Below are positions 1 through 64,000 of a stretch of DNA of 64,000 bases, in pieces. The stretch is from positions 14,193 through 78,192 of the forward strand of contig CALGLP010000018.1 in assembly GCA_937930175.1 (NCBI GenBank), in the 5' to 3' direction. This stretch comes from an uncultured bacterium (lineage in GTDB: Bacteria; Omnitrophota; Gorgyraeia; Zapsychrales; Aceulaceae). Positions within the stretch are counted from its first letter, which is position 1; every line of letters starts with the position of its first letter. The translations under genes and the position numbers were made by a program. The notes below the pieces were generated by a model. That model worked only from the letters and a program-made list of their open reading frames with translations, did not search any database and was not told the origin of the DNA.

Positions 1-606
1 TTAGGCTTTACGATTGTTGAAACAATGATTGCGTTGACGATCCTGATCATTATTATGATAGCATTTTTGTTAACGATCAAGGCAGGTGACACAGCGAGAT
101 CTTTTGGCACGGCACAGATTGAAGTTCAGTCGGAGGCAAGACGCGCTATGGATTGGATTGCCAAGGATGTCAGGCAGGCGCGTCGGGTAGATATCGGAAG
201 CAGCGTTAATAATCCCACGGTCTCACACATTAAATTCAACATGGTCATGGGATATAATATTGCTGGGCTCGGGTCTGTTGTGCTAAGCCCCAAGCATGTT
301 GAATACACCTATAACTCTACTGAGAAAACAATTACACGCACGGAAACAACGCCAGTCGCGCCTCCTGGGCCAGATATCACCGTTGTTCGGACCCTCCGTC
401 ATATTATGGAGCCTCCTTTTTATACCAAGATTACAAATGCTGACGGAACGTACAGCATTGTGCCTATTGATCCTGTAGTTGTTGGCGGGGATAGTCCGAT
501 GTTTCAGAGTGGTAATTTAGTGATTAAGATTGTAGGGCAGAAGCAGGTCAAGGATGGATTGACGCCTGCGTATACCCTGATAGAGGAGGTTAAAATAAGA
601 AATTGA
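1..606 (+). CDS. prepilin-type N-terminal cleavage/methylation domain protein (minor pilin / pseudopilin); 5' end cut by window edge
   Basis: Reading frame is open from nt 1: LGFTIVETMIALTILIII = class III prepilin signal (G|FT..E at +5) followed by a hydrophobic helix; remainder is beta-rich. Confidence 0.7.
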   Translation, partial: LGFTIVETMIALTILIIIMIAFLLTIKAGDTARSFGTAQIEVQSEARRAMDWIAKDVRQARRVDIGSSVNNPTVSHIKFNMVMGYNIAGLGSVVLSPKHVEYTYNSTEKTITRTETTPVAPPGPDITVVRTLRHIMEPPFYTKITNADGTYSIVPIDPVVVGGDSPMFQSGNLVIKIVGQKQVKDGLTPAYTLIEEVKIRN

Positions 607-1523
607 ACAAACGCGGCGTAGCAATTATTTTTTCTTTTTTGGCGATCACACTTCTTTTGGGATTTTTAGGGGCACTTTTTGTTCAAGCCATGGGGGAAAC
701 CCGGCTTGTTCAGCGACAAGCCCATTCAGTCAACGCGCTTTGGCTTGCCGAAGCAGGGATTGCTAAAGTCAAGAGCGTTTCTGGCGCACCAGCAAATGCC
801 AGTGGAACGATCGTTAATCCATCTGATCTTACGGATAACGTATATTCTTTCAACGCGGTGGCTACTCAAATAGGTACTTCAGATTATTATACGGTTGTTT
901 CAACAGGAACTGTCACATCTCCTGGGTCCGTCATCCGAAGGGTTGTCAGCGTGACGATGAAAAATATTCCACCGGATGCGTCGAAATTTCAATACTGTGT
1001 CGAAACCACAGGGAATGAAGTTTCTTACAAAGCAAAAAATGTTGTCAACTTGATCAATCCTGCGAATCTCGTTAAGGTTGACTCGACGCAGGCCTTTAGT
1101 GATCTTTTTGGCGTTGATATGTCAGCGATGAAGGCGCAGGCAAACATACAGTTAACGAATCCTACGTCGAATACTATTGATGCTAGTGGCATAACCTGGG
1201 TTGACGTTACCCAAGGGGATCCTCCTTCGCTTTCCATCCAGCATCTAAATGGCAGCGGGATTGTTGTTATCAATGGTAATTTTAGGCTCAATGGTGTTGC
1301 TGGAGGAGGCGGATCGACTTTTAATGGCATCCTCTATGTTGTTGGAAAGTTTTGGATGTCGGGAAATGCAACGGTTAATGGTACCGTGTTTGTTGAAAGC
1401 ACCGCAGATATCGACGATACGGAATTAACTGGTAGTTCGTTAGTTAAGTACAGTCCTCAGTACATTGCCGCGAGCTTGGGAACATTATCAAGCAAAACTG
1501 TTGTATCGTGGAAAGAAAACTAA
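603..1523 (+). CDS. PilX/GspK-like minor pilin (type IV pilus / T2SS pseudopilin)
   Basis: N-terminus MNKRGVAIIFSFLAITLLLG resembles the PilX_N/GspK hydrophobic segment. TTG start overlaps the upstream stop (TTGA). GAGGAGG lies 12 nt upstream. Co-oriented with the preceding pilin gene. Confidence 0.55.
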   Translation: MNKRGVAIIFSFLAITLLLGFLGALFVQAMGETRLVQRQAHSVNALWLAEAGIAKVKSVSGAPANASGTIVNPSDLTDNVYSFNAVATQIGTSDYYTVVSTGTVTSPGSVIRRVVSVTMKNIPPDASKFQYCVETTGNEVSYKAKNVVNLINPANLVKVDSTQAFSDLFGVDMSAMKAQANIQLTNPTSNTIDASGITWVDVTQGDPPSLSIQHLNGSGIVVINGNFRLNGVAGGGGSTFNGILYVVGKFWMSGNATVNGTVFVESTADIDDTELTGSSLVKYSPQYIAASLGTLSSKTVVSWKEN

Positions 1524-1589
1524 CGTTTAACGTTCCCGCAGGTAGGTCTTTCTAGGTCAGCCCTCAGGTTATCAATCAAGAACGAAAAA

Positions 1590-4229
1590 TTATTGGGTAG
1601 GAGCCGCTGATGTTATTAAGAGGCGGAGGTAAGGCTTGCTGCTGATATAGTGGTGGATGATGGCATTGATATCATTTTTGGTAACATTTGCAATATCGTT
1701 TTCATAGTTAAAAAGTCTGCTAAGATCAAGTCCGTAGAGGAGATATTGGGCCGCTCGATGCGCAAGGACATCGTTACGTTGTTTGCGTATCAGATTGCGC
1801 GTGATAAGCTCAGCCTTGGAATCTGCTATTTCTTTGTCCGTCACACCATCCTTTGACAGAAGGCTTAATTGTTCTTCAATGCCTTTGATAAGCTCATCCT
1901 GTTTTTCAACTGATGTTCCTGCGTAAATCCCAAAAAATCCCGTGTCATAGCTCGGTGAAGAAAAAAAGTTTTGGATATAGGTTAGGTTGTTCTGATTGCG
2001 GATGGTGTAGAGGAGTCGTCCGTTGTGGCCAGACATAATGGAACTTAAAATATCAAAGGCAAAGACAGCGTGATCATCTAAACGAATACCATGAAATCCA
2101 AAAAAGACCATCGCGCCTTGACGGTCGATGTTGATGGTGATCTTTTCTTGGGTCTGTAATGGCGTAATACCTTGCGCAGTGATAGGGGGCTTGAGAGTCG
2201 AGGCATGAAATTTTGAGAAGATCTTTTCCATCGTAGTGATCGCCTCAGTGGGATTGATATCGCCGCAAACCGCAACAACCATGTTTGTCGAAACTCCTAA
2301 ACGCTTGTAAAAATCAATAAGGTCTTTTCGCGTCAGAGCGGAAATGCTTTCTTTTGTTCCATTGGCACGTAAGCCGTAGGGGTGATTTTTATAGATCGCC
2401 GCTTTGAACTTTGTGAACCCATGAGCGAACATATTATCGTTTTCTGCTTGGATATCAAGAAGGCAGATCTTTTTGAGCTTGCTAAGCTCATCGTCAGGAA
2501 ATATTGGATCCTCAAGGATGGTAGCAATCGTTTTTAGAGTAAAAGAGAGATCGCTCTTGAGTGCTGTGGCGCCAAGACCAAAGCTGTTGTCATCGGAAAA
2601 GGCGCTGATATGTGCTCCACGATTTTCAAACAGGGAAGAGAGATCCTCGTTGTTGATTTTTGAATGAACAAGCATTTGCGCGCAGATCTTTGACAGGCCG
2701 TTGGTTTGAGGCGTTTCAGCCAAGAGCCCACCTTGAAAAAGGATGGTTGTTGAAAGCATGGGGATGAGGGTGTTTTGAATCGCGATAAGCTTGATACCAT
2801 TTTTTAGGGTTTTACTTTTCCAGGGCAAGCTTTGGGTGCGGACGTCCGTTGTTTGTTTTGCGTCGTCAGCGTGAAAAGTTTTTGGCACGAGAAGAGAATG
2901 ATTGGCGCTCTCAGGAGTTAAATATTTTTTAGCAATGCGTTGAATCTCATGCACGGTAACCTTGTCAACGGCGTCAATGTATTTTTGGGAGAATTGTGCA
3001 TCACCGGTGAGAAGCTTTTCAAGGCTTAACGATCCTGCGATCGCATCGAGGGAGGCATGTGAAGCGATATAGCTGGAGATGAGCAACGTTTTTGCACGTT
3101 TAAGTTCGAGGGATGAAATGGGTTTTTGTTGAAGTGCTGTGATTTCTTTAAAAATAAGGTGTTTAATCTCCCCTAAGCGCTCAGGACTCAAAACAGCGGT
3201 GATGGTAAACACGCCGTGGTTTAAGAGTGTGTCGTTGCCAACACTAATGGATTGGACAAGCTGTAATTCTTTAACAAGTTTTTTGTTAAGACGCGAGGCA
3301 TCGCCTTGGCCAAGAATGACAGCGATCAGATCTAAAGCAAAGATATCAGGATTTAAAATACCTGGGGAATGAAAACCAATCGCCAAGCGGCCCATATCCG
3401 CATCGAATGTTTCCTTTGATGAGCGCGGCATGGTCTGTGGCGGCTCTTCAGGAATATGAATCGGTGTATAGAAAGGAAGGCTCATGTCAGGTATTTTTTT
3501 CTCAATCGCCGTGAAGACATCCACTGCTTTGACATCGCCAGCGACAGCGAGGACCGCTGAGCTTGGGGTAAAGCGCGTGGCATAAGAGTGACGGACATCC
3601 TTGGGGGTGATCGCCTTAAATAAAAGGGGATAGCCAATAACCGGATGCTGATAGGGATGGATGCGAAAGGCTGTTTTCCATAAGAGTTCGTTGACCTTGG
3701 CGTCAGGATTATCATTGTAAAGGATAATTTCTTTGAATACGACATCCTTCTCTTTGATAACATGCTCATCAGAGAAGTTGGGAAAAAAGACCATCTCTTG
3801 AATGAGGTCAAGTGCTTGCAAAAGATTATCTTTGGGAACGGTGATGTAAACAGAAACCGTATCCGCGGAGGTTGAGGCGTTAAAAGTGCCTCCCAGCGTC
3901 TTGAGGATTTTTTCGATAGTGCCTTCTTGTGGATATCGACGTGAAGAGCGGATCATCAAATGCTCGATCAAATGAGAAATACCATAGCCGCAAAGCTCGC
4001 CTTCAGCTGCGCTTCCCGTTTTAAAAGCAATATTGAGCGCGGCTAATCCGCTGCCAGGATATTCTTGAACAACGCAGGTCAAGCCGTTTTCGAACGTTTT
4101 TTCAATAACAGGGACATCGTTGAGCTTGGGCAGGGATCCACACATGGCTGTAGAGGCCAGGGTAAAAATGCCAAAGATAAGGAAGGCCGTTGTTTTTAGC
4201 GCTTGGCGTATTGATCGAAAAAGGAACAT
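1590..4229 (-). CDS. secreted M16 family (pitrilysin/insulinase-like) zinc peptidase, tandem M16 + M16_C domains
   Basis: Inverted zinc motif HLIEH (GISHLIEHLMIRS) near the N-terminus, 879 aa two-lobed length, N-terminal signal peptide MFLFRSIRQALKTTAFLIFGIFTLAS. Confidence 0.8.
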   Translation of the reverse strand: MFLFRSIRQALKTTAFLIFGIFTLASTAMCGSLPKLNDVPVIEKTFENGLTCVVQEYPGSGLAALNIAFKTGSAAEGELCGYGISHLIEHLMIRSSRRYPQEGTIEKILKTLGGTFNASTSADTVSVYITVPKDNLLQALDLIQEMVFFPNFSDEHVIKEKDVVFKEIILYNDNPDAKVNELLWKTAFRIHPYQHPVIGYPLLFKAITPKDVRHSYATRFTPSSAVLAVAGDVKAVDVFTAIEKKIPDMSLPFYTPIHIPEEPPQTMPRSSKETFDADMGRLAIGFHSPGILNPDIFALDLIAVILGQGDASRLNKKLVKELQLVQSISVGNDTLLNHGVFTITAVLSPERLGEIKHLIFKEITALQQKPISSLELKRAKTLLISSYIASHASLDAIAGSLSLEKLLTGDAQFSQKYIDAVDKVTVHEIQRIAKKYLTPESANHSLLVPKTFHADDAKQTTDVRTQSLPWKSKTLKNGIKLIAIQNTLIPMLSTTILFQGGLLAETPQTNGLSKICAQMLVHSKINNEDLSSLFENRGAHISAFSDDNSFGLGATALKSDLSFTLKTIATILEDPIFPDDELSKLKKICLLDIQAENDNMFAHGFTKFKAAIYKNHPYGLRANGTKESISALTRKDLIDFYKRLGVSTNMVVAVCGDINPTEAITTMEKIFSKFHASTLKPPITAQGITPLQTQEKITINIDRQGAMVFFGFHGIRLDDHAVFAFDILSSIMSGHNGRLLYTIRNQNNLTYIQNFFSSPSYDTGFFGIYAGTSVEKQDELIKGIEEQLSLLSKDGVTDKEIADSKAELITRNLIRKQRNDVLAHRAAQYLLYGLDLSRLFNYENDIANVTKNDINAIIHHYISSKPYLRLLITSAAPTQ

Positions 4230-4368
4230 GGCGCCATTTTAACAAGAAAAAACATCGTGTCAATGAGGAAATTATTTTGTGAGTGAGTCTGCGTCTATTT
4301 TTCATGAAAACTCTTGCAACGCAAGCCCTCACCAGGTATCGTAGGATGCAATATATTAAGGAAACTTT

Positions 4369-5100
4369 ATGCGTGTTGACCAAGATCTCTTAGCTATTTC
4401 AAAACGAGCTGGCAAAGCTATCGGAGATTATGCCATGCTTCAAGACGGCGATCGCGTCTTGGTGGCCGTTTCTGGCGGAAAGGATAGCTTAACCCTTTTG
4501 CATGTGCTTTTGTATCGTCAGACATTTATCCCGATCAAGATTAAGCTTACTGCTGTTCATATTGATGCCGGTATTCCTGGATTTCCTTTGGTAAAGCTTG
4601 AAAAGCACTTTCAGAAGCTCGGGGTTGATTACCGTATTGAGCAGATTAATTTTCTAAAAGGTAAAGACTTAAGCGATATTGATTGCTTCTGGTGCTCGTG
4701 GAATCGGCGGAAGGCCCTATTTGAACTAGCACGGAAGATGGGATACAACAAAATAGCTTTTGGCCATCATTTGGATGATATTGCTGAAACGATCTTGCTT
4801 AATCTTTTTTTTCGCGGGGAAATTGGTGCCATGAGGCCCCATCAACCCCTTTTTAATGGCAAAGTCACAGTCATTCGTCCTTTGGCTTATGAAAAAGAGG
4901 CTGTGATTGCAAAATTTGCAACAGCCCATAAATTAAAGAATCTTTGTCGCTGCCTGTGCCCGCATAGTGCTAATTCCAAGCGTGCCACCATGAAAAGGCT
5001 TCTTACCAAGCTTGAGAAGGAAAATCCAGCTGTTAAGATGAATATTTTAAAAAGTTTGCAGAATATCAAAGAAAACTATTTATTGGACTATCTTGGGTAA
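4369..5100 (+). CDS. ttcA: tRNA 2-thiocytidine(32) synthetase TtcA (PP-loop ATPase)
   Basis: PP-loop SGGKDS; CxxCS..RR motif (CFWCSWNRRKALF); FGHHLDDIAETILLNLFF block typical of TtcA. Confidence 0.8.
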   Translation: MRVDQDLLAISKRAGKAIGDYAMLQDGDRVLVAVSGGKDSLTLLHVLLYRQTFIPIKIKLTAVHIDAGIPGFPLVKLEKHFQKLGVDYRIEQINFLKGKDLSDIDCFWCSWNRRKALFELARKMGYNKIAFGHHLDDIAETILLNLFFRGEIGAMRPHQPLFNGKVTVIRPLAYEKEAVIAKFATAHKLKNLCRCLCPHSANSKRATMKRLLTKLEKENPAVKMNILKSLQNIKENYLLDYLG

Positions 5101-5193
5101 AGATTTTTCTAAAAAAGCGTTTACTTTTTATCATTTTTAAGTATACTAAATTATCCAACCGAGTTTTAATCCATCTAACGAAAGGAAAAGACG

Positions 5194-6204
5194 ATGGCTG
5201 TATCCTATAAAAGTTTAGGTTTTGTTAATACAAACGAGATGTTCAAGAAAGCTATGAAGGGTGGCTATGCTGTTCCCGCGTACAATTTTAACAATATGGA
5301 ACAGATCCAGGCGATTATTACCGCATGCCTGGAAACGCAATCGCCGGTGATCCTGCAGGTGTCAAGTGGTGCTCGTAAGTATGCGGATCAGACACTTTTG
5401 CAATTTATGGGTCAAGGTGCTGTGGAGATGATGAAAAGCCATGCCAAGGCCAAGGGCTTAAAAGAAATTCCGATCGCGCTTCATTTAGATCATGGTGATA
5501 CCTTTGAACTTTGCAAATCCTGTATTGAATCAGGGTTTTCATCCGTGATGATCGATGGATCCCACCATCCTTATGATAAAAATGTAGAATTGACTAAGCA
5601 AGTGGTTGATTACGCGCATCAATTTGATGTTACAGTGGAAGGGGAGTTAGGAGTTTTGGCTGGCATTGAAGATGACGTTTCTGCTGCAAAATCAACCTAT
5701 ACCAAGCCGGAAGAGGTGATTGATTTCGTTTCAAAAACAGGTGTTGATTCGTTGGCCATTTCGATTGGGACATCGCACGGTGCTAATAAGTTTAAACCCG
5801 ATCAATGCACTCGCAATGCTGACGGCGTCTTGATTCCACCAGAATTACGATTTGATATCCTGGAAAAAATTCAGAAAGAAATTCCTAATTTTTATATTGT
5901 TCTTCATGGATCTTCTTCAGTTCCTGTGGAGGCTGTTAAGATCATTAACGCCAATGGGGGAGCCTTGAAGGATTCGATCGGGATCCCGGAAGAGCAACTT
6001 CGCAAGGCCTGTCAGTATAATGTTTGCAAGGTTAATATTGATTCGGATGGTCGCCTTTGGATGACCGCAGCGATTCGCAAGGTATTTGTGGAAAAACCCG
6101 CGGAATTTGATCCACGCAAATATTTGGGTCCGGCACGCGATGCCTTGGTTCTTATGTATAAGCATAAAAATCAAAATGTGCTGGGGTCCGCAGGCAAGGC
6201 GTAA
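5194..6204 (+). CDS. fba: fructose-bisphosphate aldolase, class II
   Basis: GYAVPAYNFNNMEQ..AIITACLE..SPVILQVS N-terminal block and HLDHG metal-site motif of class II FBA. RBS AAAGGAAAAG. Upstream TTTACT-16-TATACT promoter-like element. Confidence 0.9.
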   Translation: MAVSYKSLGFVNTNEMFKKAMKGGYAVPAYNFNNMEQIQAIITACLETQSPVILQVSSGARKYADQTLLQFMGQGAVEMMKSHAKAKGLKEIPIALHLDHGDTFELCKSCIESGFSSVMIDGSHHPYDKNVELTKQVVDYAHQFDVTVEGELGVLAGIEDDVSAAKSTYTKPEEVIDFVSKTGVDSLAISIGTSHGANKFKPDQCTRNADGVLIPPELRFDILEKIQKEIPNFYIVLHGSSSVPVEAVKIINANGGALKDSIGIPEEQLRKACQYNVCKVNIDSDGRLWMTAAIRKVFVEKPAEFDPRKYLGPARDALVLMYKHKNQNVLGSAGKA

Positions 6205-6216
6205 GATTTTGGTTAG

Positions 6217-6256
6217 GTGAAAAACCCGCCTTTAAAAGGCGGGTTTTTCACTGAAC
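6217..6256 (+). terminator. Rho-independent terminator after fba
   Basis: gtgaaaaacccgcc / tttaaaa / ggcgggtttttcac: 14-bp GC-containing stem followed by a T-run. Confidence 0.8.
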
Positions 6257-6318
6257 TGAGTTAATTTTTTTTAATTCTAAAAGTTCGATAAAATGGTTTA
6301 TAAAAGTTTCGTGGGGTC

Positions 6319-8001
6319 ATGATGAAAGAAAATTCTTTTTCGAAACACGTTAAGAAGTTTACTTTTCTTTCTCTTCTCTTGTTTTGTGCCCTTTCTTTAA
6401 GCATTCCTAAGACATCTCAAGCCGAAGCATCGTCATCAGATGTTATCTGTGGCGCTTATCTGACAGGTATCGGTTGCAGTAATTGTGCGGTCATCGATCC
6501 CATGTTGTTTCATGAAATTGTGACGAAGTACCCGCAAGCTATTATTTTGGAATACGAAATCTATCATGCAAGCAAAGAAAACGAACAAATCAAAGCAGAT
6601 TATTTTAAAAACTTTTTTCCGGGTCAACCGATTGGTGTTCCTGCGTTTATTTTAAACAATACAACCAAGGCTGTAGGGCGTATTAAGGTAGCAGACCTGT
6701 TGTCGGGTTTTGATAAGATTGTATCAAACGCCTGTCCGATGTCAGATGGGACGGTTAAAGATCTTCAAACGCTTGATTTAACCACGCTTTCGGGAAAGAT
6801 TAATATTTGGACCAAGAACCGTGTTTTATCAACGGATAGAGCCGGCGGAGATAATCGCATCTTAAAAGAACTCTTGCTAGAGACTAATATATGGAAAGTT
6901 TTAAAGGGCATTCCGTATGAAAAAATAGAGCCAGTACCGGTTGAGATTTCGCAAAATGTCATCACTTTTCAATATGCTGTACGTATTGGCAGTTGGACGT
7001 TGCAATGGAATGAATATGCGCCAGGAAGCCCGCAAAATTCATCGAGAAAAGTCGGTGGGGCGATTGTCCAAATATTTTTAGCCCTTGTCGGGATTCTTGT
7101 TCTCGTCGCACTTTTAAAGATTGAAAAAACGTCTAAGGGTTACGGACTTAGGATGCGTAATTTTGGAAAAAAGCAGAAAGATTATGCCTTTGTCGCACTC
7201 GCGGTTGTTGGGCTCGGTGCGTTCTTTATTTTTGCCAAGAGTTTGAATCCTGCGGCCCTTGAAAAAGCAGGTTATTATTTACCTTTGCCCATCTTTACTT
7301 TGATTATTGGCTTCATTGATGGATTTAATCCATGCAACATGTTTGTTCTCACTTGCTTGATGGCGCTTTTGGTTTCAAGTTCTGATTCCAAAATGCGGCT
7401 TTATGTTGTTGGGATCACATTTGTGGGAACAGTGTTTGTGCTTTATTTTCTATTTATGGCAGCCTGGCTGAATGTGTTTCAGTATGTCAATTTTATTACA
7501 CCACTGCGTATTGGCATTGGTCTTTTGTCGCTCATAGCAGGCTTGATTAATTGCAAAGAGCTTTTATTTTTCAAAAAGGGTATTAGCCTGACAATCCCCA
7601 ATGAACAAAAAGGCCCATTGATGAAAAAGATTTATGCCATGAAAGCTGCTATTCAGAAAGGCTCTTTTCCAGTCTTGATTTCCTCCGCGTTTGCCTTGGC
7701 GATCCTGTCGTCCCTTGTTGAAATTCCATGTACCGCGGGATTTCCGATCATTTACACAGGAATTCTTTCGGGCAAAGTTTTTGAAAATTCTTTTGTCTAT
7801 TATGTGTATTTAGCATTTTACAATATTCTTTATGTTCTGCCGCTTTTCGTCATTGTGACCATGTTTATCGTCACTTTTAAAGGCGCGCCGATTTCTCAAC
7901 GACAAATGGAAATCCTAAAATTTATCGGTGGGATCATCATGATCCTTTTAGGTATTGTTCTTTTAGTTAATCCAAGCTTGGTTGGCGTAAATATGGGCTA
8001 A
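6319..8001 (+). CDS. thiol:disulfide interchange membrane protein: N-terminal periplasmic thioredoxin-like CxxC domain fused to a CcdA/DsbD-type transmembrane domain
   Basis: Signal peptide. GIGCSNCAV CxxC in a thioredoxin-like beta-alpha-beta context. C-terminal half is polytopic with FNPCNMFVL and EIPCTAGFP, resembling the two conserved TM cysteines of CcdA/DsbD (xPC motifs). Confidence 0.55.
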   Translation: MMKENSFSKHVKKFTFLSLLLFCALSLSIPKTSQAEASSSDVICGAYLTGIGCSNCAVIDPMLFHEIVTKYPQAIILEYEIYHASKENEQIKADYFKNFFPGQPIGVPAFILNNTTKAVGRIKVADLLSGFDKIVSNACPMSDGTVKDLQTLDLTTLSGKINIWTKNRVLSTDRAGGDNRILKELLLETNIWKVLKGIPYEKIEPVPVEISQNVITFQYAVRIGSWTLQWNEYAPGSPQNSSRKVGGAIVQIFLALVGILVLVALLKIEKTSKGYGLRMRNFGKKQKDYAFVALAVVGLGAFFIFAKSLNPAALEKAGYYLPLPIFTLIIGFIDGFNPCNMFVLTCLMALLVSSSDSKMRLYVVGITFVGTVFVLYFLFMAAWLNVFQYVNFITPLRIGIGLLSLIAGLINCKELLFFKKGISLTIPNEQKGPLMKKIYAMKAAIQKGSFPVLISSAFALAILSSLVEIPCTAGFPIIYTGILSGKVFENSFVYYVYLAFYNILYVLPLFVIVTMFIVTFKGAPISQRQMEILKFIGGIIMILLGIVLLVNPSLVGVNMG

Positions 8002-8102
8002 GGCGCACATGCCTTGAAAGCGCAGAAGCTTCTATACAAGCTTGATAAAATTTGTTATACTCGGATGTTTTTGGCACTTATAAAAAGTTTTTTTGTTCAC
8101 TT

Positions 8103-8232
8103 GATAGGCACCAAGTTTTCTGGAATTTGATAAAGATGTAATTTGGGCCGCCTGAGCTTTTCTGGCAAAATATTTAGAGAGCGCAGATAGGCACCAAGTT
8201 TTTTGGAATTTGATAAAGATGTAATTTGGGCC
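8103..8232 (+). repeat. 47-nt direct repeat (2 copies, 1 mismatch, period 83 nt) comprising the tRNA-Lys upstream region plus the first 5 nt (GGGCC) of the tRNA
   Basis: Copy 1 at 8103-8149, copy 2 at 8186-8232: gataggcaccaagtttt(c/t)tggaatttgataaagatgtaatttgggcc. Copy 2 runs into the mature tRNA 5' end. Confidence 0.85.
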
Positions 8233-8300
8233 ATTAGCTCACATGGTAGAGCAAGTGACTCTTAATCACTGGGTAGCAGGTTCGATTCCTGCATGGCCCA
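8228..8300 (+). tRNA. tRNA-Lys (anticodon CUU)
   Basis: Manual fold gives a 73-nt cloverleaf: acceptor GGGCCAT/ATGGCCC, D-arm GCTC-ACATGGTA-GAGC, anticodon stem AGTGA/TCACT with loop CTCTTAA (anticodon CTT), T-arm GCAGG-TTCGATT-CCTGC, discriminator A. CCA is not encoded. Confidence 0.85.
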
Positions 8301-8352
8301 TGAATATTTTTCATGGTCATCTTTTAAGGGGGAGTTTGTGCAAGATCAAAAA

Positions 8353-9159
8353 ATGGATGTCGCTGCATTTAAAGCTAAGGCAGTAACGTTTCGAAAGCAA
8401 ATTCTTGAAATGACCCATATGGCTGGCTCGGGTCATCCGGGTGGCTCTCTTTCCGCAGTTGAAATTCTCATCAGCCTGTATTGCTATAAAATGCGTCACA
8501 AGCCGCAAGAACCTCATTGGGCCAATCGTGATCGTCTTATTATTTCCAAAGGTCATGCATCACCTGTTGTTTATGTTGCTTTAGCGGATAGTGGCTATTT
8601 TCCCAAAGAAGAGCTTGGTACGTTTCGTAAATTAGGGGCAAGGCTTCAAGGTCATGTTCATCGTAAGGTTCCAGGTGTTGAGCTTAATACCGGTTCCTTA
8701 GGCCATGGTCTTTCCGTTGCCAACGGCATGGCTTTAGCAGCAAGGTTGCAAAATAAAGATTTTAAGGTTTACTGTCTCATGGGCGATGGAGAGATTCAAG
8801 AAGGTTCGGTTTGGGAAGCAGCCATGAGTTCAGCGCATTACAAGCTTCATAATGTCTGTGCAATTATTGATTATAATAAAGTTCAAGAAAACGGTCCTGT
8901 GAGCGAGATCATGAACCTTGAGCCTTTAGCCGATAAATGGAGAAGCTTTGGCTGGGAAGTTATCGAAGCTGATGGCCATGATTTTGATGAGCTTAAAAAA
9001 GCCCTGGATGGATTTGATGCAGCGAAAAAGCCTTATGTGATTATTGCGCACACAGCAAAGGGCAAGGGTATTTCCTTTATGGAAGGGAAATCGAAATGGC
9101 ATGGCAAGGCGCCGAATAAAGAGGAATTATCTACTGCTTTAAAGGAGCTTGAAGGTTAG
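8353..9159 (+). CDS. transketolase, N-terminal (TPP-binding) subunit of a split transketolase
   Basis: HMAGSGHPGGSLS..GHASP..GSLGHGLS..GDGE TPP-binding blocks; about 270 aa. Alternative GTG start at 8338 is closer to the AGGGGGAG SD. Confidence 0.85.
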   Translation: MDVAAFKAKAVTFRKQILEMTHMAGSGHPGGSLSAVEILISLYCYKMRHKPQEPHWANRDRLIISKGHASPVVYVALADSGYFPKEELGTFRKLGARLQGHVHRKVPGVELNTGSLGHGLSVANGMALAARLQNKDFKVYCLMGDGEIQEGSVWEAAMSSAHYKLHNVCAIIDYNKVQENGPVSEIMNLEPLADKWRSFGWEVIEADGHDFDELKKALDGFDAAKKPYVIIAHTAKGKGISFMEGKSKWHGKAPNKEELSTALKELEG

Positions 9160-9169
9160 GAGAAATGAT

Positions 9170-10108
9170 ATGAACGCAACGCCTACCCGAGATGGTTTTG
9201 GAGTGGAATTAACGGCTCTTGGAAATGAGCGTAAAGATATTGTCGTTGTTTCGGCGGATCTCGAGGATGCCACGCGAGCGGAATTCTTTAAAAAAGAATT
9301 CCCTGATCGTTTTTTTACTGTAGGTATCGCAGAGCAGGACATGGTTGGCACCGCGGTAGGGCTAGCGCTGGAAGGATTTGTTGTCTTTGCGTCTTCTTTT
9401 GCTGTGTTTATGACCAATCGTGCTTATGATATGATCCGTATTGATGTTTGTCAAAACAACGCCAATGTGAAGATCGTTTGTTCTCATGCGGGCATCACGG
9501 TTGGGGAAGACGGGTCAACTGCGCAGTGCCTCGAAGATCTTGCGATCATGAGGGTTTTACCTAACATGACGGTCCTGTGTCCTGTGGATACGATTGAAGC
9601 TAAGAAAGCCACGCGATGGATGGCCAACAATTATGGGCCTTTTTATATGCGCACGAGTCGATCCGCAGTTCCTGTGATTACCGCTGAGGCTGATCCTTTC
9701 GTTGTGGGAAAAGCCAACGTAATGCGCGAAGGTAAGGATGTCACGATCATTGCCTGTGGCCTGATGGTTTCTGAATCTTTGCAGGTCGCGGAAATGCTAA
9801 AAAAAGAGGGTATTGATGCCCGCGTTGTGAATATGCATACCATTAAACCGATCGATATTCAAATGATTGTTGAAAGTGCTAAGCAAACGAAAGCGATTGT
9901 GACTGCGGAAGAGCATCAAATCATGGGTGGGCTGGGAAGTGCTGTTTGTGAAGCATTGGCTCAAAATTATCCTGTTCCTGTTGAGATGATCGGCATGAAT
10001 GATGCCTATGGCGAAACAGGGGATCCTGAAGGCTTGCTTAAGAAATATCATATGAAAGATAGGGATATCGCACAAGCTGTTAAAAGGGTGATTAAGCGTA
10101 AGATATAA
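9170..10108 (+). CDS. transketolase, C-terminal (pyrimidine-binding + C-terminal domain) subunit
   Basis: Follows the N-terminal subunit with RBS AGGAGA, 7 nt spacing. FGVEL..GIAEQDMVG..A block typical of transketolase pyrimidine-binding domain; about 313 aa. Confidence 0.85.
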   Translation: MNATPTRDGFGVELTALGNERKDIVVVSADLEDATRAEFFKKEFPDRFFTVGIAEQDMVGTAVGLALEGFVVFASSFAVFMTNRAYDMIRIDVCQNNANVKIVCSHAGITVGEDGSTAQCLEDLAIMRVLPNMTVLCPVDTIEAKKATRWMANNYGPFYMRTSRSAVPVITAEADPFVVGKANVMREGKDVTIIACGLMVSESLQVAEMLKKEGIDARVVNMHTIKPIDIQMIVESAKQTKAIVTAEEHQIMGGLGSAVCEALAQNYPVPVEMIGMNDAYGETGDPEGLLKKYHMKDRDIAQAVKRVIKRKI

Positions 10109-10132
10109 AGATTATTAATCTGCGAAATGATC

Positions 10133-10172
10133 GGGCAGCTTTTTCTAATGAAAAAGCTGCCCTTTTCTATTT
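10133..10172 (+). terminator. Rho-independent terminator after the transketolase genes
   Basis: gggcagcttttt / ctaatg / aaaaagctgccc perfect 12-bp stem followed by ttttctattt. Confidence 0.8.
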
Positions 10173-10249
10173 ACTTCAGCACTTTGAAAACTAAAGAAAA
10201 TCAAAGTAATTTATAAAGGACATGATAAAATAATGCAAAAGGAAATTCA

Positions 10250-10840
10250 ATGAGCAAGAAAATACGATCAATTTATATCTTTTTACTGATTCTTGGTATT
10301 ACATGTTTGGGCTGTGCGGATAAGCGGCCAAAATATAAGAATTTGGAGTTTGAATTCTTTCTTCATTATAATCCAACTTGGGAAATGAAAGAGCGCGTTG
10401 ACTCGGCCGTTGTCGCTTTTCTTGCGCCTCAAGCGGATAAACTTGATTTCTTTCAAGAAACCATGACGATTACCATTGATGATTTGCTTAAGCCCGTTAC
10501 TCTTGCCCAATATACAGAGGCTGTGCAAGCACAAGTTAAAGCTATGGGCACCATGAAGGATGTCACGTTAAATGTGATCGAGACAAAACCACTAAAGATT
10601 TCTGGTAAGGCTGGTCATCAAATCGTTTACACCTTAACGCAATATGGCAATCCGCAAGAGCTTGTGGATCAAGGCCTGGCTCCACGCATTGATGCCCAAG
10701 GGGAAACCATCCAGATCAGGCTAGCTTGGACGATCAGGGAAAATAGGGTCTATCTTTTTACCTACGTAGCGCAAAGGGATAGCTATGCTACGTTTATCAC
10801 TGATGTTGATGCGATGATTCAATCCTTTAGATTTCTCTAG
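10250..10840 (+). CDS. hypothetical lipoprotein
   Basis: Signal peptide with lipobox LGC|ADK (ITCLGCADKRP); no recognisable enzymatic motif. Confidence 0.5.
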   Translation: MSKKIRSIYIFLLILGITCLGCADKRPKYKNLEFEFFLHYNPTWEMKERVDSAVVAFLAPQADKLDFFQETMTITIDDLLKPVTLAQYTEAVQAQVKAMGTMKDVTLNVIETKPLKISGKAGHQIVYTLTQYGNPQELVDQGLAPRIDAQGETIQIRLAWTIRENRVYLFTYVAQRDSYATFITDVDAMIQSFRFL

Positions 10841-10851
10841 GCTTAAACCTT

Positions 10852-11571
10852 ATGAAAGAATGCTCATCCTGCCATATTTTCTTTAAAGAATCTGTGATGC
10901 AATGTCAAGGATGCGGCGAAACGTTGAAAGAGATCACTCTCGGAGAAGCTCTCGAGCATACCCGCAAAAGATTTCTCAAGCATTTTAGTGAAGACAAAAG
11001 TGTTCACATCTTTGATCCGCACACCCAATATGTAGTCAGCAGTTATTTCAATAATCATTCACTTTTTCTTTATTTTGACCTCAGTAAAAATCAGCTTAAA
11101 TACGGTCGTCATTTCGAACGATTTTTTATCCAACCTATTAATCTGACGGCTTTTATCAACATTCCGTGGTTTTTTTATAATCTCCTCTATACTAATTATT
11201 TTCATTTTTTTTATAATCGGTATTGTCCTGTTTGTAATTGCAAGCATCTCGAGGGCCATCATTCGCAAGAGGAATGCGAGTACAACAAGATTTATTTTCA
11301 GATTCTTTGCGATGTCTTAAATGGCGATATTGTGAACACGAAGAAGGTGTACGAGGAGTATTATCAGGAAAATAAAAATTTGCAAATACCTAACGCTTTT
11401 GCGAATTTAAGCAAGCGGCATAAGCGTGCAGAGTTTGCCCTTGACTTATTGTCCATTAGTTTATCGATTTTGGCGTGGATGTATGTGATGGTTTATGTTG
11501 GGTTCCCGATGGGAAAGAGTCTAATGCTCAAATTACAATTTCTGGATGCCTATGAGTGGCGTCTTTTTTAA
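10852..11571 (+). CDS. hypothetical zinc-ribbon protein with C-terminal membrane anchor
   Basis: CSSC..CQGC at the N-terminus and CPVCNC..H in the middle (two putative Zn-ribbons); one hydrophobic helix near the C-terminus (LLSISLSILAWMYVMVYVGF). Confidence 0.45.
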   Translation: MKECSSCHIFFKESVMQCQGCGETLKEITLGEALEHTRKRFLKHFSEDKSVHIFDPHTQYVVSSYFNNHSLFLYFDLSKNQLKYGRHFERFFIQPINLTAFINIPWFFYNLLYTNYFHFFYNRYCPVCNCKHLEGHHSQEECEYNKIYFQILCDVLNGDIVNTKKVYEEYYQENKNLQIPNAFANLSKRHKRAEFALDLLSISLSILAWMYVMVYVGFPMGKSLMLKLQFLDAYEWRLF

Positions 11572-11588
11572 CCTAAAATATTAATACA

Positions 11589-13670
11589 ATGCTCCTGACA
11601 AATTATTACAATAATTTTAATTTCTTGCGCCAGATCCCTCTTTTTTCAAAGTTGAATTGGCTTGAGCTTCATTTTATTTCAAGTAAGGTTGAGTTAAAAG
11701 AATATAAAAAAGGTGATGTTATTTATCGTCAAGGGGAGCCTGCAGACGCGTTTTATTGTTTGGTTTCAGGCCGCCTTCTGGCATATTTAACAAATGCGCA
11801 AGGCCATCATCATCACGTGGAATACCTTTATCGGGGGATGTATTTTGGTATCGTTTCTCTCTTGACGGGTGAGTCACACTCGTTAAATTTTGAAGCCCTC
11901 AATGATTCTTTCATTTTGCGAATCTCCAAAGAGCATTTCGATGCCATTTTAAAAAAGATTCCACGGCTTGGCATTGAGCTTAGTTATAGCCTATCGCGTC
12001 GCATTCGCAAACAAGAGGGACGTGAGAAATTTATTCTGGAAAGTAATATTATTGCTGTCTATAGTCCTTTTCATGGGCTTGGAAGCTCTTTTTACGCGTT
12101 TAATCTTGCCCTGCATCTCAAGCGAGAAACAAAGAAGAAAGTCTTATTTGTCGATTTGTTTCGAACCAACGACGCCAAGACCTTGAAAGAATTTGCTACA
12201 GATTTTTCGCCAGCTTGGAAAAAAGACCCTTTGAGCCTCGACGGAGTTATGGATCATAAAGATTTACTCATGAAATCAATTTCTGTTACTCAAGACGGCC
12301 TGGATCTTTTGAATGTTTATTTTGAATCAAAGACACGTGATCTTGCGACCTATATTAGCGAATTTGTCACTACCTTGGCCCATGACTATCATTATATTAT
12401 TTTGGATTTGCCCAATAGCGCCGATGATCTTGTTTTTAAAACGTTAACTCAATGCGATGATATTCATCTTGTTTTGGGATCTCAGCCCGATGAAATCGTG
12501 GAGGCCAAAGAGATCATTACACGCCTGCAAGGGGCGTTTCCGCAATCGGTGCGTCAAGAGCGCTTAAAACTTCTTGTCCGTGAATTTGATCTTAAATCAA
12601 GCACTACGCTGCAAGAATTAACAAAGATTTTTGATTACCCGATCTATGCGAAATTGCCTCAAGTGATTTCTGGAGAAGGCAAAGAGCTTTTATCCTTGGC
12701 GCAAATGGATATTTTCTTGCCTACGGAAGATACTCTTTATTTTCAGCGCATGCGGCGCCTTGCGCGGGAAGTGGCTAAGACGCAGATTGGCCTTGTTTTA
12801 GGCGGGGGAGCTTCTTTTGGTTTGTCACTGATCGGTGTCTTGCGGGTTTTAGAAAAAGAAAAGATCCCCGTTGATGTTTTGGCTGGAAGCAGTATTGGCG
12901 CCTTGATCGGCGGACTTTGGGCGCTTGGGTTTACGGCGGATGAAATTGCAAAGTTTGCACAAGAGTTTCGATCGAAATTTTATTGTTTAAATCTCTTGGA
13001 CATTGTTTTTCCGCGATCTGGGCTTATTGGCGGTCATAACATTCGTCGGTGGTTGCGTAAACGCATTGGCCGGCGCCAATTTTCAGAAACACGCATTCCT
13101 TTAAAGATCGTGGCGTATGATTTAGCTCGGCGTGAAGATTTGATTATTGACGAGGGGGATGTCGTGGATGCGATTTGCCAGAGTATTGGTATTCCAGGGT
13201 TTATTCGTCCGATCCTGCGTGATGGCCGCGTCATTATTGATGGAGGAATCATTAATCCCTTGCCTACCAATGTGCTAACAGCCCTGGGTATTCAGAAAAT
13301 CATCGCGGTTAACATCATGAAATCTCCTGATGACATTGTCAAAGATATGGCGATTGCACGTCAAGAGCAAGAGGTGCTAGCGAAAACGTGTTTTAAGGAT
13401 TCACCAATTATCTTTCTAAAGAATAAAATGGTTCATTTTTTTCAACATCTCTGGACACCAAACATTTTTGATATTATTGTCAAAAGTCTTCAGGCTGCGG
13501 GTCATGTTTTGGCGGAGCAGAGTGCAGCGCAATCGGATGTCCTCATCCATCCGGACTTAACAGGTATTGATTGGTATGAATTATACAAGGTGGACAAGCT
13601 TATTGAATCAGGAGAGAAGGCCGCGCAAGCCAAGAAAGAAGAACTCGTGGCTCTAATAACACGCACATAG
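11589..13670 (+). CDS. three-domain protein: N-terminal cyclic-nucleotide-binding (CAP effector) domain, central degenerate MinD/ParA-fold domain, C-terminal patatin-like phospholipase
   Basis: cNMP block FYCLVSGRL..GMYFGIVSLLTGESHS. Middle region aligns to MinD (NIIAVYSPFHGLGSS vs IIVVTSGKGGVGKT; YHYIILDLPNSA vs FIVCDSPAG) but Walker-A Lys/Thr are lost. Patatin GGGASFG oxyanion motif and GSSIG nucleophile elbow, plus IDGG (Asp of the dyad). Confidence 0.7.
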   Translation: MLLTNYYNNFNFLRQIPLFSKLNWLELHFISSKVELKEYKKGDVIYRQGEPADAFYCLVSGRLLAYLTNAQGHHHHVEYLYRGMYFGIVSLLTGESHSLNFEALNDSFILRISKEHFDAILKKIPRLGIELSYSLSRRIRKQEGREKFILESNIIAVYSPFHGLGSSFYAFNLALHLKRETKKKVLFVDLFRTNDAKTLKEFATDFSPAWKKDPLSLDGVMDHKDLLMKSISVTQDGLDLLNVYFESKTRDLATYISEFVTTLAHDYHYIILDLPNSADDLVFKTLTQCDDIHLVLGSQPDEIVEAKEIITRLQGAFPQSVRQERLKLLVREFDLKSSTTLQELTKIFDYPIYAKLPQVISGEGKELLSLAQMDIFLPTEDTLYFQRMRRLAREVAKTQIGLVLGGGASFGLSLIGVLRVLEKEKIPVDVLAGSSIGALIGGLWALGFTADEIAKFAQEFRSKFYCLNLLDIVFPRSGLIGGHNIRRWLRKRIGRRQFSETRIPLKIVAYDLARREDLIIDEGDVVDAICQSIGIPGFIRPILRDGRVIIDGGIINPLPTNVLTALGIQKIIAVNIMKSPDDIVKDMAIARQEQEVLAKTCFKDSPIIFLKNKMVHFFQHLWTPNIFDIIVKSLQAAGHVLAEQSAAQSDVLIHPDLTGIDWYELYKVDKLIESGEKAAQAKKEELVALITRT

Positions 13671-13705
13671 TATAAATAAAAATTTGTAACGAGGGAGTGT
13701 CTACG

Positions 13706-14740
13706 ATGAAAAGAGTTCAAACAAAGATTATCTGCACCTTGGGGCCAGCGAGCTCAACACGAGGAATTCTCCTGAAGATGATTCGCTCTGGGATGGATGT
13801 TGCGCGTCTAAATTTTTCTCATGGAACGCATCAGAGCCATGCTGAAAGCATTCGTCTTATCCGCCAGATCAACCAAGCTTATCGACGCAATGTTAAGCTG
13901 CTTCAAGATCTTGAAGGATTTCGTATTCGCATCGGCCATCTTAATCAATGGCCTAATAGTGTTGTTGTTTTGAAAAAACATCAAATCGTCACTCTTTCTA
14001 ATAATCCTAAATATTTTAAGTCGGGTGTTATTCCTTTTGATTACGAGGGAGCGCTTAGGGTGATCACGCCAGGACGTCATATCTATATTGATGATGGCAA
14101 TATCGCTCTTGTCGTGAAGCATACGTTTAAGAATTATTTGCAAGCGTTTGTTGAGGTGGCAGGCACAATCAAGGAGCATAAGGGGATCAATATTCCTGAT
14201 GTTAAGTTACGTTTTACCGGAATGACTTCAAAAGATCAGCAAGATCTTCTTTTTGGTATCGCGAACCATGTTGATTTTATTGCGCAATCATTTGTTCGCA
14301 CTCAACAAGACCTTTTGGCGGTTCGTAAGGTCCTTTTAAAATATCATTCTAAGGCAAAGCTTATTGCTAAGATTGAAAATCAAGAGGGTGTTGATAACAT
14401 CGATTCTATTTTATTAGCTTGTGACGGGGTGATGATCGCGCGAGGGGATCTTGGGGTTTGCTTACCGATTTATGAAATTCCTTTTTTGCAGAAAATGCTT
14501 ATAAAAAAATGTAAAGCGCGAGGCAAATTTGTGATCACCGCAACGCAGATGCTTGAAAGCATGACCGAGCGCTTGAGGCCAACACGTGCCGAAGTGACTG
14601 ATGTTGCCAATGCGATCATTGATGGCACCGATTATACGATGCTTTCGGCCGAGAGCGCGGCCGGACGCTATCCTGTCGAGTCTGTTGAGATGATGAATGA
14701 TATTTGCAAGTACACCGAACAATATTTAGCGAAGACGTAA
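13706..14740 (+). CDS. pyk: pyruvate kinase, catalytic core only (no C-terminal regulatory domain)
   Basis: [45 protein letters not shown] motifs all present. ORF ends about where the A domain ends (about 345 aa) and the next gene starts 20 nt later. RBS GAGGGAG, 8 nt spacing. Confidence 0.8.
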
Positions 14741-14760
14741 TAACTCCAAGAAGGATTCTC

Positions 14761-15123
14761 ATGAACGTCGCTGTCGTTGGAGCCTCCGATAAGACTGATC
14801 GCTATTCTTATCAGGCGTTTAAATTGCTTCAAGAAAAAGGCCACCGCGTCTTTGGCGTTCATCCGCGGATTAAAAATATTGATGGTCAGCGTATTTATTC
14901 TTCGCTTGAGGCGATCACGGAACCTATTGATGTCATTACTTTGTATGTTTCTTCAGATGTTTCTACAAAAATCGCTTTAGCCATTTTGGCTAAATCCCCA
15001 AAGAAGATTATCTTTAATCCAGGAACTGAAAACCTTGTGCTTGAGCGCTTAGGTCATGATAAGGGCATTGATGTCATTCGCGCTTGTACACTAGTTCTCT
15101 TGAAGACAGGACAATTTTCATAG
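14761..15123 (+). CDS. CoA-binding domain protein (YccU-like)
   Basis: MNVAVVGASDKTDRYSYQAFKLL..G..V..V.P N-terminal Rossmann-like CoA-binding signature; about 120 aa. Confidence 0.6.
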   Translation: MNVAVVGASDKTDRYSYQAFKLLQEKGHRVFGVHPRIKNIDGQRIYSSLEAITEPIDVITLYVSSDVSTKIALAILAKSPKKIIFNPGTENLVLERLGHDKGIDVIRACTLVLLKTGQFS

Positions 15124-15171
15124 AAACATATCTATTTTTGTAATAGAATATTCTTAACCAAGGAGGTTAAC

Positions 15172-15576
15172 ATGACAGACGCAATTCTTAGTACGCAGTT
15201 GATGATCAATGTTAATAATAAGGTCGGCACAGTGGCCGAGGTTTCAAGTACCGTCTCTGCATCAGGCATCAATCTTGTGGCGTTTTGTGCGTATGCAGTG
15301 GACAATAATGGTTTCATTATGTTTGTGACCGAAGATAATAAAAAAGCTAAGAAGCTTTTATTAGCGAAGAATTATGATGTGCAAGAAGAAGAAATTATTC
15401 TTTTGACCATGGATAATAAGCCAGGGGCGTTGCATAAAGTAACCCAACGTATTGCGGATTGTGGGATTGATCTAACGCTTGTTTATGGAACCGTTGAGCG
15501 CAAAGGTAAAAAAAGCCAAGTTGTTCTTATTTCTGAGAATAACAATGCTGTCCTTGCAGCGATTAAAACCATGTAG
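15172..15576 (+). CDS. ACT-domain pair protein
   Basis: Two repeats of the beta-alpha-beta-beta-alpha-beta ACT-like pattern (INVNNKVGTVAEVS..; LTMDNKPGALHKVT..); RBS AAGGAGG. Confidence 0.55.
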   Translation: MTDAILSTQLMINVNNKVGTVAEVSSTVSASGINLVAFCAYAVDNNGFIMFVTEDNKKAKKLLLAKNYDVQEEEIILLTMDNKPGALHKVTQRIADCGIDLTLVYGTVERKGKKSQVVLISENNNAVLAAIKTM

Positions 15577-15648
15577 GATGGGTCTGCTTGAGCTGGTAGT
15601 TATCCAACCATTCGTTTTAACCATCAGTTACGAAGTCAGGAGTCTTTT

Positions 15649-16071
15649 ATGGATGCGTATTCATGGGCCATTTTAACTGCCTGTATTTGGGGTGTTGTGC
15701 CGATTTTAGAAAAATTAGGATTGGCGCAGACCGATCCTATTGCCGGAGTCTTTTATCGATGCCTAGGGATTATCGCCGGGTTTGTCATTTTTGGATTTTT
15801 TATTTTTAAACCCGCGGATATTCGTACCGTTGATTTGCGCTCCATTCTTTTTTTAGTGACGGCAGGTTTCTTGGCGAGCTTTCTCGCGCAGCTAACGTTT
15901 TATCAAGGACTCAAGCTTGGGGAAGTTTCTAAGATTGTGCTTATATCCGCAAGCTATCCTTTCATTACCTTTATTATCGGTGTTATCCTTTTTAAAGAAA
16001 ATCTTTCGTTGATAAAATGTCTCGGCGTTTTTTCTGTTATAGCTGGCATTTGGGCCATTAAGGCCGGGTAA
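15649..16071 (+). CDS. EamA-like small membrane transporter (DMT superfamily)
   Basis: 140 aa with 4 predicted TM helices and a single EamA-type repeat. Confidence 0.5.
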   Translation: MDAYSWAILTACIWGVVPILEKLGLAQTDPIAGVFYRCLGIIAGFVIFGFFIFKPADIRTVDLRSILFLVTAGFLASFLAQLTFYQGLKLGEVSKIVLISASYPFITFIIGVILFKENLSLIKCLGVFSVIAGIWAIKAG

Positions 16072-16085
16072 GGCGAGCATTCATT

Positions 16086-16718
16086 ATGAAATCTATTGTG
16101 TTTCCAGCTATGTCGGTTTTACCAAATATCCCTAACATCTATCATGCCTTAGGTTATTTAAAGGAAAAAACGCTTGTTAAAGGTGTTTTAGGCAAAGAGA
16201 TCAATCGCTATATTGAAGAAGCTCAGGGGTTTATTGAGCTTAAAGGGACGGCCTTGCGCTTGAATGTCATAGAGATTGCCCACGAGCAAATTCTTTTAAA
16301 AAATAAAACAATCTTTAAAAGCGCTGCGCTTGCCAAATTTTTAAAGGGCTCAACGCAAGTCCTTTTGTTTGGGGCAACGGCGGGCCAAGCGATTATGGAT
16401 GTCATTGCGCAAAAATCAAAGGAACAAGATTTAACGCGTGCGGTTGTGTACAATGCTGTGGCCGGTGAGATGGCTGACGAGGCGTTGACGTGGATTGGTC
16501 AATATATGCATCAGCAGCTTCTTCGCGAAGGCCTTGCCTTGGATAATCGTCGGTTTTCAGCTGGCTACGGAGATTTTAATATTGAATATCAAAAGGTTTT
16601 TTGGGAGCTTCTCAATTTAAAAGATATTGGCGTTTCGATAACAAAGGCATCTCTTCTTGTCCCGGAAAAATCCGTCACAGCGCTTTCTGGAATCCGCGCA
16701 TCAAAATCATCGCAATGA
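16086..16718 (+). CDS. methionine synthase activation (AdoMet-binding/reactivation) domain, stand-alone
   Basis: About 210 aa protein immediately upstream of, and translationally coupled (ATGA) to, a MetH core that lacks this domain. Length and position are consistent with the Met_synt_B12 activation module being split off. Confidence 0.55.
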   Translation: MKSIVFPAMSVLPNIPNIYHALGYLKEKTLVKGVLGKEINRYIEEAQGFIELKGTALRLNVIEIAHEQILLKNKTIFKSAALAKFLKGSTQVLLFGATAGQAIMDVIAQKSKEQDLTRAVVYNAVAGEMADEALTWIGQYMHQQLLREGLALDNRRFSAGYGDFNIEYQKVFWELLNLKDIGVSITKASLLVPEKSVTALSGIRASKSSQ

Positions 16719-19105
16719 AGAATATAATTAAAAAACGTTTAGCCAAAAAATTCTTGATCCTCGATGGAGCTACAGGAACAGAGCTTCAAAAGCGTGGCAT
16801 GCCTCAGGGTGCCTGTCCCGAAAAATGGTGTCTTGACAACCCTGCGGCCATTGCGCAAGTTTCCAGAGATTACGTCCACAGTGGATCAGATATTATTTAT
16901 ACCTGCACGTTTGGTGGCAATCCTTATAAACTTAAAGAATATGGCATCTTCGATGTCGAAGCGGTGAATGAGCGCCTTGCGCGCATCGCTAAGAAAAGCG
17001 TTGGTCCGTCCATTCTTGTTGCAGGCGATATCGGACCCACAGGAGCGTTTATTGAACCCTTCGGGCCTATAAAATTTGATGATGCCGTTGATTCTTTCAA
17101 GCGTCAGGTCAAGGGGCTTTTAAACGGTGGTGTTGATTTATTTGTGATCGAAACCATGATGGACATCCAGGAAGCCCGCGCTGCGCTTATCGCCGTCAAG
17201 GAAATGACCAACAAGTTTGTTATGGTCACGATGACGATTGAAAAGAATGGTCGCACATTAAACGGCACAGACCCGATCACCGCGCTTATCACGCTACAGA
17301 GTCTTGGTGCGGATGCCGTGGGGTGCAATTGTTCAGCGGGCCCTAAGGAAATGGACCGTTTTATCAAAGCCATGAAGCCTTTTGCCATGGTGCCCATTGT
17401 CGCTAAGCCCAATGCTGGTCTGCCAAAGCTTATCCACGGGTCCACAGTTTTTGATATGACACCACAACAATTTGCTCGACATGCTAAAGATATCGCCAAG
17501 CATGGCGCTAACATTCTTGGCGGTTGTTGCGGAACAACGCCTGAGCATATTCAAGCATTGAAAAAGGTTCTGGCTGACATTAAGCCTCAGCCCGTTCAAA
17601 GAACATCCTTGAGCGCTTTGACATCGGCCAGGGCTTATGTGCTCATTGACAAACATCAAAAACCTTTGATCATTGGCGAATCCATTAATCCCACCCGGCG
17701 AAAGGCCTTGCAGCAGGAACTTTTGGACGAAAAAACCGCGCTTGTTCGCGAACTTGCTAAGACTCAAGAGTTTGATGGGGCAGAACTCCTTGATGTTAAT
17801 GTTGGCGCCCCAGGTGTTGATGAAAAAAAAGCCCTGCCAAAAGTCTTGGGCGCGCTATCTATCTTCTCATCACTTCCGCTTGTTATTGACTCATCAGATA
17901 TAGTCGCTTTGGAAAAGGCACTACGCCTTTATCCGGGCCGCGCGCTTATCAATTCCATTTCGGCGGAAAAGAAAATGCAGCCACTTCTTAAGCTTGCGTC
18001 CCAATATGGCGCTATGTTTATTGCCTTGCCGCTAAGCCATAAAGGGGTCCCTAAAACTTTTCTCGAACGAAAGAAAAATATTTTAACACTCATCCATGCG
18101 GCAAGAAAACAGGGGATCGCAAAAGCAAATATCGTCATTGATGCCTTAACGATGGCTGTGTCTTCGCTTCCCAAGGCAGGCTTTGAGACCCTTCAAACAG
18201 TTCGTTTTTGTTCACATCATTTGAAATGTCCTACGGTCGTCGGGCTTTCTAATATTTCTTTTGGCCTTCCTGAGCGCGCTTTGCTGAATGGGACCTTCTT
18301 TGCTTTATTAAAAAAACAAGGTTTAACGATGGCCATTGCCAATCCAGGACATTTAAAAGAAGCACGAAACAAAGAAGCTCAAAATCTTTTATTAAATCGA
18401 GATAAAGAAGCCAGAGATTATATTGCCTATTGCACTAAAGAAAAACCGCATGCTCCCAATGAAAAGGCGATTGTCTCATCACCCAAGGATTTAGTTTATA
18501 ATGCGGTTCTCGACGGCAATCGTGAACAAATTAAAGAGTTTATCATCATGGCAGAAAACGAGGGGATGAGCGCTGAAAAGATTGTGCATGAGGTCATGAT
18601 CCCAGCGATTAACAAGGTCGGGGAATTCTTTGAACAAAAGCGTTATTTCCTACCTCAACTGGTTGCCAGCGCTGAAGCCATGAATAGGGCCTTTGATTAT
18701 CTGGAGCCTAAACTTGCTAAAAAAGTGATGGGTGATATTCCGAAAACAGTTGTAATTTTGGCAACCGTCAAAGGCGATATCCACGATATCGGCAAAAATA
18801 TTGTTGCGCTGATGCTTAAAAATCATGGATTTCAGGTTGTGGATCTTGGCCGCGATGTTTCAGCGATACGGATTTTACATGCGATCAAGGAACATAAGAG
18901 TCCAATCGTCGGACTCTCAGCCCTCATGACAACAACCATGGTCAATATGCCTGAAGTGATCACCTTAGCTAAGGAACAACATTTACAATGCCGTTTTATG
19001 CTTGGCGGTGCTGTGGTGACCAAAGATTATGCTCAAAGTCTTGGGGCGGAATATTCTAAAGATGGTGTTGAGGCGGTTTCCGTGGCCAAACGGCTTAGCC
19101 AATAA
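16715..19105 (+). CDS. metH: methionine synthase MetH core (Hcy-binding, pterin-binding, B12-binding domains; no activation domain)
   Basis: LILDGATGTELQ (Hcy S-methyltransferase), IIGESINPT (pterin-binding), GDIHDIGKNIV (DxHxxG cobalamin motif) followed by a B12-binding Rossmann domain. ATG overlaps the upstream stop. Confidence 0.9.
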   Translation: MKNIIKKRLAKKFLILDGATGTELQKRGMPQGACPEKWCLDNPAAIAQVSRDYVHSGSDIIYTCTFGGNPYKLKEYGIFDVEAVNERLARIAKKSVGPSILVAGDIGPTGAFIEPFGPIKFDDAVDSFKRQVKGLLNGGVDLFVIETMMDIQEARAALIAVKEMTNKFVMVTMTIEKNGRTLNGTDPITALITLQSLGADAVGCNCSAGPKEMDRFIKAMKPFAMVPIVAKPNAGLPKLIHGSTVFDMTPQQFARHAKDIAKHGANILGGCCGTTPEHIQALKKVLADIKPQPVQRTSLSALTSARAYVLIDKHQKPLIIGESINPTRRKALQQELLDEKTALVRELAKTQEFDGAELLDVNVGAPGVDEKKALPKVLGALSIFSSLPLVIDSSDIVALEKALRLYPGRALINSISAEKKMQPLLKLASQYGAMFIALPLSHKGVPKTFLERKKNILTLIHAARKQGIAKANIVIDALTMAVSSLPKAGFETLQTVRFCSHHLKCPTVVGLSNISFGLPERALLNGTFFALLKKQGLTMAIANPGHLKEARNKEAQNLLLNRDKEARDYIAYCTKEKPHAPNEKAIVSSPKDLVYNAVLDGNREQIKEFIIMAENEGMSAEKIVHEVMIPAINKVGEFFEQKRYFLPQLVASAEAMNRAFDYLEPKLAKKVMGDIPKTVVILATVKGDIHDIGKNIVALMLKNHGFQVVDLGRDVSAIRILHAIKEHKSPIVGLSALMTTTMVNMPEVITLAKEQHLQCRFMLGGAVVTKDYAQSLGAEYSKDGVEAVSVAKRLSQ

Positions 19106-19297
19106 TTGACTGGAATTTTTCTCAATAATCGTTTAGTATTTTAAGAATAAAGAGGTAGCTTTTAAGGGGCAAACAGGAACTTTTTTGACTCAGCGAACGG
19201 TCCTATCGGCTGCGTTCAATTCGTCTCAAAAGCTCATGTTTGCCCCCAGATGATCTAAATGTATAAACGCTAGAAATATTGATGAAAGGACATCACC

Positions 19298-19717
19298 ATG
19301 GAAACCTATATCTCAATTAGTAAAGAATGGACCAAGGAGCAAAAAGAAATCTGGAAGGTACTGGAAGCCCACTGGGATTGCCTGGTCAATGCCAAACCTG
19401 ATGATTTTATCAAATACATCCATCCTGATTTTGTTGGCTTTGGCCACGAAAGCCCGTATCCGGTTGATTATGGCTGGCTCAAAGAGTGGGTCGGATTTTG
19501 GTCCAAGAGCACAACCTTTTTGACCCACGCCCTTAAACCGCAGCATATCGTCATTCACGGTGATATCGCGATTGTCCAGTACTACCTTTTTACGATTACC
19601 AAAAATGATGTCAGTGCCGGCAGCAGTTCCATTCGCCGCTACACCATGACCTGGAAAAAGGAAAAGGGAAGCTGGAAGGTGATTGCAAGCCATAACAATC
19701 TTCAAGGCGCGCATTAA
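19298..19717 (+). CDS. NTF2-like/SnoaL-like small protein (DUF4440-type fold)
   Basis: About 139 aa, alpha+beta cone pattern with conserved W/H/D positions (WDCLVNAKPDDFIKYIHPDF); weak assignment. Confidence 0.4.
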   Translation: METYISISKEWTKEQKEIWKVLEAHWDCLVNAKPDDFIKYIHPDFVGFGHESPYPVDYGWLKEWVGFWSKSTTFLTHALKPQHIVIHGDIAIVQYYLFTITKNDVSAGSSSIRRYTMTWKKEKGSWKVIASHNNLQGAH

Positions 19718-19723
19718 TTTTTT

Positions 19724-20341
19724 ATGGTGAGCTCGCCAGCCATGGAAAATCTAGAGCCTATTCGCGAAAAGCTTGTTTTACCCATTGCGCACGCCAAGGT
19801 GCTTTTGCATTGCTGCTGCGCGACCTGTAGTGGCGATATCATCGAAACTATGTTGGCCTCACGCATCACGCCAACACTATTTTTTTATAATCCCAATATC
19901 GACCTTGAAGAAGAATATACAAAACGCAAGAAAGACGTTGTTGCTTTCGCGACGCGTAAGAATATTTCTTTGATTGATGCTGATTATGACAAAGAAGACT
20001 GGCTTGTGGACATTCAAGGTTTAGAAAACGAGCCTGAAGGCGGCAAGCGTTGCGAAAAGTGTTTTCATTTTCGCCTTAAAAAGACAGCGCAATGTGCTAT
20101 CAGTCATGGCTATAATGTGATGACGACAACACTAGGCATTTCCCGCTATAAAAATTTTGAATTGATCACATCGCTAGGCCAGGCGATTGCTAAGGAATAT
20201 CCTGATCTTTTGTATTGGGATTATAATTGGCGTAAACATGGCGGATCGCAGCGCATGTATAAGATCGCCAAACGAGAAGATTTTTATGTTCAAGATTATT
20301 GCGGATGTATTTTCTCCCGACAGAGCCCTGCTATATCATGA
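19724..20341 (+). CDS. queH: epoxyqueuosine reductase QueH (DUF208)
   Basis: LLHCCCATCS N-terminal Cys cluster and a downstream Cys pair (GGKRCEKCFHFRL) typical of QueH; about 200 aa. True start may be the second ATG (19742). Confidence 0.75.
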   Translation: MVSSPAMENLEPIREKLVLPIAHAKVLLHCCCATCSGDIIETMLASRITPTLFFYNPNIDLEEEYTKRKKDVVAFATRKNISLIDADYDKEDWLVDIQGLENEPEGGKRCEKCFHFRLKKTAQCAISHGYNVMTTTLGISRYKNFELITSLGQAIAKEYPDLLYWDYNWRKHGGSQRMYKIAKREDFYVQDYCGCIFSRQSPAIS

Positions 20342-20444
20342 CCCGACTTCGCCAAATGGCTTTCGCCTGTCTTCATAAATCTAGATTGGACTTCGCGTTT
20401 GGCTTGGCCGGGTTCATCCGCCGTTCTAGAAAAAACAGAGGCGG

Positions 20445-20969
20445 ATGATGAAAAAGCTTACCCATCAAGAGATCTTGGATCGCCAAAAAGAAAAGCAAAT
20501 TCTTGCCCGCTTACCCTTCTGTGCGGTTCTAAACAATATCCGCAGCCTTTACAATGTTGGTTCTATTTTTCGCACCGCTGACGGGGCAGGAGTTGAGAAG
20601 CTATGGCTTTGCGGCATCACAGGCCATCCGCCAAGTGCTATGATCACAAAGACAGCCCTTGGAGCCCAGGACTCTGTAGCTTGGGAGTATCGTGAGGATG
20701 TGCTCACCGTTGTGCGTGAATTAAAGTCGAAGGATTACACCATTGTTTTACTAGAGCAAACAAAGACAAGCATCTCTTTTGAGCACTTTGTTCCAAAGGC
20801 ACCGATATGTTTGATCGTGGGCAATGAGATTTCTGGAGCTTCTGATGAGCTTTTAGCACTTTGTGATTGCGCCATTGAGATCGCCATGCGCGGGTCCAAG
20901 AATTCCTTGAACGTCTCGGTTGCGTTTGGTATTGCCGCGTATCGTATTGCCAATGCGATCGCTTCTTGA
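20445..20969 (+). CDS. SpoU/TrmH-family RNA 2'-O-methyltransferase
   Basis: SPOUT knot motifs: NVGSIFRTADGAG, LIVGNEISG, VSVAFGIAAY; 174 aa. Confidence 0.7.
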   Translation: MMKKLTHQEILDRQKEKQILARLPFCAVLNNIRSLYNVGSIFRTADGAGVEKLWLCGITGHPPSAMITKTALGAQDSVAWEYREDVLTVVRELKSKDYTIVLLEQTKTSISFEHFVPKAPICLIVGNEISGASDELLALCDCAIEIAMRGSKNSLNVSVAFGIAAYRIANAIAS

Positions 20970-21123
20970 CCCAAAGAGCAAAGATTTCGAAGAAAAGGAT
21001 TGCAACGAGGAGCTTTAAAAGTAACAATGTTGTGGCGCTGTTGCGATAACGCAACAGCGCCTGATTAAATCGCTGTAGTCACTCGTTAATCATGGTAATC
21101 TCAATTTAAGAAATGGATCAACA

Positions 21124-21723
21124 ATGAAGATTGTGTTTAATTTTATGCGGCGGCTTTATGACTGGGTGATTGGTTTTGCGGCTAAACCTTACGCGCTTTT
21201 GGTTTTGATGATCGTTGCCTTTGCGGAGTCAAGCTGTTTTATTATTCCACCCGACGTGCTTTTGATCGCCATGGGGCTTGCCAAGCCCAAGAAAGCATTT
21301 TTTTATGCCTTGGTGTGTTCAATTTTTTCTGTCTTAGGCGGGCTTTTGGGTTATTTTATCGGCTATTATCTATGGGTCGCGGTCAAAGGATTTTTTATCC
21401 CGCATATTTTTAGCCAAGGGCTCTTTGACCTTGTGAGCAGCAAGTATAATTTGTATTCTTTCTGGATTGTTTTCGCTGCTGCGTTTACGCCGATTCCGTA
21501 TAAAGTTTTTACCATCACAGGTGGGGTATGTTCAGTTAATCTGATGGGATTTTTTCTTGCGTCCGTGGTTGGCCGATCTCTACGCTTTTTCCTTGTGTCT
21601 GCGATATTTTACTTTTTTGGTGAAAAAGCCAAGAAATTTATCGATGACTATTTTGGCTGGCTTACGCTCGGGCTTACAGCGCTCCTGATTCTAGGATTTT
21701 ACTATATAAAGCGTATGTTTTAG
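21124..21723 (+). CDS. YqaA/DedA-related inner membrane protein
   Basis: Polytopic, about 199 aa, YqaA-like pattern (PPDVLLIAMGLAKPKKAFFYALVCSIFSVLGGLLGYFIGY). Confidence 0.55.
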   Translation: MKIVFNFMRRLYDWVIGFAAKPYALLVLMIVAFAESSCFIIPPDVLLIAMGLAKPKKAFFYALVCSIFSVLGGLLGYFIGYYLWVAVKGFFIPHIFSQGLFDLVSSKYNLYSFWIVFAAAFTPIPYKVFTITGGVCSVNLMGFFLASVVGRSLRFFLVSAIFYFFGEKAKKFIDDYFGWLTLGLTALLILGFYYIKRMF

Positions 21724-21789
21724 GCATTGAAACCCTATTGCCTTGTGATAAAATAAAAATTAATTTAGGTTTGAAGAAATGAAATTTTT

Positions 21790-22188
21790 ATGAAGAAATC
21801 ACAGTATTTACTTTTAATCATAATCACCTGTGTCTTAGCGTTATTTCCGAGCCAATGCTTTGCCAACGCCCTTACCATTACCAATTTTGGCCCTTCGTCG
21901 GTTGACACCACCAATCGCACCATGACCTTTACCTTTGATATTGCCTGGGACAATAGCTGGAAGGATGCGACCAATTATGATGCAGTGTGGATTTTTATGA
22001 AACGAAAGAATACCTCTACAGGCGTTTGGTCCCATGCTACCATGGCTGAAAGCGGGACAAACCCATCAGGCTTTAGCGCACCCACTGATAGCGAGATCAT
22101 TGTTCCAACGGATCTCAAAGGCTTTTTCTTCCAGCGCACAGATACAGGGGCGGATGATGTGTCGTTTGAGGGTGTTCAATTTGTCTAG
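21790..22188 (+). CDS. secreted N-terminal segment of an FGE-domain protein (ends at in-frame TAG 22186-22188)
   Basis: Signal peptide MKKSQYLLLIIITCVLALFPSQCFA. The same frame continues after a single TAG into the FGE domain. Confidence 0.5.
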   Translation: MKKSQYLLLIIITCVLALFPSQCFANALTITNFGPSSVDTTNRTMTFTFDIAWDNSWKDATNYDAVWIFMKRKNTSTGVWSHATMAESGTNPSGFSAPTDSEIIVPTDLKGFFFQRTDTGADDVSFEGVQFV

Positions 22189-22263
22189 GATTATGGGGCT
22201 GATGGCTTTTCAGATACTCAGGCCAACTCCACAACATCAACGTTCAAATTGTTTGGCACAGAG

Positions 22264-23352
22264 ATGGTGTACATTCCAACTGGGAGTTTTTATGTTGGTT
22301 CTGGCGGCACAGAAACTGGTAGCTTTACTGATGGATCATGGTCCTCTGGTGCCACCATTCCTTTGTTGATCACGTCTGAAGCCGAGTTAACAGTAGCGCA
22401 AAGCGCTGGAAACCTTTGGTACACTGCGGCAGGCAACTCCGGCGACCAGACAGGCCCTATTCCTGCGGCATTTCCCAAAGGCTATAGTGCTTTTTATCTG
22501 ATGAAATACGAGATCACTCAAGGTCAATATCGAGATTTTTTAAACACCCTTACCTATGACCAGCAAGAAACAAGAACTGCCAATGCTCCAAGCTCTGCTG
22601 CTAGAACAAATGCATTACCTGGCGCGAGAAATGGAATAGATATACAAACTTCCGGTACGGATAATACAACCCCTGCTGTTTATGCATGTAATTTAGATAA
22701 TGATACGAATTATAATGAAGTAACTGATGGCCAGTGCATTGCCTGTAACAATTTGGCTTGGGATGATCTCGCGGCCTATCTTGATTGGAGCGGTTTGCGG
22801 CCTATGACCGAGCTAGAGTTTGTAAAAGCATGCCGAGGCCCGTTAACACCTGTTGCTGATGAATATGCTTGGGGCAACGCGACTCCTGCGGATGCTGCGT
22901 ATACTCTGGCAAATTCTGGCGCGGTAAATGAAAATACTTCCGCAAATTATAAAACTGATGGTAAGGGTAATTGCTTGTATACAACGACGGAAAATGATTT
23001 TAATGGGCCTTGCCGTGTTGGGATGTTCGCGGGACATGCAAGCAATAACGGCCGTGTTACAGCGGGTTCTGGCTATTATGGCAACATGGAATTGAGCGGT
23101 AATCTTTACGAAAGGCCTGTTACCGTCGGTAATTCGACAGGCAGAGCTTTTACAGGTGTTCATGGCAACGGGGCATTAGACGCAACAGGTGATGCGGATG
23201 CCTCAAATTGGCCAGTAGGCACTGGGTATTATGGTGGCAATTATAACAGTTCTGCAGCGTACACGAAAGTTTCCAACCGCGCTTACGCGTCGGTTATTGT
23301 CGGCGCTCGCTATGGCAGTGACGGTGGCCGTGGAGCCAGAACAGCGCCGTAG
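22264..23352 (+). CDS. formylglycine-generating-enzyme (SUMF1/FGE-sulfatase) domain protein, C-terminal segment
   Basis: YLMKYEITQGQYRDFL and MVYIPTGSFYVGS are characteristic of PF03781 (compare MGKYEVTxxQY, VxIPxGxFxMGS). G/N/T-rich. In frame with 21790-22188 across one stop codon. Start codon uncertain (ATG 22264 or TTG 22249). Confidence 0.6.
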   Translation: MVYIPTGSFYVGSGGTETGSFTDGSWSSGATIPLLITSEAELTVAQSAGNLWYTAAGNSGDQTGPIPAAFPKGYSAFYLMKYEITQGQYRDFLNTLTYDQQETRTANAPSSAARTNALPGARNGIDIQTSGTDNTTPAVYACNLDNDTNYNEVTDGQCIACNNLAWDDLAAYLDWSGLRPMTELEFVKACRGPLTPVADEYAWGNATPADAAYTLANSGAVNENTSANYKTDGKGNCLYTTTENDFNGPCRVGMFAGHASNNGRVTAGSGYYGNMELSGNLYERPVTVGNSTGRAFTGVHGNGALDATGDADASNWPVGTGYYGGNYNSSAAYTKVSNRAYASVIVGARYGSDGGRGARTAP

Positions 23353-23375
23353 ATTTGACGAAAAGGATGTTATTG

Positions 23376-23403
23376 GGGCGCAAGTGCGTTCGCACTTGCG
23401 CCC
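23376..23403 (+). terminator. perfect palindrome / hairpin after the FGE gene
   Basis: gggcgcaagtgcg tt cgcacttgcgccc: 13-bp perfect inverted repeat; no strong T-tract, so it may be a bidirectional or weak terminator. Confidence 0.4.
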
Positions 23404-23431
23404 TTGATACATCAATTGAAATTAAATCAAA

Positions 23432-24109
23432 ATGAAAAAAAAGTTGATTAAAGCAAGTGCGGTTATTTTTGATATGGACGGCGTCATCACTGATACCATG
23501 CGCTATCATTATTTTGCATGGAAGCGCGTGTTTGCGACCGTTGGCGTATGTGTCACGCGACTTGATGTCTATAAGCGTGAAGGCCAACGCGGGATCACAA
23601 GCATTTTAGGCATGTGCAAAGATAAAGGCATTATCATTGACCGCAAAACCGCGCAACGGCTTTTAGATGAGAAAGAAATATTGTTTAAAAAGATTTTTAA
23701 GAAAAGATTTATTTGTGGTTCACGAAGCTTTGTGCGTAGGATTCATCAAAGCGGTTTTCGCTTGGCCCTTGTCACTGGAACATCCTTTCATGAAGTCGAA
23801 AAAATATTACCTAAGGATCTGCGTACAATGTTTGAAATTGTTGTCACAGGTTGTGATGTGCGCCATGGGAAGCCACATCCTGAACCTTTCAAAAAAGCGT
23901 TAAGATTGTTAAAAATAAACGCCAGGGAAGCCATTGTCCTAGAAAATGCGCCCTTGGGTGTCTTGTCAGCCAAGCGTGCGGGCTTGCGGTGTCTAGCGCT
24001 TGAAACATCGTTGCCGCGTAGCTATCTAGGACACGCTGATCAAGTTTTTACCTCATACAAGGAAATGAACCATGGCGTTGATTTTGTCTTAAAAAGAGTA
24101 CAGCTATGA
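23432..24109 (+). CDS. HAD-superfamily hydrolase, subfamily IA (beta-phosphoglucomutase-like)
   Basis: Motif I FDMDGVITDT, motif II LVTGTS, and a lysine/aspartate C-terminal motif (GKPHPEPF..LENAPLG). Confidence 0.7.
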   Translation: MKKKLIKASAVIFDMDGVITDTMRYHYFAWKRVFATVGVCVTRLDVYKREGQRGITSILGMCKDKGIIIDRKTAQRLLDEKEILFKKIFKKRFICGSRSFVRRIHQSGFRLALVTGTSFHEVEKILPKDLRTMFEIVVTGCDVRHGKPHPEPFKKALRLLKINAREAIVLENAPLGVLSAKRAGLRCLALETSLPRSYLGHADQVFTSYKEMNHGVDFVLKRVQL

Positions 24110-24972
24110 TAAAAAATGTGATCGTTGTTAACAAAAAAACGTTTTATGAATTTTGTTTTCTCGATCAGCCTGGCCTTAAGCGGTCAACGCAGATGTCTTT
24201 TTCTCGTCGAGATCTTGCGCGATTTAAAGAGATGCATGCCGCGCATCATACAACGCTCAAAGAAGTCCAACATGTCCTTAACAAATATCGCATGCGCTAT
24301 CGGGTGAGCCATCGCAAGATGCACATTCCTTATGATGCCTACGACCTTGTGATTACGGTTGGGGGAGATGGCACATTTTTGCAGGCTGCGCGCCAACTTT
24401 CTGGGCAGAAAATTTTAGGTGTCAACTCTGATCCTAAGCGCAGTATTGGTAAGTTTTGTGTGGCCCATGCCAAAAACTTTGAAAGAATATTTTCTTTAAT
24501 CTTGTCCGGCCAAACCAAGACAAAGCGCCTGGCACGATTTGCGCTAACGACAAGAAAGCAAAAGAAGCAATTTTTTGTGCTCAATGATATTTTAGTTTGT
24601 GACGCCAATCCCGCAGCTATGAGCCGTTATGTTCTGACCATCGGTAAGGAAAGTGAAGAACAGCGCAGTTCTGGGCTTTGGGTATCAACCGCAAGCGGCT
24701 CCACAGGGGCGATCCATTCATCAGGCGGCCAAATTTTAAAAGATACAAGTAGTAATATTCAATATCGACCGCGCGAACTTTATCATCAGCGTTTACATCC
24801 ATGCCGCTTTACCGGCGACATTCTTTCCCTTAAAAAACCTTTGATGATCCGATCGATGATGCGTAGTGGTGTTATTTATGTTGACGGCGCGCATTTTAAA
24901 ATCTCTTTTTCCTACGGTGATGAGGCCTGTATTGAGCGCTCTCTTTCGCCCATTGAAACTTTTGCCCCGTAA
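24106..24972 (+). CDS. nadK: NAD(+) kinase
   Basis: GGDGT motif (DLVITVGGDGTFLQAAR) and NDILV..A..S ATP-NAD kinase blocks; ATGA overlap with the upstream gene. Confidence 0.8.
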   Translation: MIKNVIVVNKKTFYEFCFLDQPGLKRSTQMSFSRRDLARFKEMHAAHHTTLKEVQHVLNKYRMRYRVSHRKMHIPYDAYDLVITVGGDGTFLQAARQLSGQKILGVNSDPKRSIGKFCVAHAKNFERIFSLILSGQTKTKRLARFALTTRKQKKQFFVLNDILVCDANPAAMSRYVLTIGKESEEQRSSGLWVSTASGSTGAIHSSGGQILKDTSSNIQYRPRELYHQRLHPCRFTGDILSLKKPLMIRSMMRSGVIYVDGAHFKISFSYGDEACIERSLSPIETFAP

Positions 24973-24977
24973 GAGTT

Positions 24978-26030
24978 ATGCCTAAACCTTCTTTTGCCCA
25001 AAAACTTATTGGTTGGTTTGAAAAGAACAAGCGCAGCCTTCCGTGGCGTGAAACATCTGATCCTTATAAGATCTGGATTTCCGAGATCATGTTGCAGCAA
25101 ACAACTGTTAATGCCGTGATTCCTTACTACAAGCGTTGGATTAAGCGCTTTCCAAGTGTCCAGGATTTAGCTCGTGCGCAACTTAAAACGGTTTTAACGT
25201 TGTGGCAAGGGTTGGGGTATTATCGACGCGTTAATAATTTGCATACCACAGCTAAAAAGATTGTTCAAAATTTCCATGGCCAAATTCCACAAGATAGAGA
25301 AACCCTTGAAAAGCTTCCAGGTTTTGGTCCTTATACAACAGGAGCGGTTTTAAGTATTGCTTTTGGCCAGCGTGAACCAATTATTGATGCTAATGTGCGG
25401 CGTGTTTTGATGCGGATTCTAGGCCTGCGCGGGAAAGCTGACACAACTCAAGATAAAACCATCTATGCCTTTTTGCATGAAGCAATGCCGCATCAAAAAA
25501 TGAGTGCATTTAATCAAGGCTTGATGGAGCTGGGGGCAATGATTTGTCAGTCAAGGGACATTCGCTGCGGCGAATGTCCCTTACGTGTTTTTTGCAAAGC
25601 CTATGCCAAAGGAATTCAACAGCTCATTCCCAAGAAGCAAACGAAAAAACTCATTATGAAGAAAGTATGCGTTGGGATCATAGAAAACAAAAAGCGTTTT
25701 TTTATTCAAAAACGCCCATCAGGCGGACTTTTAGGAGATCTCTGGGAATTTCCTGGAGGCCAAAAAGAAAAAGGGGAGACCTTACTTGTTGCGCTTAAAC
25801 GTGAAATTCAGGAAGAACTTGGCGTCGCAGTAACGCAGGCCAAATTATTTTTTAGTACAAAACATTTTTATACACAATTTTGTGCGCATCTTTATGCTTT
25901 TAAGTGTAACGTAGATCCACTACCAAGGTTGGGACAAACAAGAAAATGGGTCACGCTTAAGGATTTCGAGCGTTATCCCATGCCATCAGGGACATGCAAG
26001 ATCGTGGAATACCTTAAAAAAATTACTTAA
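24978..26030 (+). CDS. mutY: A/G-specific adenine DNA glycosylase MutY
   Basis: LPWR..DPYKIWISEIMLQQT HhH-GPD N-terminus, 4Fe-4S cysteine cluster (C..CGEC..C), C-terminal NUDIX-like domain; 350 aa. Confidence 0.85.
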   Translation: MPKPSFAQKLIGWFEKNKRSLPWRETSDPYKIWISEIMLQQTTVNAVIPYYKRWIKRFPSVQDLARAQLKTVLTLWQGLGYYRRVNNLHTTAKKIVQNFHGQIPQDRETLEKLPGFGPYTTGAVLSIAFGQREPIIDANVRRVLMRILGLRGKADTTQDKTIYAFLHEAMPHQKMSAFNQGLMELGAMICQSRDIRCGECPLRVFCKAYAKGIQQLIPKKQTKKLIMKKVCVGIIENKKRFFIQKRPSGGLLGDLWEFPGGQKEKGETLLVALKREIQEELGVAVTQAKLFFSTKHFYTQFCAHLYAFKCNVDPLPRLGQTRKWVTLKDFERYPMPSGTCKIVEYLKKIT

Positions 26031-26043
26031 ACGGAGCAATTTC

Positions 26044-26802
26044 ATGAAAATTCTTTTAACCAATGATGATGGTATTTACGCAGAGGGTCTTTTAGCGCTT
26101 TTTAAGGAAATAAAGACCATGGGCTCTGTGACTGTGGTAGCGCCAGATTCGCAGCGAAGCTCAGTAGGCCACGGGATCACGCTTGGAAGCCCTGTTATTG
26201 CACGTAAAATAACAACGCCTAAGGGAATTTCTGGTATTGGGCTCACAGGAACGCCAGCGGATTGCGTGAAATTTGCCCTCAAAAGAGTCTTGAAATCAAA
26301 ACCTGATATTGTTGTTTCTGGAATCAATCTTGGCCCCAACGACGGATGCAGTGTTTTTTATTCGGGAACAGTGGCCGGGGCCAGGGAAGCATCGCTGTAT
26401 GGAATACCAGCCATTGCTTTCTCGCTTAATACCTTTGTGAATCCTGATTTTCGTTATGCCGCAAGATTTGCCAAGAAAATGATAAAGCAGGTTTTGGTTA
26501 AAGGCTTGCCAAGAGAAACATTTTTAAGCGTCAATGTTCCCGCACTTAAACCAAATAACATCAAAGGCGTTAGGATAACCCGCCAGGGCAAGGTTCCTAT
26601 TGTCACGCGTTTTTTAAAAATAAAACGCTCGAAGGATGACGAATCTTTATCTTTTTGGATGACAGGAGATACGCCAAAGCGTGAGAAGAGTCGAGATATT
26701 GATACCGTTGCGCTTAATCAAGGTTACATCACTGTGACGCCGATTCAAAATGATTTGACTAGCTATCATGCCCTTGCCCAAATGGCGAATTGGCGCCTGT
26801 AA
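26044..26802 (+). CDS. surE: 5'/3'-nucleotidase SurE
   Basis: MKILLTNDDGIYAEGL N-terminus and SGINLGPN block. Confidence 0.85.
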   Translation: MKILLTNDDGIYAEGLLALFKEIKTMGSVTVVAPDSQRSSVGHGITLGSPVIARKITTPKGISGIGLTGTPADCVKFALKRVLKSKPDIVVSGINLGPNDGCSVFYSGTVAGAREASLYGIPAIAFSLNTFVNPDFRYAARFAKKMIKQVLVKGLPRETFLSVNVPALKPNNIKGVRITRQGKVPIVTRFLKIKRSKDDESLSFWMTGDTPKREKSRDIDTVALNQGYITVTPIQNDLTSYHALAQMANWRL

Positions 26803-26830
26803 TCTAAAACCATAATTTCGGTTTTTGTGT

Positions 26831-26858
26831 TTGATTCTTACCCAAAACCCATTAAAAT
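26831..26858 (+). promoter_or_regulatory. sigma70-like promoter upstream of the phosphorelay cluster
   Basis: TTGATT - 16 nt - TAAAAT, 27 nt before ATG 26885 (RBS AAAGGAG). Confidence 0.45.
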
Positions 26859-26884
26859 AGACGTAGCAAAATGATAAAGGAGAA

Positions 26885-27946
26885 ATGGTGCTCCAGGATT
26901 TAATCTTTAAAGCAAAAATTTTGATTATTGATGATCAGAGGCTTCACATTGGCCTTTTGGAGGATATTTTGCGTAAATCTGGGTATCAAAACATTCAAAG
27001 CATCACCAATCCACAGGATGCAATTGAACTTTACAAAGATTATCAACCCGACTTGATCTTACTTGATCTGGAAATGCCTAAAATTGACGGCTTTACCATC
27101 ATGGCACAATTAAAAGAGTTGACGGGTGAGGAGCGCTTGCCGCTTTTGGCTCTATCGCCCAGTCGAAGCCAAGAATTAAAGGCCTTAGAATCTGGGGCAA
27201 CGGATTTTCTAACAAAACCTTATGAAGGTATTGAGGTTTTGGTACGTATTCACAACATTATTGAAACGCGCCTATTAAATAACGCCGTTCGTAATCAGAA
27301 TAAAATCCTTGAAGAAAAAGTGAAAGAACGCACCCAGGAGTTAAGTCAGACGCGCTTGGACATTATTCAACGTTTGGCGCATGCTGCGGAATACCGCGAT
27401 GAGGATACCGGTGTTCACATTGTGCGCATGAGCAAGCTTTGCGCAAAGCTTGGCGCAGCGCTAGGGCTTGATGCCCAGCAGTATGATCTCATTTTAAACG
27501 CAAGCCCTTTACATGATATTGGCAAGCTTGGTGTTCCTGATAGCATTCTTTTAAAGCCAGCCAAATTGACTCCCGAAGAGTGGGAGATCATGAAAAAGCA
27601 CACCACAATTGGCGCAAAACTTCTTTCCGGCAGCGATTCCGATTTTATGAAAATGGCAGAGACGATCGCGCTCACACATCATGAAAAATGGGATGGGACA
27701 GGGTATCCTCAAGGGCTTAAAGGCGAGGCTATTCCCTTAGTGGGTCGCATTGTGGCTATTTGTGATGTTTTTGATGCGCTGATGTCCCGACGTCCGTATA
27801 AAAAAGCCTGGACTTTAGATGAAACTCTCGCGGAAATCAAGCGGACCAGCGGAACACACTTTGATCCTCAAGTCGCGGATGTGTTTTCGCGTGTTGTGCT
27901 TTCCGAGCGTGATGAAATCGCACAGCAATACATGATTGACGAATAG
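26885..27946 (+). CDS. response regulator with HD-GYP output domain (putative c-di-GMP phosphodiesterase, RpfG-like)
   Basis: REC domain (ILIIDDQ..DLILLDLEMPKIDG) plus HD..H..HHEKWDGTGYP (HD-GYP signature). Confidence 0.8.
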   Translation: MVLQDLIFKAKILIIDDQRLHIGLLEDILRKSGYQNIQSITNPQDAIELYKDYQPDLILLDLEMPKIDGFTIMAQLKELTGEERLPLLALSPSRSQELKALESGATDFLTKPYEGIEVLVRIHNIIETRLLNNAVRNQNKILEEKVKERTQELSQTRLDIIQRLAHAAEYRDEDTGVHIVRMSKLCAKLGAALGLDAQQYDLILNASPLHDIGKLGVPDSILLKPAKLTPEEWEIMKKHTTIGAKLLSGSDSDFMKMAETIALTHHEKWDGTGYPQGLKGEAIPLVGRIVAICDVFDALMSRRPYKKAWTLDETLAEIKRTSGTHFDPQVADVFSRVVLSERDEIAQQYMIDE

Positions 27947-27959
27947 AAAAGTTAAAGGC

Positions 27960-30155
27960 ATGAGCCAAGAACACTTTAACGACATATTTTCCCCTAAGAT
28001 TCCTGTCCTTAATCTGGAAGAGCAAGCAGACATGCTCACAGAGTTTACAACCGAAGTCCTAGATCTTTTAATCGAAGCTAAAAATGCTATCCTTGCCCTT
28101 GAAACTGTTTCTAATGATAAAGAAGCTTTAAATAGGGCATTTAAAGTTTTTTATACCATCAAAGGGCTGGCCGCATTTTTAAATTTAGCCGATATTCAGT
28201 TTCTTGCCAGGCAAACCGAAGAGCTTTTTGATGCTTTGCGCAAAGAAACGCTTGCTGTTGATGATGAGGTGATTGAGGTGGCACTTGCGTCCGTAGATCA
28301 ATTACGTATTTTATTGGATTTACTCAATGAACAAATTTCGCATCAAGGTCATTTGACAAGCCCCTATTGCGATGTCAGCACAACAGCCGAACGTATTTTG
28401 ACGCTAAAAGAGCGCGCCATTCCTGGATCCATTAAGAAAGTTATTATCGATAAGCGCCTTGGAAAAATGCCAACGGTGAGCTTGCCGGTTTCAGAACAGG
28501 ATAACCGGGCTAAGATTTTAAAACGTCAGCAAGAGTTAATCAAAGAACGCGAACTTGCTATCCGGTTAGGCCAGCAAGCCCAGCGGCTGGCGGCGGAAAA
28601 AAGTGATATGCTCGCCAGCATGTCCCATGAAATGCGCACGCTGATCAATGCGATCTTAGGTTTTTCTGAACTCCTCATTAAAAGTCCTTTAGAAGAAAAG
28701 CAAAAGATCTTTTTAAGCTCCATTAGTTCCAGCGGCGAGCTTTTACTCGATATTATCAATAATATTCTTGATTTGGCTAAAATTGAGCGTGGAAAGTTAA
28801 AACTTGAAGAATTAAGTTTTAGCCTTCCGGATGTCGTGGAAGATGTTTTTCGTATTATTCGCGCTCGCCTTGAAGGTAAGGCGGTCTCGTTATTTTTTAC
28901 CATTGACGCCAACATCCCTTATGGAATTAAAGGCGATCCAACACGGTTTCGACAAATTCTTCTGAATTTAATTGGCAATGCTGTGAAATTTACAGAAAAA
29001 GGCGAAGTAGGTCTCATTGTTGATCAACTTCCTAGCGAAGAAGCTGTCGCCAATAACGGCAATATTCGTTTGCGCTTTACCGTTTCTGATACCGGTACAG
29101 GCATTCCTGAGTCACGGCTCCATTACATCTTCGAACCCTTTATGCAAGGCGATAAGACGATTGCGCGTGAATATGGTGGAACAGGTCTAGGGCTCGCTAT
29201 TTCAAAAAGCTATGTTGAGCTGATGGGTGGGAAAATATGGGTTGAGTCGCACGTGGGAACGGGAAGCCAGTTTATTTTTGAAGTACCTTTTCCTTATGAT
29301 GAAGCGTTAACTACTAAGGTCGCGACCACGCGCTCCCAGAAGTTAAGCTTTGTCAAGCATAAGTCAGTCATTCTTATTGATAAAGATAGCCGTCAAGAAC
29401 TTCTGAAATATTGCCAAGCCCAAGAAATGAATGTCCAGCTTTTTGATCAATCCGCGGGGGAAATCGCGGAAATATTGCTCAATAGCCGTCCGTTAAATAT
29501 GGCGGCGCCGGACCTTATCTGTATTGACCTTCTTAGCTACAAAGATGAAGCGTATCTTTTGGCAAGTAAATTGCAACAAGCCAAAGCGTTTGAACATACA
29601 AAAATTGTGGCCTTGACATCGGATATCAAGATTGGGTTCTCGAATGAAGCTTATAAGGCGTGCTTTGACGATTACCTTCTGAGACCAATTATCCAGTATG
29701 AATTCTTTTCATTACTTAAAAAAACATTTGGTTATGTCGACGAAGAGGAACAGCGAAAGACGCTTGATATTGATTCCAATTGCGCAGGGATTAAGGTTTT
29801 GATTGTTGATGACAGCATCACTAATATTGAATTGATTAAAGCGTATTTTGAATCGATTGCCTGTGAAGGAGATTTTGCCCTCAACGGCCAAGAAGCCATT
29901 GAAATGATTAAGAAAAAACGTTATGATATATGCTTCATGGATTTGCAAATGCCAGTCATGAATGGTTTTGCAGCTACACAGATTATTCGTCAAGAGATTA
30001 GTCAAGAGCTACCCATCGTCGCCTTAACAGCAGCGGATGCTACTGAAGATAAAGAAAAGTGTAGGGAAATTGGTTTTAATGACTTTTTATCTAAGCCGTT
30101 CAACATGGATGATTTTAAGAAAAAGATACTGACCTATGGCCGAAAATACAACTAA
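27960..30155 (+). CDS. cytoplasmic hybrid sensor histidine kinase: N-terminal HPt-like domain with Tyr in place of the phospho-His, then HisKA, HATPase_c, pseudo-receiver and REC
   Basis: HPt-like FKVFYTIKGLAAF (compare CheA P1 F.ILHTLKGSAGMF); H-box SHEMRTLINAILGFSEL; N/G1/G2 boxes (LIGNAVKFT, DTGTGI, GGTGLGL); C-terminal REC LIVDDS..DICFMDLQMPVMNG. No TM helices. Confidence 0.75.
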   Translation: MSQEHFNDIFSPKIPVLNLEEQADMLTEFTTEVLDLLIEAKNAILALETVSNDKEALNRAFKVFYTIKGLAAFLNLADIQFLARQTEELFDALRKETLAVDDEVIEVALASVDQLRILLDLLNEQISHQGHLTSPYCDVSTTAERILTLKERAIPGSIKKVIIDKRLGKMPTVSLPVSEQDNRAKILKRQQELIKERELAIRLGQQAQRLAAEKSDMLASMSHEMRTLINAILGFSELLIKSPLEEKQKIFLSSISSSGELLLDIINNILDLAKIERGKLKLEELSFSLPDVVEDVFRIIRARLEGKAVSLFFTIDANIPYGIKGDPTRFRQILLNLIGNAVKFTEKGEVGLIVDQLPSEEAVANNGNIRLRFTVSDTGTGIPESRLHYIFEPFMQGDKTIAREYGGTGLGLAISKSYVELMGGKIWVESHVGTGSQFIFEVPFPYDEALTTKVATTRSQKLSFVKHKSVILIDKDSRQELLKYCQAQEMNVQLFDQSAGEIAEILLNSRPLNMAAPDLICIDLLSYKDEAYLLASKLQQAKAFEHTKIVALTSDIKIGFSNEAYKACFDDYLLRPIIQYEFFSLLKKTFGYVDEEEQRKTLDIDSNCAGIKVLIVDDSITNIELIKAYFESIACEGDFALNGQEAIEMIKKKRYDICFMDLQMPVMNGFAATQIIRQEISQELPIVALTAADATEDKEKCREIGFNDFLSKPFNMDDFKKKILTYGRKYN

Positions 30156-30531
30156 GAAAATTCTTGTCGTTGATGATTCAACTCTTGAGCGTGAACTTTT
30201 GATTGAAATTCTCAAAGGCTCGGGGATTAAAAATGATTTTCTTCAGGCCCGCAGCGGAGAACAGGCGATTGAGATCTTGGGACGTTATTACAAAGAGATT
30301 TGTGTTATCTTGCTTGACTGGCAGATGCCTGAAATGTCAGGGATTGAATTTATGGAAGGGGTTGTCAAGGTTCCTGCGGTTGCCAAGATTCCCATTACCA
30401 TGGTTACCGCGTCAGGATCTGAAGACAATAAACGCCAAGCGAAACAGGTTAATCCCAATTTAGCAGGATATGTTGTAAAGCCCTACGAACCTGAGCTTTT
30501 AGTGGCCACTATTAAACCGTTCTTAAGATGA
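30136..30531 (+). CDS. single-domain response regulator (CheY-like)
   Basis: KILVVDDS..ILLDWQMPEMSG..K REC motifs; 131 aa. Confidence 0.8.
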   Translation: MAENTTKKILVVDDSTLERELLIEILKGSGIKNDFLQARSGEQAIEILGRYYKEICVILLDWQMPEMSGIEFMEGVVKVPAVAKIPITMVTASGSEDNKRQAKQVNPNLAGYVVKPYEPELLVATIKPFLR

Positions 30532-31128
30532 TTGCGGTGGTTAAAGATGTTCTTTGGTGGTGCCGTTAATAAAGATTTAGAAAAATTTGCCCAGATTCTT
30601 GCCAAGAGCATTGCAAAGATGTTTTTGGAGCGAAACGCTGTTCATTTTTCACAGGATCCTTCTTGGCAAAAGAAATTGATCATTGAATATGCAGGTTTGA
30701 TGCGTGCTGATGGCATGGAGAAATACAACGAACCGACATTTATTTCATATATCAATTATTTTCTAAATGCCAAGGACATGGAAAGAAATAAAGCGATCGG
30801 TGGGATTGTTGTCTATATTGAGCAAAGTTATGTTGCTGCTCTTTTGAAGCTTTTACGTTATCCTTTAGCCGATGATGAAGATCTGGATGCCCTCGCAGAT
30901 TGCTGTGGAACTCTGTGCAACATTATTGCCGGAGCATTTAAGACGGAAATTTCAAATGCGGGGTACATTGAGCTAGAGATGTCTCATTTTACCAGTTATC
31001 GCAATCGCGCGGTTGTTGGCGTTCCGTTTCATTTTGATGAGCGAGAAAAAATGGAATTGTCTTTTTTTATTCAAAATCAAAAACGTCTTATCGTGGATAT
31101 GACGATGGGCGTTTTGCCTAAGCGATAA
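30532..31128 (+). CDS. hypothetical protein with CheX/CheC-like phosphatase-fold C-terminal half
   Basis: TLCNIIAGAFK resembles the CheX E.GNM.AG motif; N-terminal 100 aa unassigned. TTG at 30532 or ATG at 30547. Confidence 0.35.
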   Translation: MRWLKMFFGGAVNKDLEKFAQILAKSIAKMFLERNAVHFSQDPSWQKKLIIEYAGLMRADGMEKYNEPTFISYINYFLNAKDMERNKAIGGIVVYIEQSYVAALLKLLRYPLADDEDLDALADCCGTLCNIIAGAFKTEISNAGYIELEMSHFTSYRNRAVVGVPFHFDEREKMELSFFIQNQKRLIVDMTMGVLPKR

Positions 31129-31140
31129 GAGAGGTGCTTC

Positions 31141-31497
31141 TTGGATTCGAATACAAATCAAAATGTATTTCAGTACGATGTGGCGACGGTGAGTCTTGAG
31201 CTTCATGTGCGGCCGGAGATTTTAAACAAGTTATTAAAAAGCTTTTCAAACACGCTCGCGCAGAAGATTGCACAACTTGAGGAAGCTACCCTTAAGAATG
31301 ATGTGCTTCAGATTCGCGCGATTATGCATGAAGTCAAAGGGACATCTGGTAATCTTCGTCTAAAGCAAGTTTACGAGACTGCTGACAAAATGCATGTTGC
31401 GGTCAAGGCAGGGGATGCGCCGGAAATCATTGCCCCTCTATTTGAAGCCTTTAAAAAAGCGGCATTTTTGTTTATTGATTACTATAAAAATTTATAA
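31141..31497 (+). CDS. HPt (histidine phosphotransfer) domain protein
   Basis: IMHEVKGTSGNL (HxxKG with His intact) in a four-helix context; TTG start with GAGAGGTG SD. Confidence 0.65.
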   Translation: MDSNTNQNVFQYDVATVSLELHVRPEILNKLLKSFSNTLAQKIAQLEEATLKNDVLQIRAIMHEVKGTSGNLRLKQVYETADKMHVAVKAGDAPEIIAPLFEAFKKAAFLFIDYYKNL

Positions 31498-31511
31498 TAA
31501 GGAGACTCTCT

Positions 31512-31910
31512 ATGTGGAAAATTCTCGTTGTCGATGATAATTATGAAAATCGCGAACTCATTGTCGAGATTTTGCGCGAGCACGCGCGCTGCGATGTTGC
31601 CTCAAGCGGGAAAGAAGCCATTGACGCCTACAATACATCGCTGCATGATAAGCCGTATGATCTTATTTTATTAGATATTGAAATGCCCGAAATTAATGGC
31701 CTTGAGCTTTTGCGTAAAATTCGCCAAAGTGAAGAAGCCGCGGATATTCCTTTGGGGGAGGGTGTTGCCATTATCATGGTTACGGCACATAAAAAACCCT
31801 TCCTAGATGCTTTTTACCAAGGATGTAACGATTATTTTATTAAGCCCATTGATCCTGTTAAGCTCATCCAAAAAATTGAAAAGAAACTGGGCAAGTCGAC
31901 CAAGGAATAA
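31512..31910 (+). CDS. single-domain response regulator
   Basis: KILVVDDN..DLILLDIEMPEINGLELL..K REC motifs; 132 aa. Confidence 0.8.
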   Translation: MWKILVVDDNYENRELIVEILREHARCDVASSGKEAIDAYNTSLHDKPYDLILLDIEMPEINGLELLRKIRQSEEAADIPLGEGVAIIMVTAHKKPFLDAFYQGCNDYFIKPIDPVKLIQKIEKKLGKSTKE

Positions 31911-31948
31911 TAGCATCGCGCCATAACATTTTAAAGCCAGGAGCCCTT

Positions 31949-33241
31949 ATGGAACAAACTGCAAAAATTATTTTAGATGGCAAGACCTACGAATTTCCTA
32001 TTGTGGTAGGCGCGGAAAACGAAAAAGCCATTGACATCCGCACTTTGCGATCACAAACTGGTCACATCACCCTTGATCCTGGTTACGTCAATACGGGTTC
32101 CTGCCAAAGCGCGATTACCTATATAGATGGAGAAAACGGTATCCTGCGTTATCGCGGCATTCCCATTGAGCAGCTAGCAGAGCATTCAACTTTTATCGAA
32201 GTCGCATATCTTTTGATTTATGGGGAATTGCCAACGCATCAACAGCTCGATGAACTCTCAGATAGCTTTACTCAGCACTCTATGTTGCATGAAGATATGA
32301 AGAATTTTTTTGATGGCTATCCTGCCTCAGGACATCCGATGGGTATTCTCTCGGCGATGGTTTGCTCGCTTTCCGCCTATTATCCAGAACTGGAACGAAC
32401 GGAATTAACAACCGTTGATTTTCGACGTATCGCTGTTGAGTTGATTTCCAAGGTACGCACCATCGCAGCGTTTTCTTACAAAAAGAAAATGGGGGAACCT
32501 TTTGTTTATCCGCGTGCAGATCTTAAATTTATTCCTAACTTTCTTAACATGATGTTTTCATCACCCAATCGCGTTTATGAAGTTTCAGATTGTGTTGTTT
32601 CGGCCTTGCAGGCGTTATTTATTTTGCATGCGGATCATGAACAAAATTGCGGAACGTCCACGGTGCGCATGGTAGGAAGTAGTTTGGCCAATCTCTATGC
32701 TTCGGTTTCCTCGGGCATCTGCGCTCTTTGGGGGCCTTTGCATGGTGGCGCCAACCAAGAGGTGACGGCCATGCTCGATGGCATTTATCGCTCAGGGGGT
32801 GATGTAAAGAATTTTATTGACCTTGTTAAAGATCGAAAAAATAATATTCGTTTGATGGGTTTTGGACATCGCGTGTATAAAAATTATGATCCGCGAGCGA
32901 AAATTATTAAGCAGCGAACTGACGCTTTGTTAAAAAAACTCGGGATTCATGATCCTTTGCTTGAGATTGCGGTTAAGCTTGAAGAAGCTGCTCTTCGTGA
33001 TCCTTTCTTTGTTGAGCGCAAACTTTATCCTAATGTTGATTTTTACAGTGGCATTATCTATCGTGCGATTAAAATACCAGCAGATATGGCTCCGGTGATG
33101 TTCGCCATGGCACGTATGGCTGGATGGATTGCGCAATGGAAAGAAATGCGTGATATGTCAGACTTGCGCATCAGTCGTCCGAGGCAAATTTATACAGGAC
33201 ATTGCAAGCGTGATTATATCGCGATCGACCGACGAACATAA
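31949..33241 (+). CDS. gltA: citrate synthase
   Basis: GFGHRVYKNYDPRA signature, HADHEQN, 430 aa. Confidence 0.9.
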   Translation: MEQTAKIILDGKTYEFPIVVGAENEKAIDIRTLRSQTGHITLDPGYVNTGSCQSAITYIDGENGILRYRGIPIEQLAEHSTFIEVAYLLIYGELPTHQQLDELSDSFTQHSMLHEDMKNFFDGYPASGHPMGILSAMVCSLSAYYPELERTELTTVDFRRIAVELISKVRTIAAFSYKKKMGEPFVYPRADLKFIPNFLNMMFSSPNRVYEVSDCVVSALQALFILHADHEQNCGTSTVRMVGSSLANLYASVSSGICALWGPLHGGANQEVTAMLDGIYRSGGDVKNFIDLVKDRKNNIRLMGFGHRVYKNYDPRAKIIKQRTDALLKKLGIHDPLLEIAVKLEEAALRDPFFVERKLYPNVDFYSGIIYRAIKIPADMAPVMFAMARMAGWIAQWKEMRDMSDLRISRPRQIYTGHCKRDYIAIDRRT

Positions 33242-33252
33242 AGGACTCTAAG

Positions 33253-34701
33253 ATGCCCAATATCCAATTTAATCCGAAAATATCGTATTTAAAGAATTCG
33301 AGCATTCTTTTTTTAACAAAAAAACAGATCACGGCCATTAAAACCTTAAAGCTTGACGTATGCCTTAAGGACCAACTTGTCTCCTTGGTGACGCTTCAAC
33401 GATTTTCCGCGGAACAAGGTGAAATAATCCCTCTTTTTATCAAACAAAGCCTTGTTTTAATTGTTGGGCTTGGGGATGATCAGAAAATTTCCAAAACATC
33501 ACTGCGTGTAGCCGTAAAGCAGGCGATTGAGTCACCCCATCTTAAAGGTCTCGCATCGCTTCATGTCTTTCCTCATGCCAACGACGATGAAACGATTTTT
33601 GGCATGATCGAAGGTATCCTTGTCGGTAGTTATACATGGCAGAAATATATTGAGCCCGTCAAGGGTAAGAAATCACTCGCAACCGTTGTCATTGCGGCAT
33701 CGTTTAAAAGTATTTACGCCCAGCGAATCACAATTTGCGGTGGTGTTAATTATACGCGTGATTTGGTTAATGACAACGCAGATGTCGTTCATTCACTCTT
33801 GATGGAGGATGAGCTTAAACGTCTTGTGAAGGGTCAAACGAATATCCGCCTTGAAATTTTAAAAGAAAAAGACCTTAAGAAAAAAGGGCTTAACTTGCTT
33901 CTTGCAGTTAACCGTGCCAGTCAATATCCGCCACGGTTGATGATTGCGCATTATCAAGGAGGAAAAAAAGGCTCTGAAGACCTGGCGATTATTGGCAAAG
34001 GCATTACTTTTGATACGGGAGGGTTAAATTTAAAACCTACGGGAAGTATTGAGAGTATGCGTGAGGATATGGCAGGGGCCGCTGCAGTTTTGGGGATCTT
34101 GAAGAATGTTCTTTCGCTTGGTATTAAAAAGAATATTCTTTTTGTTGTAGCAATTGCGGAGAATGCGATTGGAAAAGCTGCGTATAAGCCAGGGGATGTG
34201 ATTAAAGCTTATAATGGAAAAACTGTTGAGATTGCTAATACCGATGCCGAAGGCCGTCTTGTTTTAGCTGATGCCATTGCGTATGTTGTTAAAAACTATA
34301 AGCCAGCAAGGATGATCGACTTGGCCACGCTAACAGGCGCTTGTCCCGTTGCCCTTGGAAATGATTATACCGGCTTGATGTCCAACGATGATAAGTTTGC
34401 ACAAAAACTTCTTGATGTTGGCCAAAAAACAGACGACCGTACTTGGAGATTACCGCTTTATCCTGAACTGAAGACACATCTTAAAAGTCAATATGCCGAT
34501 TTAAAGAGCACAGGGATTCCTCGAGGCATTGGTGGTACGATTTCAGCTGCAGAGTTTTTACATCAATTTGTCGGTGAGGCCAAATGGGTTCATTTGGATA
34601 TTGCAGGAACAGCCTTTGCGGAAGGACAAGGACGGCTGTATTTTAATTATGGCGCTACGGGATCCGGCGTGCGTCTTGTTACGGAATTTCTACAGGATTA
34701 A
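33253..34701 (+). CDS. pepA: leucyl aminopeptidase (M17)
   Basis: NTDAEGRLVLADA cytosol aminopeptidase signature and GKGITFDTGG block. Confidence 0.9.
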   Translation: MPNIQFNPKISYLKNSSILFLTKKQITAIKTLKLDVCLKDQLVSLVTLQRFSAEQGEIIPLFIKQSLVLIVGLGDDQKISKTSLRVAVKQAIESPHLKGLASLHVFPHANDDETIFGMIEGILVGSYTWQKYIEPVKGKKSLATVVIAASFKSIYAQRITICGGVNYTRDLVNDNADVVHSLLMEDELKRLVKGQTNIRLEILKEKDLKKKGLNLLLAVNRASQYPPRLMIAHYQGGKKGSEDLAIIGKGITFDTGGLNLKPTGSIESMREDMAGAAAVLGILKNVLSLGIKKNILFVVAIAENAIGKAAYKPGDVIKAYNGKTVEIANTDAEGRLVLADAIAYVVKNYKPARMIDLATLTGACPVALGNDYTGLMSNDDKFAQKLLDVGQKTDDRTWRLPLYPELKTHLKSQYADLKSTGIPRGIGGTISAAEFLHQFVGEAKWVHLDIAGTAFAEGQGRLYFNYGATGSGVRLVTEFLQD

Positions 34702-34704
34702 TGA

Positions 34705-36087
34705 TTGATGAAATATCGTGTTGAACATGATAGTTTAGGCGATGTCTACGTTCCTGTGAACAAACTTTATGGCGCGCAAACAGTGCGTTCGATGAAAAAT
34801 TTTGCAATCGGAACAGAACGTTTTACGCCTACTTTTATTTGCGCCATGGTCACTGTTAAAAAAGCCGCAGCTTTGGCTAATCAAGAGCTGAAGGTTTTAT
34901 CTCAAAAAAAAGCAACATTAATCATTCGTGCTTGTGATGAGATTTTCGCAGGATACATGGCTGATCAATTTCCGCTTTCCATTTGGCAAACAGGAAGCGG
35001 CACTCAAACAAATATGAATGTCAATGAAGTTATTGCCAATCGTGCCATTGTCTTGGCCAAAGGCAAAATAGGTAGCAAAACCCCCATTCATCCTAATGAT
35101 GATGTTAATTGCGGACAATCCTCTAATGATGTTTTTCCAACCGCCATGCATATCGCCTCTATGTCGGTGTTGCAAAAAAAATGCATTCCTGCGATTTCTG
35201 GTCTTCGCGATGCTTTTGCTAAAAAGGCTCATGACTATAAAAATATTATCAAAATAGGGCGGACGCATATGATGGATGCAACGCCCGTGACCCTGGGACA
35301 AGAATTTTCTGCGTATGCGCATCAACTTTCATTTGGTCTTGAACGCCTAGCTTTTAGCCTTAAGCACCTTAAAGAGCTTCCCTTGGGTGCGACAGCGGTT
35401 GGAACAGGTCTCAACACGCATCCACGCTTTGCGCAAAAGGCTATTGCCCATATTTCACGCCTAACAGCGCTTTCCTTTAAGAAGGCTCCCAATCCCTTTG
35501 CTGCTATTGCCAGCCATGATGCCATGGTCGAAGCAAGTAGCGCTCTTAAGGGTCTGGCTATCTCTTTGACTAAGATCGCTAATGATATTCGTTTTTTATC
35601 GTCAGGACCACGCTGCGGTATTGGTGAGATCATTTTGCCTTCCAACGAACCTGGAAGCTCTATCATGCCAGGCAAGGTCAATCCTACCCAATGTGAGGCC
35701 ATGCTTATGGTTTGTTCTCAGGTGATTGGCAATGACACGACGATCGCATTAGCGGGAGCAAGTGGAAATTGCGAATTAAACGTACAAAAACCTGTGATTA
35801 TTTATAATTTCCTTCAATCGGCCTTGCTTTTGTCAGAGGCCTGTTATAGCTTCCAAAAGAACTGTATTGAAGGCATCAAGCCAAATAAAAAGAAGATCAA
35901 TGAGCATCTTGAGAAATCCCTTATGCTTGTTACAAGTCTAGTTCCTTTAATAGGTTATGATAAATCAGCGATGATTGCGCATAAGGCTCATCGTGAAAAT
36001 AAGTCGCTTCGTCAAGCTGCGATTGAAAGCGGTTTTGTTTTAGAAAAAAGATTTGATAGGACTGTTAATCCTCGGAAAATGATCTAA
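34705..36087 (+). CDS. fumC: fumarate hydratase, class II
   Basis: GSSIMPGKVNPTQCEAM signature (TQCEA is fumarase-type), 460 aa, lies next to gltA with acnA nearby. Confidence 0.85.
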   Translation: MMKYRVEHDSLGDVYVPVNKLYGAQTVRSMKNFAIGTERFTPTFICAMVTVKKAAALANQELKVLSQKKATLIIRACDEIFAGYMADQFPLSIWQTGSGTQTNMNVNEVIANRAIVLAKGKIGSKTPIHPNDDVNCGQSSNDVFPTAMHIASMSVLQKKCIPAISGLRDAFAKKAHDYKNIIKIGRTHMMDATPVTLGQEFSAYAHQLSFGLERLAFSLKHLKELPLGATAVGTGLNTHPRFAQKAIAHISRLTALSFKKAPNPFAAIASHDAMVEASSALKGLAISLTKIANDIRFLSSGPRCGIGEIILPSNEPGSSIMPGKVNPTQCEAMLMVCSQVIGNDTTIALAGASGNCELNVQKPVIIYNFLQSALLLSEACYSFQKNCIEGIKPNKKKINEHLEKSLMLVTSLVPLIGYDKSAMIAHKAHRENKSLRQAAIESGFVLEKRFDRTVNPRKMI

Positions 36088-36100
36088 CAGGAGATTTGTT

Positions 36101-36208
36101 ATGAAATCACTTATTGAAACACTGTTGACAATTGTTATTCTATTGGTTATTTTCGCCATCCTTGCATATCCTGCCTATATTGCCATTAAAAACATTCGAA
36201 AAAAGTAG
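36101..36208 (+). CDS. 35-aa single-TM peptide (hypothetical)
   Basis: MKSLIETLLTIVILLVIFAILAYPAYIAIKNIRKK; AGGAG SD 9 nt upstream; not in the ORF track because it is under 60 aa. Confidence 0.35.
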   Translation: MKSLIETLLTIVILLVIFAILAYPAYIAIKNIRKK

Positions 36209-36287
36209 GTTTTTGGGCATCTAAGCTGTTGAATTTCATATTAAAAGAGTCTAAAAATAAGTGTAAGACTAATAATCACGAGAAATC

Positions 36288-36316
36288 TTGACATAACCCG
36301 AAGACAGGATTATAGT
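36288..36316 (+). promoter_or_regulatory. consensus sigma70 promoter for rseC-rnf operon
   Basis: TTGACA - 17 nt - TATAGT. Confidence 0.6.
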
Positions 36317-36353
36317 AAATTTTTATTTATTTCTCTTTATCAAGAAATGGTGC

Positions 36354-36776
36354 ATGGTGAATGAATTGCGCAGTTCTATCGAGCATCCTGGTATTGTTAT
36401 TGATACCTTGGGGGACATGGTAACAGTTCAGATTGAGCAGCTTTCAGCCTGTAGTCAGTGTCATGCCAAGCGTGCTTGCTTGTTATCTGATCGCAGTGAA
36501 AAGATTATTGAAATTGCGTGCAACCAGAAAACTTTCAAAAAGGGTGATCAAGTTACTGTTATCTTGGAAGAGCACAAGGGGGTTCTGGCTGTTTTTCTTG
36601 GTTATTTGTTACCTTTTAGTATAGTTTTCTTAACTCTTTTGATCACTCTTTCCATAACAAAAAAAGAGGTTTTTTCAGGGGTTTTAGCCCTTGGGTTTTT
36701 AATTCCGTATTATTTTATTATTTGGCTTCAACAAAATAATATTAAATCTAAGTTTTCATTTCGTATCAAACTATGA
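36354..36776 (+). CDS. rseC: RseC/MucC-family protein (Rnf-associated)
   Basis: GDMVTVQIEQLSACSQCHAKRAC N-terminal Cys motif plus 2 TM helices; immediately upstream of, and ATGA-coupled to, rnfB. Confidence 0.65.
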   Translation: MVNELRSSIEHPGIVIDTLGDMVTVQIEQLSACSQCHAKRACLLSDRSEKIIEIACNQKTFKKGDQVTVILEEHKGVLAVFLGYLLPFSIVFLTLLITLSITKKEVFSGVLALGFLIPYYFIIWLQQNNIKSKFSFRIKL

Positions 36777-37636
36777 TGTATACTGTTTTTACCTCTATTG
36801 TCTTGCTTTCCGTGACTGGAATCCTTTCTGGTGTGATTCTTTTTTTTGTTGCCAAGAAATTTCAAATTACCGAAGATCCCCGTATTGATGCTGTCGAATC
36901 GGTTTTACCTGGAGTTAATTGTGGTGGCTGCGGTTATCCTGGTTGTCGAAAGTTTGCCGAAGCCTGTGTTCGGGCTCAAGATTTTGATAAACTTTTCTGT
37001 CCTGTTGGTGGAAACAAAGGGATGGTGGAGGTATCAAAGATTTTAGGCCTCGAAGTAGCTGAAAAAGAAGTTAAAATTGCCGTTGTGCGCTGTAATGGAT
37101 CGCTTAAAAATCGCCCACGTATCAATGAATATGACGGCCAAGCTCGTTGCAAGATCGTTCATAATCTATATACCGGAGAAACGGGGTGCTCATTTGGTTG
37201 CTTGGGGCTTGGGGACTGCGTTCGTGTTTGTAAATTTGGTGCTATTGAGATTGATGAACAAACACAGCTTCCGATGATTGATGAAGAGAAATGCACAAGC
37301 TGTGGGGCTTGTGTCAAGGCTTGCCCGCGATTTTTAATCGAACTGCGCTATAGAGGTAAAAACCATCAACGCATTTTTGTCGCTTGTTCCAATCCTGAAA
37401 AAGGTAATATTGCAAGAAAAAATTGTTCTGCAGCATGTATTGGCTGCGGGAAATGTTTTAAGGTGTGTTCCTTCGATGCGATTAAAATAGGAGAAAACTT
37501 AGCTTATATCAATTATAAAAAGTGTACGCTTTGCCGCAAGTGTGTGAACGAATGCCCAACGGGGGCTATCCATGAGATTAACTTTAACCTTGTGAGATCA
37601 AGGCAAGCGCAAAACCCAAATGTGAGTATTGTATAA
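36773..37636 (+). CDS. rnfB: Rnf complex subunit B (polyferredoxin)
   Basis: N-terminal TM helix, CGGCGYPGC motif and multiple CxxCxxCxxxCP 4Fe-4S motifs. Confidence 0.85.
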   Translation: MMYTVFTSIVLLSVTGILSGVILFFVAKKFQITEDPRIDAVESVLPGVNCGGCGYPGCRKFAEACVRAQDFDKLFCPVGGNKGMVEVSKILGLEVAEKEVKIAVVRCNGSLKNRPRINEYDGQARCKIVHNLYTGETGCSFGCLGLGDCVRVCKFGAIEIDEQTQLPMIDEEKCTSCGACVKACPRFLIELRYRGKNHQRIFVACSNPEKGNIARKNCSAACIGCGKCFKVCSFDAIKIGENLAYINYKKCTLCRKCVNECPTGAIHEINFNLVRSRQAQNPNVSIV

Positions 37637-38985
37637 TGAAAATCTTTAACGGACTCGCAAGTTTCCCAAGAGGCGGGGTTCATCCTCAAGAATTAAAACT
37701 TTCAGCCAATCGGCCTATTGAATTCTTATCACCACCAAGAATTGTCACTATTCCTGTTTCCCAGCATTTTGGCGCACCAGCTAAGCCTATTGTTAAAGTT
37801 GGTGATAAAGTGAAAATTGGCCAGGTCATTGCAGAGGCCAATGGGTTTGTTTCAACACATATTCATGCTACGGTTTCCGGTACGGTGACAAAGATCGAAA
37901 TGTGCATGGATATGAGCGGGTACAAACGCCTTGCGATTATTTTAAATGCGGAAGGGGAGGAGTGGCTTGAAGGTATTGATTTATCAAGAACTCTTAAAGC
38001 AGAAATTATTTTAACCGGTCCACAAATCATTAAAAAAGTCCAGCAAGATGGTCTTGTCGGCTTAGGCGGGGCAACCTTTCCTTTGCATGTTAAGCTTTCG
38101 CCACCACAAGGTAAGCACGCAGATGTTCTTTTGATCAACGGTGTTGAATGTGAGCCGTATTTAACAGCAGATCATCGCTTGATGCTTGAAAAAGGTCCTG
38201 AAATTATCGTTGGCATCCAAATTCTCATGAAAGCCCTTAATGTAAGCAAGGCCATGATTGGTATCGAGGCAAACAAAACGGATGCCATTGATCATTTATC
38301 AAAACTTACTAAGGATACTCCTGGTATCAAAGTTGTTACGCTTAAAGTTAAATATCCACAAGGCGCGGAAAAACAACTTATTGAAGCTATCATTAAACGA
38401 CAGGTTCCTATCGGGGGATTACCCATTGATGTCGGATGCGTTGTTCAAAACATTGGGACAGCTTTTGCCGTATATGAATCGATTCAAAAGAATAAACCGC
38501 TTGTAGAGCGCGTTGTGACTGTTGCGGGAGAGAGTCTTAATCGATCATCCAATTTCCTTGTTCGCATTGGGACACCTGTTTCTTATTTGATTGAGGTTGC
38601 CGGAGGCCTTCCAGAAGATACAGGAAAGATTATTGGTGGTGGACCCATGATGGGTAAAGCCCTCAATACACCAGAAGTTCCTGTTGTCAAAGGAACATCA
38701 GGTATTCTTGTTCTCCCACGTATGTATGCCAAACGTGATCCTGTTTTGCCCTGTATTCGTTGTGCCAGGTGTGTTTCGCATTGTCCACTAGGTCTCGAGC
38801 CTTATCTATTGATGAATCTTGTTGAAAAAGGGATGTCCGAGGAAGCTGATCGAGAAGCAATTATGAATTGCTGTGAGTGTGGCAGCTGCGCTTATGTCTG
38901 TCCAGCAAAAAGACCGCTCTTGGATTCTATTCGCCTTGGAAAATCATTTATTGCCCAACAGCGTAAAGAGAAAGCAAAGACATGA
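37636..38985 (+). CDS. rnfC: Rnf complex subunit C
   Basis: GLVGLGGATFP NADH/FMN-binding block and C-terminal 2x[4Fe-4S] CxxCxxCxxxCP. Confidence 0.85.
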   Translation: MKIFNGLASFPRGGVHPQELKLSANRPIEFLSPPRIVTIPVSQHFGAPAKPIVKVGDKVKIGQVIAEANGFVSTHIHATVSGTVTKIEMCMDMSGYKRLAIILNAEGEEWLEGIDLSRTLKAEIILTGPQIIKKVQQDGLVGLGGATFPLHVKLSPPQGKHADVLLINGVECEPYLTADHRLMLEKGPEIIVGIQILMKALNVSKAMIGIEANKTDAIDHLSKLTKDTPGIKVVTLKVKYPQGAEKQLIEAIIKRQVPIGGLPIDVGCVVQNIGTAFAVYESIQKNKPLVERVVTVAGESLNRSSNFLVRIGTPVSYLIEVAGGLPEDTGKIIGGGPMMGKALNTPEVPVVKGTSGILVLPRMYAKRDPVLPCIRCARCVSHCPLGLEPYLLMNLVEKGMSEEADREAIMNCCECGSCAYVCPAKRPLLDSIRLGKSFIAQQRKEKAKT

Positions 38986-39983
38986 ATCATCAAAAATTAA
39001 TTGTTTCGCTCTCCCCACATGTTTATGCTCCTGCCAGCGTTCGTTGCATCATGATGGATGTCTTGATCGCGCTGACACCCGCTCTGCTTTGGTCAATTTA
39101 TGTCTTCGGCATTAATGCGTTACGTGTCACACTCTTGGGTGTGGCTTCATGCGTTGTTTTTGAATATCTTTTACAACGATATGTTTTAAAAATTCAGCCA
39201 ACAGTTGATGATGGCTCTGCCGCTGTTACGGGGCTTTTACTTGCGTTTAACTTACCAAGTAATATTCCAAGCTGGATGATAATTCTTGGATGCTTCTTTG
39301 CTATTGCCGTGGCAAAATTAACCTTTGGCGGCTTGGGGAACAATCCTTTTAATCCTGCGCTTGTAGGACGTGTTTTCCTTTTTGTGTCCTTTCCTGTTGC
39401 CATGACAAGTTGGCCTATTCCCTTAACAAATCGCTTTCAATTTATTGATGCGATGACCCAAGCGACTCCGCTTTCAATCGTAAAGGAAGGCCTGAAAAAC
39501 AGAATCCCTGTTGTTGATCTCATGGCAAAAATTCCAAATTATTTTGATTTGTTCATCGGTAATCGCGCAGGATGTATCGGCGAGATATCTGTTTTGCTTC
39601 TTTTCTTGGGTGGACTTTATTTATTGTATCGCAAAGTCATTAGCTGGCAGATCCCTGTTTCGATGATTGGTGCCATTTTTGCGTTTTCAGGTATCTTGTG
39701 GATGATTGATCCAAGCGCCTACATGACACCGTTATTCCAAATCTTGACCGGAGGTGTATTTTTGGGTGCTATTTTTATGGCGACAGATATGGTGACATCA
39801 CCAATGATGCCTTGGGGCATGATCATCTTTGGTGCCTTCATTGGAATTTTAACGGTGATTATTCGTGTCTTTGGGGCCTATCCCGAAGGCGTTTCGTTTG
39901 CTATTTTAATTATGAATGCCTTTGTGCCTCTGATCGATAAATTGACAAAACCAAGAAAATACGGCAAGGTTAAGAATGTCTAA
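38982..39983 (+). CDS. rnfD: Rnf complex subunit D
   Basis: Polytopic NqrB/RnfD-like protein with a conserved FMN-attachment region (GGVFLGAIFMATD); ATGA-coupled to rnfC. Confidence 0.85.
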   Translation: MNHQKLIVSLSPHVYAPASVRCIMMDVLIALTPALLWSIYVFGINALRVTLLGVASCVVFEYLLQRYVLKIQPTVDDGSAAVTGLLLAFNLPSNIPSWMIILGCFFAIAVAKLTFGGLGNNPFNPALVGRVFLFVSFPVAMTSWPIPLTNRFQFIDAMTQATPLSIVKEGLKNRIPVVDLMAKIPNYFDLFIGNRAGCIGEISVLLLFLGGLYLLYRKVISWQIPVSMIGAIFAFSGILWMIDPSAYMTPLFQILTGGVFLGAIFMATDMVTSPMMPWGMIIFGAFIGILTVIIRVFGAYPEGVSFAILIMNAFVPLIDKLTKPRKYGKVKNV

Positions 39984-40554
39984 AAAGCCATCGACTTTTT
40001 TCAACATGGTAGGGACGCTGTTTATTATTTCCTTTTTCTCGTCTGCGGCGCTAGGATTTGTTTATGAAATGACGAAAGGGCCTATTGCCAAAGCAACTCT
40101 TGAAAAAAAGATCAAGGCGATCCAAGAAGTTGTTCCTGCTTTTGACAATCATCCGCTTGATGAAGTTTATAGCGTCGATATTGACGAGGGAACACTCTTT
40201 TTTTATCCTGCCAAAAAAAATAACAAGCTTGTTGGTACAGCTGTTGAAACATTGACCACAAAGGGGTTTTCTGGAATCATCAAGCTCATGGTTGGCCTCT
40301 TGCCAGATGGAACGATTAACAATATTGTTGTTGTTGAGACGCACGAAACGCCAGGGTTAGGCGATAAGATCAAAAAGGAAAAATCTGATTTCTCAAAACA
40401 ATTTACGGGCAAGAATCCATCGTTATTTACACTTAAGGTAAAAAAAGATGGAGGGAGTGTTGATGCGATTACTGCGGCCACAATTAGTTCACGAGCTTTT
40501 TGCGATGCGGTGATAAAAGGTTATCAGGCATATAAAAAGGAAGTCCGAAAATGA
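39976..40554 (+). CDS. rnfG: Rnf complex subunit G (FMN-binding)
   Basis: N-terminal anchor and FMN_bind motif (SGATISSRA-type: AATISSRAF). Confidence 0.8.
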   Translation: MSKKPSTFFNMVGTLFIISFFSSAALGFVYEMTKGPIAKATLEKKIKAIQEVVPAFDNHPLDEVYSVDIDEGTLFFYPAKKNNKLVGTAVETLTTKGFSGIIKLMVGLLPDGTINNIVVVETHETPGLGDKIKKEKSDFSKQFTGKNPSLFTLKVKKDGGSVDAITAATISSRAFCDAVIKGYQAYKKEVRK

Positions 40555-41138
40555 ACCAGTGGCAGAATCTGATCAAAGGTTTGATTAAAGAGAATCCTGT
40601 TTTTGTTTTAATTTTAGGGACCTGTCCAACCCTTGCGGTCACGACATCGGTTGCCAATGCTCTTGGCATGGGGCTCTCAACAACTTTTGTGTTGGTGACT
40701 TCAAACCTTGCGATTTCCGCGCTTAAAGATTTTATTCCTGATAAAGTGCGCATTCCTTGTTTTATCGTCGTTATTGCCTCATTTGTTACTATTGTGGATT
40801 TGGTCATGGCTGGTTATTGCCAGGTGATTCATGCGCAGCTTGGTATCTTTATTCCGTTGATTGTTGTCAACTGCATTGTTTTGGGACGCGCCGAAGCCTT
40901 TGCGGCTAAAAATGGTTTATGGTCGTCCACAGTTGATGGTTTAGGCATGGGATTAGGTTTTACTTTCGCGCTTCTGGTCTTGAGCGCTATCCGTGAAGCT
41001 CTCGGTAGTGGATCATTTTTAGGACACAAGTTTATCCACAGTGACGGTATTTTATTTTTTATTTTAGCACCGGGCGCCTTTATTGTTTTTGGTTATGTAA
41101 TTGCGATCATCAATCGGATGAATCGCGGGACAAAATAA
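40551..41138 (+). CDS. rnfE: Rnf complex subunit E
   Basis: NqrD/RnfE-family 6-TM protein (NPVFVLILGTCPTLAVTTS). Confidence 0.85.
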   Translation: MNQWQNLIKGLIKENPVFVLILGTCPTLAVTTSVANALGMGLSTTFVLVTSNLAISALKDFIPDKVRIPCFIVVIASFVTIVDLVMAGYCQVIHAQLGIFIPLIVVNCIVLGRAEAFAAKNGLWSSTVDGLGMGLGFTFALLVLSAIREALGSGSFLGHKFIHSDGILFFILAPGAFIVFGYVIAIINRMNRGTK

Positions 41139-41162
41139 GCTTATAATTAAGCTTTAGGAGAT

Positions 41163-41744
41163 ATGGCGATGCCCTACGTTTTAATGATTATTTCAGCGGT
41201 TCTCGTCAACAACATTGTCTTGACGCAATTTTTAGGTATTTGTCCATTCCTGGGTGTCTCGAAGCGTTTCTCAACCGCTCTTGGTATGGGAGGGGGCGTT
41301 ATCTTTGTCATGACCCTTTCGACGATCATCACGTACCTTATTCAGACGTATCTCCTTGTTCCTTTTAAAATTGAGTTCATGCAGACAATTATTTACATTT
41401 TAGTTATTGCGGCCTTGGTTCAAATGGTGGAGATCATGCTTAAAAAGGTGAGCCCTGCGCTCTATCAGGCCCTCGGTGTTTATTTACCTCTGATTACAAC
41501 CAATTGCACGATTCTAGGCGTTGCAATCTTGGTTATTCGCAAAGAATTTAATTTAATGGAAAGTACGGTTTTTGCCATTTCCAATTCCATAGGGTTCACG
41601 TTCGCGCTTATTATCTTTTCAGGTATTCGCGAACGATTAGAACTTTTAGAAATTCCTGAGGCCATGAAAGGGATTCCATTAGCCCTCGTTCTTGCAGGGC
41701 TTTTATCTCTTGCGTTTATGGGCTTTTCAGGAATTGTTCATTAA
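41163..41744 (+). CDS. rnfA: Rnf complex subunit A
   Basis: NqrE/RnfA-family 6-TM protein (NNIVLTQFLGICPFLGVS). Confidence 0.85.
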   Translation: MAMPYVLMIISAVLVNNIVLTQFLGICPFLGVSKRFSTALGMGGGVIFVMTLSTIITYLIQTYLLVPFKIEFMQTIIYILVIAALVQMVEIMLKKVSPALYQALGVYLPLITTNCTILGVAILVIRKEFNLMESTVFAISNSIGFTFALIIFSGIRERLELLEIPEAMKGIPLALVLAGLLSLAFMGFSGIVH

Positions 41745-41929
41745 TTTTTTACACAATTGTTATCTTCTGGACGGCAATATTTCATTGACAAAGAGTTTGG
41801 TTATGCTATCCTGAAATAAATTTATTAGGAAGGGAAACGTTAACACTTTCTGGTTTAAAGTCATTAAAAGGTTTGGCTTTTATACTAAAAGTGTTTTTTG
41901 TTTTATCAGATTAGAAAGGAGGTGAAATT

Positions 41930-42325
41930 ATGAAAAAATTCACAAAGATCTCGTTATTATGCATTCTTTCTCTTTGCTTCGTGGCAAGTTTTTCGTTTGC
42001 CCAAGGAGCTGAAGATATGGCCACCGAGGCTGAAATGTATTTTGCCTCTGGGATTGTTACCGAAGTTTCCGAGGCTCAGATCGTTATTTCTGAATACGAT
42101 TTTGATGCTGGTCAAGAAGTCAAGGTTGCCTATCAAGTCAACGCGCAAACCCAACTTGAGGGAGTCGCGGCTATAGTCGATATCAGGCCTGGTGATGATG
42201 TTGAAATTGAGTATCAATTGACTGGGGATCAAAAGATCGCAACCCGTATCGAGAAATACGCTCCAGAAACTGGTGAAGAAGAAATGGAACCGGCTACTCA
42301 AGAAATGGAACCGGTTACTGAATAA
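41930..42325 (+). CDS. secreted acidic protein with C-terminal E-rich tandem motif
   Basis: Perfect SD AAGGAGGTG; signal peptide ..SFSFA|QGAE; mature part strongly acidic with EEMEPATQEMEPVTE repeat. Confidence 0.6.
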   Translation: MKKFTKISLLCILSLCFVASFSFAQGAEDMATEAEMYFASGIVTEVSEAQIVISEYDFDAGQEVKVAYQVNAQTQLEGVAAIVDIRPGDDVEIEYQLTGDQKIATRIEKYAPETGEEEMEPATQEMEPVTE

Positions 42326-42457
42326 ATGATTGAGAAACAAGCGCAGAAACAGTGGGCGCTGGAACTGAGCAGCCAGTGGACGTTATGCAATAAATACTGA
42401 AGCTATGCAATCGCAATGAGCCAGGAAGGCTCAAGGTCTGATTTCGCGAAGTACATG

Positions 42458-42508
42458 AAAAGCGGACTCGAATATTTTCTAATATGTTCGAGCCCGCTTT
42501 TTAATTTG
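42458..42508 (+). terminator. Rho-independent terminator
   Basis: aaaagcggactcgaa / 14-nt loop / ttcgagcccgctttt (15-bp stem, 1 mismatch) followed by ttaatttg. Confidence 0.65.
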
Positions 42509-42541
42509 ACGTTTTAGGCGCACTGATTAGAATATATCTGT

Positions 42542-43567
42542 ATGCCAATCGATAAAAATTTTGCAACTGCGCGATGGTGGAAACCACAAAAAGATAAAAA
42601 GCTTAAATGCTTTTTGTGTCCGCGTGAATGCTTGTTAGAAGATGAACAGCGTGGTTTTTGTTTTTTGCGTCAAAATCAATCAGGCGAGCTTAAAACAAGT
42701 TACGGTGTTATAAGCACGCTTGCGATTGATCCCGTTGAAAAAAAGCCGTTGTATCATTTTTATCCTGGAACGCAAACCTTGTCTTTAGGGACCGTTGGTT
42801 GCAACCTAGGATGTTCTTTTTGCCAAAACTGGCAGATCAGTAAGCCCACAGATCTTTCCTTTCTCAGCAAGCAAGCCTCGCCGTCGATGATCGCGAAAAC
42901 AGCTAAAGAGAGGAGCTGTCAAAGTGTTGCCTTTACCTATAATGAACCAATTATTTCATCTGAATATGTTATCGAAATTGCTCGCGAATGCCATGCCCAA
43001 GGCATCAAAACGATTGCTGTAACCGCCGGATATATTCACTCATTAGCACGCAAAGATTTTTTTGAGTACGTGGACGCCGCGAATGTAGATTTAAAATCCT
43101 TCTCAAATCAATTCTATCAAACTCATTGCAACGCGACTCGAGAGCCGATCTTAGACACATTATGCTTTTTAAAGGAGAAAACTAATGTCTGGCTTGAGTT
43201 GACAAATCTTATCATCCCGGGCGAAAATGATGCGGATGAGGAGATTGGCCAAATGTGTGCGTGGATTGCGCGTTATTTAGGGCTTGATGTTCCCATGCAT
43301 TTTAGCGCCTTTCATCCGGACGATAAAATGTTACAGCAAAAGCAAACATCGAAAGAAGCGCTCGTAAAAGCTCGCGCCATCGCATTTGATCATGGCTTGC
43401 GATACGTCTACACTGGAAATATCTTTGATATAGAAGGATCAACAACATTTTGTTATACTTGCAAGAACGTACTTATTGAACGTCAAGGGTATACAGTTTC
43501 AAGAAAAACTTTTAATGACCACGGACAGTGTCAGTCGTGCCAGGCGACATGTCCTGGTTATTTCTAA
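42542..43567 (+). CDS. AmmeMemoRadiSam-system-type radical SAM enzyme (AmrS; PFL-activase-like)
   Basis: RWWKP..KC.LCPR.C.L.EGQRGFC..R.N..G.L.T..YG....L.IDP.EKKPL.HF.PG...LS.GT.GCNL.C.FCQNW.IS pattern. CNLGCSFC is the CxxxCxxC SAM cluster and the N-terminal CxxCxxxC is an auxiliary motif. TTGACG-16-TAGAAT promoter ends 9 nt before the ATG and there is no SD. Confidence 0.75.
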   Translation: MPIDKNFATARWWKPQKDKKLKCFLCPRECLLEDEQRGFCFLRQNQSGELKTSYGVISTLAIDPVEKKPLYHFYPGTQTLSLGTVGCNLGCSFCQNWQISKPTDLSFLSKQASPSMIAKTAKERSCQSVAFTYNEPIISSEYVIEIARECHAQGIKTIAVTAGYIHSLARKDFFEYVDAANVDLKSFSNQFYQTHCNATREPILDTLCFLKEKTNVWLELTNLIIPGENDADEEIGQMCAWIARYLGLDVPMHFSAFHPDDKMLQQKQTSKEALVKARAIAFDHGLRYVYTGNIFDIEGSTTFCYTCKNVLIERQGYTVSRKTFNDHGQCQSCQATCPGYF

Positions 43568-43579
43568 CCTAAACGAGGA

Positions 43580-44344
43580 TTGATGATTATTTTAAGTTGG
43601 AATGTTAATGGAATTCGTGCAATTGCCAAAAAAGGTTTTTTAGATTGGCTTCAGAAAGTATCTCCGGATATCCTCTGCCTCCAGGAAACTAAGTGCCATC
43701 CCAACCAGCTTGATGAAAGTTTGCTCAAGCCATTTGGCTATAAAAGCTATTGGTCGGCTGCACAGAAAAAAGGTTACAGCGGAGTTGCAGTTTACACGAA
43801 AAAAGAGCCTAAGAGCATTTCTCAAGAGTTAGGAAAGAAAGAATTTGATTCTGAAGGTCGCAACCTGATCCTTGATTTTGAGGATTTCCTGCTTTTCAAC
43901 ATTTATTTCCCTAATGGCAGCTCAGGCAATGTCCGTGTGCCGTACAAAATGGCATTCTATGAACAATTCTTAAAAGTTGTTGAGAAGCATAAAAAAGCTG
44001 GACGCAAAATCATCATTTGTGGCGATGTTAATACCGCGCACGCAGAGATTGATTTGGCTCGACCTAAAGAAAATCAAAAGAATACAGGATTTTTACCAGA
44101 AGAGCGTGCTTGGATGACAAAATTCTTCTCTAAAGGTTACGTCGACACATTCCGTCATTTTCACAAAGAAGGCGGACACTATACCTGGTGGGATTATTTC
44201 ACCGCTGCTCGCTCTAGAGACATTGGCTGGAGAATTGATTATTTCTTTGTAAATGAGAAATTTTTGCCCCAGGTGAAGCGCGCTTTTATTTTAAAAGAGG
44301 TCATGGGCTCCGATCATTGTCCTGTGGGGATCGAGATTAAATAA
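43580..44344 (+). CDS. xth: exodeoxyribonuclease III
   Basis: ILSWNVNGIRA..DILCLQETK N-terminus, GDVNTAH, SDHCPV C-terminus; RBS GAGGA. Confidence 0.9.
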   Translation: MMIILSWNVNGIRAIAKKGFLDWLQKVSPDILCLQETKCHPNQLDESLLKPFGYKSYWSAAQKKGYSGVAVYTKKEPKSISQELGKKEFDSEGRNLILDFEDFLLFNIYFPNGSSGNVRVPYKMAFYEQFLKVVEKHKKAGRKIIICGDVNTAHAEIDLARPKENQKNTGFLPEERAWMTKFFSKGYVDTFRHFHKEGGHYTWWDYFTAARSRDIGWRIDYFFVNEKFLPQVKRAFILKEVMGSDHCPVGIEIK

Positions 44345-44354
44345 GAGCGAGGCC

Positions 44355-44864
44355 ATGATAAAATATCTTTCGTTTTTTCTGCTAACACTAGCGTTGATGA
44401 TCTTGCCTCAAGGAGGACTTGCCATGGAAATAACATCACCTGAATTTCAACACAATACAGACATTCCAAAAAAATTTACTTGTCAGGGAATCGATTGCTC
44501 ACCAACGCTAGAAATTAAAAACGTTCCAGCCAGCGCTAAAAGCCTTGTCTTGATCGTTGACGATCCTGATGCGTCGACGGGAAATTGGGATCATTGGATT
44601 GTCTACAATATTCCCCCTTTGACAGCTACGATTGCAGAAGGGTCTACCCCTGGATTACGGTGCCTCAATGATTTTAGACGCAAAGAATGGGGCGGACCAT
44701 GCCCACCCAGCGGAAGACATCGTTATTTTTTTAAGATTTACGCCCTAGACATCCTTCTTTCGCAACTTCCAGATAATGCTAAGAAAAATGACCTTCTGCG
44801 GGCTATGGATGGTCATATTTTAGAAAAAGCTCAGCTGATAGGCCTATATCAAAAGGTGCATTAA
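44355..44864 (+). CDS. YbhB/YbcL-family PEBP (Raf-kinase-inhibitor-like) protein, secreted
   Basis: Signal peptide; SP.L.I.NVP..A.SL.LIVDDPDA..G.W.HW PEBP core. Confidence 0.8.
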   Translation: MIKYLSFFLLTLALMILPQGGLAMEITSPEFQHNTDIPKKFTCQGIDCSPTLEIKNVPASAKSLVLIVDDPDASTGNWDHWIVYNIPPLTATIAEGSTPGLRCLNDFRRKEWGGPCPPSGRHRYFFKIYALDILLSQLPDNAKKNDLLRAMDGHILEKAQLIGLYQKVH

Positions 44865-45004
44865 CTTTTACCCTTAGATTATATTGATTTTCTCTTGTCT
44901 TAATGTCTCTTTAAGTCGTACGGTATTTTGAAAGGCGATAGCGTTGGGCGCTTTTTTATGTTAAGATTATCAAAATTCTAAAATACCTGATATGTGAGGT
45001 TTCT

Positions 45005-47644
45005 GTGGATTTAGCGTCTATCAAATCAACATTTCGAATCAAAAACAGACAGTTTTCTTATTTTAGTTTGAAAAAGTTCGCAAGCTTAGGTTTTGAAAAT
45101 AGCACAACATTACCTTTTTCTATTAAAGTGCTTCTCGAAAGTGCACTGCGTAATTTTGACAATTACAAAGTAACAGAGAAATTAATTACTACCATTGCTG
45201 GTTGGTCGGCCTACGCTGAAGAAAAAAAAGAAATTGTTTTCATGCCTGGTCGCGTTATCTTGCAGGATTTTACAGGTGTTCCTTGTATTGTTGATTTGGC
45301 CGCCATGCGTGACGGCATGAAAGCCTTAGGCGGGGATGATCAAAAAATCAACCCTAAGGTTCCTTGCGACCTTGTGATTGACCATTCGGTGCAAACGGAT
45401 TTTTATGGAAGTAAAAATGCTTTTGCAAAAAATCTTAAGAAAGAATTTCAGCGTAATTATGAACGTTATGAGTTTCTGAAATGGGGACAAAATACTTTTA
45501 AGAATTTTCGGGTTATTCCACCGGCAACAGGCATTATTCATCAAATTAATCTTGAATATCTTGCCCAAGGCGTTTTAGTATGCCATCTCAACGGTGAGCA
45601 TGTCGTTTATCCGGATAGCCTTGTTGGTACCGATAGCCACACAACCATGATCAATGGCCTGGGCATTGTTGGTTGGGGTGTCGGTGGCATTGAGGCCGAA
45701 GCTGTCATGCTTGGTGAACCCTTGAATATGCTGATACCTGAAGTTATTGGCTTTCATTTAAAAGGAAAACTTGGACATGGTGTGACACCAACAGATCTTG
45801 TTTTAACCATTGTTCAGATGTTGCGCAAAGAAGGCGTCGTTAATAAATTTGTTGAATATTTTGGTGAAGGCGTTCAGAATCTTTCGCTGCCAAGTCGTTC
45901 CATGATCGCCAATATGGCGCCCGAATATGGCGCGACCGTAGGATTTTTCCCAACCGATCAGAAAACACTTGATTACTATCGCTTTACAGGTCGACCCAAG
46001 GCACAGGTTGATTTAGTAGAATATTATTTAAAAGAACAAGGAATGTTTTATGCGCACACGACAGCACATAGTGTGCGCTATACTAAAATCCTAGAACTTA
46101 ATTTAAATTCCGTCGAGCCCTGTTTAGCCGGGCCCAAACGGCCACAAGATAGGGTTTCTTTGCACCAAGTGCCGGAGTCTTTCATCAAAAACTTTCAGGG
46201 CGTACACCCAAGCAATACCACGGGCTTAGTCAATGGGTCTGTTGTCATTGCCTCTATTACAAGTTGTACAAATACGTCAGATCCATTTGTTTTATTGGCT
46301 GCGGGAATGTTGGCCAAAAACGCTGTAAAACGAGGTCTCAAGGTTAAACCTTATGTTAAAACATCTCTTGCTCCAGGTTCCCGCATTGCTACAGAGTATC
46401 TACGGAAAGCTGGTCTTTTGCCCGATCTTGAAAAACTTGGATTCCATGTTGTTGGTTACGGATGCATGACCTGTATTGGTAATAGCGGACCTTTGGATAA
46501 AAATGTCGCAAAGGCGATCGAACAATCCCAATTGATCGTTGCTAGCGTCTTAAGCGGAAACCGAAACTTTGAAGGCCGCGTTAGCCCTTGGGTGAAGGCC
46601 AATTATTTGGCCAGCCCGCCACTGGTCGTTGCTTATGCGTTAGCGGGGAACATTACCGTCGATTTACGTTCCGAGCCTCTTGGGAAAGACCGTCAGGGTC
46701 ACGATGTTTATCTCCATGATCTCTGGCCTAAGGACCACGAAATTGAACTACTGATCCAGAAATGTATAAAACCATCAATGTTTCGTAACGCTTATCAGAA
46801 CGTATTATCAGGCACGACTGAATGGCGCAAAATCAAAGCAAAAGCTTCGGCGTTGTATCCTTGGAACAAACAAAGCACCTATATTCACCAACCACCATTC
46901 TTTATTAACATGAAAAAAAACCCTGAGCCGATTGTGGAGATTAAAGGTGCCCATATTCTGGCGGTCCTAGGTGATAGCATTACCACTGATCATATCTCAC
47001 CCGCGGGAGCCATCGCGATAGCTAGCCCCGCGGGAAAATATCTTCAATCGCTTGGCATTAAAGAAAAAGATTTCAATAGCTATGGTTCACGTCGAGGAAA
47101 TGATGAGATAATGACGCGCGGGACATTCGCCAACATTCGCCTTAAAAATCTTCTTGTGCCAGCCCATGAAGGTTCCTGGACAATTCACTTCCCATCGAAT
47201 CAAGAGATGGATATTTTTTCTGCTGCTAGAAAATATCAAAAACAGCAGATTCCTTTGATCATTTTTGCTGGAAAAGAGTATGGAACAGGTTCATCGCGTG
47301 ATTGGGCAGCCAAAGGAACAGCCCTTTTAGGCGTCAAGGCAGTGATTGCGCAAAGTTTTGAACGCATCCATCGAAGCAATCTTGTTGGCATGGGAATTTT
47401 ACCGCTTCAATTTAAAACAGGTGAATCGTTTATCTCCTTAGGGCTTCGGGGTGATGAGCGCTTTGATCTAGAAGGGCTTAATGCGACCATAAAGCCAAGA
47501 CAATTGATCAAGATGATTGCAATATCTGATCATCATCCATGCAAAGAATTTTCTGTTCAACTGCGTTTAGACACACAGGTTGAGATTGATTATTATGTCA
47601 ACGGTGGCATTTTAAAAACGGTTTTAAGAAATTTCCTAAAATAG
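45005..47644 (+). CDS. acnA: aconitate hydratase A
   Basis: LPFSIKVLLE, MINGLGIVGWGVGGIEAEA, SCTNTS, GCMTCIGNSG (Fe-S ligands), SGNRNFEGR; 879 aa. GTG start with GAGGT SD. Confidence 0.9.
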   Translation: MDLASIKSTFRIKNRQFSYFSLKKFASLGFENSTTLPFSIKVLLESALRNFDNYKVTEKLITTIAGWSAYAEEKKEIVFMPGRVILQDFTGVPCIVDLAAMRDGMKALGGDDQKINPKVPCDLVIDHSVQTDFYGSKNAFAKNLKKEFQRNYERYEFLKWGQNTFKNFRVIPPATGIIHQINLEYLAQGVLVCHLNGEHVVYPDSLVGTDSHTTMINGLGIVGWGVGGIEAEAVMLGEPLNMLIPEVIGFHLKGKLGHGVTPTDLVLTIVQMLRKEGVVNKFVEYFGEGVQNLSLPSRSMIANMAPEYGATVGFFPTDQKTLDYYRFTGRPKAQVDLVEYYLKEQGMFYAHTTAHSVRYTKILELNLNSVEPCLAGPKRPQDRVSLHQVPESFIKNFQGVHPSNTTGLVNGSVVIASITSCTNTSDPFVLLAAGMLAKNAVKRGLKVKPYVKTSLAPGSRIATEYLRKAGLLPDLEKLGFHVVGYGCMTCIGNSGPLDKNVAKAIEQSQLIVASVLSGNRNFEGRVSPWVKANYLASPPLVVAYALAGNITVDLRSEPLGKDRQGHDVYLHDLWPKDHEIELLIQKCIKPSMFRNAYQNVLSGTTEWRKIKAKASALYPWNKQSTYIHQPPFFINMKKNPEPIVEIKGAHILAVLGDSITTDHISPAGAIAIASPAGKYLQSLGIKEKDFNSYGSRRGNDEIMTRGTFANIRLKNLLVPAHEGSWTIHFPSNQEMDIFSAARKYQKQQIPLIIFAGKEYGTGSSRDWAAKGTALLGVKAVIAQSFERIHRSNLVGMGILPLQFKTGESFISLGLRGDERFDLEGLNATIKPRQLIKMIAISDHHPCKEFSVQLRLDTQVEIDYYVNGGILKTVLRNFLK

Positions 47645-47652
47645 GAGGGGGC

Positions 47653-47874
47653 ATGCCCAACAAACACCATTCCGCAGCAACCATCAAAAAGATTCGCTTA
47701 GCACAGATGGGAAAGAATAATTCGTTTTATGGCCGAAAACACACCCGAGAAACATGCAGGCAAATTTCTCGTAAAACATCAGGAAAAAATAATCCGATGT
47801 ACGGCAAAAGACATTCACCAGAAGTGCGACGTAAAATCAGTCTTGCGATTCGACGATCTCGTCTACACAAATAA
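47653..47874 (+). CDS. NUMOD3-repeat-only small DNA-binding protein (homing-endonuclease DNA-binding module without a nuclease domain)
   Basis: Three tandem HS.E.R.KIS..(G) units: HHSAATIKKIRLAQMGKNNSFYG / RKHTRETCRQISRKTSGKNNPMYG / KRHSPEVRRKISLAIRRS. Very strong SD AGGAGGGGG 1 nt before the ATG. Confidence 0.55.
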   Translation: MPNKHHSAATIKKIRLAQMGKNNSFYGRKHTRETCRQISRKTSGKNNPMYGKRHSPEVRRKISLAIRRSRLHK

Positions 47875-47878
47875 GGAA

Positions 47879-48445
47879 ATGAAGAAGAACTTTCCGTTGT
47901 TTGTCTGGCATAAGCGTTCTGGAAGAATGTTGTCCTCTAAAGTTCTTCAGACGAGGGAGAGTCCCCGGGGAGCAGAAAAAAAGAAAAATCTACCCGAAAG
48001 AACTCCCGCAGAACAATTTCTTAAGAAACTTCAGACTCAAATACGCAAGACCTTTATTTTATTTTTATTTTATTTTCTGTGTAGTTCTTATCTTTTAAGT
48101 GCTCAAGGGTGCTCCAAGAAAGAAAAGGTGAAGCCTCCTCTTGGGAAATGGAAAAGAGAAGCAACTTATATTAACGGCAAGTTCAGTCATGAGCGCCGGG
48201 CAACCCTAACGTTAAAGAAAACATTGTTCATCCTTGAAGAATCAACGTGTGAGACGCGAGGAATCGTATCCTACCAATCGCGCGCAATGATTTGGCATGT
48301 TCAAGAAACAGATTGTTATGGAGTGTCTATTCATGATGAAATTGACTATGGCTACACGATCGACCCAGGTGATGGAAGTCTAAAAATCTTCCGTAATAAT
48401 TTTTTTTATGACGAGATCCGCGATGTTTATCGAAGAATTCGATAA
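47879..48445 (+). CDS. hypothetical protein (basic N-terminus, one hydrophobic segment)
   Basis: AAGGA-ATG start directly after the NUMOD3 ORF. The 47729 upstream extension overlaps the NUMOD3 ORF out of frame and is rejected. No recognisable motifs. Confidence 0.35.
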   Translation: MKKNFPLFVWHKRSGRMLSSKVLQTRESPRGAEKKKNLPERTPAEQFLKKLQTQIRKTFILFLFYFLCSSYLLSAQGCSKKEKVKPPLGKWKREATYINGKFSHERRATLTLKKTLFILEESTCETRGIVSYQSRAMIWHVQETDCYGVSIHDEIDYGYTIDPGDGSLKIFRNNFFYDEIRDVYRRIR

Positions 48446-48455
48446 ACACGTTTGA

Positions 48456-48881
48456 ATGATAGGTATGATAAGAAAAATATTATTAATCCCACTCATTGTT
48501 TTTTGCATTAGCAGGGTAAGCGCGGAACAATCCGTTGATGATTTAAAAAATCAAGCCTTCGCAAATATTACCCGTGCAAGACATATTATTGCCTATGCGC
48601 AGAAGCTGATCGAAACTTCTCCTAGCCGTCAGGCCGCAGAACATTGTGTCCAACTTTATCTTGAAGCCGCTCAACTCTACGGCAATGCCGCGCGACTGTT
48701 AAGAGCCATGGGATCCAATTACGTCCCACAAGGCATTATTGATGAATTTGCCAAAGGAGAGAAAAATTGTCTTAAAATAGTCGATGATATTCGACGATTC
48801 TTAAATAGAGGAGAAATCGTTGGCACACATAAAGACACGATGCAATCGCTTTTAAAAAAATTAAAGGAAACATCACCATGA
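48456..48881 (+). CDS. hypothetical secreted/periplasmic helical protein
   Basis: Signal peptide [16 protein letters not shown]|EQ; alpha-helical remainder. Confidence 0.45.
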
Positions 48882-49087
48882 AATGCCCTAATAAAGAAAG
48901 AAATTTAACACTGTGCACCTGCACTTATGCAGGCTGTGAAAAGCATGGCCTATGCTGTGAATGCCTTCATTATCATCGCAAGAAAGGTGCCTTGCCGGCT
49001 TGCTATTTTCCAGCTGATGCAGAAAAAACCTACGATCGATCCATTGAATATTTTATTGAAATCTATCAAAAACGAAAACATTTGTAG
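48878..49087 (+). CDS. small Cys/His-rich protein (putative metal-binding)
   Basis: 69 aa with C.{4}C.C.{4}C.{5}CC.C.H.H.{7}C spacing; ATGA translational coupling to the upstream ORF. Confidence 0.45.
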
Positions 49088-49161
49088 GCTAAGTTAAAAA
49101 AATCTTGAATGCCGTTTTGGCCTATGTTACAGTAAACACTTCAAACAACCTTAAGGTCGCT

Positions 49162-50562
49162 ATGGGAACCACACTCTACGAAAAAATTTGGAACAGTCAT
49201 TTAGTTCATGCCGAAAATGGCCAGGCATCGCTTATTTACGTTGACCGTCATCTCATGCACGAAGTGACATCCCCGCAAGCTTTCGAGGCGTTACGCCTGA
49301 AGGGGCGCCAGGTACGTTCAAGGGCAAGAACCTTTGCGGTTATGGACCACAACGTTCCAACGCGAGCAAAAGATTTAAGCTTTGCTGATGCCATTTCACG
49401 TACACAGATGGAAGCCTTGGCAAAAAATTGTCATGATTTTGGCGTCAAACTCTTTGATTTTATGCATCCTGATCAAGGCGTTATTCATATTATTGGTCCT
49501 GAGCTTGGCATTACCTTGCCAGGGATGGTCATTGTCTGCGGAGATTCACACACCGCGACCCATGGCGCCTTTGGATCTCTAGCTTTTGGGATCGGCACAT
49601 CAGAAGTTGAGCATGTGTTAGCGACGCAAACATTGCAGCAAAATAAATCAAAAACCATGCGCATCACTGTTGATGGTAAGATCTCTAAAGGTGTAACAGC
49701 AAAAGATATTATTTTATATATCATTGGGAAGATAGGGACTGATGGCGCAACAGGATATATTGTTGAATACGACGGTAGCGCGATTAGGCATTTATCCATG
49801 GAAGGACGCATGACCATTTGCAATATGAGTATCGAAGCAGGAGCCAGAGCGGGCATGATCGCGCCAGATGAAACAACCTTCAATTATCTCAAAGGAAAAG
49901 ATTTTGCTCCCACGGAGAGCCACTGGGATAGCGCGTTGGCCTCTTGGAAAACTTTAAAAAGTGATCTTGATGCTAAATTCGACAAAACGGTAAATATCGA
50001 TGCTACAGATATTCGCCCGCAAATTACCTGGGGCACTTCACCTGAGCAAGTTGTTGCGATTGACGCAAGTGTTCCCGATCCAAAAGAGTTTAGCGATCCG
50101 GTGAAGCAAGAAGCTGCCAAAAAGGCCTTAGCCTACACGGGCCTGGTTCCCGGAACGCCCATGACATCAATTAAAATTGATATTGTCTTTATTGGTTCTT
50201 GCACAAATGGAAGGATTGAAGATCTGCGTGCGGCGGCAAGCATTGTGAAAAATCAAAAAGTTGCTAAACATGTTCAGGCGCTAGCTGTTCCAGGATCTGG
50301 ACGTGTCAAACGCCAAGCTGAGCAAGAAGGACTCGACAAGATCTTTAAAGATGCTGGTTTTGAATGGCGCGAGCCTGGTTGTTCGATGTGTTTGGCCATG
50401 AATGAAGACAGGGCCGCTCCTGGCCAACGCTGCATCTCAACAAGTAATCGCAATTTTGAAGGCCGCCAGGGTAAGGATAGTCGAAGCCACCTAGCAAGCC
50501 CTGAAATGGCCGCGATCGCTGCTATCAAAGGCCATGTCGCTGATATACGGGAGTATCTCTAA
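49162..50562 (+). CDS. leuC: 3-isopropylmalate dehydratase large subunit
   Basis: [35 protein letters not shown] aconitase-family Fe-S ligands; about 466 aa from ATG 49162. Confidence 0.9.
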
Positions 50563-51174
50563 ATGGAACCTTTTTCTCTTCATACAGGTATTGTGGTGCC
50601 CATCGATCGCGCGAATATTGATACGGATGCCATAATTCCAAAACAATTTCTTAAAAAAGTGAATCGCACAGGCTTTGGGAAACATCTTTTTCATGATTGG
50701 CGCTACACCGATGAAGATGAGCATAATGAAAATCCTGACTTTATCTTAAACAAATCAACATATCAAAACGCTACAATCCTTTTGGCGCGTGACAATTTTG
50801 GGTGCGGTTCCAGTCGTGAACATGCCCCTTGGGCTCTAGCTGATTTCGGTTTTAAGGTAATTATCGCGCCAAGCTTTGCTGATATCTTTTATAATAATTG
50901 CTTACGTAATGGCTTGCTCCTCGTGAAATTAACGTCAGAAGAAGTAGACGATCTCTTTTTGTTGGCACTTCAAGCAAGTGGCGTTAAAATAACAGCTGAT
51001 TTGAACCGACAAAAGATTCTTACCCCCCGGGGTCAAGAATATTCTTTTCCTATCGATCCCTTTGCCAAAGAATGCCTGATTAAAGGGCTTGATGCGATTG
51101 GTTGGACGGAACAATTTATAGCAAAAATTGATTTATTTGAAAAGAACCTGAAACAAGAAAAGCCTTGGATTTAG
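50563..51174 (+). CDS. leuD: 3-isopropylmalate dehydratase small subunit
   Basis: G..VP.D..NIDTD.IIPKQFLK..R.GFG..LF..WR and GCGSSREHA blocks. Confidence 0.9.
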   Translation: MEPFSLHTGIVVPIDRANIDTDAIIPKQFLKKVNRTGFGKHLFHDWRYTDEDEHNENPDFILNKSTYQNATILLARDNFGCGSSREHAPWALADFGFKVIIAPSFADIFYNNCLRNGLLLVKLTSEEVDDLFLLALQASGVKITADLNRQKILTPRGQEYSFPIDPFAKECLIKGLDAIGWTEQFIAKIDLFEKNLKQEKPWI

Positions 51175-51183
51175 GAGGACGTT

Positions 51184-52251
51184 ATGGCAGGCAATAGTTT
51201 TGGAAACATTTTTAAGGTAACAACATTTGGCGAAAGCCATGGGGTTGCTATTGGTGCGGTCGTCGATGGGGCCTGGCCTGGGCTAAAATTGTGCAAGGAA
51301 GATATTCAAAAAGAACTTAATCGCAGACGACCTGGTCAAAGTAAGGTCACAACACAGCGTCAGGAACTTGATGAAGTCCAGATTCTTTCTGGGGTTTTTG
51401 AAGGCAAGACCACAGGTTGTCCAATTGGACTCTTAATTTATAATAAAGATGCACGTACTCATGATTACAAAGCACTCAAAGATATTTTCCGTCCCGGTCA
51501 TGCAGATTTTGTTTATCAGGAAAAATATGGCATTCGTGACTGGAGAGGCGGGGGGAGAGCCTCTGGTCGCGAAACCGCGATGCGGGTTGCCGCAGGCGCG
51601 ATCGCCAAAAAAATGTTAAATGAAAAAAGGATAACAGTTATCGGGTATACAAAAGAAATTGGGGGTGTTGTCGCACAGAAAATAGATTTTAACATGATTG
51701 AAAAAAACATTGTTCGCTCGCCTGATCGCGTAGCTGCCAATCAAATGATTAAAAAAATTGAAAAAGCACGTCAGGCCGGTGATTCGTTAGGCGGGATTAT
51801 CGAAGTCATCATCAAGGGTTGTCCCATTGGCCTCGGAGATCCAGTTTTTGACAAGCTGGATGCTAGGCTTGCCGCTGCGGTTATGTCAATTGGTGCTATC
51901 AAAGGCGTTGAAATCGGTGCTGGTTTTCAATCCGCATCGATGCTAGGATCAGAATTCAATGATATTCCATTCTTAAAAAACAAATCCGTGAAGTTACGCA
52001 CAAACAATAGTGGTGGCATTTCCGCAGGGATTTCTAATGGGGAAGACATCATTTTACGCGTTGCCGTGCGCCCCACATGTTCCATTGCAAAACCTCAGCA
52101 AGCCCTCACAAAAAATAAAACTTTGAGCATGCTTGAAATCAAGGGCCGCCATGATCCATGCATTTGTCCGCGTGCGGTTGTTGTTGTTGAGGCCATGGTC
52201 GCTTTGACACTCATCGATGCATTATTAACGCATCAAGCCTTGTCGCGTTAA
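51184..52251 (+). CDS. aroC: chorismate synthase
   Basis: [21 protein letters not shown]-terminus, [24 protein letters not shown]. Confidence 0.9.
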
Positions 52252-52266
52252 CATGCTTCTTATCCT

Positions 52267-53154
52267 ATGGTTAAAGATCAAGAAACCAAAGTTATTCTGA
52301 TTACCGGTTGCTCGAGTGGCTTTGGCTTGCGCATCGCCGCACGCCTTTCCACTGGTCTTTATCATGTTGTTGCTTCGATGCGTAATCTTCAAAAGAAAGA
52401 AAATCTTTTAGGTGAAGTTGAACTTCGTAATGGAAAAATTGACTTAGTTTGCCTCGACGTCACTGATGTCGCTACCATTAAAGATGCCATCGCGAAAATC
52501 AAGGCTCAATATGGCCGACTTGATGTTTTGATCAATAACGCAGGCTACGGCATCGGAGGTTTTTTTGAAGATTTAACTCAGGATGAAATTCGCGCGCAAA
52601 TGGAAACAAATTTCTTTGGTGTGCAAAATGTCATCCGCGAAGCCCTTCCGCTGATGCGTGCGCAGACCCAAGGTCTCATCATCAACATCTCGAGCGTTTC
52701 AGGTTTATACGCGTTGCCGTGTTTTGGGGCCTACAATGCGAGCAAGTGGGCCCTGGAAGGTTTTTCCGAAAGCCTTTTTTATGAATTATTGCCGTTTGGC
52801 ATCAGGGTCTGCCTGATCGAGCCTGGACTTTACAAAACAAAGATCTTTTACGAAAATCGCAAATATGCGTCGGGTTTCTTTAACCAAGAAAGCCCTTATT
52901 ATAAAATCTCTCAAATGTTACAGAAACGCACTAATGACCACATCAAATCAGATGATAAAAACCCTGAAGACATTGCGCTCCTGATTGAGGATATCATTAA
53001 TAACGAAAATCCATCCTTTCGCAATATTCCTGATATGCGTAGTCGTGTTTTATACGCATTGAGACGCTTTTTACCATTTAGTCTTTTTAGCTGGGTTGTT
53101 GCAAAAGCGATTTACGTTGACTCTCAATCAACAAAGGATCGGCAAGGAGCTTAA
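52267..53154 (+). CDS. SDR-family oxidoreductase
   Basis: TGCSSGFG Rossmann motif, NNAG, YNASK catalytic tetrad residues. Confidence 0.8.
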   Translation: MVKDQETKVILITGCSSGFGLRIAARLSTGLYHVVASMRNLQKKENLLGEVELRNGKIDLVCLDVTDVATIKDAIAKIKAQYGRLDVLINNAGYGIGGFFEDLTQDEIRAQMETNFFGVQNVIREALPLMRAQTQGLIINISSVSGLYALPCFGAYNASKWALEGFSESLFYELLPFGIRVCLIEPGLYKTKIFYENRKYASGFFNQESPYYKISQMLQKRTNDHIKSDDKNPEDIALLIEDIINNENPSFRNIPDMRSRVLYALRRFLPFSLFSWVVAKAIYVDSQSTKDRQGA

Positions 53155-53261
53155 GCTAAAAAAGAAGAGTTGCAGGGTTACGATTTTTTTGGCATCGATG
53201 AGAAGAGGTTTATCTTTTTCGTAGCTCTCGAGAAGTATCACTTCCAAAATCTCCAGACCTC

Positions 53262-53909
53262 TCAACCCATGCGATTTCGTAAGAAATCCGCTTCACTCAC
53301 ACACGTCAGATACGGATTTGTTTTTCGCTCTTGCCCTAGGGTTGAGGTCAAGCGAGCGCCATAGGCATGTCCTGGATAGATCGTTGTTTGATCAGGAAGT
53401 TTCAAGAGAATATCATAAAGCGTGTGATACATGGTTTTCGCGCTTCCCCCAGGAAGGTCGCAACGCCCGCAAGCATTGACAAAAAGCGTATCGCCGGTGA
53501 GCAGGTGGCCTGGAATATAGAAACATTGACACCCAGGTGTGTGTCCCGGCGTTTGAATGCACTCAATGTCAATCGTTCCGATTTTAATTTTTTGATGATC
53601 TTTGGTTATCTTGAGATTAGGACAACGGGGAAGATAAATTTCAATTTCTTTTTCTGAAATATAGATCGGAATGTTTAGCTCCTTGACAAGCTCGCTTGCC
53701 CCATCGGAATGGTCATAGTGGCCATGGGTCAGAAGCCCGCAAACAATTTCCAATCCAGCTTTTTGAGCTTCCTTGAGAATAGCAGGGATATCCCAGGCCG
53801 GATCTACCACAGCAATTTTTTTTGTTATTTGATCGCCAACAAGATAAACCAAATTACCCATAGGTCCTAAGGGAATTCTCTTGATCAATAACTGTTCAGC
53901 TGTTTTCAT
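53262..53909 (-). CDS. MBL-fold metallo-hydrolase (glyoxalase II-like)
   Basis: THGHYDHSDG (HxHxDH), downstream His/Asp ligands (TPGHTPG, GD), 215 aa. Confidence 0.8.
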   Translation of the reverse strand: MKTAEQLLIKRIPLGPMGNLVYLVGDQITKKIAVVDPAWDIPAILKEAQKAGLEIVCGLLTHGHYDHSDGASELVKELNIPIYISEKEIEIYLPRCPNLKITKDHQKIKIGTIDIECIQTPGHTPGCQCFYIPGHLLTGDTLFVNACGRCDLPGGSAKTMYHTLYDILLKLPDQTTIYPGHAYGARLTSTLGQERKTNPYLTCVSEADFLRNRMG

Positions 53910-53988
53910 GATAGTCTCTAAAAAGTATTTTTCAGCATTATATCGTGTTCAACGTAAAAGACAACTTAAAAACCCTTCTGATTTCACC

Positions 53989-54016
53989 TTGACAGTTAAA
54001 CAGGGGAGCTTATAAT
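53989..54016 (+). promoter_or_regulatory. consensus sigma70 promoter for the trx-like/thiC transcription unit
   Basis: TTGACA - 16 nt - TATAAT; RBS AAAGGAG precedes ATG 54044. Confidence 0.6.
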
Positions 54017-54043
54017 AGATTTTCAAAATCAAAGGAGACGTTT

Positions 54044-54598
54044 ATGTCATTAGCTGCATCAATCAAGATTCCGATGGGGACCCTGATGCCATCTTTTTGC
54101 CTCTCTGATCCCCGCGGTAAAGATTACAGGTCAGAAGATGTAATCGGTGGGCGAGGCCTTTTGGTTCTGTTTACAAGCAATTCTTGTCCGTATACACACG
54201 CGGCTTGGCCACGACTTGTCCGCCTTGCAAAGCATGCCCAATGCCTAGGCATTAATACCGTTGCGATCAGCGCTCGCACGAGCGCTAAAGATCCCAAGGA
54301 TACACCTAAAGAAATGCTCCGGATAATTAAGGAATTCAAGATTTCCTTTCCTTACTTGATTGATGACGGGCAAAAGGTTGCTAAGCATTTCGAGGCTCAG
54401 TGTACTCCGGATATTTTTCTTTATGATCACGATCAAAAGCTCGTCTACCATGGCCGTATCGATGACAATTGGAGAGACGAATCCAAAGCGACCTCTTTTA
54501 ACCTGAAACTCGCGGTTGATGCCTTGGCAGCCGGGGAACCCGTTGAGCGACGCCAGATCTCATCTATGGGTCGTTCCATCAAATGGCGTACGCCATAA
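54044..54598 (+). CDS. thioredoxin-fold (AhpC/TSA / redoxin-family) protein with a single active-site Cys
   Basis: LVLFTSNSCPYTH: C-P-Y-T in place of CxxC; thioredoxin-like beta-alpha-beta core; 12 nt upstream of thiC. Confidence 0.55.
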   Translation: MSLAASIKIPMGTLMPSFCLSDPRGKDYRSEDVIGGRGLLVLFTSNSCPYTHAAWPRLVRLAKHAQCLGINTVAISARTSAKDPKDTPKEMLRIIKEFKISFPYLIDDGQKVAKHFEAQCTPDIFLYDHDQKLVYHGRIDDNWRDESKATSFNLKLAVDALAAGEPVERRQISSMGRSIKWRTP

Positions 54599-56203
<1,605 letters not shown>

Positions 56204-56219
56204 ATTGTCGATTATTTTT

Positions 56220-58043
56220 TTACGCCAGGTGGGATTGATAAAAAGGATTGACCGGCGAGAGCTTTAATGCATGAATCTTCGCGGCAAGATTCTTTAATTC
56301 CCTCAACATCTTGTCTTTTTGTTCTTGAGCTAAAAGCATTTCCTTGCCAAATAATTTCTCATAATAGGCAACGCCGTCCATCATGTTCACCTTAAACTCT
56401 TCAAACTGGTCAAGCTGACTTTCTGTTAACGTGCATTTGCAATGCCGAAGCTGATCAATCAAATTGTTAATATAAATCATTAGTTCTTTAATAAACATAT
56501 GGGGCCGCTCTTTCGCATTTAAAACATTGGCACGTCCGTAAATGTGGTCCACCATCTCTTTGAGGGTCATGACCTTCGAGAAGTACGCAAGATTCGGACC
56601 TGGACAAATCGCTGGAGTGAGTTCTTTGGCTGCGTTCTTAACATTGTGCTTGATCAAAACCGATGCCCCTAGGTCAAAACAAATACAGGTCTTGGCAACA
56701 ACATCTTCAACTTGCAAATTTTTATCGGGATCCGCTGATTGCATAATTTGGTCAAGCTTAAGTTTTTGATATTGACGTGACCCCAAACAGATCGGATGCT
56801 TTGTAAATTCTGCATTAAAAGATAAATGTCCTAAGGGACAAGGGCTTCCAGGACGATTGTCCTTAACGCGCTTTTCTTGAGCCAAATTGCTCGCTGATGT
56901 TCGAAGATTATTAAAAGGGATTCCCATCGGGGAAGAGTTGCTTAAATAAAGATCATCCTCATCAGCGTCCACAAGCTTTTGAAGGGTTTCATCATCGACA
57001 TTCGTCACTTCCGGCACCAAGAGAAAAGGTGTTGCCCAGCCTGTGCCATCCACGCGATAATGCTCCTGCAGAAAACGATCTTCTCCGCAGGTGCAAATCC
57101 CACCTTGAACCGTGATCTTGGGATCAGGAGGGGTGCGTGTCATCAATTTATCTTTTATCTTGATAGCTTCGTTGTAAATGGCGCGAATACTACCGATAAA
57201 CTCGTGTTTTTTTGAACGCATTTCCTCAAGGATGGGCCCTAAAAGATGGCCGTTCGATGTAAAGGCATGTCCACCACAGTTCAAGCCCGATTCAATACGA
57301 AATTCCGAGACCCACAGCCCCTTTTTGGCAAGAAATTTCCCTTGGGTAATGCAGGAGCGGTAGTCGCTAACCTTCAAAACAATTTTCTTCTTAATTTCGC
57401 CTGTCTTATCGGCGTAAAAATCTTTAAACTGTTCAAGATAGGCATATAGCTTACGGTTAAACCCTGCAGACAGGATAAGGGCTGAATTTAGAGTACTCGA
57501 GGCGTACCCACGCAGGGCCGAAAGAGCATCGGAAAATTCATCAGGCAAAGGCTCACCATCCGGTGCAAAATTTGTCCGATCAAGCTTTGTCATGATATTC
57601 ACATCAATGGTGCCTGGCTTTATTTTTGCGCGCAATTCATCTTGAAGTTTCTGCTTCGTCGTGGCATCCGCTGCAGAAAGCATAGTGGCGTAGAGTTTCT
57701 TAACCGGCGACGTATCAGGCAAAAGTTCAAAATATTTTGTGATCTCTGTTCCTTTTTCAAAAGCGGATGCCTTGAGATCGTCAAATTGTTTGCGGACAAT
57801 GCGATCAAGAAGGTTGAGGTATTCGGTAATGCGCCGCGCTCGATGATCATGTTCCGTGCTTTTGATTTCTCGATATTCGAGGTGGTAAGCATCGCAATAA
57901 TACTTGCGCATATGCTCAATCAAGGTATCATCCACCAAAGAAATGACCGAAGACAGCCCGTAGCGGGCAACCTTGACTGGGGTATCGATGGAAAAACCTA
58001 TCCCCATAACCGGGATATGAAAGGTGTGGAGGTCTTTAAACAT
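56220..58043 (-). CDS. large Cys-rich cytoplasmic protein of unknown function; weak resemblance to NMO/IMPDH-like FMN TIM-barrel enzymes
   Basis: HIPVMGIGFS (compare P.I.APMAGVS), ESGLNCGGHAF (compare EAGGH), VQGGICTCGE (compare AAGGI/GSICTT). About 607 aa, far larger than canonical NMO. ATG 58043 preferred over TTG 58079. Confidence 0.35.
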   Translation of the reverse strand: MFKDLHTFHIPVMGIGFSIDTPVKVARYGLSSVISLVDDTLIEHMRKYYCDAYHLEYREIKSTEHDHRARRITEYLNLLDRIVRKQFDDLKASAFEKGTEITKYFELLPDTSPVKKLYATMLSAADATTKQKLQDELRAKIKPGTIDVNIMTKLDRTNFAPDGEPLPDEFSDALSALRGYASSTLNSALILSAGFNRKLYAYLEQFKDFYADKTGEIKKKIVLKVSDYRSCITQGKFLAKKGLWVSEFRIESGLNCGGHAFTSNGHLLGPILEEMRSKKHEFIGSIRAIYNEAIKIKDKLMTRTPPDPKITVQGGICTCGEDRFLQEHYRVDGTGWATPFLLVPEVTNVDDETLQKLVDADEDDLYLSNSSPMGIPFNNLRTSASNLAQEKRVKDNRPGSPCPLGHLSFNAEFTKHPICLGSRQYQKLKLDQIMQSADPDKNLQVEDVVAKTCICFDLGASVLIKHNVKNAAKELTPAICPGPNLAYFSKVMTLKEMVDHIYGRANVLNAKERPHMFIKELMIYINNLIDQLRHCKCTLTESQLDQFEEFKVNMMDGVAYYEKLFGKEMLLAQEQKDKMLRELKNLAAKIHALKLSPVNPFYQSHLA

Positions 58044-58146
58044 ATCGAATAATATACTCAATATTAATATATAAATCAAGGGCTTTCTGGAGACATTTTA
58101 TTGATTATTTGATTTTTAGTGAGCATTCCTTTACAATACAAAGGTC

Positions 58147-59283
58147 ATGAACGATTCTTTTTATCAAATGCTTAAACAGCAAGCGCTAGACGGCAAATCG
58201 ATCTCTAAAAAAGATTGTCGTCTGGTGCTTCAATCAAAGACCATCGATCTGCTGCTCCTTTTAAATGCTGCGTTTCATGTCCGCCAAAAGTATTGGGGTA
58301 AGGAAGTCACGATCCACATCCTTAACAATGTGCAAAATGGTCACTGCTCGGAAAACTGCCATTATTGCGCTCAATCAAAATCTTCAAGGGCTGCTATTGA
58401 ATCTTACCCGATGAAATCTGACCAAGCCATTCTTAACGAAGCCAAAATGGCCTACAACTCGGGCGCTTTCCGCTACTGCATGGTTTTTTCTGGCAAAGAA
58501 CAAGGCCTCAAGCGCATTGAGCATTTAAAACGTATCATTGAGTCCATCAAAAGAAAATATCCCATCGAAGTTTGTGTCTCGCCGGGATTTATTAACGCAC
58601 AACAAGCGCGTATCCTTAAAGAGGCAGGACTTGATCGACTTAATCACAATATCAACACCTCCAAGCGCTATTACGCAAGCATCTGCACAACACACACCTT
58701 TGATAAACGCCTCGAAACATTACGGGCAGCCCAAGACGTTGGCCTTGAGATGTGCTCAGGTGTTATTGTTGGCATGGGAGAAACGCCACGCGATGTGATT
58801 GATGCTGCCTTAACGCTACGAACGTTTAAAAATGTCAAATCCATTCCGATCAATTTCTTTCTTCCGATTCAAGGTACAAAACTCTCCCCAAAATCAAATC
58901 TTTCGCCGGAATACTGCCTAAGAGTTTTATGCCTATATCGCTTTTTACATCCAAGGGCAGAAATTCGCATGGCTGCTGGACGAGAATATCATTTGCGTGA
59001 TCTACAAGTTTTAGGCCTTTATCCCGCCAATTCGCTTTTCTTGGATGGGTATCTTAACGTCAAAGGCACGTCGCGCTTTCAAACGCTTCAGATGATCAAG
59101 GATGCTGGTTTCTCAATCAAGTCTGAACAAAATCTCGATACCCTTATTCAGAAAGAGCGGCAATGCTATACTAAAAACAATCACGACAATACTCCATTGA
59201 CTTTGAAACAATTATCAGACTTACATCCTGGACATAAGAAAAATTCCTGGCACTTTGGGTCCAAGGATCCTTTTGCCTTATAA
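58147..59283 (+). CDS. BioB-family radical SAM enzyme (biotin synthase-like)
   Basis: CSENCHYCAQS (CxxxCxxC plus QS as in BioB CPEDCKYCPQS), LNHNINTS (BioB YNHNLDTS), 378 aa with about 40 aa C-terminal extension; no other bio genes adjacent. Confidence 0.6.
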   Translation: MNDSFYQMLKQQALDGKSISKKDCRLVLQSKTIDLLLLLNAAFHVRQKYWGKEVTIHILNNVQNGHCSENCHYCAQSKSSRAAIESYPMKSDQAILNEAKMAYNSGAFRYCMVFSGKEQGLKRIEHLKRIIESIKRKYPIEVCVSPGFINAQQARILKEAGLDRLNHNINTSKRYYASICTTHTFDKRLETLRAAQDVGLEMCSGVIVGMGETPRDVIDAALTLRTFKNVKSIPINFFLPIQGTKLSPKSNLSPEYCLRVLCLYRFLHPRAEIRMAAGREYHLRDLQVLGLYPANSLFLDGYLNVKGTSRFQTLQMIKDAGFSIKSEQNLDTLIQKERQCYTKNNHDNTPLTLKQLSDLHPGHKKNSWHFGSKDPFAL

Positions 59284-59309
59284 ATTTTAAATTTACGTTA
59301 GGAGAGATT

Positions 59310-60254
59310 ATGGATATTGAAAACGTCATCATCATTGGTTCTGGCCCAGCAGGGCACACAGCAGCGATTTATGCCGCTCGCGCGCAACTTGAGCCCCTCA
59401 TGTTTGAAGGTATGATGGCTGGTGGCGTATCCGCTGGAGGCCAGCTCACCACCACAACACATATTGAAAATTTTCCCGGATTCCCCGAATCCATCCTTGG
59501 TTTTGACCTTATGGATCGCATGCGAAAACAATCAGCCCTGTCAGGAACAAGGATCGAAACAAAAACAGTTGAAAAAGTCGATCTGGCGTCAAAACCTTTC
59601 AAAGTCTTTTTTGATGGTGGCATTGCTCAGGCCCAAGCGCTTATTATCGCAACTGGTGCCACAGCCAAAAGACTTGGCATTAAAGGTGAGGAGCAATTCT
59701 GGCAAAAAGGAATATCGGCCTGCGCGGTTTGTGACGGTGGCTTGCCAGTTTTTCGCAACAAAATTCTTGCGGTGATCGGCGGAGGCGATACAGCCTGCGA
59801 AGAAACCCTTTATTTGACCAAATTTGCGAGCAAGGTATTGCTTTTTGTTCGACGCCATGTTTTGCGCGCTTCCCAGGCCATGCAAAACAAGATCCTGCAC
59901 CACCCTAAGGTTGAGATTATTTGGGAAACTCATGTGGTTGAGGCGTCAGGCGATCGCATGCTTTCAAAAATAAAAACACGTCACGCCAAAACAAACGAAG
60001 AGCGTCTTATTGATGTTAGCGGCCTTTTTTATGCTGTTGGCCACAAACCCAATACCGATTTTCTAGGCGGACAGCTCACGCTTGATACCGATGGATATGT
60101 TCAAACAAAGCCAGGAACAACGCAAACCAATATTCCCGGTGTTTTTGCTTGCGGTGATGTCCAAGATAAGCATTATCGTCAAGCCATCACCGCGGCCGGT
60201 TCCGGTTGCATGGCCGCGATGGAAGTGGATCGGTATTTAAAAGAAAATGAATAA
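59310..60254 (+). CDS. trxB: thioredoxin-disulfide reductase
   Basis: IIIGSGPAG, redox-active CAVCDG, second GGGDTA NADPH motif; 314 aa. Confidence 0.9.
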   Translation: MDIENVIIIGSGPAGHTAAIYAARAQLEPLMFEGMMAGGVSAGGQLTTTTHIENFPGFPESILGFDLMDRMRKQSALSGTRIETKTVEKVDLASKPFKVFFDGGIAQAQALIIATGATAKRLGIKGEEQFWQKGISACAVCDGGLPVFRNKILAVIGGGDTACEETLYLTKFASKVLLFVRRHVLRASQAMQNKILHHPKVEIIWETHVVEASGDRMLSKIKTRHAKTNEERLIDVSGLFYAVGHKPNTDFLGGQLTLDTDGYVQTKPGTTQTNIPGVFACGDVQDKHYRQAITAAGSGCMAAMEVDRYLKENE

Positions 60255-61140
60255 AAAAACCTTATCTTTTTTTAAAAAATGGGCGATGGCGATACGGCCA
60301 AGCTCGCTTTTGCTTTCTTCATCATCCGTGATCATCGGTATCGGCATGGCCTTTGGCGACGGTATTGGGCATTGGCCCTCAGCTATTTGCGCACTTGTTG
60401 GCGCATGGCTTTTGCAGATGTTAGTCAATCTCGTCAACGATCATGGTGATCTTGAAAAAGGCGCGGATAAAGAAGGGGATTTTGATCCCATGAGGGGTAT
60501 TTTGGTTGGCGTGATCAGCCTCAAAGAAATGCGTCAAGCCATTTTGATCGTTATCTTTCTGTTACTTTTTCCTTGTGCATACCTTATTTCCCGTGCAAGC
60601 TGGCCCATTTTGCTTGTTGCACTTTGTTCAGTCGCCGCGGCGATCTTTTACACCGCAGGAAAAAAACCTCTTGGCTACATAGGATTGGGTGATCTTCTTG
60701 TTTTTATTTTCTTTGGGCCGGTTGCTGTTGCAGGGACCTATTTTGTTCAAACCCACGAAATGAATCTCGCCGTTGTGCTCGCTGGCATTGCGCCGGGACT
60801 CTTAGCCGTCGGTGTTTTGACCATCAATAATATCCGTGATCATGCGCGCGACCAAAGCGTGAACAAGAAAACCCTAGTGGTGCGACTTGGAAAAGATTTT
60901 GGCCGCAGGGAATATGTGTTTTCAGTTTTTATCGCTTGCATTATGCCATTTATCATTTTTATTCTTACGCGACAACACCTAGGGACCGTTTTGGCCTCTG
61001 GAGCTTATTTTCTTGCTTTTCCCGCCATATCAATTGTGCTACGGGATTCCGAAACACAAATCATGAACCAAGCCATCGGCATCACGGTTCAAGTGTGTCT
61101 CATCTATAGTGTGATTTTTTCTGCAGGATGGTTTTTCTAA
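60247..61140 (+). CDS. menA: UbiA-family polyprenyltransferase, MenA-like (1,4-dihydroxy-2-naphthoate prenyltransferase)
   Basis: 8-9 TM helices; NDxxDxxxGxD-like motif (NLVNDHGDLEKGAD) and second Asp-rich motif (NNIRDHARD). Confidence 0.6.
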   Translation: MNKKTLSFFKKWAMAIRPSSLLLSSSSVIIGIGMAFGDGIGHWPSAICALVGAWLLQMLVNLVNDHGDLEKGADKEGDFDPMRGILVGVISLKEMRQAILIVIFLLLFPCAYLISRASWPILLVALCSVAAAIFYTAGKKPLGYIGLGDLLVFIFFGPVAVAGTYFVQTHEMNLAVVLAGIAPGLLAVGVLTINNIRDHARDQSVNKKTLVVRLGKDFGRREYVFSVFIACIMPFIIFILTRQHLGTVLASGAYFLAFPAISIVLRDSETQIMNQAIGITVQVCLIYSVIFSAGWFF

Positions 61141-61248
61141 ATCTACTTTGGTTCACCCCTTAAGAAAAGAGCGCCAGCAATAGCGTTTCCAAAACGCAAG
61201 GCGAACGGTGTCTCTTTTCTATTGCATGACTGTGAGTGTTCAGTTTTC

Positions 61249-61761
61249 TTACGTAGGTTCATTGCCACGGGCGATGAGGATTTTGCCCGTGCGTACAAGC
61301 TCGATCAAGCCAAGAACTTTAAGCGCAGCTTCTAGACCATCAATTTCTTCGGTTGTTCCTGTCTGCTCAACAACTAACGATTCGCTTGTTTTCTCAAGAA
61401 TAGAAGCATGAAATTTCTTCAAAAGCTTGGCAAGCGCAGCTTTTGATTTTGCCTTGTTGCTCACCTTAAAAAGCGCAAGCTCCTTTTCAATGCTTTTGCA
61501 TGCGTCATGCTCCTCAACGTTCAAGACATCAATGAGTTTTCCCGTTTGTTTGATGATTTGTTCAAGGGTTGCGGGATCGCCTTGGGCAGTGATCGTCATG
61601 CGTGAAAACCGCTCATCAAACGAAGGGGAGACCGTCAGAGAATCAATGTTAAATCCTCGACGGGCAAAGGCAAGCGCGATACGCACCAAAACGCCTGGTT
61701 TATTAGCTACAAGCAAACTAATCGTGTGCTGATTTTTTATTTTAGGTAATACTTTAGTCAT
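61249..61761 (-). CDS. ilvH: acetolactate synthase small (regulatory) subunit
   Basis: ISLLVANKPGVLVRIALAFARRGFNIDSLTV ACT domain of IlvH/IlvN; ATG 2 nt after the ilvB stop; AGGAG SD inside the ilvB 3' end. Confidence 0.85.
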   Translation of the reverse strand: MTKVLPKIKNQHTISLLVANKPGVLVRIALAFARRGFNIDSLTVSPSFDERFSRMTITAQGDPATLEQIIKQTGKLIDVLNVEEHDACKSIEKELALFKVSNKAKSKAALAKLLKKFHASILEKTSESLVVEQTGTTEEIDGLEAALKVLGLIELVRTGKILIARGNEPT

Positions 61762-61762
61762 A

Positions 61763-63472
61763 TTAGGCTCCTGCCTTGCTGGGAGGCTCAATGATCATAT
61801 GGTTAGCAGCTTTGCCCGCGGGAATCATCGGAAACACATTGTGCTCGCGAATAACATCCGCCTGGATCACCACAGGGCCATGATGTGCGATCGCTTCGGC
61901 TAAAACTTTTTGAATATCGTTGACATGGGTCAAATGAAGACCCTTGACGCCATAGGCTTCCGCAAGTTTCACAAAATCTGGATTGCCTTTAAGCTCAACG
62001 CCGGAAATACGATTATCAAAGAAAAGTTCTTGCCACTGTCTCACCATCCCAAGATATCGATTGGCCATGATGATCACCTTAACCGGCAATTTGTGCACCG
62101 CAGCTGTGGCCAGCTCGCAAAAAGTCATTTGAAATCCACCATCGCCGCAAATAGCAAAAACAAGATCTTGAGGCCGCCCAAATTGAGCGCCAATAGCTGA
62201 AGGAAATCCAAAGCCCATTGTTCCCAACCCTCCTGACGAAACCCATTGATCTGGCGCGTCACATTTATAAAACTGCGCGCTCCACATTTGATGCTGACCA
62301 ACGTCGGTGGCAACAATCGCTTTACCTTGGGTCATTTTATACATCTCATCAATGATCACAGGTGGTGTCAGGCCCCTAGCCACATCATAATGCAACGGAA
62401 ATTCTTTTTTCAAGGATTCAATTTCGTTAATCCATTCATTCGTGTCCATCGGGCTCACGAGATCTAACAGATCTTCAAGGACCGTTTTAGCGTCACCCAC
62501 ACAGAAGGCATCAGGAACAACGATTTTCCTGATTTCTGCAGGATCAATATCGATATGGATTTTCTTAGCGCCAACGCAAAATTCTGTATTATTGCCATTA
62601 ATGCGATCATCCCAGCGAGAACCAATAGAAAAAATAAGATCACAACGCGTCAAGGCTTTATTTGCGTAGGCCGTTCCATGCATCCCTACCATCCCCAACG
62701 ATAGGGGATGAGTTTCAGGAAAGCTACCTTTGCCAAGAAGCGTGCTCACCACCGGGGCTTGTAATTTTTCTGCCAATTGACGCATCTGGGCACTAGCTTT
62801 GGAAATTACAACGCCGTGGCCAGCCAACAGCAGAGGACGCTTTGACGTTTTCAAAAGCTTGGCGATTTTAAGGATATCTTCTTTTTTGCCCTTGGTTGGA
62901 AAGGTATATCCTGGAATATCCATCTTCTGTTCAAGGGACCCGGTAAAACTGCCCGCAGAAATATCTTTAGGCAAATCTAAAAGCACAGGGCCTGGACGTC
63001 CGGTATTGGCAATATGAAAAGATTCTTTAATAATACGAGGAATGTCACCGGTTGATTTAATAAGATAGCTGTGTTTAACAATCGGCATGGTGATGCCCGT
63101 AATATCCGCTTCTTGAAAAGCGTCTTTGCCAAGCAAATGCGTCACGCTTTGGCCGCACAAGATGATCATAGGCACAGAATCCATGTGAGCATTCGCGATA
63201 CCGGTGACGGTATTGGTAGCCCCTGGACCGCTTGTGACAAGCACTACACCAGGTTTTCCAGTCGCGCGGGCATAACCATCAGCAATATGCGTGGCCCCTT
63301 GTTCATGCCGGGTCAGGATAAATTTGATCTTTGAGGTTAACAGCGCATCAAAGATTGGGATCGAAACACCACCTGGGATGCCAAAAATATATTCCACGCC
63401 TTGCTGTTCAAGGCATTGGATCAGGATTTCTGCGCCTGTTAAAACTTTAAGATTCTTTGTTTGTTTAGTCAT
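61763..63472 (-). CDS. ilvB: acetolactate synthase large subunit (TPP enzyme)
   Basis: [21 protein letters not shown]-terminus, GDG..MT TPP motif ([10 protein letters not shown]), 569 aa. Confidence 0.9.
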
Positions 63473-63800
63473 AAGTCATCCTTCGCGATTAAATTTTAGA
63501 TTTATTCTTATACCATAAAATAAATCCCCAAGCAAACATTAAATCATCGTTTGATCAACTTCATTGACATTCCCGTATCCGCCGAGATTGTCTTCTTTGG
63601 CAGTCGTCTTGAAAAGCGTACTGGCATTGTCCTCTCGCGAGCTCCCTAGGCCTCAAATTTCCTCCGTTCCTTTTTAATCAGATCTGGGGTCTAGGACTGA
63701 CTCGATTTTCCTTAGTCTAAGATTAGAGGAAATCGAGACGTCTTAATTTCATCAAAACTTACATTTGGGATAATTACGGCGTCTGAACGAAGGGTAAGGC
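63473..63800 (-). promoter_or_regulatory. structured 5' leader of ilvBH (class undetermined)
   Basis: About 300 nt non-coding, on the minus strand upstream of ilvB. Contains a perfect 11-12 bp hairpin (ctcgattttcct / 14-nt loop / aggaaatcgag at about 63700-63738) and RBS AAGGATG before the ATG. No T-box consensus found. Confidence 0.3.
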
Positions 63801-64000
63801 CAACACGCCTCATGTAAACATGGAATTGTTCAACAACCTTATAATAATAAAGGCAAGGGTTAACATAGAATCGCCTATTTCGAAGTAATTATTGCCTATT
63901 TTTTCTTATCTTATTTCTCACCGTCGATGAAAGCGCTTTCCCCAAATGCCCCAAACCCCCTTGTTTTCTCTTATATATATTACATACTTTAAGTATAAGA

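Follow-up and report, generated by a model that had tools for sequence, protein, structure and literature searches.

Within the 64,000-nucleotide stretch of DNA from an uncultured bacterium that we analyzed (here called the window), a single gene encodes a 693-aa protein in which three domains follow one another: a sensor of the cNMP-binding fold, a ParA/MinD-like pseudo-ATPase whose P-loop has lost its lysines, and a patatin lipase. With somewhat more confidence than doubt, and judging from its sequence, we take this protein to be a cytoplasmic, regulated serine–aspartate lipid acyl-hydrolase from the RssA/NTE branch of the patatin family, encoded by a vertically inherited gene of the Omnitrophota. 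The gene lies at 11589–13670 on the plus strand (the strand of every feature given below), and Pfam profiles and fold matches return its domains in the order that the initial annotation had described. Both cNMP_binding and Patatin scored above their Pfam cutoffs, and the AF2 model of the full-length protein has a pLDDT of 85.7 and a pTM of 0.80. Our search of the literature on a sensor/pseudo-ParA/patatin architecture, or on Omnitrophota lipases, found nothing specific.

The lipase and its relatives

The C-terminal module (residues 397–693; 12777–13667) has the alpha/beta fold of the patatins and matches Pfam Patatin (PF01734) over residues 402–563 with E=1.2e-29 and 104.3 bits, against a cutoff of 27.7. 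The C-terminal 295 residues span the whole of the RssA model NF007623 (positions 3–298 of 301, E=4.9e-37) but, at 127.7 bits, fall short of that model's equivalog cutoff of 272; by this profile, the module is classed as RssA-like and not as an RssA ortholog. Its motifs are a glycine-rich oxyanion loop, LGGGASFG (residues 404–411; 12798–12821), a nucleophile elbow, GSSIG (residues 433–437, with Ser435; 12885–12899), which aligns with the GTSMG of PlpD, and the catalytic aspartate motif IDGG (residues 550–553, with Asp551; 13236–13247). Across 118 homologs, G407 and G411 of the loop, G433, S435, and G437 of the elbow, and D551 with its two following glycines are all invariant. The dyad reported at the outset as intact is indeed there, and the catalytic module is, as far as motifs can tell, complete. 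One residue sets the three-domain family apart from PlpD: before the last glycine of the oxyanion loop, the family has Phe or Leu, and PlpD has Arg.

What sort of patatin is this? RssA consists of one domain, and PlpD includes a POTRA/beta-barrel part for secretion; the 693-aa protein differs from both. It resembles NTE (PNPLA6, or Swiss-cheese in Drosophila), whose RssA/YchK-type patatin esterase is likewise preceded by cNMP-fold domains. NTE is anchored by a TM segment at its N terminus and carries three CNB domains, and we know of no description of a ParA-like domain in it; compared by description, our protein has no TM segment, one CNB domain, and a pseudo-ParA domain placed between sensor and esterase. 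Here, the layout of a human disease protein (CNB plus RssA-type patatin) occurs in a bacterial protein that is soluble, has only one CNB domain, and has a sharply conserved, noncanonical pocket, and such a protein could open the role of CNB domains in lipases of this class to experiment.

The best structural match of the patatin module is the patatin domain of secreted PlpD, and VipD was matched as well, which one might expect if Omnitrophota used this phospholipase against other cells, host or prey, as an analogue of ExoU, VipD, or PlpD. The 693-aa protein, however, has no signal peptide, no TM segment, and no autotransporter/translocator domain; the regulatory domains at its N terminus are of a cytoplasmic type; and secretion genes do not recur in the neighborhoods of the gene. 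We regard such an outward-directed role as very improbable.

A sensor with an altered pocket

The sensor domain (residues 8–143; 11610–12017) has the beta-roll fold and matches Pfam cNMP_binding (PF00027) over residues 37–123 with E=1.1e-19 and 70.6 bits, against a cutoff of 27.5. It had been called canonical, and its fold is, but its pocket is not. In alignments with PKG and PKA, the phosphate-binding cassette FGIVSLLTGESHS (residues 86–98; 11844–11882) places Ile88 at the position of the FGE glutamate and His97, followed by Ser98, at the position of the arginine of R[ST]A, so the window protein has neither the Gly-Glu nor the Arg-[Ser/Thr] contacts of a PF00027 phosphate cassette. Among the 118 close homologs, not one has the glutamate, not one has the arginine, and 117 have the histidine. 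Roughly 50 of 54 divergent representatives with three domains share the histidine, as do 76 of 77 genome-locus members, and the FGE glutamate is kept in about half of the 54. We describe the pocket as a conserved, family-specific variant, with a hydrophobic residue or Glu at one site and a near-universal His-Ser in place of Arg-Ser/Thr at the other. Because His-Ser is nearly universal over the whole three-domain family, the pocket appears to be under selection and not decayed. As a separate observation, His97 and Ser98 could still bind a cyclic phosphate.

One could suppose that this histidine-type cassette still accommodates cAMP, cGMP, or another cyclic (di)nucleotide, supplied by a cyclase whose gene lies elsewhere in the genome, and that binding activates the patatin. 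Much about the sensor would suit such a cyclic-nucleotide-gated lipase: the cNMP_binding fold is strong, conservation of His-Ser at the phosphate-contact site indicates selection, and the glutamate persists in about half of the divergent members. In SWS/NTE, moreover, the CNB sites are required for phospholipase function, with the ligand unresolved (PMC12710771). Two two-domain proteins, P0227 and P0259, share the sensor-ATPase cassette, and both pass Pfam cNMP_binding and AAA_31; P0227 has a canonical FGEMAL...RNA cassette, an intact KGGVGKS loop, no patatin, and a CHASE2-cyclase gene 3.4 kb downstream. Against gating of this kind, the phosphate-contacting arginine is missing from about 50 of the 54 representatives and from 117 of the 118 close homologs, the glutamate is missing throughout the crown clade, and phmmer detected no class III nucleotide cyclase in either the 64-kb window or any of 80 related loci. 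On this evidence, we think gating by a cyclic nucleotide unlikely.

An ATPase fold without its lysines

The middle domain (residues 146–396; 12024–12776) has the MinD/ParA (SIMIBI class) fold with detectable sequence homology. As the initial annotation had supposed, it aligns with ParA/MinD profiles and folds, and its best matches by both sequence profile and fold are of the CpaE/TadZ type, including PDB 3ea0 (Chlorobium tepidum) and 3fkq (TadZ). Outside the three-domain family, its nearest relatives are REC + AAA_31 CpaE/TadZ-like proteins with KGGxG[K/A/S/T] loops, and we assign it to the CpaE/TadZ branch of the fold. Like ours, proteins of that type begin with a regulatory domain of ~140 residues and carry the ATPase fold in the same place after it, and they too have often lost the lysine of GK[ST]. 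In CpaE/TadZ, however, the N-terminal domain is REC-like, the signature KGG lysine is there, no lipase follows, and the genes lie in Tad pilus loci; in the 693-aa protein, the N-terminal domain has the cNMP fold and the signature lysine is missing, and neither the window nor the set of recurrent neighbors contains tad genes.

The loop in the Walker A position is YSPFHGLGSSF (residues 158–168; 12060–12092), which lacks both the signature lysine and the GK[ST] lysine. The reported degeneration to PFHGLGSS is exact, at residues 160–167, and where a deviant Walker A motif would read xKGGxxGK[ST], the window protein reads SPFHGLGSS. In the 118 homologs, V, F, or I stands at the signature site; at the GK[ST] site, 103 have Ser and none has Lys. 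A MinD-type ATPase function is not possible for such a P-loop, which bears out the suspicion that this domain is probably not an ATPase; both lysines are gone across the crown clade. The Walker B/switch-II-like strand YIILDLP (12393–12413) is retained, with D273 at the end of the hydrophobic strand, and S167, D273, P275, Q288, and D290 are invariant in the 118 homologs despite the loss of the lysines. The switch-I aspartate position is D189 in the window protein; of the 118 homologs, 64 have N there, 29 have S, and only 10 have D. At the P-loop lysine site, 17 of 54 full-length representatives have K, 11 have R, and 26 have something else. Deep-branching Omnitrophota members have AGKT, AGKS, or VGKT, and the crown clade has GxGSS. 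Since those deep branches still have GK[ST], we read the lysine-less loop as a derived state, the Walker A lysine having been lost within the Omnitrophota. Apart from this history, the conserved pair S167 and D273 could mean that a lysine-less loop binds nucleotide.

Might the domain still be a nucleotide switch, one that binds ATP or ADP without lysines and, by nucleotide-dependent dimerization, positions the lipase at the membrane or cell pole? Its closest relatives are of the CpaE/TadZ type, a group in which the GK[ST] lysine is often absent as well, and the deviant Walker A of TadZ is reported, as cited in PMC13170226, to bind ATP for dimerization and not for work. The five invariant residues and the GK[ST] retained by deep-clade members also favor a switch. 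The crown clade, however, has neither lysine, whereas the REC + AAA_31 out-group almost always retains KGG; 93 of the 118 homologs have N or S at the switch-I site; and the lysine site varies so freely among the 54 representatives that nucleotide chemistry would seem to be dispensable. We are doubtful of a live switch. Within this one family, deep lineages retain an intact P-loop and the crown has one without lysines, while the lipase is invariant; such a natural series is useful for studying how an ATPase becomes a pseudoenzyme scaffold.

In the regulated hydrolase that we favor, the sensor domain would respond to a small ligand other than cAMP or cGMP in the canonical binding mode or would act as a ligand-independent regulatory module. 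The pseudo-ATPase would serve as a rigid dimerization or scaffold element that passes the state of the sensor to the hydrolase, much as the REC and atypical ATPase domains may do in CpaE/TadZ. A bolder version, to which we give little credence as yet, is that the His-Ser cassette defines a new class of ligand (a metabolite or a noncanonical nucleotide, not cAMP or cGMP) and that the protein is an allosteric lipase switch, spread across the phylum, whose dead ParA dimer relays ligand occupancy to an NTE-type esterase. If this were so, the protein could be a tractable soluble model for the role of the CNB domains in NTE/PNPLA6, and it would also give a dated case of a P-loop ATPase becoming a pseudoenzyme scaffold, with GK[ST] in the deep lineages and GSS in the crown.

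Lineage, neighborhood, and role

At least 724 homologs were found, almost all of ~690 aa, and those that are named belong to Omnitrophota. The three-domain architecture does recur: at least 395 species-representative genomes encode relatives, almost without exception under the label Omnitrophota, and the best 80 of these relatives are all full length. Even among ten divergent members, the one that is named is from Omnitrophota. A few MAG contigs labeled “Planctomycetales,” “Lysobacterales,” or “Elusimicrobia” we treated as labeling or binning noise, and the apparent paralogs L057 and L059 were rejected as 95.4% identical contigs of one MAG. The gene is vertically inherited, lineage-wide in Omnitrophota, and uncharacterized. 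The earlier view that this is not a standard housekeeping protein is largely overturned: with at least 395 genomes, an RssA model spanned, and homologs that JGI labels “NTE family protein” or “RssA/BcsQ,” it is essentially a widespread housekeeping family of the NTE/RssA-like kind.

Every neighborhood that we examined, in the 80 related loci and in the window, is a co-oriented run of core metabolic genes (some counts below use 77 loci or the 65 with at least 2 kb of upstream sequence). The window has FBA, tkt, pyk, MetH, citrate synthase, and aconitase; the related loci have ACAD, FadB, HemCD/HemB/HemL, LeuCD, AroC, and SDR. An ACAD9/VLCAD-like acyl-CoA dehydrogenase gene lies directly upstream in 27 of the 65 loci, and 33 of 77 have ACAD or FadB; neither occurs in the window itself. 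In deep clades, the beta-oxidation arrangements around the gene vary (FadB-ACAD-[P] in L070, RR-ACAD-[P] in L071, and [P]-HADH-ECH-AMP-binding ligase in L072). The hydrolase would turn over membrane or stored lipid and release fatty acids, which, in many genomes, could supply the products of neighboring genes for acyl-CoA dehydrogenase, FadB, and acyl-CoA synthetase. For Omnitrophota, which are still uncultured, a near-universal, uncharacterized gene may, in other words, tie lipid hydrolysis to beta-oxidation. Yet heme-biosynthesis genes lie downstream in 32 of 77 loci, as frequently as beta-oxidation genes lie upstream, and unrelated upstream genes are just as tightly spaced, so the link to lipid catabolism may reflect inherited gene order and not function. 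Because of that equally tight packing, we down-weighted tight ACAD-patatin spacing as evidence of an operon.

These neighborhoods also bear on the suggestion that the protein is a signaling or defense effector like the cyclic-nucleotide-activated patatins, an anti-phage or abortive-infection device of the Pycsar/CBASS kind that couples a cyclic-nucleotide sensor to a membrane-destroying phospholipase. The logic of PycTIR/PycTM, CapV, and CapE, in which a nucleotide-sensing domain controls a destructive effector, is shared, and both the CNB fold and the patatin fold of such effectors were matched structurally. All matches, however, are at the level of domains: the PADLOC matches are weak, the best (E=1.2e-6) covering the CNB part only, and NCBIfam CBASS_lipase gives 13 bits against a cutoff of 200. 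The protein is far nearer to PlpD and RssA than to CapV or CapE, the cassette is noncanonical, no adjacent cyclase was found, annotated recurrent neighbor clusters include no CD-NTases, and the context is no defense island but runs of conserved core metabolism inherited across a phylum. A defense role is scarcely credible, and a tempting misannotation is corrected: CNB plus patatin alone is insufficient for a Pycsar/CBASS-like defense call.

In the window, the gene is the third of three same-strand ORFs (10250–10840, 10852–11571, and 11589–13670) with intergenic gaps of 11 and then 17 nt, co-oriented as first noted. They were taken for a cluster, but the cluster is not conserved. The first ORF encodes a 196-aa candidate PsbP-fold lipoprotein or membrane-anchored protein with a signal peptide and Cys19/Cys22; the window copy is below the Pfam thresholds for PsbP_2/DcrB, and seven of seven tested homologs pass Pfam PsbP. 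Its gene is upstream in 31–33 of 77–80 loci, usually two to four genes off, and reads as a loosely linked neighbor. The second encodes a 239-aa Zn-ribbon-like protein (CxxC at 4–7, 18–21, and 125–128; one C-terminal TM segment, 199–220) that matched no Pfam or NCBIfam family. It was seen only in L001–L004 and L010, 5 of the 80 related loci, and is a clade-specific insertion limited to the closest relatives.

The housekeeping flanks are as described, with a split transketolase (tkt) upstream and pyruvate kinase (pyk) downstream; the neighbors of the 693-aa ORF are tkt and pyk and the genes for the PsbP-like protein, the Zn-ribbon protein, and a CoA-binding protein. Of the two terminators proposed on either side of the trio, the upstream one stands: after the transketolase genes, an intrinsic terminator at 10133–10162, graded strong, has a 13-bp stem with 7 GC pairs followed by the T-run TTTTCTATTT and marks the predicted upstream edge of the transcription unit. 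The single Rfam match, BTnc231 on the minus strand over this hairpin, is subthreshold (33.8 vs. 80.4 bits) and was dismissed as hairpin-driven. The second terminator was not found between 13670 and 13697. Pyruvate kinase, as its barrel domain only (13697–14740; Pfam PK, E=2.9e-115), starts 26 nt past the stop codon of the 693-aa ORF at 13670, and because that gap holds a GAGGGA ribosome-binding site and no terminator, pyk is probably cotranscribed with the three-domain gene.

Architecture of the 693-residue protein

In the three-domain protein, Pfam recognizes a cNMP_binding domain at residues 37-123 (E=1.1e-19) and a Patatin domain at residues 402-563 (E=1.2e-29), and on the middle segment it returns only sub-threshold MinD/ParA-type matches (AAA_31 at 25 bits vs. 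a cutoff of 27, with ParA and BcsQ weak). No signal peptide or transmembrane (TM) segment was found anywhere in the 693 residues. The whole of the NCBIfam RssA model is covered by residues 397-691 (E=4.9e-37), and because this match falls well under the equivalog cutoff, we do not call the protein an RssA equivalog; the sole solved patatin recovered by sequence was PlpD (E=1.1e-26). Just ahead of the last Gly of the oxyanion loop, residue 410 (nt 12816-12818) is Phe in the window protein, Leu in 107 of 118 homologs and Arg in PlpD. Leu also occupies this position in lipases of neutral lipids such as ATGL, which may hint at substrate preference.

What kind of domain lies in the middle? The initial annotation had proposed a MinD/ParA fold, and it was correct. 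A profile of residues 146-396 (20 sequences) aligned nearly full length with PDB 3ea0, a “ParA family ATPase” from Chlorobium tepidum, at E=5.4e-13, with PF-32, ParA, Soj and MinD ranking after it. The domain modelled alone (pLDDT 89.9, pTM 0.90) led Foldseek to the same structure at E=1.5e-13, and every one of the top 50 matches was of the MinD/ParA/NifH class, including FlhG, FleN and TadZ (3fkq). The loss of lysine from Walker A was also read correctly: residues 160-167 are PFHGLGSS. Among 118 close homologs, this position reads Y-S-P-x-x-G-x-G-S-S-T, the signature-lysine site is V, F or I, and the GK[ST] site carries Ser in 103 and Lys in none. S167, D273, P275, Q288 and D290 are invariant in the same set, and 93 homologs have N or S at the switch-I Asp site (the window protein has D189). 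Judged from these residues, a MinD-type ATPase cycle in the crown clade (the close relatives, including the window protein) is not credible; on a rival reading, the lysine-less P-loop may retain residual nucleotide binding.

The cNMP domain, which had been described as canonical, is not. In HMMER alignments to PKG and PKA, Ile88 faces the Glu of FGE, and His97-Ser98 face Arg-Ser/Thr; position 88 is Glu in 0 of the 118 homologs, and His97 is present in 117. The FGE Glu is kept in about half of 54 divergent full-length three-domain representatives from an exhaustive search, and His-Ser is kept in about 50 of them. That near-constancy rules out random decay of the cassette and argues that the pocket is a conserved variant specific to this family. 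On a second rival reading, true cNMP gating may occur through such a His-type pocket.

Distribution of the family and origin of the lysine-less loop

At least 724 homologs were recovered, nearly all of about 690 aa, and every named one belongs to Candidatus Omnitrophota. When each GTDB species was represented by a single genome, at least 395 genomes proved to encode a relative, and the best 80 of these are all full length, 36-79% identical and nearly all labelled Omnitrophota. Two contigs of one MAG (L057 and L059) each carry a member; at 95.4% identity within the same MAG, paralogy is disfavored, and strain-level duplication in the bin is most likely. JGI names for homologs include “NTE family protein” and “RssA/BcsQ,” and the component parts of the protein are already recognized by automated annotation; our literature searches found no paper describing the three-domain family.

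The middle-domain profile was searched exhaustively against 1.84 billion representative proteins; 35 clusters passed a threshold of E≤1e-30, 343 passed E≤1e-10 and 3605 passed E≤1e-3. The best 150 matches comprise 61 three-domain proteins, 67 with the ParA-like domain only and a remainder of fragments or two-domain forms. Most of the 67 are about 380-430 aa long and share the CpaE/TadZ layout, in which AAA_31 comes after a receiver-like domain. One match, P0211 (716 aa), fuses a CpaE-like ParA domain (residues 5-241) directly to a T2SSE/CpaF-type secretion ATPase (360-638), two components that are normally separate proteins in Tad systems.

Out-group P-loops nearly always keep KGG and have often lost the second lysine (KGGTGAT, KGGAGAS, KGGSGST); TadZ is reported to bind ATP via such a loop for dimerization (PMC13170226). 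Across the 54 full-length three-domain representatives, the P-loop lysine site is occupied by K in 17 proteins, by R in 11 and by another residue in 26. In labelled Omnitrophota genomes, the deep-branching clade (L069, L075, L078, L080 and L070) has AGKT, AGKS or VGKT, and the crown clade has GxGSS. From this pattern of residues, the “dead” loop is a derived state that arose within the phylum.

Locus and gene neighborhood

Three co-oriented ORFs lie on the plus strand as the initial annotation had placed them, namely a 196-aa PsbP-fold lipoprotein (10250-10840), a 239-aa Zn-ribbon/TM protein (10852-11571) and the three-domain gene (11589-13670), with gaps of 11 and 17 nt. They are indeed flanked by a split transketolase gene, tkt (8293-9159 and 9149-10108), and the pyruvate kinase gene, pyk (13697-14740, plus strand). 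Of the two terminators thought to bound them, one is real, a strong intrinsic terminator at 10133-10162 whose stem is 13 bp long; none was found 3' of the three-domain gene up to the pyk start, which follows the TAG stop after 26 nt containing a GAGGGA ribosome-binding site. With no terminator there, and with a tight gene string running on past pyk, the transcription unit probably reaches beyond the three genes. A terminator-like hairpin (7-bp stem and T-run; 11544-11564, plus strand) falls in the 3'-terminal part of the Zn-ribbon gene, about 25 nt ahead of the three-domain gene start, and could partially decouple the lipase gene from the two genes that precede it. On the minus strand, 10132-10234 gave a sub-threshold Rfam match to the Bacteroides sRNA BTnc231 (33.8 bits vs. 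a gathering score of 80.4; E=2.6e-4), which overlaps the terminator hairpin and is probably driven by it.

When all ORFs in 80 related loci and the window were clustered, the neighbors of the three-domain gene were always co-oriented core-metabolism genes. The commonest string runs from FadB-like, PsbP-fold lipoprotein (homologous to the window's 196-aa gene), RumA/TrmA-like methyltransferase, a small DUF1636 and ACAD9/VLCAD-like acyl-CoA dehydrogenase (ACAD) genes into the three-domain gene and on to a HemC-CobA-HemD fusion, HemB, HemL, a DUF3568 lipoprotein and a cupin. Other clades have LeuCD-AroC-SDR, response regulators or beta-glucosidase upstream instead. Homologs of the 196-aa lipoprotein, which pass Pfam PsbP, occur in 31-33 of the 80 loci, mostly 2-4 genes off, and the Zn-ribbon/TM gene is restricted to the five closest relatives, so the proposed three-gene cluster is clade-specific.

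Among the 65 loci that were informative, ACAD directly precedes the three-domain gene in 27, and deep branches (L070, L071, L072) have beta-oxidation genes in other arrangements. In one of these, L072 (4567-10702, deep Omnitrophota), the genes that come after the three-domain gene encode 3-hydroxyacyl-CoA dehydrogenase, enoyl-CoA hydratase and a 659-aa, acyl-CoA-synthetase-like AMP-binding enzyme. None of these beta-oxidation genes, ACAD and FadB included, is present in the window. A lipase feeding beta-oxidation is a plausible functional hint and suggestive only, because heme genes are just as persistent nearby and unrelated upstream genes are packed as tightly as ACAD.

Elsewhere in the window, the 347-aa pyruvate kinase has the barrel domain PF00224 alone, without the C-terminal PK_C, and overlaps the next gene, a CoA_binding_2 protein (14704-15123). 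Methionine synthase looks split into overlapping plus-strand ORFs, one (16086-16718) of 210 aa weakly matching the Met_synt_B12 activation domain and the other (16601-19105) an 834-aa core with S-methyl_trans, Pterin_bind and B12-binding domains. A 560-aa protein (6319-8001, plus strand), kept upstream of tkt in three related loci (L002, L003, L010), had no Pfam match below E=0.01; it has a signal peptide, an N-terminal thioredoxin-like CxxC (GIGCSNC) and a multi-TM C-terminal part with GFNPCNMF, reminiscent of DsbD/CcdA.

A putative lipid hydrolase and its two-domain relatives

The structural and evolutionary description of the protein is well supported, and from it we infer a mechanism. The protein would be a cytoplasmic RssA/NTE-type hydrolase in lipid turnover, its activity set by a non-canonical sensor with the fold of a cNMP-binding (CNB) domain, whose signal would pass via a ParA-fold pseudo-ATPase serving as a dimerization or scaffold element. 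The closest characterized architecture is that of eukaryotic NTE/PNPLA6/SWS, which likewise joins CNB domains to an RssA-type esterase, and in which CNB sites are needed for phospholipase function and the CNB ligand is unresolved (PMC12710771). Unlike these enzymes, the window protein is soluble, with a single CNB domain and a pseudo-ParA insert.

One could instead imagine a defense effector, as the initial annotation did. We disfavor this reading because PADLOC and the NCBIfam defense models match weakly and at the domain level only, no partner cyclase was detected, its setting is core-chromosomal, it is inherited across the phylum and its cassette is without cNMP contact residues. Single-sequence phmmer, with limited sensitivity, detected no class III cyclase in the window or the 80 loci. 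Membership tests rejected a functional MinD/ParA ATPase, CpaE/TadZ and a Pycsar/CBASS effector in turn.

A two-domain relative from the middle-domain search, P0227 (L081 8001-9239), is without a patatin domain; its cassette is of the canonical type, FGEMAL...RNA, and its ParA/CpaE-like domain has an intact KGGVGKS loop. P0259 is built along similar lines. A co-oriented CHASE2-Guanylate_cyc gene (L081 12658-14649) lies 3.4 kb downstream of P0227, amid radical-SAM genes, and P0227 may be a cNMP-controlled ParA-like switch.

Follow-up and report, generated by a model that had tools for sequence, protein, structure and literature searches.

A TGG-to-TAG mutation at a conserved tryptophan codon and a probable young pseudogene in a secreted FGE-fold protein family of Omnitrophota

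Two adjacent open reading frames (ORFs) of an uncultured Omnitrophota bacterium are halves of one gene that has very probably been inactivated by a single TGG to TAG point mutation and is now a young pseudogene. The gene lies in the window, by which we mean the whole 64,000-nt stretch of DNA that was analyzed. The initial annotation had listed a recent nonsense pseudogene among several options, and this is the one favored by the evidence: homologs carry Trp at the interrupted position, a closely similar gene reads TGG there, and the gene otherwise looks maintained. We regard the event as a real but ordinary population-level nonsense mutation in a large, multi-copy family of secreted FGE-fold proteins.

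Layout of the interrupted gene

An ATG at 21790 starts a 132-codon ORF with a typical signal peptide, which is closed by TAG at 22186-22188; in the ORF listing of the window the same frame is then open throughout from 22189 to a TAG at 23350-23352. The codon at 22186-22188 is the sole separator of ORFs 21790-22188 and 22189-23352, an arrangement already described in the initial annotation and confirmed on the sequence, where both motifs quoted there, YLMKYEITQGQY and MVYIPTGSFYVGS, are also found. The single secreted read-through protein proposed at the same time stands as a product, with a length of 520 aa plus the stop position in place of the 521 aa claimed. The first start codon past the TAG is TTG 22249 (367 aa in the ORF listing), and public gene callers take ATG 22264 as a start, giving a 362-aa 'FGE-sulfatase' protein. 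Features of the locus are collected in Table 1.

Frame coincidence across one stop, taken alone, proves nothing and is common in this compact window, which contains 10 same-frame ORF pairs with each member at least 100 aa long. The only pair that was traced, at 15121, consists of unrelated CoA-binding and ACT genes on either side of the stop. The site at 22186 is special because both halves are collinear with one protein family and because the stop falls on a conserved Trp. The lack of an SD of its own in the downstream part, previously offered as an argument for one gene, proved uninformative: of 17 called starts in the vicinity, roughly 6 are preceded by an SD-like motif, and the genuine start of this gene, at 21790, is without one. 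Sigma-70-like consensus matches, such as the candidate upstream of the gene, are no commoner in the region than in shuffles. In the family alignment the hydrophobic leader is followed by a conserved A-N-N/A motif, and cleavage of the signal peptide probably falls after aa 25. At the other end of the protein, the FGE-fold domain closes with the family C-terminal sequence GGRG[VA]RTAP, which reads GGRGARTAP in the window copy.

Table 1. Features of the interrupted gene and its immediate surroundings (positions in the window; aa numbering of the read-through product)
Feature	Positions	Strand	Basis
Candidate sigma-70-like promoter, TTGAAA-16-TAAAAT with TG	21727..21754	+	Consensus match only, 10/12
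Start codon and signal peptide, aa 1-25, MKKSQYLLLIIITCVLALFPSQCFA / NALTI	21790..21864	+	Family alignment, P0002 model
Mosaic block relative to the P0002 gene	21856..22294	+	440 nt, 95.5% identity to L002 10072-10511
N-terminal beta-sandwich domain, aa 26-135, broken two codons short of its end	21865..22194	+	AF2 model of P0002
In-frame TAG at the Trp133 codon (TGG to TAG, G to A at 22187)	22186..22188	+	Alignments, L002, recurring contigs
FGE-fold (C-type-lectin-like) domain with insertions, aa 158-520	22261..23349	+	Pfam, PDB profile search, Foldseek
Internal ATG, Met159 of the conserved EMVY[VI]P motif; candidate re-initiation site	22264..22266	+	
Genuine terminator TAG at the conserved family C-terminus	23350..23352	+	Family alignment
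Perfect 13-bp inverted repeat GGGCGCAAGTGCG/CGCACTTGCGCCC past the stop	23376..23403	.	Terminator-like hairpin without T-run

Homologs and the ancestral codon

More than 3,900 relatives were recovered when about 5.8 billion protein clusters were searched for homologs. Among the best 120, which were inspected, almost all are single ORFs, 505-560 aa long, and align with 95-100% of the read-through product at 46-73% identity over that length. The column occupied by TAG is a nearly invariant Trp within the motif xWDYGxDG in both family alignments, of 25 and 98 sequences; Trp is present there in at least 90% of the 98. The gene of an intact relative, P0002 (L002, GCA_036722365.1), reads TGG where the window reads TAG, inside the 95.5%-identical block, and the lesion is therefore a G to A transition at 22187. 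These homologs bear out the core of the initial annotation, one gene cut by a single in-frame TAG. They also carry a sense codon at the site, as had been anticipated, with TGG (Trp) instead of the TAC, TAT or CAG that had been guessed. The window copy retains the family traits in collinear order, namely the signal peptide, the N-domain motifs WxNSW, DAAWVF and WDYG, the FGE fold and the C-terminal GGRGVRxAP. It departs from the one uninterrupted ORF of the family in having TAG in place of Trp133 and is a disrupted member.

Public gene calls of 132 aa and 362 aa would suit two naturally separate genes, one for a small secreted protein and one for a cytoplasmic FGE-domain protein beginning at 22264, a reading to which we attach almost no credence. 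The 75 nt from TAG to ATG 22264 encode conserved in-frame family sequence (DYGADG...STFKLFGTE), and Met159, encoded at 22264, is a conserved internal residue of the family alignment, not a start. Gene callers choose this position because the Met of the EMVY[VI]P motif stands there, with the 362-aa protein and a 132-aa hypothetical protein as the result. Orthologs that occur naturally as two genes, for which the initial annotation had proposed to look, are found nowhere among roughly 100 family genes examined at the DNA level, and the comparison with homologs refutes the two-gene organization.

Reality and meaning of the TAG codon

The TAG allele is real, and this Omnitrophota population is apparently fixed for it. 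Contigs of four ENA assemblies carry it: ERZ724083 (L001) and ERZ724084 (L006; also L006/L007), which match the window at 100% identity; ERZ724082 (L005), where a 10.6-kb contig differs from the window by 4 SNPs, all within 15662-15703; and ERZ724086 (L014), where a 922-bp contig of 99.0% identity carries 9 SNPs and represents a variant haplotype. Because L005 differs by 4 SNPs and L014 by 9, these are independently derived consensus sequences. Contigs of three further runs match the 3' part exactly and end short of the TAG site. The site lies outside any homopolymer or repeat. A sequencing or assembly artefact that masks a true TGG is highly improbable, and the assembly error once entertained as an option is rejected on the recurrence of TAG in ERZ724082, -083, -084 and -086. 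Such an artefact might be suspected from the low coverage of the individual assemblies (2-7x) and from the origin of all spanning contigs in consecutive ENA analyses, probably of one study. Against it, TAG recurs in four separately assembled data sets, one of them a variant haplotype, and about 15 billion public proteins contain no TGG version of the window gene: no intact allele exceeds 72% identity, the best full-length matches standing at 72% and 61%. A JGI metagenome scan for either allele, using a 29-mer with R at the mutated base, gave 0 matches.

TAG is also a normal, frequent terminator here. The 58 long ORFs of the window end in TAA (38), TGA (11) or TAG (9), the last at sites that fit homolog C-termini. 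The interrupted gene itself terminates in TAG at its conserved ...RTAP C-terminus, and so does the upstream DedA/VTT gene, to which the ortholog in a related genome (L011) aligns up to residue 198/199. That TAG might be a sense codon in this organism, through reassignment, pyrrolysine or systematic suppression, has a single point in its favor, the position of TAG where an amino acid is expected, and its probability is negligible. No other in-frame TAG was seen within a homology-supported gene of the window, and no tRNA-CUA occurs in its 64,000 nt, where the sole tRNA is Lys-CTT. The ancestral residue is Trp, which to our knowledge is no target of TAG reassignment. Within the window, stop-codon reassignment and programmed amber recoding are rejected.

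Age of the lesion and residual function

The TAG is the only lesion in the window gene. The N-terminal block compared with L002 has dS 0.215, dN 0.012 and omega 0.055, the C-terminal part compared with that of the P0001 relative (L003) has omega 0.115, and the remainder of the gene compared with L002 has pS 0.75 and dN 0.43. Of 114 columns conserved in at least 90% of the family, the window protein retains 106 and violates 8; members of the family have a median of 3 violations and at most 14. The intact P0002 likewise departs at 8 columns, and several of the violations in the window protein look common to both. A relative-rate test against P0001 with 10 outgroups, made on the part 3' of the stop, counted 16-26 versus 17-26 unique changes (all p>0.28) and so showed no faster change in the window lineage. 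The lesion is young relative to the history of the gene, because the remaining gene still looks like selected coding sequence. It is not brand new, because the window and L014 both carry it; comparing these two haplotypes with L002 gives a tree-like pattern, ((window, L014), L002), in which TAG sits on the stem.

Inside the gene, window and L014 differ by 8 substitutions that followed the TAG, 6 synonymous and 2 non-synonymous, where neutrality predicts about 3.4:1 non-synonymous to synonymous (P = 0.0024 for 2 or fewer non-synonymous). This bias resembles continued purifying selection and is the one result that favors residual function. We discount it because L014 coverage is about 2x, because 6 of its SNPs are identical to the L002 allele and because the numbers are small. 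The L002-like SNPs possibly reflect gene conversion from a functional paralog, or assembler bubble-popping between two similar sequences.

An interrupted gene that is still used, either by low-level UAG read-through or with its halves as separate products (a secreted N-domain, and an FGE-fold protein from 22264), is unlikely. Its case draws on the synonymous bias and on the presence of TAG in two haplotypes with 1% divergence, together with the lack of a second lesion or of rate acceleration, the retention of a promoter-like site, and the position of ATG 22264, precisely where the FGE-fold domain begins. Each half as a product in its own right is countered by the homologs examined, none of which has a two-gene organization, and by the signal peptide, borne by every intact member, that a re-initiated C-terminal part would lack. 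In the AF2 model, likewise, the two domains form one rigid unit (pTM 0.91) and are joined by a connecting strand. Low-level amber read-through, an earlier option, has nothing specific in its favor where TAG is a normal terminator, and the selection signal comes from one 922-bp contig at about 2x whose SNPs mostly mirror a paralogous allele. A young pseudogene remains our preferred explanation.

Fold and relationships of the protein family

Structure was predicted with AF2 on the intact relative P0002, whose N-domain is about 98% identical to that of the window protein (pLDDT 92, pTM 0.91). The model has a leader in the form of a lone helix (residues 2-21) followed by a low-confidence stretch (22-27), an all-beta N-domain with strands spanning 31-135 (pLDDT >90), a connecting strand (153-164) and a large C-domain packed tightly against the N-domain. 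Trp133 lies at the end of the final long N-domain strand (122-135). Pfam FGE-sulfatase (PF03781) matches aa 233-389 with an E value of 8e-12. In Foldseek searches the C-domain matched FGE, SUMF2, EgtB and OvsA with probability 1.0 at 12-18% identity and TM scores of 0.5-0.59 (target-normalized), and more weakly PorK (9myj_B, E 7e-4); the N-domain gave only marginal matches to cohesin, adhesin and CBM-like folds. A PDB profile search matched FGE/SUMF1/EgtB, the FGEs on core motifs only (E about 2e-6), and NCBIfam returned a sub-threshold GldK/PorK match of 16-19 bits.

With FGE/SUMF1 and EgtB/OvsA the family shares the FGE fold and the core motifs MVxIPxGxF, Y..KYEVT, W.DA.AY..W.G.RLPTE.E[WF]E.A.RG and RGG.W. 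It differs from FGE/SUMF1 in its low identity (12-18%), its large insertions and the absence of the Cu-binding catalytic Cys pair. Partly after PMC12421860, we take the Cu(I)-binding pair of human FGE, C336/C341, to lie between the RGGS[WY] and R..AR motifs; among 98 family members the equivalent segment has no conserved Cys, with scattered single Cys in 14, and the window protein has none. A family without conserved Cys in the Cu-binding segment is therefore not a formylglycine-generating enzyme, and the FGE/SUMF1 label of the initial annotation holds for the fold but not for the enzyme. No sulfatase was noted among the neighboring genes (MetH, DUF4440, QueH, SpoU and DedA on one side; HAD, NAD kinase, MutY and SurE on the other). 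In contrast to EgtB/OvoA/OvsA, the family is without the DinB-like 3-His iron domain: the read-through product has no DinB Pfam match, its N-terminal domain being an all-beta sandwich instead, and only three His columns in the family reach at least 50% conservation. The N-terminal beta-sandwich and the signal peptide are extra with respect to both FGE and EgtB.

A precedent for such proteins is provided by PorK/GldK/GldJ of the T9SS, described as docking scaffolds with a 'repurposed FGE fold'; like the present family they are exported, have an FGE-like fold without the same two catalytic cysteines and contain inserted segments (PMC12421860). The family differs from them in a signal peptidase I-type leader in place of a lipoprotein signal, in its N-terminal domain and in its PorK/GldK score, which is far under the TIGR03525 equivalog cutoff of 350 bits in NCBIfam. 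No porL/M/N-like genes adjoin the gene in the window, and we know of no T9SS in Omnitrophota. The family probably consists of exported binding or scaffold proteins.

Consequences and annotation

The G to A change at 22187 turned the nearly invariant Trp133 codon into TAG. In the mechanism we propose, translation from ATG 21790 would halt after 132 residues, yielding at most the signal peptide and an incomplete N-terminal beta-sandwich. The truncation is predicted to remove structural elements, because Trp133 closes strand 122-135 and strand 153-164 links the domains in the AF2 model. The FGE-fold domain would go untranslated or be re-initiated at ATG 22264, in the latter case without a signal peptide and hence in the wrong compartment, and under either fate the normal secreted two-domain protein would be lost. 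This loss is probably tolerated in a multi-copy, fast-turning-over family of secreted, presumably non-catalytic FGE-fold proteins.

Nonsense pseudogenes in bacterial multigene families offer the closest parallel, with a single G to A change at a Trp codon in an otherwise conserved ORF, and with many paralogs, often in tandem, so that one loss is likely tolerated. Nothing essential separates the window gene from ordinary cases of this kind; it is unusual only in that its allele occurs in two haplotypes with a synonymous bias and that two of its nearest relatives are independently lesioned. Literature searches on Omnitrophota with formylglycine or pseudogenes, and on the run and assembly accessions, found nothing relevant. 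Public records split the locus into a 132-aa 'hypothetical' and a 362-aa 'FGE-sulfatase' protein, and it should be one flagged pseudogene. 'SUMF1/EgtB/PvdO family nonheme iron enzyme', the name given by PGAP, is misleading for a family without the catalytic residues.

Lesions in relatives

Two of the nearest relatives are interrupted as well. In the gene for P0001 (L003/L004) a C9 tract lies between the signal peptide and the mature domain and leaves the two in different frames; a C10 tract would fuse them. The gene for P0004 (L015) has TGA at the nearly invariant Trp67 (TGG to TGA). The L015 stop may represent TGA=Trp recoding on a contig of 1.8 kb; against this, it is the only in-frame TGA in the gene, all other Trp positions necessarily being TGG. 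Among about 100 wider-family genes there is one true in-frame stop (L054, TAA) and, in the survey of 80 JGI loci, no frameshift. Most loci flagged for 'lesions' in the survey proved to be tandem paralogs, alignments reaching 5' of the start or an N-domain insertion of about 70 aa (L017, L054, L063, L092), and the L054 TAA alone was real. Lesions are nominally enriched in near relatives over the wider family (Fisher p 0.005-0.011), in a post hoc test on tiny numbers with a wider sample chosen for good tblastn matches. A G to A change can create a stop at either of two positions in a Trp codon, as in no other codon. Nonsense lesions at Trp are thus the expected kind, because of these two positions and because the family is Trp-rich.

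It is doubtful that these lesions are instances of a process in which Omnitrophota repeatedly, and perhaps under selection, silence members of a variable family of secreted or surface proteins. Observations that would agree with such a process are three independent simple lesions (W133 TAG, L015 W67 TGA and L003 C9) against about 1/100 in the wider family, the replacement and inversion of the occupant of the locus between related genomes, and the exchange of the N-domain between copies. Were it true, the synonymous-biased changes would speak of a silent copy kept as a recombination template, or of low-level expression. If recurrent lesions, cassette replacement and mosaicism were real biology, the family could, speculatively, be put forward as a variable surface component of Omnitrophota, among which host-dependent nanobacteria have been proposed to occur. 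Cassette replacement, the mosaic N-domain and the recurrent lesions of the subclade are the only parts that might merit a broader look.

The locus and its mosaic history

A scan of a genome collection with the neighboring NAD kinase recovered three syntenic metagenome-assembled genomes (L011, L012 and L013), in which the flanking genes named above are 60-88% identical to those of the window and in the same order. In all three the slot between DedA/SpoU and HAD holds a family member on the opposite strand with 37-50% identity. The members in L011 and L013, of 554 and about 580 aa, are intact and have a signal peptide and the Trp. An invertible element was considered for the opposite orientation and set aside, as the slot in the window has no flanking inverted repeats and identity between the occupants reaches only 37-50%. 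Replacement, not a simple inversion, seems to account for the change of occupant. The window gene is also a mosaic: its signal peptide and the rest of the gene outside the N-domain block have about 75% identity or less to L002, where the gene sits in a different genomic context, and its FGE-fold domain is closest to P0001 (72%). In 80 further JGI metagenome loci, family members often stand in tandem arrays of 2-4 copies.

Mosaic structure and genomic setting of the window gene

The window gene is a mosaic. Its N-terminal domain block (window 21856-22294) shares 95.5% DNA identity with positions 10072-10511 of L002, the locus encoding family protein P0002, with a dS of 0.215 and an omega of 0.055, and synonymous sites between the two genes are saturated in the signal peptide and the FGE-fold domain. 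One breakpoint of the mosaic falls in the region of signal-peptide cleavage, the other at the conserved GSFY motif. The L002 gene resides in a different genomic context from the window gene, with DUF1844 and DHquinase II as neighbours.

In three syntenic Omnitrophota MAGs, the DedA/SpoU-HAD slot also holds a family member, encoded on the strand opposite to that of the window gene. These occupants are only 37-50% identical to the window gene, with flanking genes 60-88% identical, and the occupant of this conserved slot appears to have been replaced or inverted. The inverted repeat downstream of the window gene lacks a T-run and therefore is not a canonical intrinsic terminator.

Features of the window and of compared family loci
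Feature	Locus	Coordinates	Strand
Perfect 13-bp inverted repeat, 2-nt loop, between FGE-family and HAD hydrolase genes	Window	23376-23403	
Slot occupant (compared with window 21790-23352)	L011	4092-5756	Opposite
Slot occupant (same comparison)	L013	366-2117	Opposite
Slot occupant (same comparison)	L012	2-226	Opposite
~70-aa insertion	L017	1-330	
~70-aa insertion	L054	200-760	
~70-aa insertion	L063	250-830	
~70-aa insertion	L092	1990-2560	
Tandem arrays	L029, L034, L044, L048, L050, L055, L060, L067, L074, L079, L094, L095		

Disrupted reading frames in related genes

The gene encoding P0004 (ENA ERZ27315921 k141_91399) carries an in-frame TGA (L015 320-322) at the family's nearly invariant Trp67, where the local sequence reads NYDSA*IFMKYY versus DAAWVFVKY in the family. 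This stop is probably an independent TGG-to-TGA lesion. Recoding of TGA as Trp in this organism is a formal alternative, since the gene's own terminator is TAA and the contig spans just 1.8 kb. Among approximately 100 family genes from a JGI metagenome sample, the sole true in-frame stop was a TAA at L054 1246-1248 (RNGIDI*TPG).

The closest full-length relative of the window protein, P0001 (72% identity; GCA_028693815.1 and Logan SRR22315505), is encoded by a gene whose signal peptide MFFKKFLNLTIFLFAFLFLFPPP and mature domain lie in different frames (L003 9787-10004; identical coordinates in L004). Their junction is formed by a C9 homopolymer (9845-9853), and a single ORF is regained with C10 (or C7). 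Slipped-strand phase variation could account for the break, as could decay into a pseudogene or a miscalled homopolymer.

Differences between assemblies

The final 47 nt (1090-1136) of ENA contig NODE_133751 (L001), translated as ...IGRASCRERV, have no match to the window and resemble a chimeric contig end, which accounts for P0003, an anomalous cluster representative of 294 aa. The 10.6-kb contig L005 differs from the window by four SNPs, all within 42 nt (15662, 15664, 15684 and 15703) and close to the start of a gene called at 15697; this cluster reflects either local hypervariability or a difference between the assemblies.

Family architecture

In one family subgroup, the DAAWVFVK motif of the N-terminal domain is separated from the W.HA motif by a ~70-aa insertion (...TGVSSSGTTVTVSSTANLRVGMP...TVSAAPTTAL...), seemingly a small inserted domain. 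Tandem arrays of 2-4 adjacent paralogs are frequent on metagenomic contigs, with that of L055 comprising three full copies plus a partial fourth.

Follow-up and report, generated by a model that had tools for sequence, protein, structure and literature searches.

Phosphotransfer domains that lack the phosphorylatable histidine have been described in several two-component systems. The Xpt domains of ChpA and the pseudo-HPt domains of plants carry Ser, Thr or Asn at this position, not Tyr, and we know of no description, for either group, of a site that switches back and forth between His and a single other residue in one orthologous lineage. In Pseudomonas aeruginosa ChpA (Spt and Tpt domains) and in plant proteins of the AHP6 type, the HPt fold is retained without the phospho-His and is thought to serve as scaffold or competitor; for ChpA, scaffolding was proposed for the non-phosphorylated Xpt domains (PMC12632253). 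In Caulobacter DivL, a His-to-Tyr substitution does away with kinase activity but not with the docking of the response regulator, so that the module now senses a phosphorylated response regulator (PMC4211667). Here, we analyzed a six-gene cluster in a stretch of 64,000 nucleotides (the window) of contig CALGLP010000018.1, where the hybrid histidine kinase has a Tyr at the phospho-His site of an N-terminal HPt domain. The recurrence of this Tyr under selection suggests a repurposed docking or sensing module, and not a dead relic.

Layout of the six-gene cluster

The cluster spans positions 26885-31910 and consists of six co-oriented open reading frames on the + strand, encoding a REC-HD-GYP protein, a hybrid histidine kinase, a REC protein, a CheX-fold protein, an HPt protein, and a second single REC protein. 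The predicted gene make-up and tight spacing were confirmed by the position of the ORFs and their Pfam domain content, and all six proteins are soluble according to their hydropathy. The features are the following.

26831..26858, + strand: promoter-like element, TTGATT (-35), 16 nt spacer, TAAAAT (-10), between surE and the REC-HD-GYP gene
26885..27946, + strand: REC-HD-GYP response regulator, predicted c-di-GMP phosphodiesterase (phospho-Asp61; motifs HDIGK and HHEKWDGTGYP)
27960..30155, + strand: soluble hybrid histidine kinase, 731 aa from the likely ATG (Hpt, HisKA, HATPase_c and REC by Pfam)
28011..28340, + strand: CheA-P1-type pseudo-HPt domain of the kinase, residues 26-135 (ORF numbering), Tyr at the phospho-His site
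28152..28154, + strand: TAT codon of Tyr73 (Tyr65 from ATG 27960) in the phospho-His column, read directly from the sequence
28599..29291, + strand: kinase core by Pfam, HisKA/DHp (His231 in SHEMRT) and HATPase_c ATP-binding domain
29358..29735, + strand: pseudo-receiver of the kinase, about residues 475-600 (second Pfam Response_reg stretch; weak REC alignments, E about 0.1)
29796..30128, + strand: canonical C-terminal receiver of the kinase (DD625-626, phospho-Asp669, Thr698, Lys720)
30136..30531, + strand: REC2, single-domain response regulator, phospho-Asp61 (Pfam 68.1 bits)
30547..31128, + strand: CheX/CheC-fold protein without the catalytic Glu (D118-x3-T122-x2-N125; AF2, Foldseek, motif alignment)
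31141..31497, + strand: stand-alone HPt protein, intact phospho-His His63 in MHEVKG (Pfam Hpt 30.2 bits)
31512..31910, + strand: REC3, single-domain response regulator, phospho-Asp55 (Pfam 82.5 bits)

The position of the cluster, from surE to the citrate synthase gene, is fixed in about 50 loci, and all the named records carrying it, except one, come from Candidatus Omnitrophota. Taken as a whole, the cluster would be best explained, and we lean towards this view, as a lineage-specific and vertically inherited multistep phosphorelay of this phylum. The citrate synthase gene of the window starts 39 nt downstream of REC3 on the same strand. The cluster would be transcribed from a conserved promoter upstream of its first gene. 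The element originally put forward, TTGATT-16-TAAAAT, matches the consensus at 9 of 12 positions, which in a single sequence is no better than chance (14 sites versus 11.7 +/- 3.1 in shuffles), but six orthologous spacers keep both hexamers and their spacing despite saturated dS at synonymous sites. The spacer of locus L018 has TTGATT with TACAAT as the -10 hexamer and that of L025 has TTTAAT and TACAAT.

The first gene encodes a protein with Response_reg (80.8 bits) and HD_5/HD (HD_5, 126 bits) Pfam domains, which is 51-88% identical across orthologous loci and falls below the NCBIfam cutoff of the NosR family (170 vs 400). Its HD-GYP domain is very close to that of the active phosphodiesterase PmGH (PDB 4mcw, E 3e-61), which backs the predicted c-di-GMP-hydrolysing output. 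One position of the alignment, which we take to be a metal ligand of PmGH, reads Asp instead of Glu (EDTGVH).

The ORF of the kinase is open from TTG 27936, initially taken as its start, but translation probably starts at ATG 27960, since the starts of the orthologs align to Met9 (ORF numbering) and a Shine-Dalgarno-like AAAGG precedes this ATG. The kinase is soluble with an intact core, as anticipated: Pfam placed HisKA at residues 222-286 (62.2 bits) and HATPase_c at residues 333-452 (100.8 bits), the H, N, G1, F and G2 boxes are all present, the hydropathy profile has no hydrophobic segment, and neither sensor nor transmembrane domains were found with Pfam and hydropathy. The best NCBIfam match is BarA, at 373 bits for a cutoff of 890, and the protein is far below every equivalog cutoff. 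The pseudo-receiver was described as lacking the acidic pocket. Its D-D pair is indeed D-K and the conserved Lys is Arg, but the phospho-site Asp (CIDLL) and the Thr are kept, i.e., the pocket is not wholly lost; the weak REC alignments put this Asp, Thr and Arg in the columns where they are expected. This domain is found in the long kinases and is missing from a clade of short ones. The C-terminal receiver (Pfam Response_reg, residues 621-731) has a mean identity of 83% in the clade of kinases with the Tyr (Tyr clade). The cluster has four canonical receivers. REC2, whose gene overlaps the stop of the kinase by 20 nt, is 85-91% identical in the close orthologs L001-L003, and REC3 is 85-92% identical within the Tyr clade.

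The tyrosine-bearing HPt domain

The N-terminal domain of the kinase scores just above the Pfam threshold for Hpt (25.5 bits, cutoff 24.6). When the kinase was compared by phmmer with the CheA P1 sequences of five solved structures (E 7e-8 to 3e-4), Tyr73 fell under the phospho-His, FKVFYTIKG aligning with FRALHTLKG. Orthologs of the same cluster have a His in this column, and no other conserved His was found within kinase residues 9-215 in the Tyr clade. These three results bear out the His-to-Tyr substitution in a P1-type HPt. The expected four-helix bundle was recovered in a single-sequence AF2 model of the domain (pLDDT 62), made of four long helices, the second of which bears the Tyr; the model's top Foldseek matches in the PDB are CheA P1 domains (1tqg, target-normalised TM 0.87, rmsd 1.6 A). 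The residues K76 (Lys+3), G77 (Gly+4) and E95 (the helix-C Glu) are retained beside the Tyr.

We built a bootstrapped neighbour-joining tree from 1024 columns, leaving out the HPt domain. The site has His in the 12 distinct basal orthologs, which are kinases of about 760 aa, and Tyr in all eight distinct kinases of the deep clade that includes the window, even if synonymous sites are saturated there. The short-kinase clade is mixed (four His, two Tyr). Across orthologs the codons are solely CAT or CAC (His) and TAT or TAC (Tyr). Given the bootstrapped groupings (Tyr clade 100%, derived clade 100%, L034+L031+L032 99%, and the His-bearing L034 with the Tyr-bearing L032 87%), the topology demands at least three changes between His and Tyr. 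His is the ancestral state in the orthologous kinases, and gains or reversions of Tyr took place three times or more. The 150 nearest representatives have 298 HPt domains, of which two carry Tyr and one Gln, and both Tyr come from this system. The loci L034, L031 and L032 lost the Lys and the Glu beside the site, including L034 with its His, which is why the behaviour of the site may differ between clades.

One might have expected such a domain to be a functionless relic, redundant beside the stand-alone HPt and drifting to loss. The HPt complement is indeed fluid, with three functional domains in basal loci (the N-terminal one and two stand-alone genes) and one in the window, and the loss of the neighbouring Lys and Glu in one subclade points the same way. 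Yet, the domain is present in 27 of the 27 distinct full-length orthologs. Its mean identity is close to that of the ATP-binding (CA) domain (0.72 vs 0.70 in the Tyr clade, 0.59 vs 0.62 in the His clade) and its dN/dS is about 0.05 (range 0.03-0.06 in each of the two clades), an approximate figure given that most pairs have reached saturation in dS. The Tyr-bearing domain is thus as constrained as the ATP-binding domain, with no decay. With the invariance of the Tyr and the restriction to two residues, this makes the relic highly improbable, and we regard it as already disfavoured. That Tyr is the sole alternative to His, was involved in at least three switches, and is invariant across a deep clade under strong purifying selection suggests a specific role for this residue instead of a mere loss. 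The original prediction of a non-phosphorylatable scaffold is plausible, but it falls short of what this site and its domain show.

What could this role be? The domain descends from a working CheA-P1-type HPt (basal orthologs still have the His), and with a Tyr it cannot relay phosphate to an Asp. Because selection is strong and the receiver-facing motif is intact, it most likely docks a receiver, either the kinase's own REC or phosphorylated REC2 or REC3, and docking would regulate a kinase that has no other sensor domain. By analogy with DivL, we slightly favour this reading of the domain as a non-transferring receiver-docking or sensing module within a multistep relay. Two observations run counter to docking: if it were all that is needed, Phe, Asn or Gln should be tolerated at the site, and none was seen; and the retained Lys+3 and helix-C Glu would also suit a chemically active site.

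The latter fits a reading in which Tyr65 is a true phospho-acceptor ("Ypt"), phosphorylated either directly by the CA domain, like the P1 of CheA, or from a receiver acyl phosphate, and acting as a stable phospho-Tyr memory or sink. P1 is the natural substrate of the CA domain, the retained Lys+3, Gly+4 and Glu are those that tune His reactivity in CheA, and no residue but Tyr replaces His, without variation throughout a deep clade. Still, to our knowledge transfer from Asp or from a CA domain to a Tyr has no precedent in HPt domains. A phosphotyrosine ester is not transferable to Asp. DivL does not require its Tyr as a phospho-site and shows no autokinase activity (PMC4211667). Tyr autophosphorylation was once reported for RdmS, an archaeal kinase, and later considered unspecific (PMC11784639), and only five of nine ChpA Xpt domains are phosphorylated according to a 2025 review (PMC12632253). 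We thus hold phosphorylation of this Tyr to be very unlikely.

Somewhat less unlikely is an intramolecular decoy like plant AHP6, where the domain would rival the stand-alone HPt for the kinase's receiver or the terminal receivers, damping or insulating the flow with no sensing. Plant two-component systems offer well-documented pseudo-HPts without His; in the kinase, the motif that faces the receiver is conserved, and a functional stand-alone HPt is always present beside it. However, a decoy does not account for Tyr as the sole replacement of His (AHP6 has Asn at the site), and a competitor tethered to the kinase would keep its own pathway damped at all times. This reading overlaps heavily with docking or sensing, and sequence alone cannot separate the two.

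The CheX-fold protein and the putative relay

The CheX-like gene likely starts at ATG 30547, which corrects the start first assigned. Its product scores 18.6 bits for the Pfam CheX family, under the cutoff of 27, but the fold is clear from an AF2 model on 40 sequences (pLDDT 89.7) that matches CheX, CheC, FliY and FliM in Foldseek (E 3e-8 to 1e-4). Such a protein was proposed to be a phosphatase sink. In favour of a sink acting on a receiver through a non-canonical active site are the fold, the invariant motif Asp and water-orienting Asn, and the constant adjacency of the gene to REC2; the REC and CheX-like pair even occurs alone in locus L065. Yet, where the canonical motif is D/S-x3-E-x2-N, the alignment to 3iic and 3hzh and a motif census of the family gave D-x3-[T/A]-x2-N. 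The position of the catalytic Glu is occupied by Thr in most members, by Ala in four and never by Glu, and is thus non-catalytic; a Phe stands where the extended motif has Pro. CheX and CheC reportedly need both Glu and Asn, and FliM has a CheX-like fold without phosphatase activity. Since the catalytic Glu is missing from all the members examined of this family (53 proteins; every named one belongs to Omnitrophota), the sink is not supported and we find it doubtful. The protein probably binds a receiver without being a canonical phosphatase; lacking the Glu and paired genetically with REC2, it is probably an effector or partner with REC2~P as its ligand.

As predicted, the His of the stand-alone HPt (MHEVKG) is intact in the window, and all the Tyr-clade orthologs whose copy of the gene was read have it too. 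As functional HPt domains went from three to one, it must carry the phosphoryl flow. The intact kinase core, the four canonical receivers and the intact HPt make a multistep relay, from the kinase through a REC and the HPt to the REC outputs, the natural reading of the cluster, in line with the original prediction. We infer the order of transfer and the partners as follows: the kinase would autophosphorylate on DHp His231 and hand the phosphoryl group over to Asp669 of its C-terminal receiver, from where the stand-alone HPt (His63) would shuttle it to REC-HD-GYP (Asp61), REC2 and REC3. The output through REC-HD-GYP would be c-di-GMP hydrolysis.

Comparison with described systems

The REC-HD-GYP protein has the architecture and motifs of known phosphodiesterases (RpfG, PA4781, PmGH-type catalytic domain), and we detected nothing unusual relative to them. 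The kinase shares with the BarA/GacS/ArcB/TorS type a HisKA-HATPase-REC core and the His-Asp-His-Asp logic with an HPt step. It differs in having no transmembrane, HAMP or PAS input, and in its HPt-fold domain, which is N-terminal instead of C-terminal and has no His, the working HPt being a separate gene. The CheX-fold protein has the fold and the active-site-helix Asp and Asn of the CheX/CheC/FliY phosphatases and of the FliM middle domain. Unlike the phosphatases, it lacks the catalytic Glu and the motif Pro, and has about 40 more residues, among them an additional helix at the N-terminus; unlike all four, it is found outside a chemotaxis or flagellar context.

For the Tyr-bearing domain, CheA P1 is the best match in sequence (E about 1e-7) and in structure, with the same N-terminal position, H(+3)K/(+4)G motif and helix-C Glu. 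In contrast to CheA, the kinase has a HisKA and HATPase_c core with its own His, no P2, P3 (H-kinase_dim) or P5 (CheW-like) domains, and a Tyr for the P1 His. It also differs from ChpA, a CheA-class kinase with P3/P4/P5, and from the plant pseudo-HPts, which are stand-alone. As to Caulobacter crescentus DivL, with Tyr550 at the DHp phospho-His site, the two systems have in common a Tyr within a phosphotransfer module of the helical-bundle type, and conservation of the motif around it. The modules are not homologous at the domain level: DivL is catalytically dead and has its Tyr in a dimeric DHp, whereas that of the window lies in a monomeric, N-terminal CheA-P1-type HPt fused to a kinase with intact DHp His and ATP-binding boxes. 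The Tyr-substituted DHp of DivL senses DivK~P, a single-domain response regulator, and provides a possible model for the Tyr-bearing HPt of the window.

Organization of the cluster and its genomic context

The six co-oriented genes predicted at positions 26885-31910 were all found as ORFs on the forward strand. Their spacing is as tight as predicted: the end of the kinase gene shares 20 nt with the beginning of REC2, and the remaining gaps are 12-15 nt, computed with the likely starts of the kinase (ATG 27960) and of the CheX-like gene (ATG 30547). In the Pfam annotation, the first gene encodes a REC and an HD-GYP domain, REC2 and REC3 are separate single genes, and the stand-alone HPt protein matches Hpt at 30.2 bits. 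The DD/D/T(S)/K residues are intact in all four true receivers of the cluster, and by Kyte-Doolittle hydropathy none of the six proteins has a credible membrane segment. Two short features of the cluster matter for what follows:

26831-26858, forward strand: candidate promoter TTGATT-16-TAAAAT, a 9/12 match to the consensus
28152-28154, forward strand: Tyr codon TAT in the phospho-His column of the kinase HPt domain

Taken alone, the proposed promoter is a chance-level match, since 14 such sites were found and shuffled sequences have 11.7 +/- 3.1. Its conservation is more telling: both hexamers and their spacing are identical in six orthologous spacers between surE and the REC-HD-GYP gene, amid spacer sequence and coding synonymous sites that have diverged among orthologs. 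Two other orthologous spacers depart from this, one keeping TTGATT with a -10 of TACAAT (L018) and one having TTTAAT and TACAAT (L025). This conservation looks like a phylogenetic footprint and is consistent with a real promoter. Downstream of REC3, the terminator scan gave nothing convincing or above the shuffled expectation, and citrate synthase starts only 39 nt further on.

A genome scan identified full-length orthologs with the same flanks in three MAGs, in the order MutY-SurE-(six genes)-citrate synthase-leucyl aminopeptidase-fumarase. Candidatus Omnitrophota is the label of two of these MAGs and Planctomycetales that of the third (L002); the cluster of the latter is 66-88% identical to those of the Omnitrophota MAGs. 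The REC-HD-GYP of L002 (~444-1439) has X residues and a 24-residue gap across the HD motif, an assembly or masking artefact and no true deletion. Through members of the CheX-like family, about 50 further loci were reached in which the cluster again occupies this chromosomal position.

Just past fumarase, the window carries an RseC/MucC-like gene and, after it, the genes of an Rnf-type complex (RnfB-type Fe-S subunit, RnfC, RnfD and further ORFs; 36354-41744), an arrangement shared by L018. The ORFs of at least 150 aa from 4369 to 53154 are nearly all on the forward strand, with positive GC skew. The cumulative skew tops at about 50-52 kb and then drops, and gene orientation turns mixed; this turn near 50000-54000 could be a replication-related switch. 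The sole Rfam match at the gathering threshold is a single tRNA gene at 8228-8300, far from the cluster.

The predicted HD-GYP output, the hybrid kinase and the CheX-like protein

The HD-GYP domain matches the active c-di-GMP phosphodiesterase PmGH (4mcw, E 3e-61) and PA4781 (4r8z, E 1e-33), and both HDIGK and HHEKWDGTGYP are present. By its motifs and characterised relatives, REC-HD-GYP is thus a predicted c-di-GMP phosphodiesterase, in agreement with the output originally proposed. One basal orthologous locus (L015, 13672-14001) also has a gene of the PilZ-domain c-di-GMP receptor family, which lies on the downstream side of the cluster, past fumarase and a few kb away; the corresponding place in the window showed no PilZ gene.

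Pfam assigned Hpt, HisKA, HATPase_c and two Response_reg stretches to the kinase. The H, N, G1, F and G2 boxes are intact (SHEMRT, NLIGNAVKFT, DTGTGI, FEPF, GGTGLGL), and the fused receiver is complete (VDDS, FMDLQMP, ALTA and SKPF for DD, D, T and K). The protein therefore qualifies as a hybrid histidine kinase, with its HisKA His, HATPase_c boxes and fused receiver. It has neither the H-kinase_dim (P3) nor the CheW-like (P5) domain of the CheA class in Pfam. Among the NCBIfam equivalogs BarA/GacS, ArcB, TorS and RcsC, the best score is that of BarA (373 bits for a cutoff of 890), and the scores for all other equivalogs are also far under their cutoffs. Pfam and hydropathy found no PAS, GAF, HAMP or transmembrane segment that could serve as input, so another element must set the activity of the kinase. 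The HPt-DHp linker is its least conserved part, modelled at pLDDT below 50; in long kinases of the His type it is lengthened by an insertion of ~40 residues (window 28011-28583 compared with L015/L016).

The internal receiver-like stretch of the kinase had been described as a pseudo-receiver without acidic pocket. This is right only in part: D-K replaces the acidic pair, which is lost altogether in L015, and the Lys position is Arg in the window and Arg or Thr in the orthologs, but the Thr and the phospho-site Asp have been kept. The alignment of this stretch to REC domains is weak (E about 0.1). It is missing from a clade of short kinases and hence is dispensable for the core relay.

The CheX-like protein had been put forward as a possible phosphatase sink. 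Its AF2 model, built from a 40-sequence alignment (pLDDT 89.7), has the CheC-like alpha/beta fold, with Foldseek matches to CheX, CheC, FliY and FliM from E 3e-8 (CheX structures 3h4y, 1xko, 3hm4 and 3hzh at E 3e-8 to 5e-6); the Pfam CheX score is 18.6 bits, under the cutoff of 27. The D/S-x3-E-x2-N(-x22-P) motif is absent from the family, which has D-x2-G-[T/A]-x2-N and a Phe at the Pro position. In profile alignments to the Shewanella CheC-like 3iic (DLVGELTN) and the Borrelia CheX 3hzh (TEVGN), DSCGTLCN of the family has Thr in the column of the catalytic Glu. Across all CheX-like copies in our census this position is Thr or Ala, never Glu. As CheC and CheX canonically rely on the Glu as well as the Asn, a phosphatase role is doubtful, and the proposed sink is not supported.

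The CheX-like family comprises 53 proteins, of which the named members are all from Omnitrophota. In locus L065 (5593-6590), a REC and CheX-like pair stands alone beside PEP carboxykinase, and genes for a kinase, an HPt or an HD-GYP protein are absent; the CheX-like protein is 37% identical to the one of the window and has the same D-x2-G-T-x2-N motif. In addition, REC2 is duplicated in one close relative (L022, 204-1004, a short contig), where two tandem genes with 90% and 62% identity to REC2 lie ahead of the CheX-like gene. The lone pair and the two REC2-like genes point to REC2 as the partner of the CheX-like protein, and the lone pair suggests that the two form an independent module.

A tyrosine in the HPt domain: position and distribution

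The original prediction held that the phosphorylatable His of an HPt/CheA-P1 motif is replaced by Tyr at the N-terminus of the kinase, and alignment indeed puts this Tyr (Tyr65 from the likely ATG, Tyr73 in ORF numbering) under the phospho-His. Pfam PF01627 passes marginally on the window kinase (25.5 bits for a cutoff of 24.6), and scores 20.1 bits on the ortholog representative P0054 and 27-46 bits on His-bearing orthologs. With phmmer against PDB sequences, the N-terminus matches CheA P1 of T. maritima (2ld6, E 7e-8; 1tqg, E 9e-8), as well as CheA of E. coli and Salmonella and CheA3 of R. sphaeroides. All these alignments set the Tyr of FKVFYTIKG beneath the phospho-His of FRALHTLKG. A register error was rejected because orthologs have His in the same column with identical flanks, FK.F[HY]TIKGL. 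A single-sequence AF2 model of moderate confidence, built without an alignment (pLDDT 62 overall, 70-80 in the bundle), shows four helices (19-49, 54-73, 77-95 and 102-128) arranged in a bundle, with the active site and Tyr65 on the second. The top Foldseek matches of this model are CheA P1 structures (3kyi; 1tqg with a target-normalised TM of 0.87 and rmsd of 1.6 A). The HxxKG motif thus lacks its phosphorylatable His, and no alternative His is conserved within residues 9-215 of the Tyr-bearing orthologs. Since Tyr fills the His column and no other conserved His is found, the domain is a pseudo-HPt; neither an intact His elsewhere nor the lack of a four-helix bundle, which would speak against this, was observed.

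We made a census of the site in 27 distinct orthologs from the loci and in the 150 best representatives of the protein searches, all from retrievable metagenomic contigs. His is found in 12/12 distinct kinases of about 760 aa (FKTFHTIKGL) and Tyr in 8/8 distinct kinases of the window clade (727-739 aa). The short-kinase clade (577-640 aa) is mixed, with His in L034, L042, L036 and L048 and Tyr in L031 and L032. The codons at the site are exclusively CAY or TAY, and a third residue was never seen among the 27 distinct orthologs. We built a neighbour-joining tree from 1024 columns of REC-HD-GYP, REC2, the CheX-like protein and the DHp, CA and REC domains of the kinase, leaving out the HPt domain. 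The basal grade consists of His-bearing long kinases; the Tyr clade and the derived group joining the Tyr and short clades each have 100% bootstrap, L034+L031+L032 has 99%, and the pair of L034 (His) and L032 (Tyr) has 87%. On this distance-based tree, His and Tyr must have been exchanged at least three times under any reconstruction. Assuming a transition/transversion ratio of ~2, Tyr is ~1/5 of the non-synonymous single-step neighbours of CAY, and by our own rough estimate the probability of three Tyr-only events by chance is near 0.01.

Outside this system, Tyr at the HPt site is essentially absent from the 298 HPt domains of the 150 nearest representatives, obtained by searching 1.84 billion proteins exhaustively with HMMER: His is present in 295, Gln in one and Tyr in two, the latter both from this cluster (P0054, and P0094, which is the L032 kinase). 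Word-indexed searching for homologs gave no matches from the N-terminal sequence alone, and nine mostly fragmentary proteins from a 20-sequence profile; the motif is visible in five of them, always with His. We also considered whether the HPt-HisKA-HATPase-REC kinases of ~600 aa (P0062, P0070, P0084, P0089) form a broader independent family, and rejected it. P0070, the sole one placed and the closest non-CheA relative placed, belongs to the cluster described here, between surE and citrate synthase.

Constraint, proposed relay and comparison with known systems

The mean pairwise identity of the HPt domain is 72% in the Tyr clade and 59% in the His clade, to be compared with 70% and 62%, respectively, for the ATP-binding (CA) domain. 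The Nei-Gojobori dN/dS of the HPt domain is 0.03-0.06 in the Tyr clade and 0.04-0.05 in the His clade, approximate values as dS is near or beyond saturation. F69, K70, F72, I75, G77, L78, F81, L82, L84 and D86 are identical around the site in both clades. Beside the Tyr, the domain has kept K76 (His+3), G77 (His+4) and E95, which we take from the phmmer alignment and established CheA structures to be the counterpart of the helix-C Glu of CheA P1. This Glu hydrogen-bonds the phospho-site His in CheA P1. The L034/L031/L032 subclade has lost the Lys and the Glu, with His or Tyr at the site alike. By these measures, the Tyr domain is not decaying.

The HPt complement changes along the tree. Basal loci have two stand-alone HPt proteins, of the SHRLKG and LHEIKG types, together with the His-bearing N-terminal domain. 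The two genes lie between those of the CheX-like protein and REC3 (L016, 8628-9368; also L033, L038, L041, L044, L045, L052, L066 and L068). The derived clades, including that of the window, have only the HE[IVL][KR]G-type stand-alone protein, and L015 and L060 have only the SHRLKG type. Potential His carriers thus go from three in the basal state, alongside three terminal receivers, to one in the window, which leaves His63 of the stand-alone HPt as the sole His-Asp-His-Asp route there. The domains and catalytic residues of a relay from His231 to Asp669, to His63 and to the Asp of REC-HD-GYP, REC2 and REC3 are all present. Phosphate would pass in this order, from the DHp His of the kinase to its fused receiver, then to the HPt and the terminal receivers.

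In the most economical reading, the Tyr-HPt would be a receiver-docking module that gave up phosphate carriage and gained a regulatory role. Docking leaves it partly unexplained that Tyr alone is tolerated, and we therefore still give a small chance to a Tyr that is chemically active: Tyr65 might be phosphorylated by the kinase's own ATP-binding domain or from a receiver acyl phosphate, giving a stable phospho-Tyr within a His-Asp relay, and the domain would have toggled in evolution between labile His carrier and stable Tyr latch. The site itself offers some encouragement, with Tyr as the sole alternative to His in at least three switches, its invariance across a deep clade and the retention of the Lys and helix-C Glu that tune the site. 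However, a phosphotyrosine ester is unable to feed Asp, and the Tyr autophosphorylation of RdmS, an archaeal kinase without H-box, was later judged unspecific (PMC11784639), and we regard this chemistry as very improbable. The docking module remains our preferred reading.

Taken singly, the components are familiar, namely hybrid kinase, HPt protein, CheY-like receivers, REC-HD-GYP regulator and CheC-fold protein. Three features are new. The HisKA kinase has a CheA-P1-type HPt at its N-terminus, a fusion that our searches found in this Omnitrophota system alone; the CheX-fold family is conserved but has no catalytic Glu; and the orthologs show a recurrent and exclusive His/Tyr exchange at the active site of an HPt domain under strong constraint. 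Degenerate signalling domains are usually dismissed as dead, whereas here the His and Tyr orthologs are equally constrained, and the orthologous series provides natural wild-type/mutant pairs for asking what a non-His HPt does. All components are small and soluble, which makes in vitro phosphotransfer profiling straightforward. The cluster joins a phosphorelay to c-di-GMP turnover in Omnitrophota, to our knowledge a phylum without cultured representatives, in which few other conserved regulatory modules can be recognised.

Pseudo-HPt proteins occur in plants, and a role as scaffolds has been suggested for those Xpt domains of ChpA that are not phosphorylated (PMC12632253, a 2025 review); a survey of CheA architectures does not discuss non-His sites (PMC10542144). 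In the Caulobacter pseudo-kinase DivL, the phospho-His of a helical bundle is replaced by Tyr, which abolishes kinase chemistry, leaves response regulator docking undisturbed and turns the module into a sensor of DivK~P (PMC4211667). If the Tyr-HPt senses a phosphorylated receiver, this would explain the control of a sensor-less kinase and extend the "reverse signalling" of DivL from DHp to HPt folds. DivL and the Tyr-HPt share a Tyr at the His site within a conserved surrounding motif, a likeness in sequence; any likeness in function would be one of analogy.

Follow-up and report, generated by a model that had tools for sequence, protein, structure and literature searches.

NUMOD3 is a minor-groove-binding alpha-helix module of the homing endonucleases I-TevI, I-HmuI and I-BmoI, the last of which carries three predicted NUMOD3 minor-groove repeats (PMC3664794). 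Both I-TevI and I-TevII bind across the minor groove. In I-TevI, which is intron-encoded and mobile, one such unit is combined with a zinc finger and a helix-turn-helix and tethered to a GIY-YIG nuclease, and the DNA-binding domain alone binds DNA and can act as a repressor. Tandem NUMOD3 repeats also occur in phage GIY-YIG (SegE-like) and Vsr/DUF559 endonucleases. A NUMOD3 domain has been described in a plant gene (PMC11201747), and among the papers naming NUMOD3 in the library searched, titles and abstracts point to no study of a stand-alone bacterial NUMOD3 protein. WhiA/DUF199 offers a precedent for the turning of a homing-endonuclease scaffold into a host DNA-binding factor, as this transcription factor descends from a homing endonuclease of the LAGLIDADG family (PMC3384342).

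Here we describe a small gene from the uncultivated phylum Omnitrophota that encodes NUMOD3 repeats and nothing else. It lies in a stretch of 64,000 nt, the whole of which we analysed and refer to as the window. A first-pass annotation of the DNA had offered two readings of this open reading frame (ORF), either as what is left of a homing endonuclease or of an intron-associated element, or as a domesticated small DNA-binding protein. The evidence assembled below speaks against the first reading, and the conservation of the gene, its synteny and the absence of a nuclease lend support to the second.

Results

The small gene encodes tandem NUMOD3 units without a nuclease domain

The ORF had been described as a complete 73-aa frame made up of three NUMOD3 motifs, and both its boundaries and its composition were borne out (Table 1). 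The encoded protein, MPNKHHSAATIKKIRLAQMGKNNSFYGRKHTRETCRQISRKTSGKNNPMYGKRHSPEVRRKISLAIRRSRLHK, matched the Pfam NUMOD3 family PF07460 with E=9.4e-25 and 86.7 bits, far above the cut-off of 20.4, which settles the profile search that the first-pass annotation had proposed as a check; the match was recovered again in a six-frame scan of positions 47560-48520. We also searched the protein with a profile built from unit 2 (24 residues) of ten homologues only. This profile matched residues 5-28 (i-E 1.5e-7), 29-52 and 53-65 (i-E 1.6e-5), and the observed score was reached by 0/1000 shuffled sequences for unit 1 and by 0/1000 for unit 3, so that the three units are real, the third being a half unit that consists of a helix and a basic tail and lacks the GKNNxxYG loop or linker. 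The protein thus carries in tandem the unit pattern of a short helix, H-S/T-x-E-x-x-x-K-I-S, and a G-K-N-N-P-x-Y-G linker. Positions of the DNA-contact type that are invariant in the family are K13, I14, K61 and I62, with H30/H54 ahead of each helix.

The protein is small (8.6 kDa) and very basic, its pI being 11.9 and its net charge about +19. AlphaFold2, run on the family alignment, predicted three helices (Table 1) joined by extended linkers, without a globular core and at moderate confidence (pLDDT 74, pTM 0.34); a chain as extended as this one is not an informative query for fold searches. [quoted passage not shown] Within this match, the stretch GKNNSFYGRKHTRETCRQISRKTSGKN of the 73-aa protein aligns with GENNSFFNHKHSDITKSKISEKMKGKK of I-TevI, and both have a G-x-N-N-S-F-(F/Y) linker with, after it, a helix of the form H-(S/T)-x-x-T/x-K-x-K-I-S. 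In contrast to I-TevI, with its single unit and additional domains, three units stand alone here, and the gene is chromosomal and syntenic rather than intron-encoded and mobile.

Searches with Pfam and NCBIfam found no nuclease domain (GIY-YIG, HNH, LAGLIDADG or Vsr) in the protein, in agreement with the first-pass annotation. The match to TIGR01453, a group I intron endonuclease model, was partial (36.1 bits against a cut-off of 56.05) and covered only model positions 96-157, through the repeat region. PHROG homing-endonuclease families matched weakly, and the PADLOC 'HEase' model matched through the NUMOD3 repeats only. No other NUMOD3 copy was found in the 64,000-nt window. By every sequence-level defining feature that we tested, the 73-aa protein is a member of the NUMOD3 family. 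It is not a homing endonuclease, as we looked for a nuclease domain and for a mobile or sporadic context and found neither. The positive charge could in principle serve binding to rRNA or mRNA, as in an RNA- or ribosome-associated basic mini-protein. We regard this as improbable, given that significant similarity was confined to the NUMOD3 DNA-binding module and the DNA-bound I-TevI domain, and that no ribosomal or RNA-binding family in Pfam or NCBIfam matched the protein.

Table 1. Positions of the small NUMOD3 gene, its repeat units and its neighbours within the window
Feature	Position	Strand	Remarks
acnA (aconitate hydratase, 879 aa), upstream neighbour	45005..47644	+	Pfam Aconitase and Aconitase_C; 8-nt gap to the small gene
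Shine-Dalgarno AGGAGG	47643..47648	+	Read directly; shares nucleotides with the acnA TAG stop (47642-47644); separated from the ATG by 4 nt
Stand-alone NUMOD3 coding sequence, 73 aa	47653..47874	+	ATG start, TAA stop; ORF list, PF07460, purifying selection
NUMOD3 unit 1, residues 5-28, HHSAATIKKIRLAQMGKNNSFYGR	47665..47736	+	Unit-2 profile; AlphaFold2 helix 8-21
NUMOD3 unit 2, residues 29-52, KHTRETCRQISRKTSGKNNPMYGK	47737..47808	+	Source unit of the profile; AlphaFold2 helix 32-42
NUMOD3 unit 3, half unit and basic tail, residues 53-73, RHSPEVRRKISLAIRRSRLHK	47809..47871	+	Unit-2 profile on residues 53-65; AlphaFold2 helix 56-72
hyp188, 188 aa	47879..48445	+	Conserved protein of unknown function; no family match; orthologues 39-55% identical
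hyp141, 141 aa	48456-48881		N-terminal signal-peptide-like segment; no family match
DUF6485 gene, Cys-rich, 69 aa	48878-49087		74-85% identity within the clade; 4-nt overlap between its start and the hyp141 stop

Translation signal and gene neighbourhood

The Shine-Dalgarno sequence of the small gene had been called exceptionally strong, and the comparison with the rest of the window upholds this. Of the 52 long ORFs in the window, only 2-4 have a full GGAGG ahead of them, which makes the ribosome-binding site of the small gene unusually strong for the genome. No terminator-like site was found between acnA and the small gene, the promoter and terminator scans remaining at shuffle level, and the two genes are probably co-transcribed and translationally coupled. 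The gene had been placed between acnA and leuC. It does directly adjoin acnA, whereas leuC lies further downstream, beyond hyp188, hyp141 and the DUF6485 gene.

The neighbouring frame, hyp188, had been found unclassifiable, and it indeed has no family match in Pfam, NCBIfam or PHROG. The further suggestion that it might be the degraded remainder of a nuclease did not hold. Its orthologues are found in six lineages, with pN of 0.09-0.45 against pS of 0.60-0.88, and they share a conserved N-terminus (FVWHKRxGKMLSSK) and a single hydrophobic segment followed by an invariant, lipobox-like Cys. Nuclease debris is ruled out for this separate conserved gene, whose product, to judge from the hydrophobic anchor and the invariant Cys, is probably membrane-anchored or a lipoprotein. 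The N-terminus of hyp188 looks cytoplasmic, and conserved Cys residues are also present in the C-terminal part. Using tblastn, hyp188 was not detected in the Aceula-type loci L021, L023 and L027. A 238-aa ORF at 47729-48445 is only an in-frame upstream extension of hyp188 that overlaps the NUMOD3 gene.

Several further observations concern the surroundings of the gene. Throughout the window (1-64000), nearly all long ORFs lie on the plus strand with very little intergenic sequence between them, an arrangement that fits a compact genome in which many successive genes point the same way. The Rfam scan of the window at gathering scores returned a single tRNA at 8228-8300 (+). An 879-aa ORF at 1590-4229, equal in length to acnA, proved to be unrelated to it. 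Just upstream of acnA, loci L005-L009 and L011 of related Omnitrophota carry a small ferredoxin gene of 81-91 aa on the minus strand (positions 3010-3255 in L005 and 2985-3260 in L008), whereas the window (44865-45004) and L017 have a 140-nt AT-rich spacer instead. The presence or absence of ferredoxin is a small gene-content polymorphism beside a conserved operon.

Conservation of the gene behind acnA

The exact 73-aa protein is present on several public contigs, and its close homologues (72-75 aa, 54-80% identity) are all NUMOD3-only. The same gene directly follows acnA in nine other Omnitrophota loci (L005, L008, L017-L021, L023 and L027), two of which belong to Ca. Aceula lacicola (L023) and Ca. 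Aceula meridiana (L027). Since L008 and L018 are very close (dS 0.12), the nine loci amount to eight or nine distinct lineages. The window and these loci share the order radical-SAM, exoIII, (PBP), acnA, NUMOD3, (hyp188), hyp141, DUF6485, leuC, leuD, aroC and SDR. Across the nine, the identity of acnA is 65-77% and that of the NUMOD3 protein 49-81%.

All ten syntenic genes retain the start codon, and a GGAGG stands upstream in nine of them, with GGAGA in L020. The spacing between acnA and the NUMOD3 gene is mostly an 8-nt gap and once an ATGA overlap. In Nei-Gojobori comparisons most orthologue pairs were saturated at synonymous sites (pS 0.7-0.9), with pN of 0.12-0.25 within the closer clade, and in the unsaturated pairs dN/dS was mostly 0.07-0.26. 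These comparisons indicate that the small NUMOD3 gene is a real, translated gene under purifying selection that has been inherited vertically in place, and that its position after acnA is conserved across a family-level clade.

The organisms recovered in the genome scan are named as Candidatus Omnitrophota, except for a few loci with discordant taxonomic titles. Two contigs titled 'uncultured Planctomycetales', L019/L011 (CAZAOD010000015.1) and L021 (CAZYOA010000002.1), have the gene order and 65-80% protein identity in common with Candidatus Omnitrophota MAGs, and a third, L022 (CAYWPX010000005.1), titled 'Planctomycetia', has only the small NUMOD3 gene in common. These labels are probably wrong.

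Absence of insertion signatures around the gene

Elsewhere NUMOD3 typically belongs to homing endonucleases, and the partial TIGR01453 match and the weak PHROG matches could likewise be taken as signs that a homing endonuclease or intron element inserted behind acnA is decaying there, with hyp188 as its remainder. The DNA itself gives little room for such an event. GC content is flat across the region (0.40-0.42) with no anomaly, no direct repeats were found in 46500-49500, where only two weak and short inverted pairs occur, and Rfam detected no group I, group II or other intron RNA over the window at gathering scores, and no RNA family of any kind in 46800-49300 at E up to 1. The first-pass annotation had proposed an all-frame search for GIY-YIG, HNH or LAGLIDADG remnants. 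In a Pfam comparison at E up to 10, NUMOD3 was the only match in any of the six reading frames of 47560-48520, and traces of these three domains and of Vsr were absent.

It had also proposed that the acnA-leuC interval be compared among related genomes for signs of insertion. Nine other loci have the small gene intact at this position, an outcome that the annotation had itself named as refuting an insertion. A decayed remnant or pseudogene is ruled out by the constant length of 72-76 aa in the syntenic clade together with low pN and saturated pS. Flat composition, the lack of DNA signatures and of any nuclease trace, the conserved next ORF and the syntenic relatives therefore all argue against a remnant or an insertion, and we consider the decaying-element explanation scarcely credible.

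Relatives outside the acnA clade

We scanned a genome collection with two exact peptide patterns, GK[NK]NSFYG and G[KR][NK]NPMYG, so that the copy numbers and phyletic range given here are minimum estimates. All 13 Omnitrophota assemblies recovered in this way gave one locus each, and the 13 Omnitrophota-type loci have ORFs of 70-84 aa. Omnitrophota MAGs outside the acnA clade also gave one locus each (L013/L025, L016, L022, L024, L026, L028, L035 and L045), and their homologues are 46-63% identical and lie in unrelated contexts, namely after dodecin, before PilZ, or with pyruvate kinase, glutamate synthase and uracil-DNA glycosylase, type III glutamine synthetase, a C-terminal processing peptidase, a DEAD-box helicase or inositol monophosphatase. 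Neighbour clustering of these loci revealed no recurrent partner except type III glutamine synthetase, which lies within 2 kb in two of them, and no mobile-element genes were found beside the homologues. At L045 (5962-6213 of JBFZAD010000105.1, an Omnitrophota MAG) the homologue matches as two pieces in different frames, the cause being either that the gene is a pseudogene with a frameshift or that the assembly is in error.

Short NUMOD3 proteins appear to be centred on this phylum. In the genome collection, 14 of the 44 complete ORFs were of 100 aa or less, comprising the 13 Omnitrophota-type loci, whether titled Omnitrophota or Planctomycetes, and one 54-aa Prevotella ORF. On viral contigs none of the 75 complete relatives was this short and 71 exceeded 200 aa, and on metagenome contigs 7/71 were of 100 aa or less, at least five of these being sequences already present in the Omnitrophota loci. 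Apart from the Prevotella ORF, relatives outside the phylum are parts of proteins longer than 100 aa, mostly longer than 200 aa. A search of representative proteins gave 30,291 with NUMOD3-like repeats (E up to 1e-3), and among the best 150 of these only three were shorter than 100 aa.

The nearest long relatives, which like I-BmoI and the phage and Vsr/DUF559 endonucleases have tandem NUMOD3, contain 3-7 units with up to 56% identity over the repeats. They differ from the window protein in being 135-360 aa long, mostly nuclease-bearing, often viral and in some cases multi-copy; in the closest the nuclease domain is either GIY-YIG/SegE at the N-terminus or of the DUF559/Vsr type at the C-terminus, and the helix-turn-helix of I-TevI is present in some. 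Omnitrophota are not alone in having NUMOD3 proteins that lack a nuclease, as NUMOD3-only architecture is also seen in some longer proteins, and because such proteins occur elsewhere at 93-352 aa, the family boundary is not sharp. The three-unit form of 72-84 aa nevertheless appears to be a discrete, Omnitrophota-centred family. In the Thaumarchaeota MAG PAWD01, at least four loci (L030, L040, L047 and L048) encode NUMOD3-repeat ORFs of 119-140 aa, a multi-copy arrangement as opposed to the single locus per Omnitrophota assembly, and the 135-aa protein of L030 is NUMOD3-only by Pfam.

The abundance of NUMOD3 nucleases on viral contigs (at least 221 confirmed relatives), together with the PADLOC 'HEase' match, raises the idea of a decoy or immunity factor that occupies the chromosomal target sites of phage NUMOD3 homing endonucleases and so shields them from cleavage. 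The PADLOC match is, however, limited to the DNA-binding repeats, neighbour annotation and PADLOC found no defence genes near the small gene, and long vertical conservation under strong purifying selection is not the diversification of an arms race. A shielding role is thus very improbable.

Proteins of this kind already have a name in public databases. The Candidatus Omnitrophota protein HNV86951.1 resembles the window protein in its length of 72 aa, its three units and its sequence (54% identity, E=4.8e-11) and differs in gene context, lying after a dodecin gene; NCBI names it automatically, from the domain only, "NUMOD3 domain-containing DNA-binding protein". The 73-aa protein accordingly belongs to a known domain family, as a member that is uncharacterised but covered by automatic annotation. 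What is new here is the evidence for long-term domestication and for a phylum-centred family of three-unit mini-proteins.

Discussion

The reading that we favour, with about even confidence, is that the gene encodes a domesticated, nuclease-free minor-groove DNA-binding protein with an abundant and architectural, nucleoid-associated-like role, a function that we infer from sequence and gene context. As a free chain, the very basic protein would be extended and probably disordered. On DNA, its three short helices would dock into or along the minor groove, and the GKNN(S/P)xYG linkers joining them would let the chain span roughly two turns of DNA. Its origin most likely lies in the DNA-binding part of a homing endonuclease that became domesticated. 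The parallel with WhiA is one of route rather than of kinship, given that WhiA comes from another endonuclease family and retains an inactivated nuclease fold, whereas only accessory DNA-binding repeats are found here.

An architectural role is preferred over an operon-specific one because the protein combines extreme basicity with the lack of a zinc finger or helix-turn-helix, because its strong Shine-Dalgarno sequence is conserved, and because the gene has no recurrent partner outside the acnA clade. The protein is small and has a high pI, and each of the 13 Omnitrophota assemblies of the two-pattern scan gave a single locus, a minimum estimate of how widely the phylum carries it; the sole proxy for abundance and low specificity is the conserved GGAGG that is rare in the window. 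Like minor-groove architectural proteins such as the AT-hook and H-NS/Lsr2 classes, the 73-aa protein is small, very basic and non-globular and is predicted to contact the minor groove, and it has a strong translation signal. It differs in having no sequence or fold kinship with them and no evident oligomerisation domain. By analogy, it may work like these proteins without belonging to any of their classes.

Against the architectural reading, the 8-nt coupling to acnA, conserved in one clade, makes an operon-specific function possible. The main alternative is a sequence-specific regulator whose three helices would read a site of about 20 bp and repress or activate a small regulon, possibly including the acnA-leuCD-aroC operon itself. 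The tight acnA coupling in ten lineages fits such an operon-linked role, and the invariant positions of the DNA-contact type also speak for a regulator. Homologues outside the clade, however, lie beside genes unrelated to this operon, and a very strong Shine-Dalgarno sequence is unusual for a low-copy regulator. In addition, a zinc finger and a helix-turn-helix add specificity in I-TevI, and neither accompanies NUMOD3 here, while reading of the minor groove gives little sequence discrimination. We hold the regulator to be a real possibility, though a less likely one.

For annotation, the locus corrects a misreading that is easily made, since a NUMOD3-only ORF beside an unclassifiable ORF is no evidence of a dead mobile element. 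As a predicted minor-groove binder of 73 residues and three helices, the protein could also be a minimal scaffold on which to study or engineer the recognition of DNA by NUMOD3. We further suggest, tentatively and with some doubt, that Omnitrophota may use a lineage-specific chromatin or nucleoid protein made up wholly of three NUMOD3 modules, exapted from a selfish element as an abundant architectural protein of the host, which would represent an undescribed class of bacterial nucleoid-associated proteins.

Taken together, if the predicted DNA binding is true, the small gene would be a natural case in which the accessory repeats of a homing endonuclease have survived alone as a host gene over the long term, and in its product the uncultivated phylum Omnitrophota would have a candidate for a small nucleoid protein of the minor-groove kind or for a regulator.
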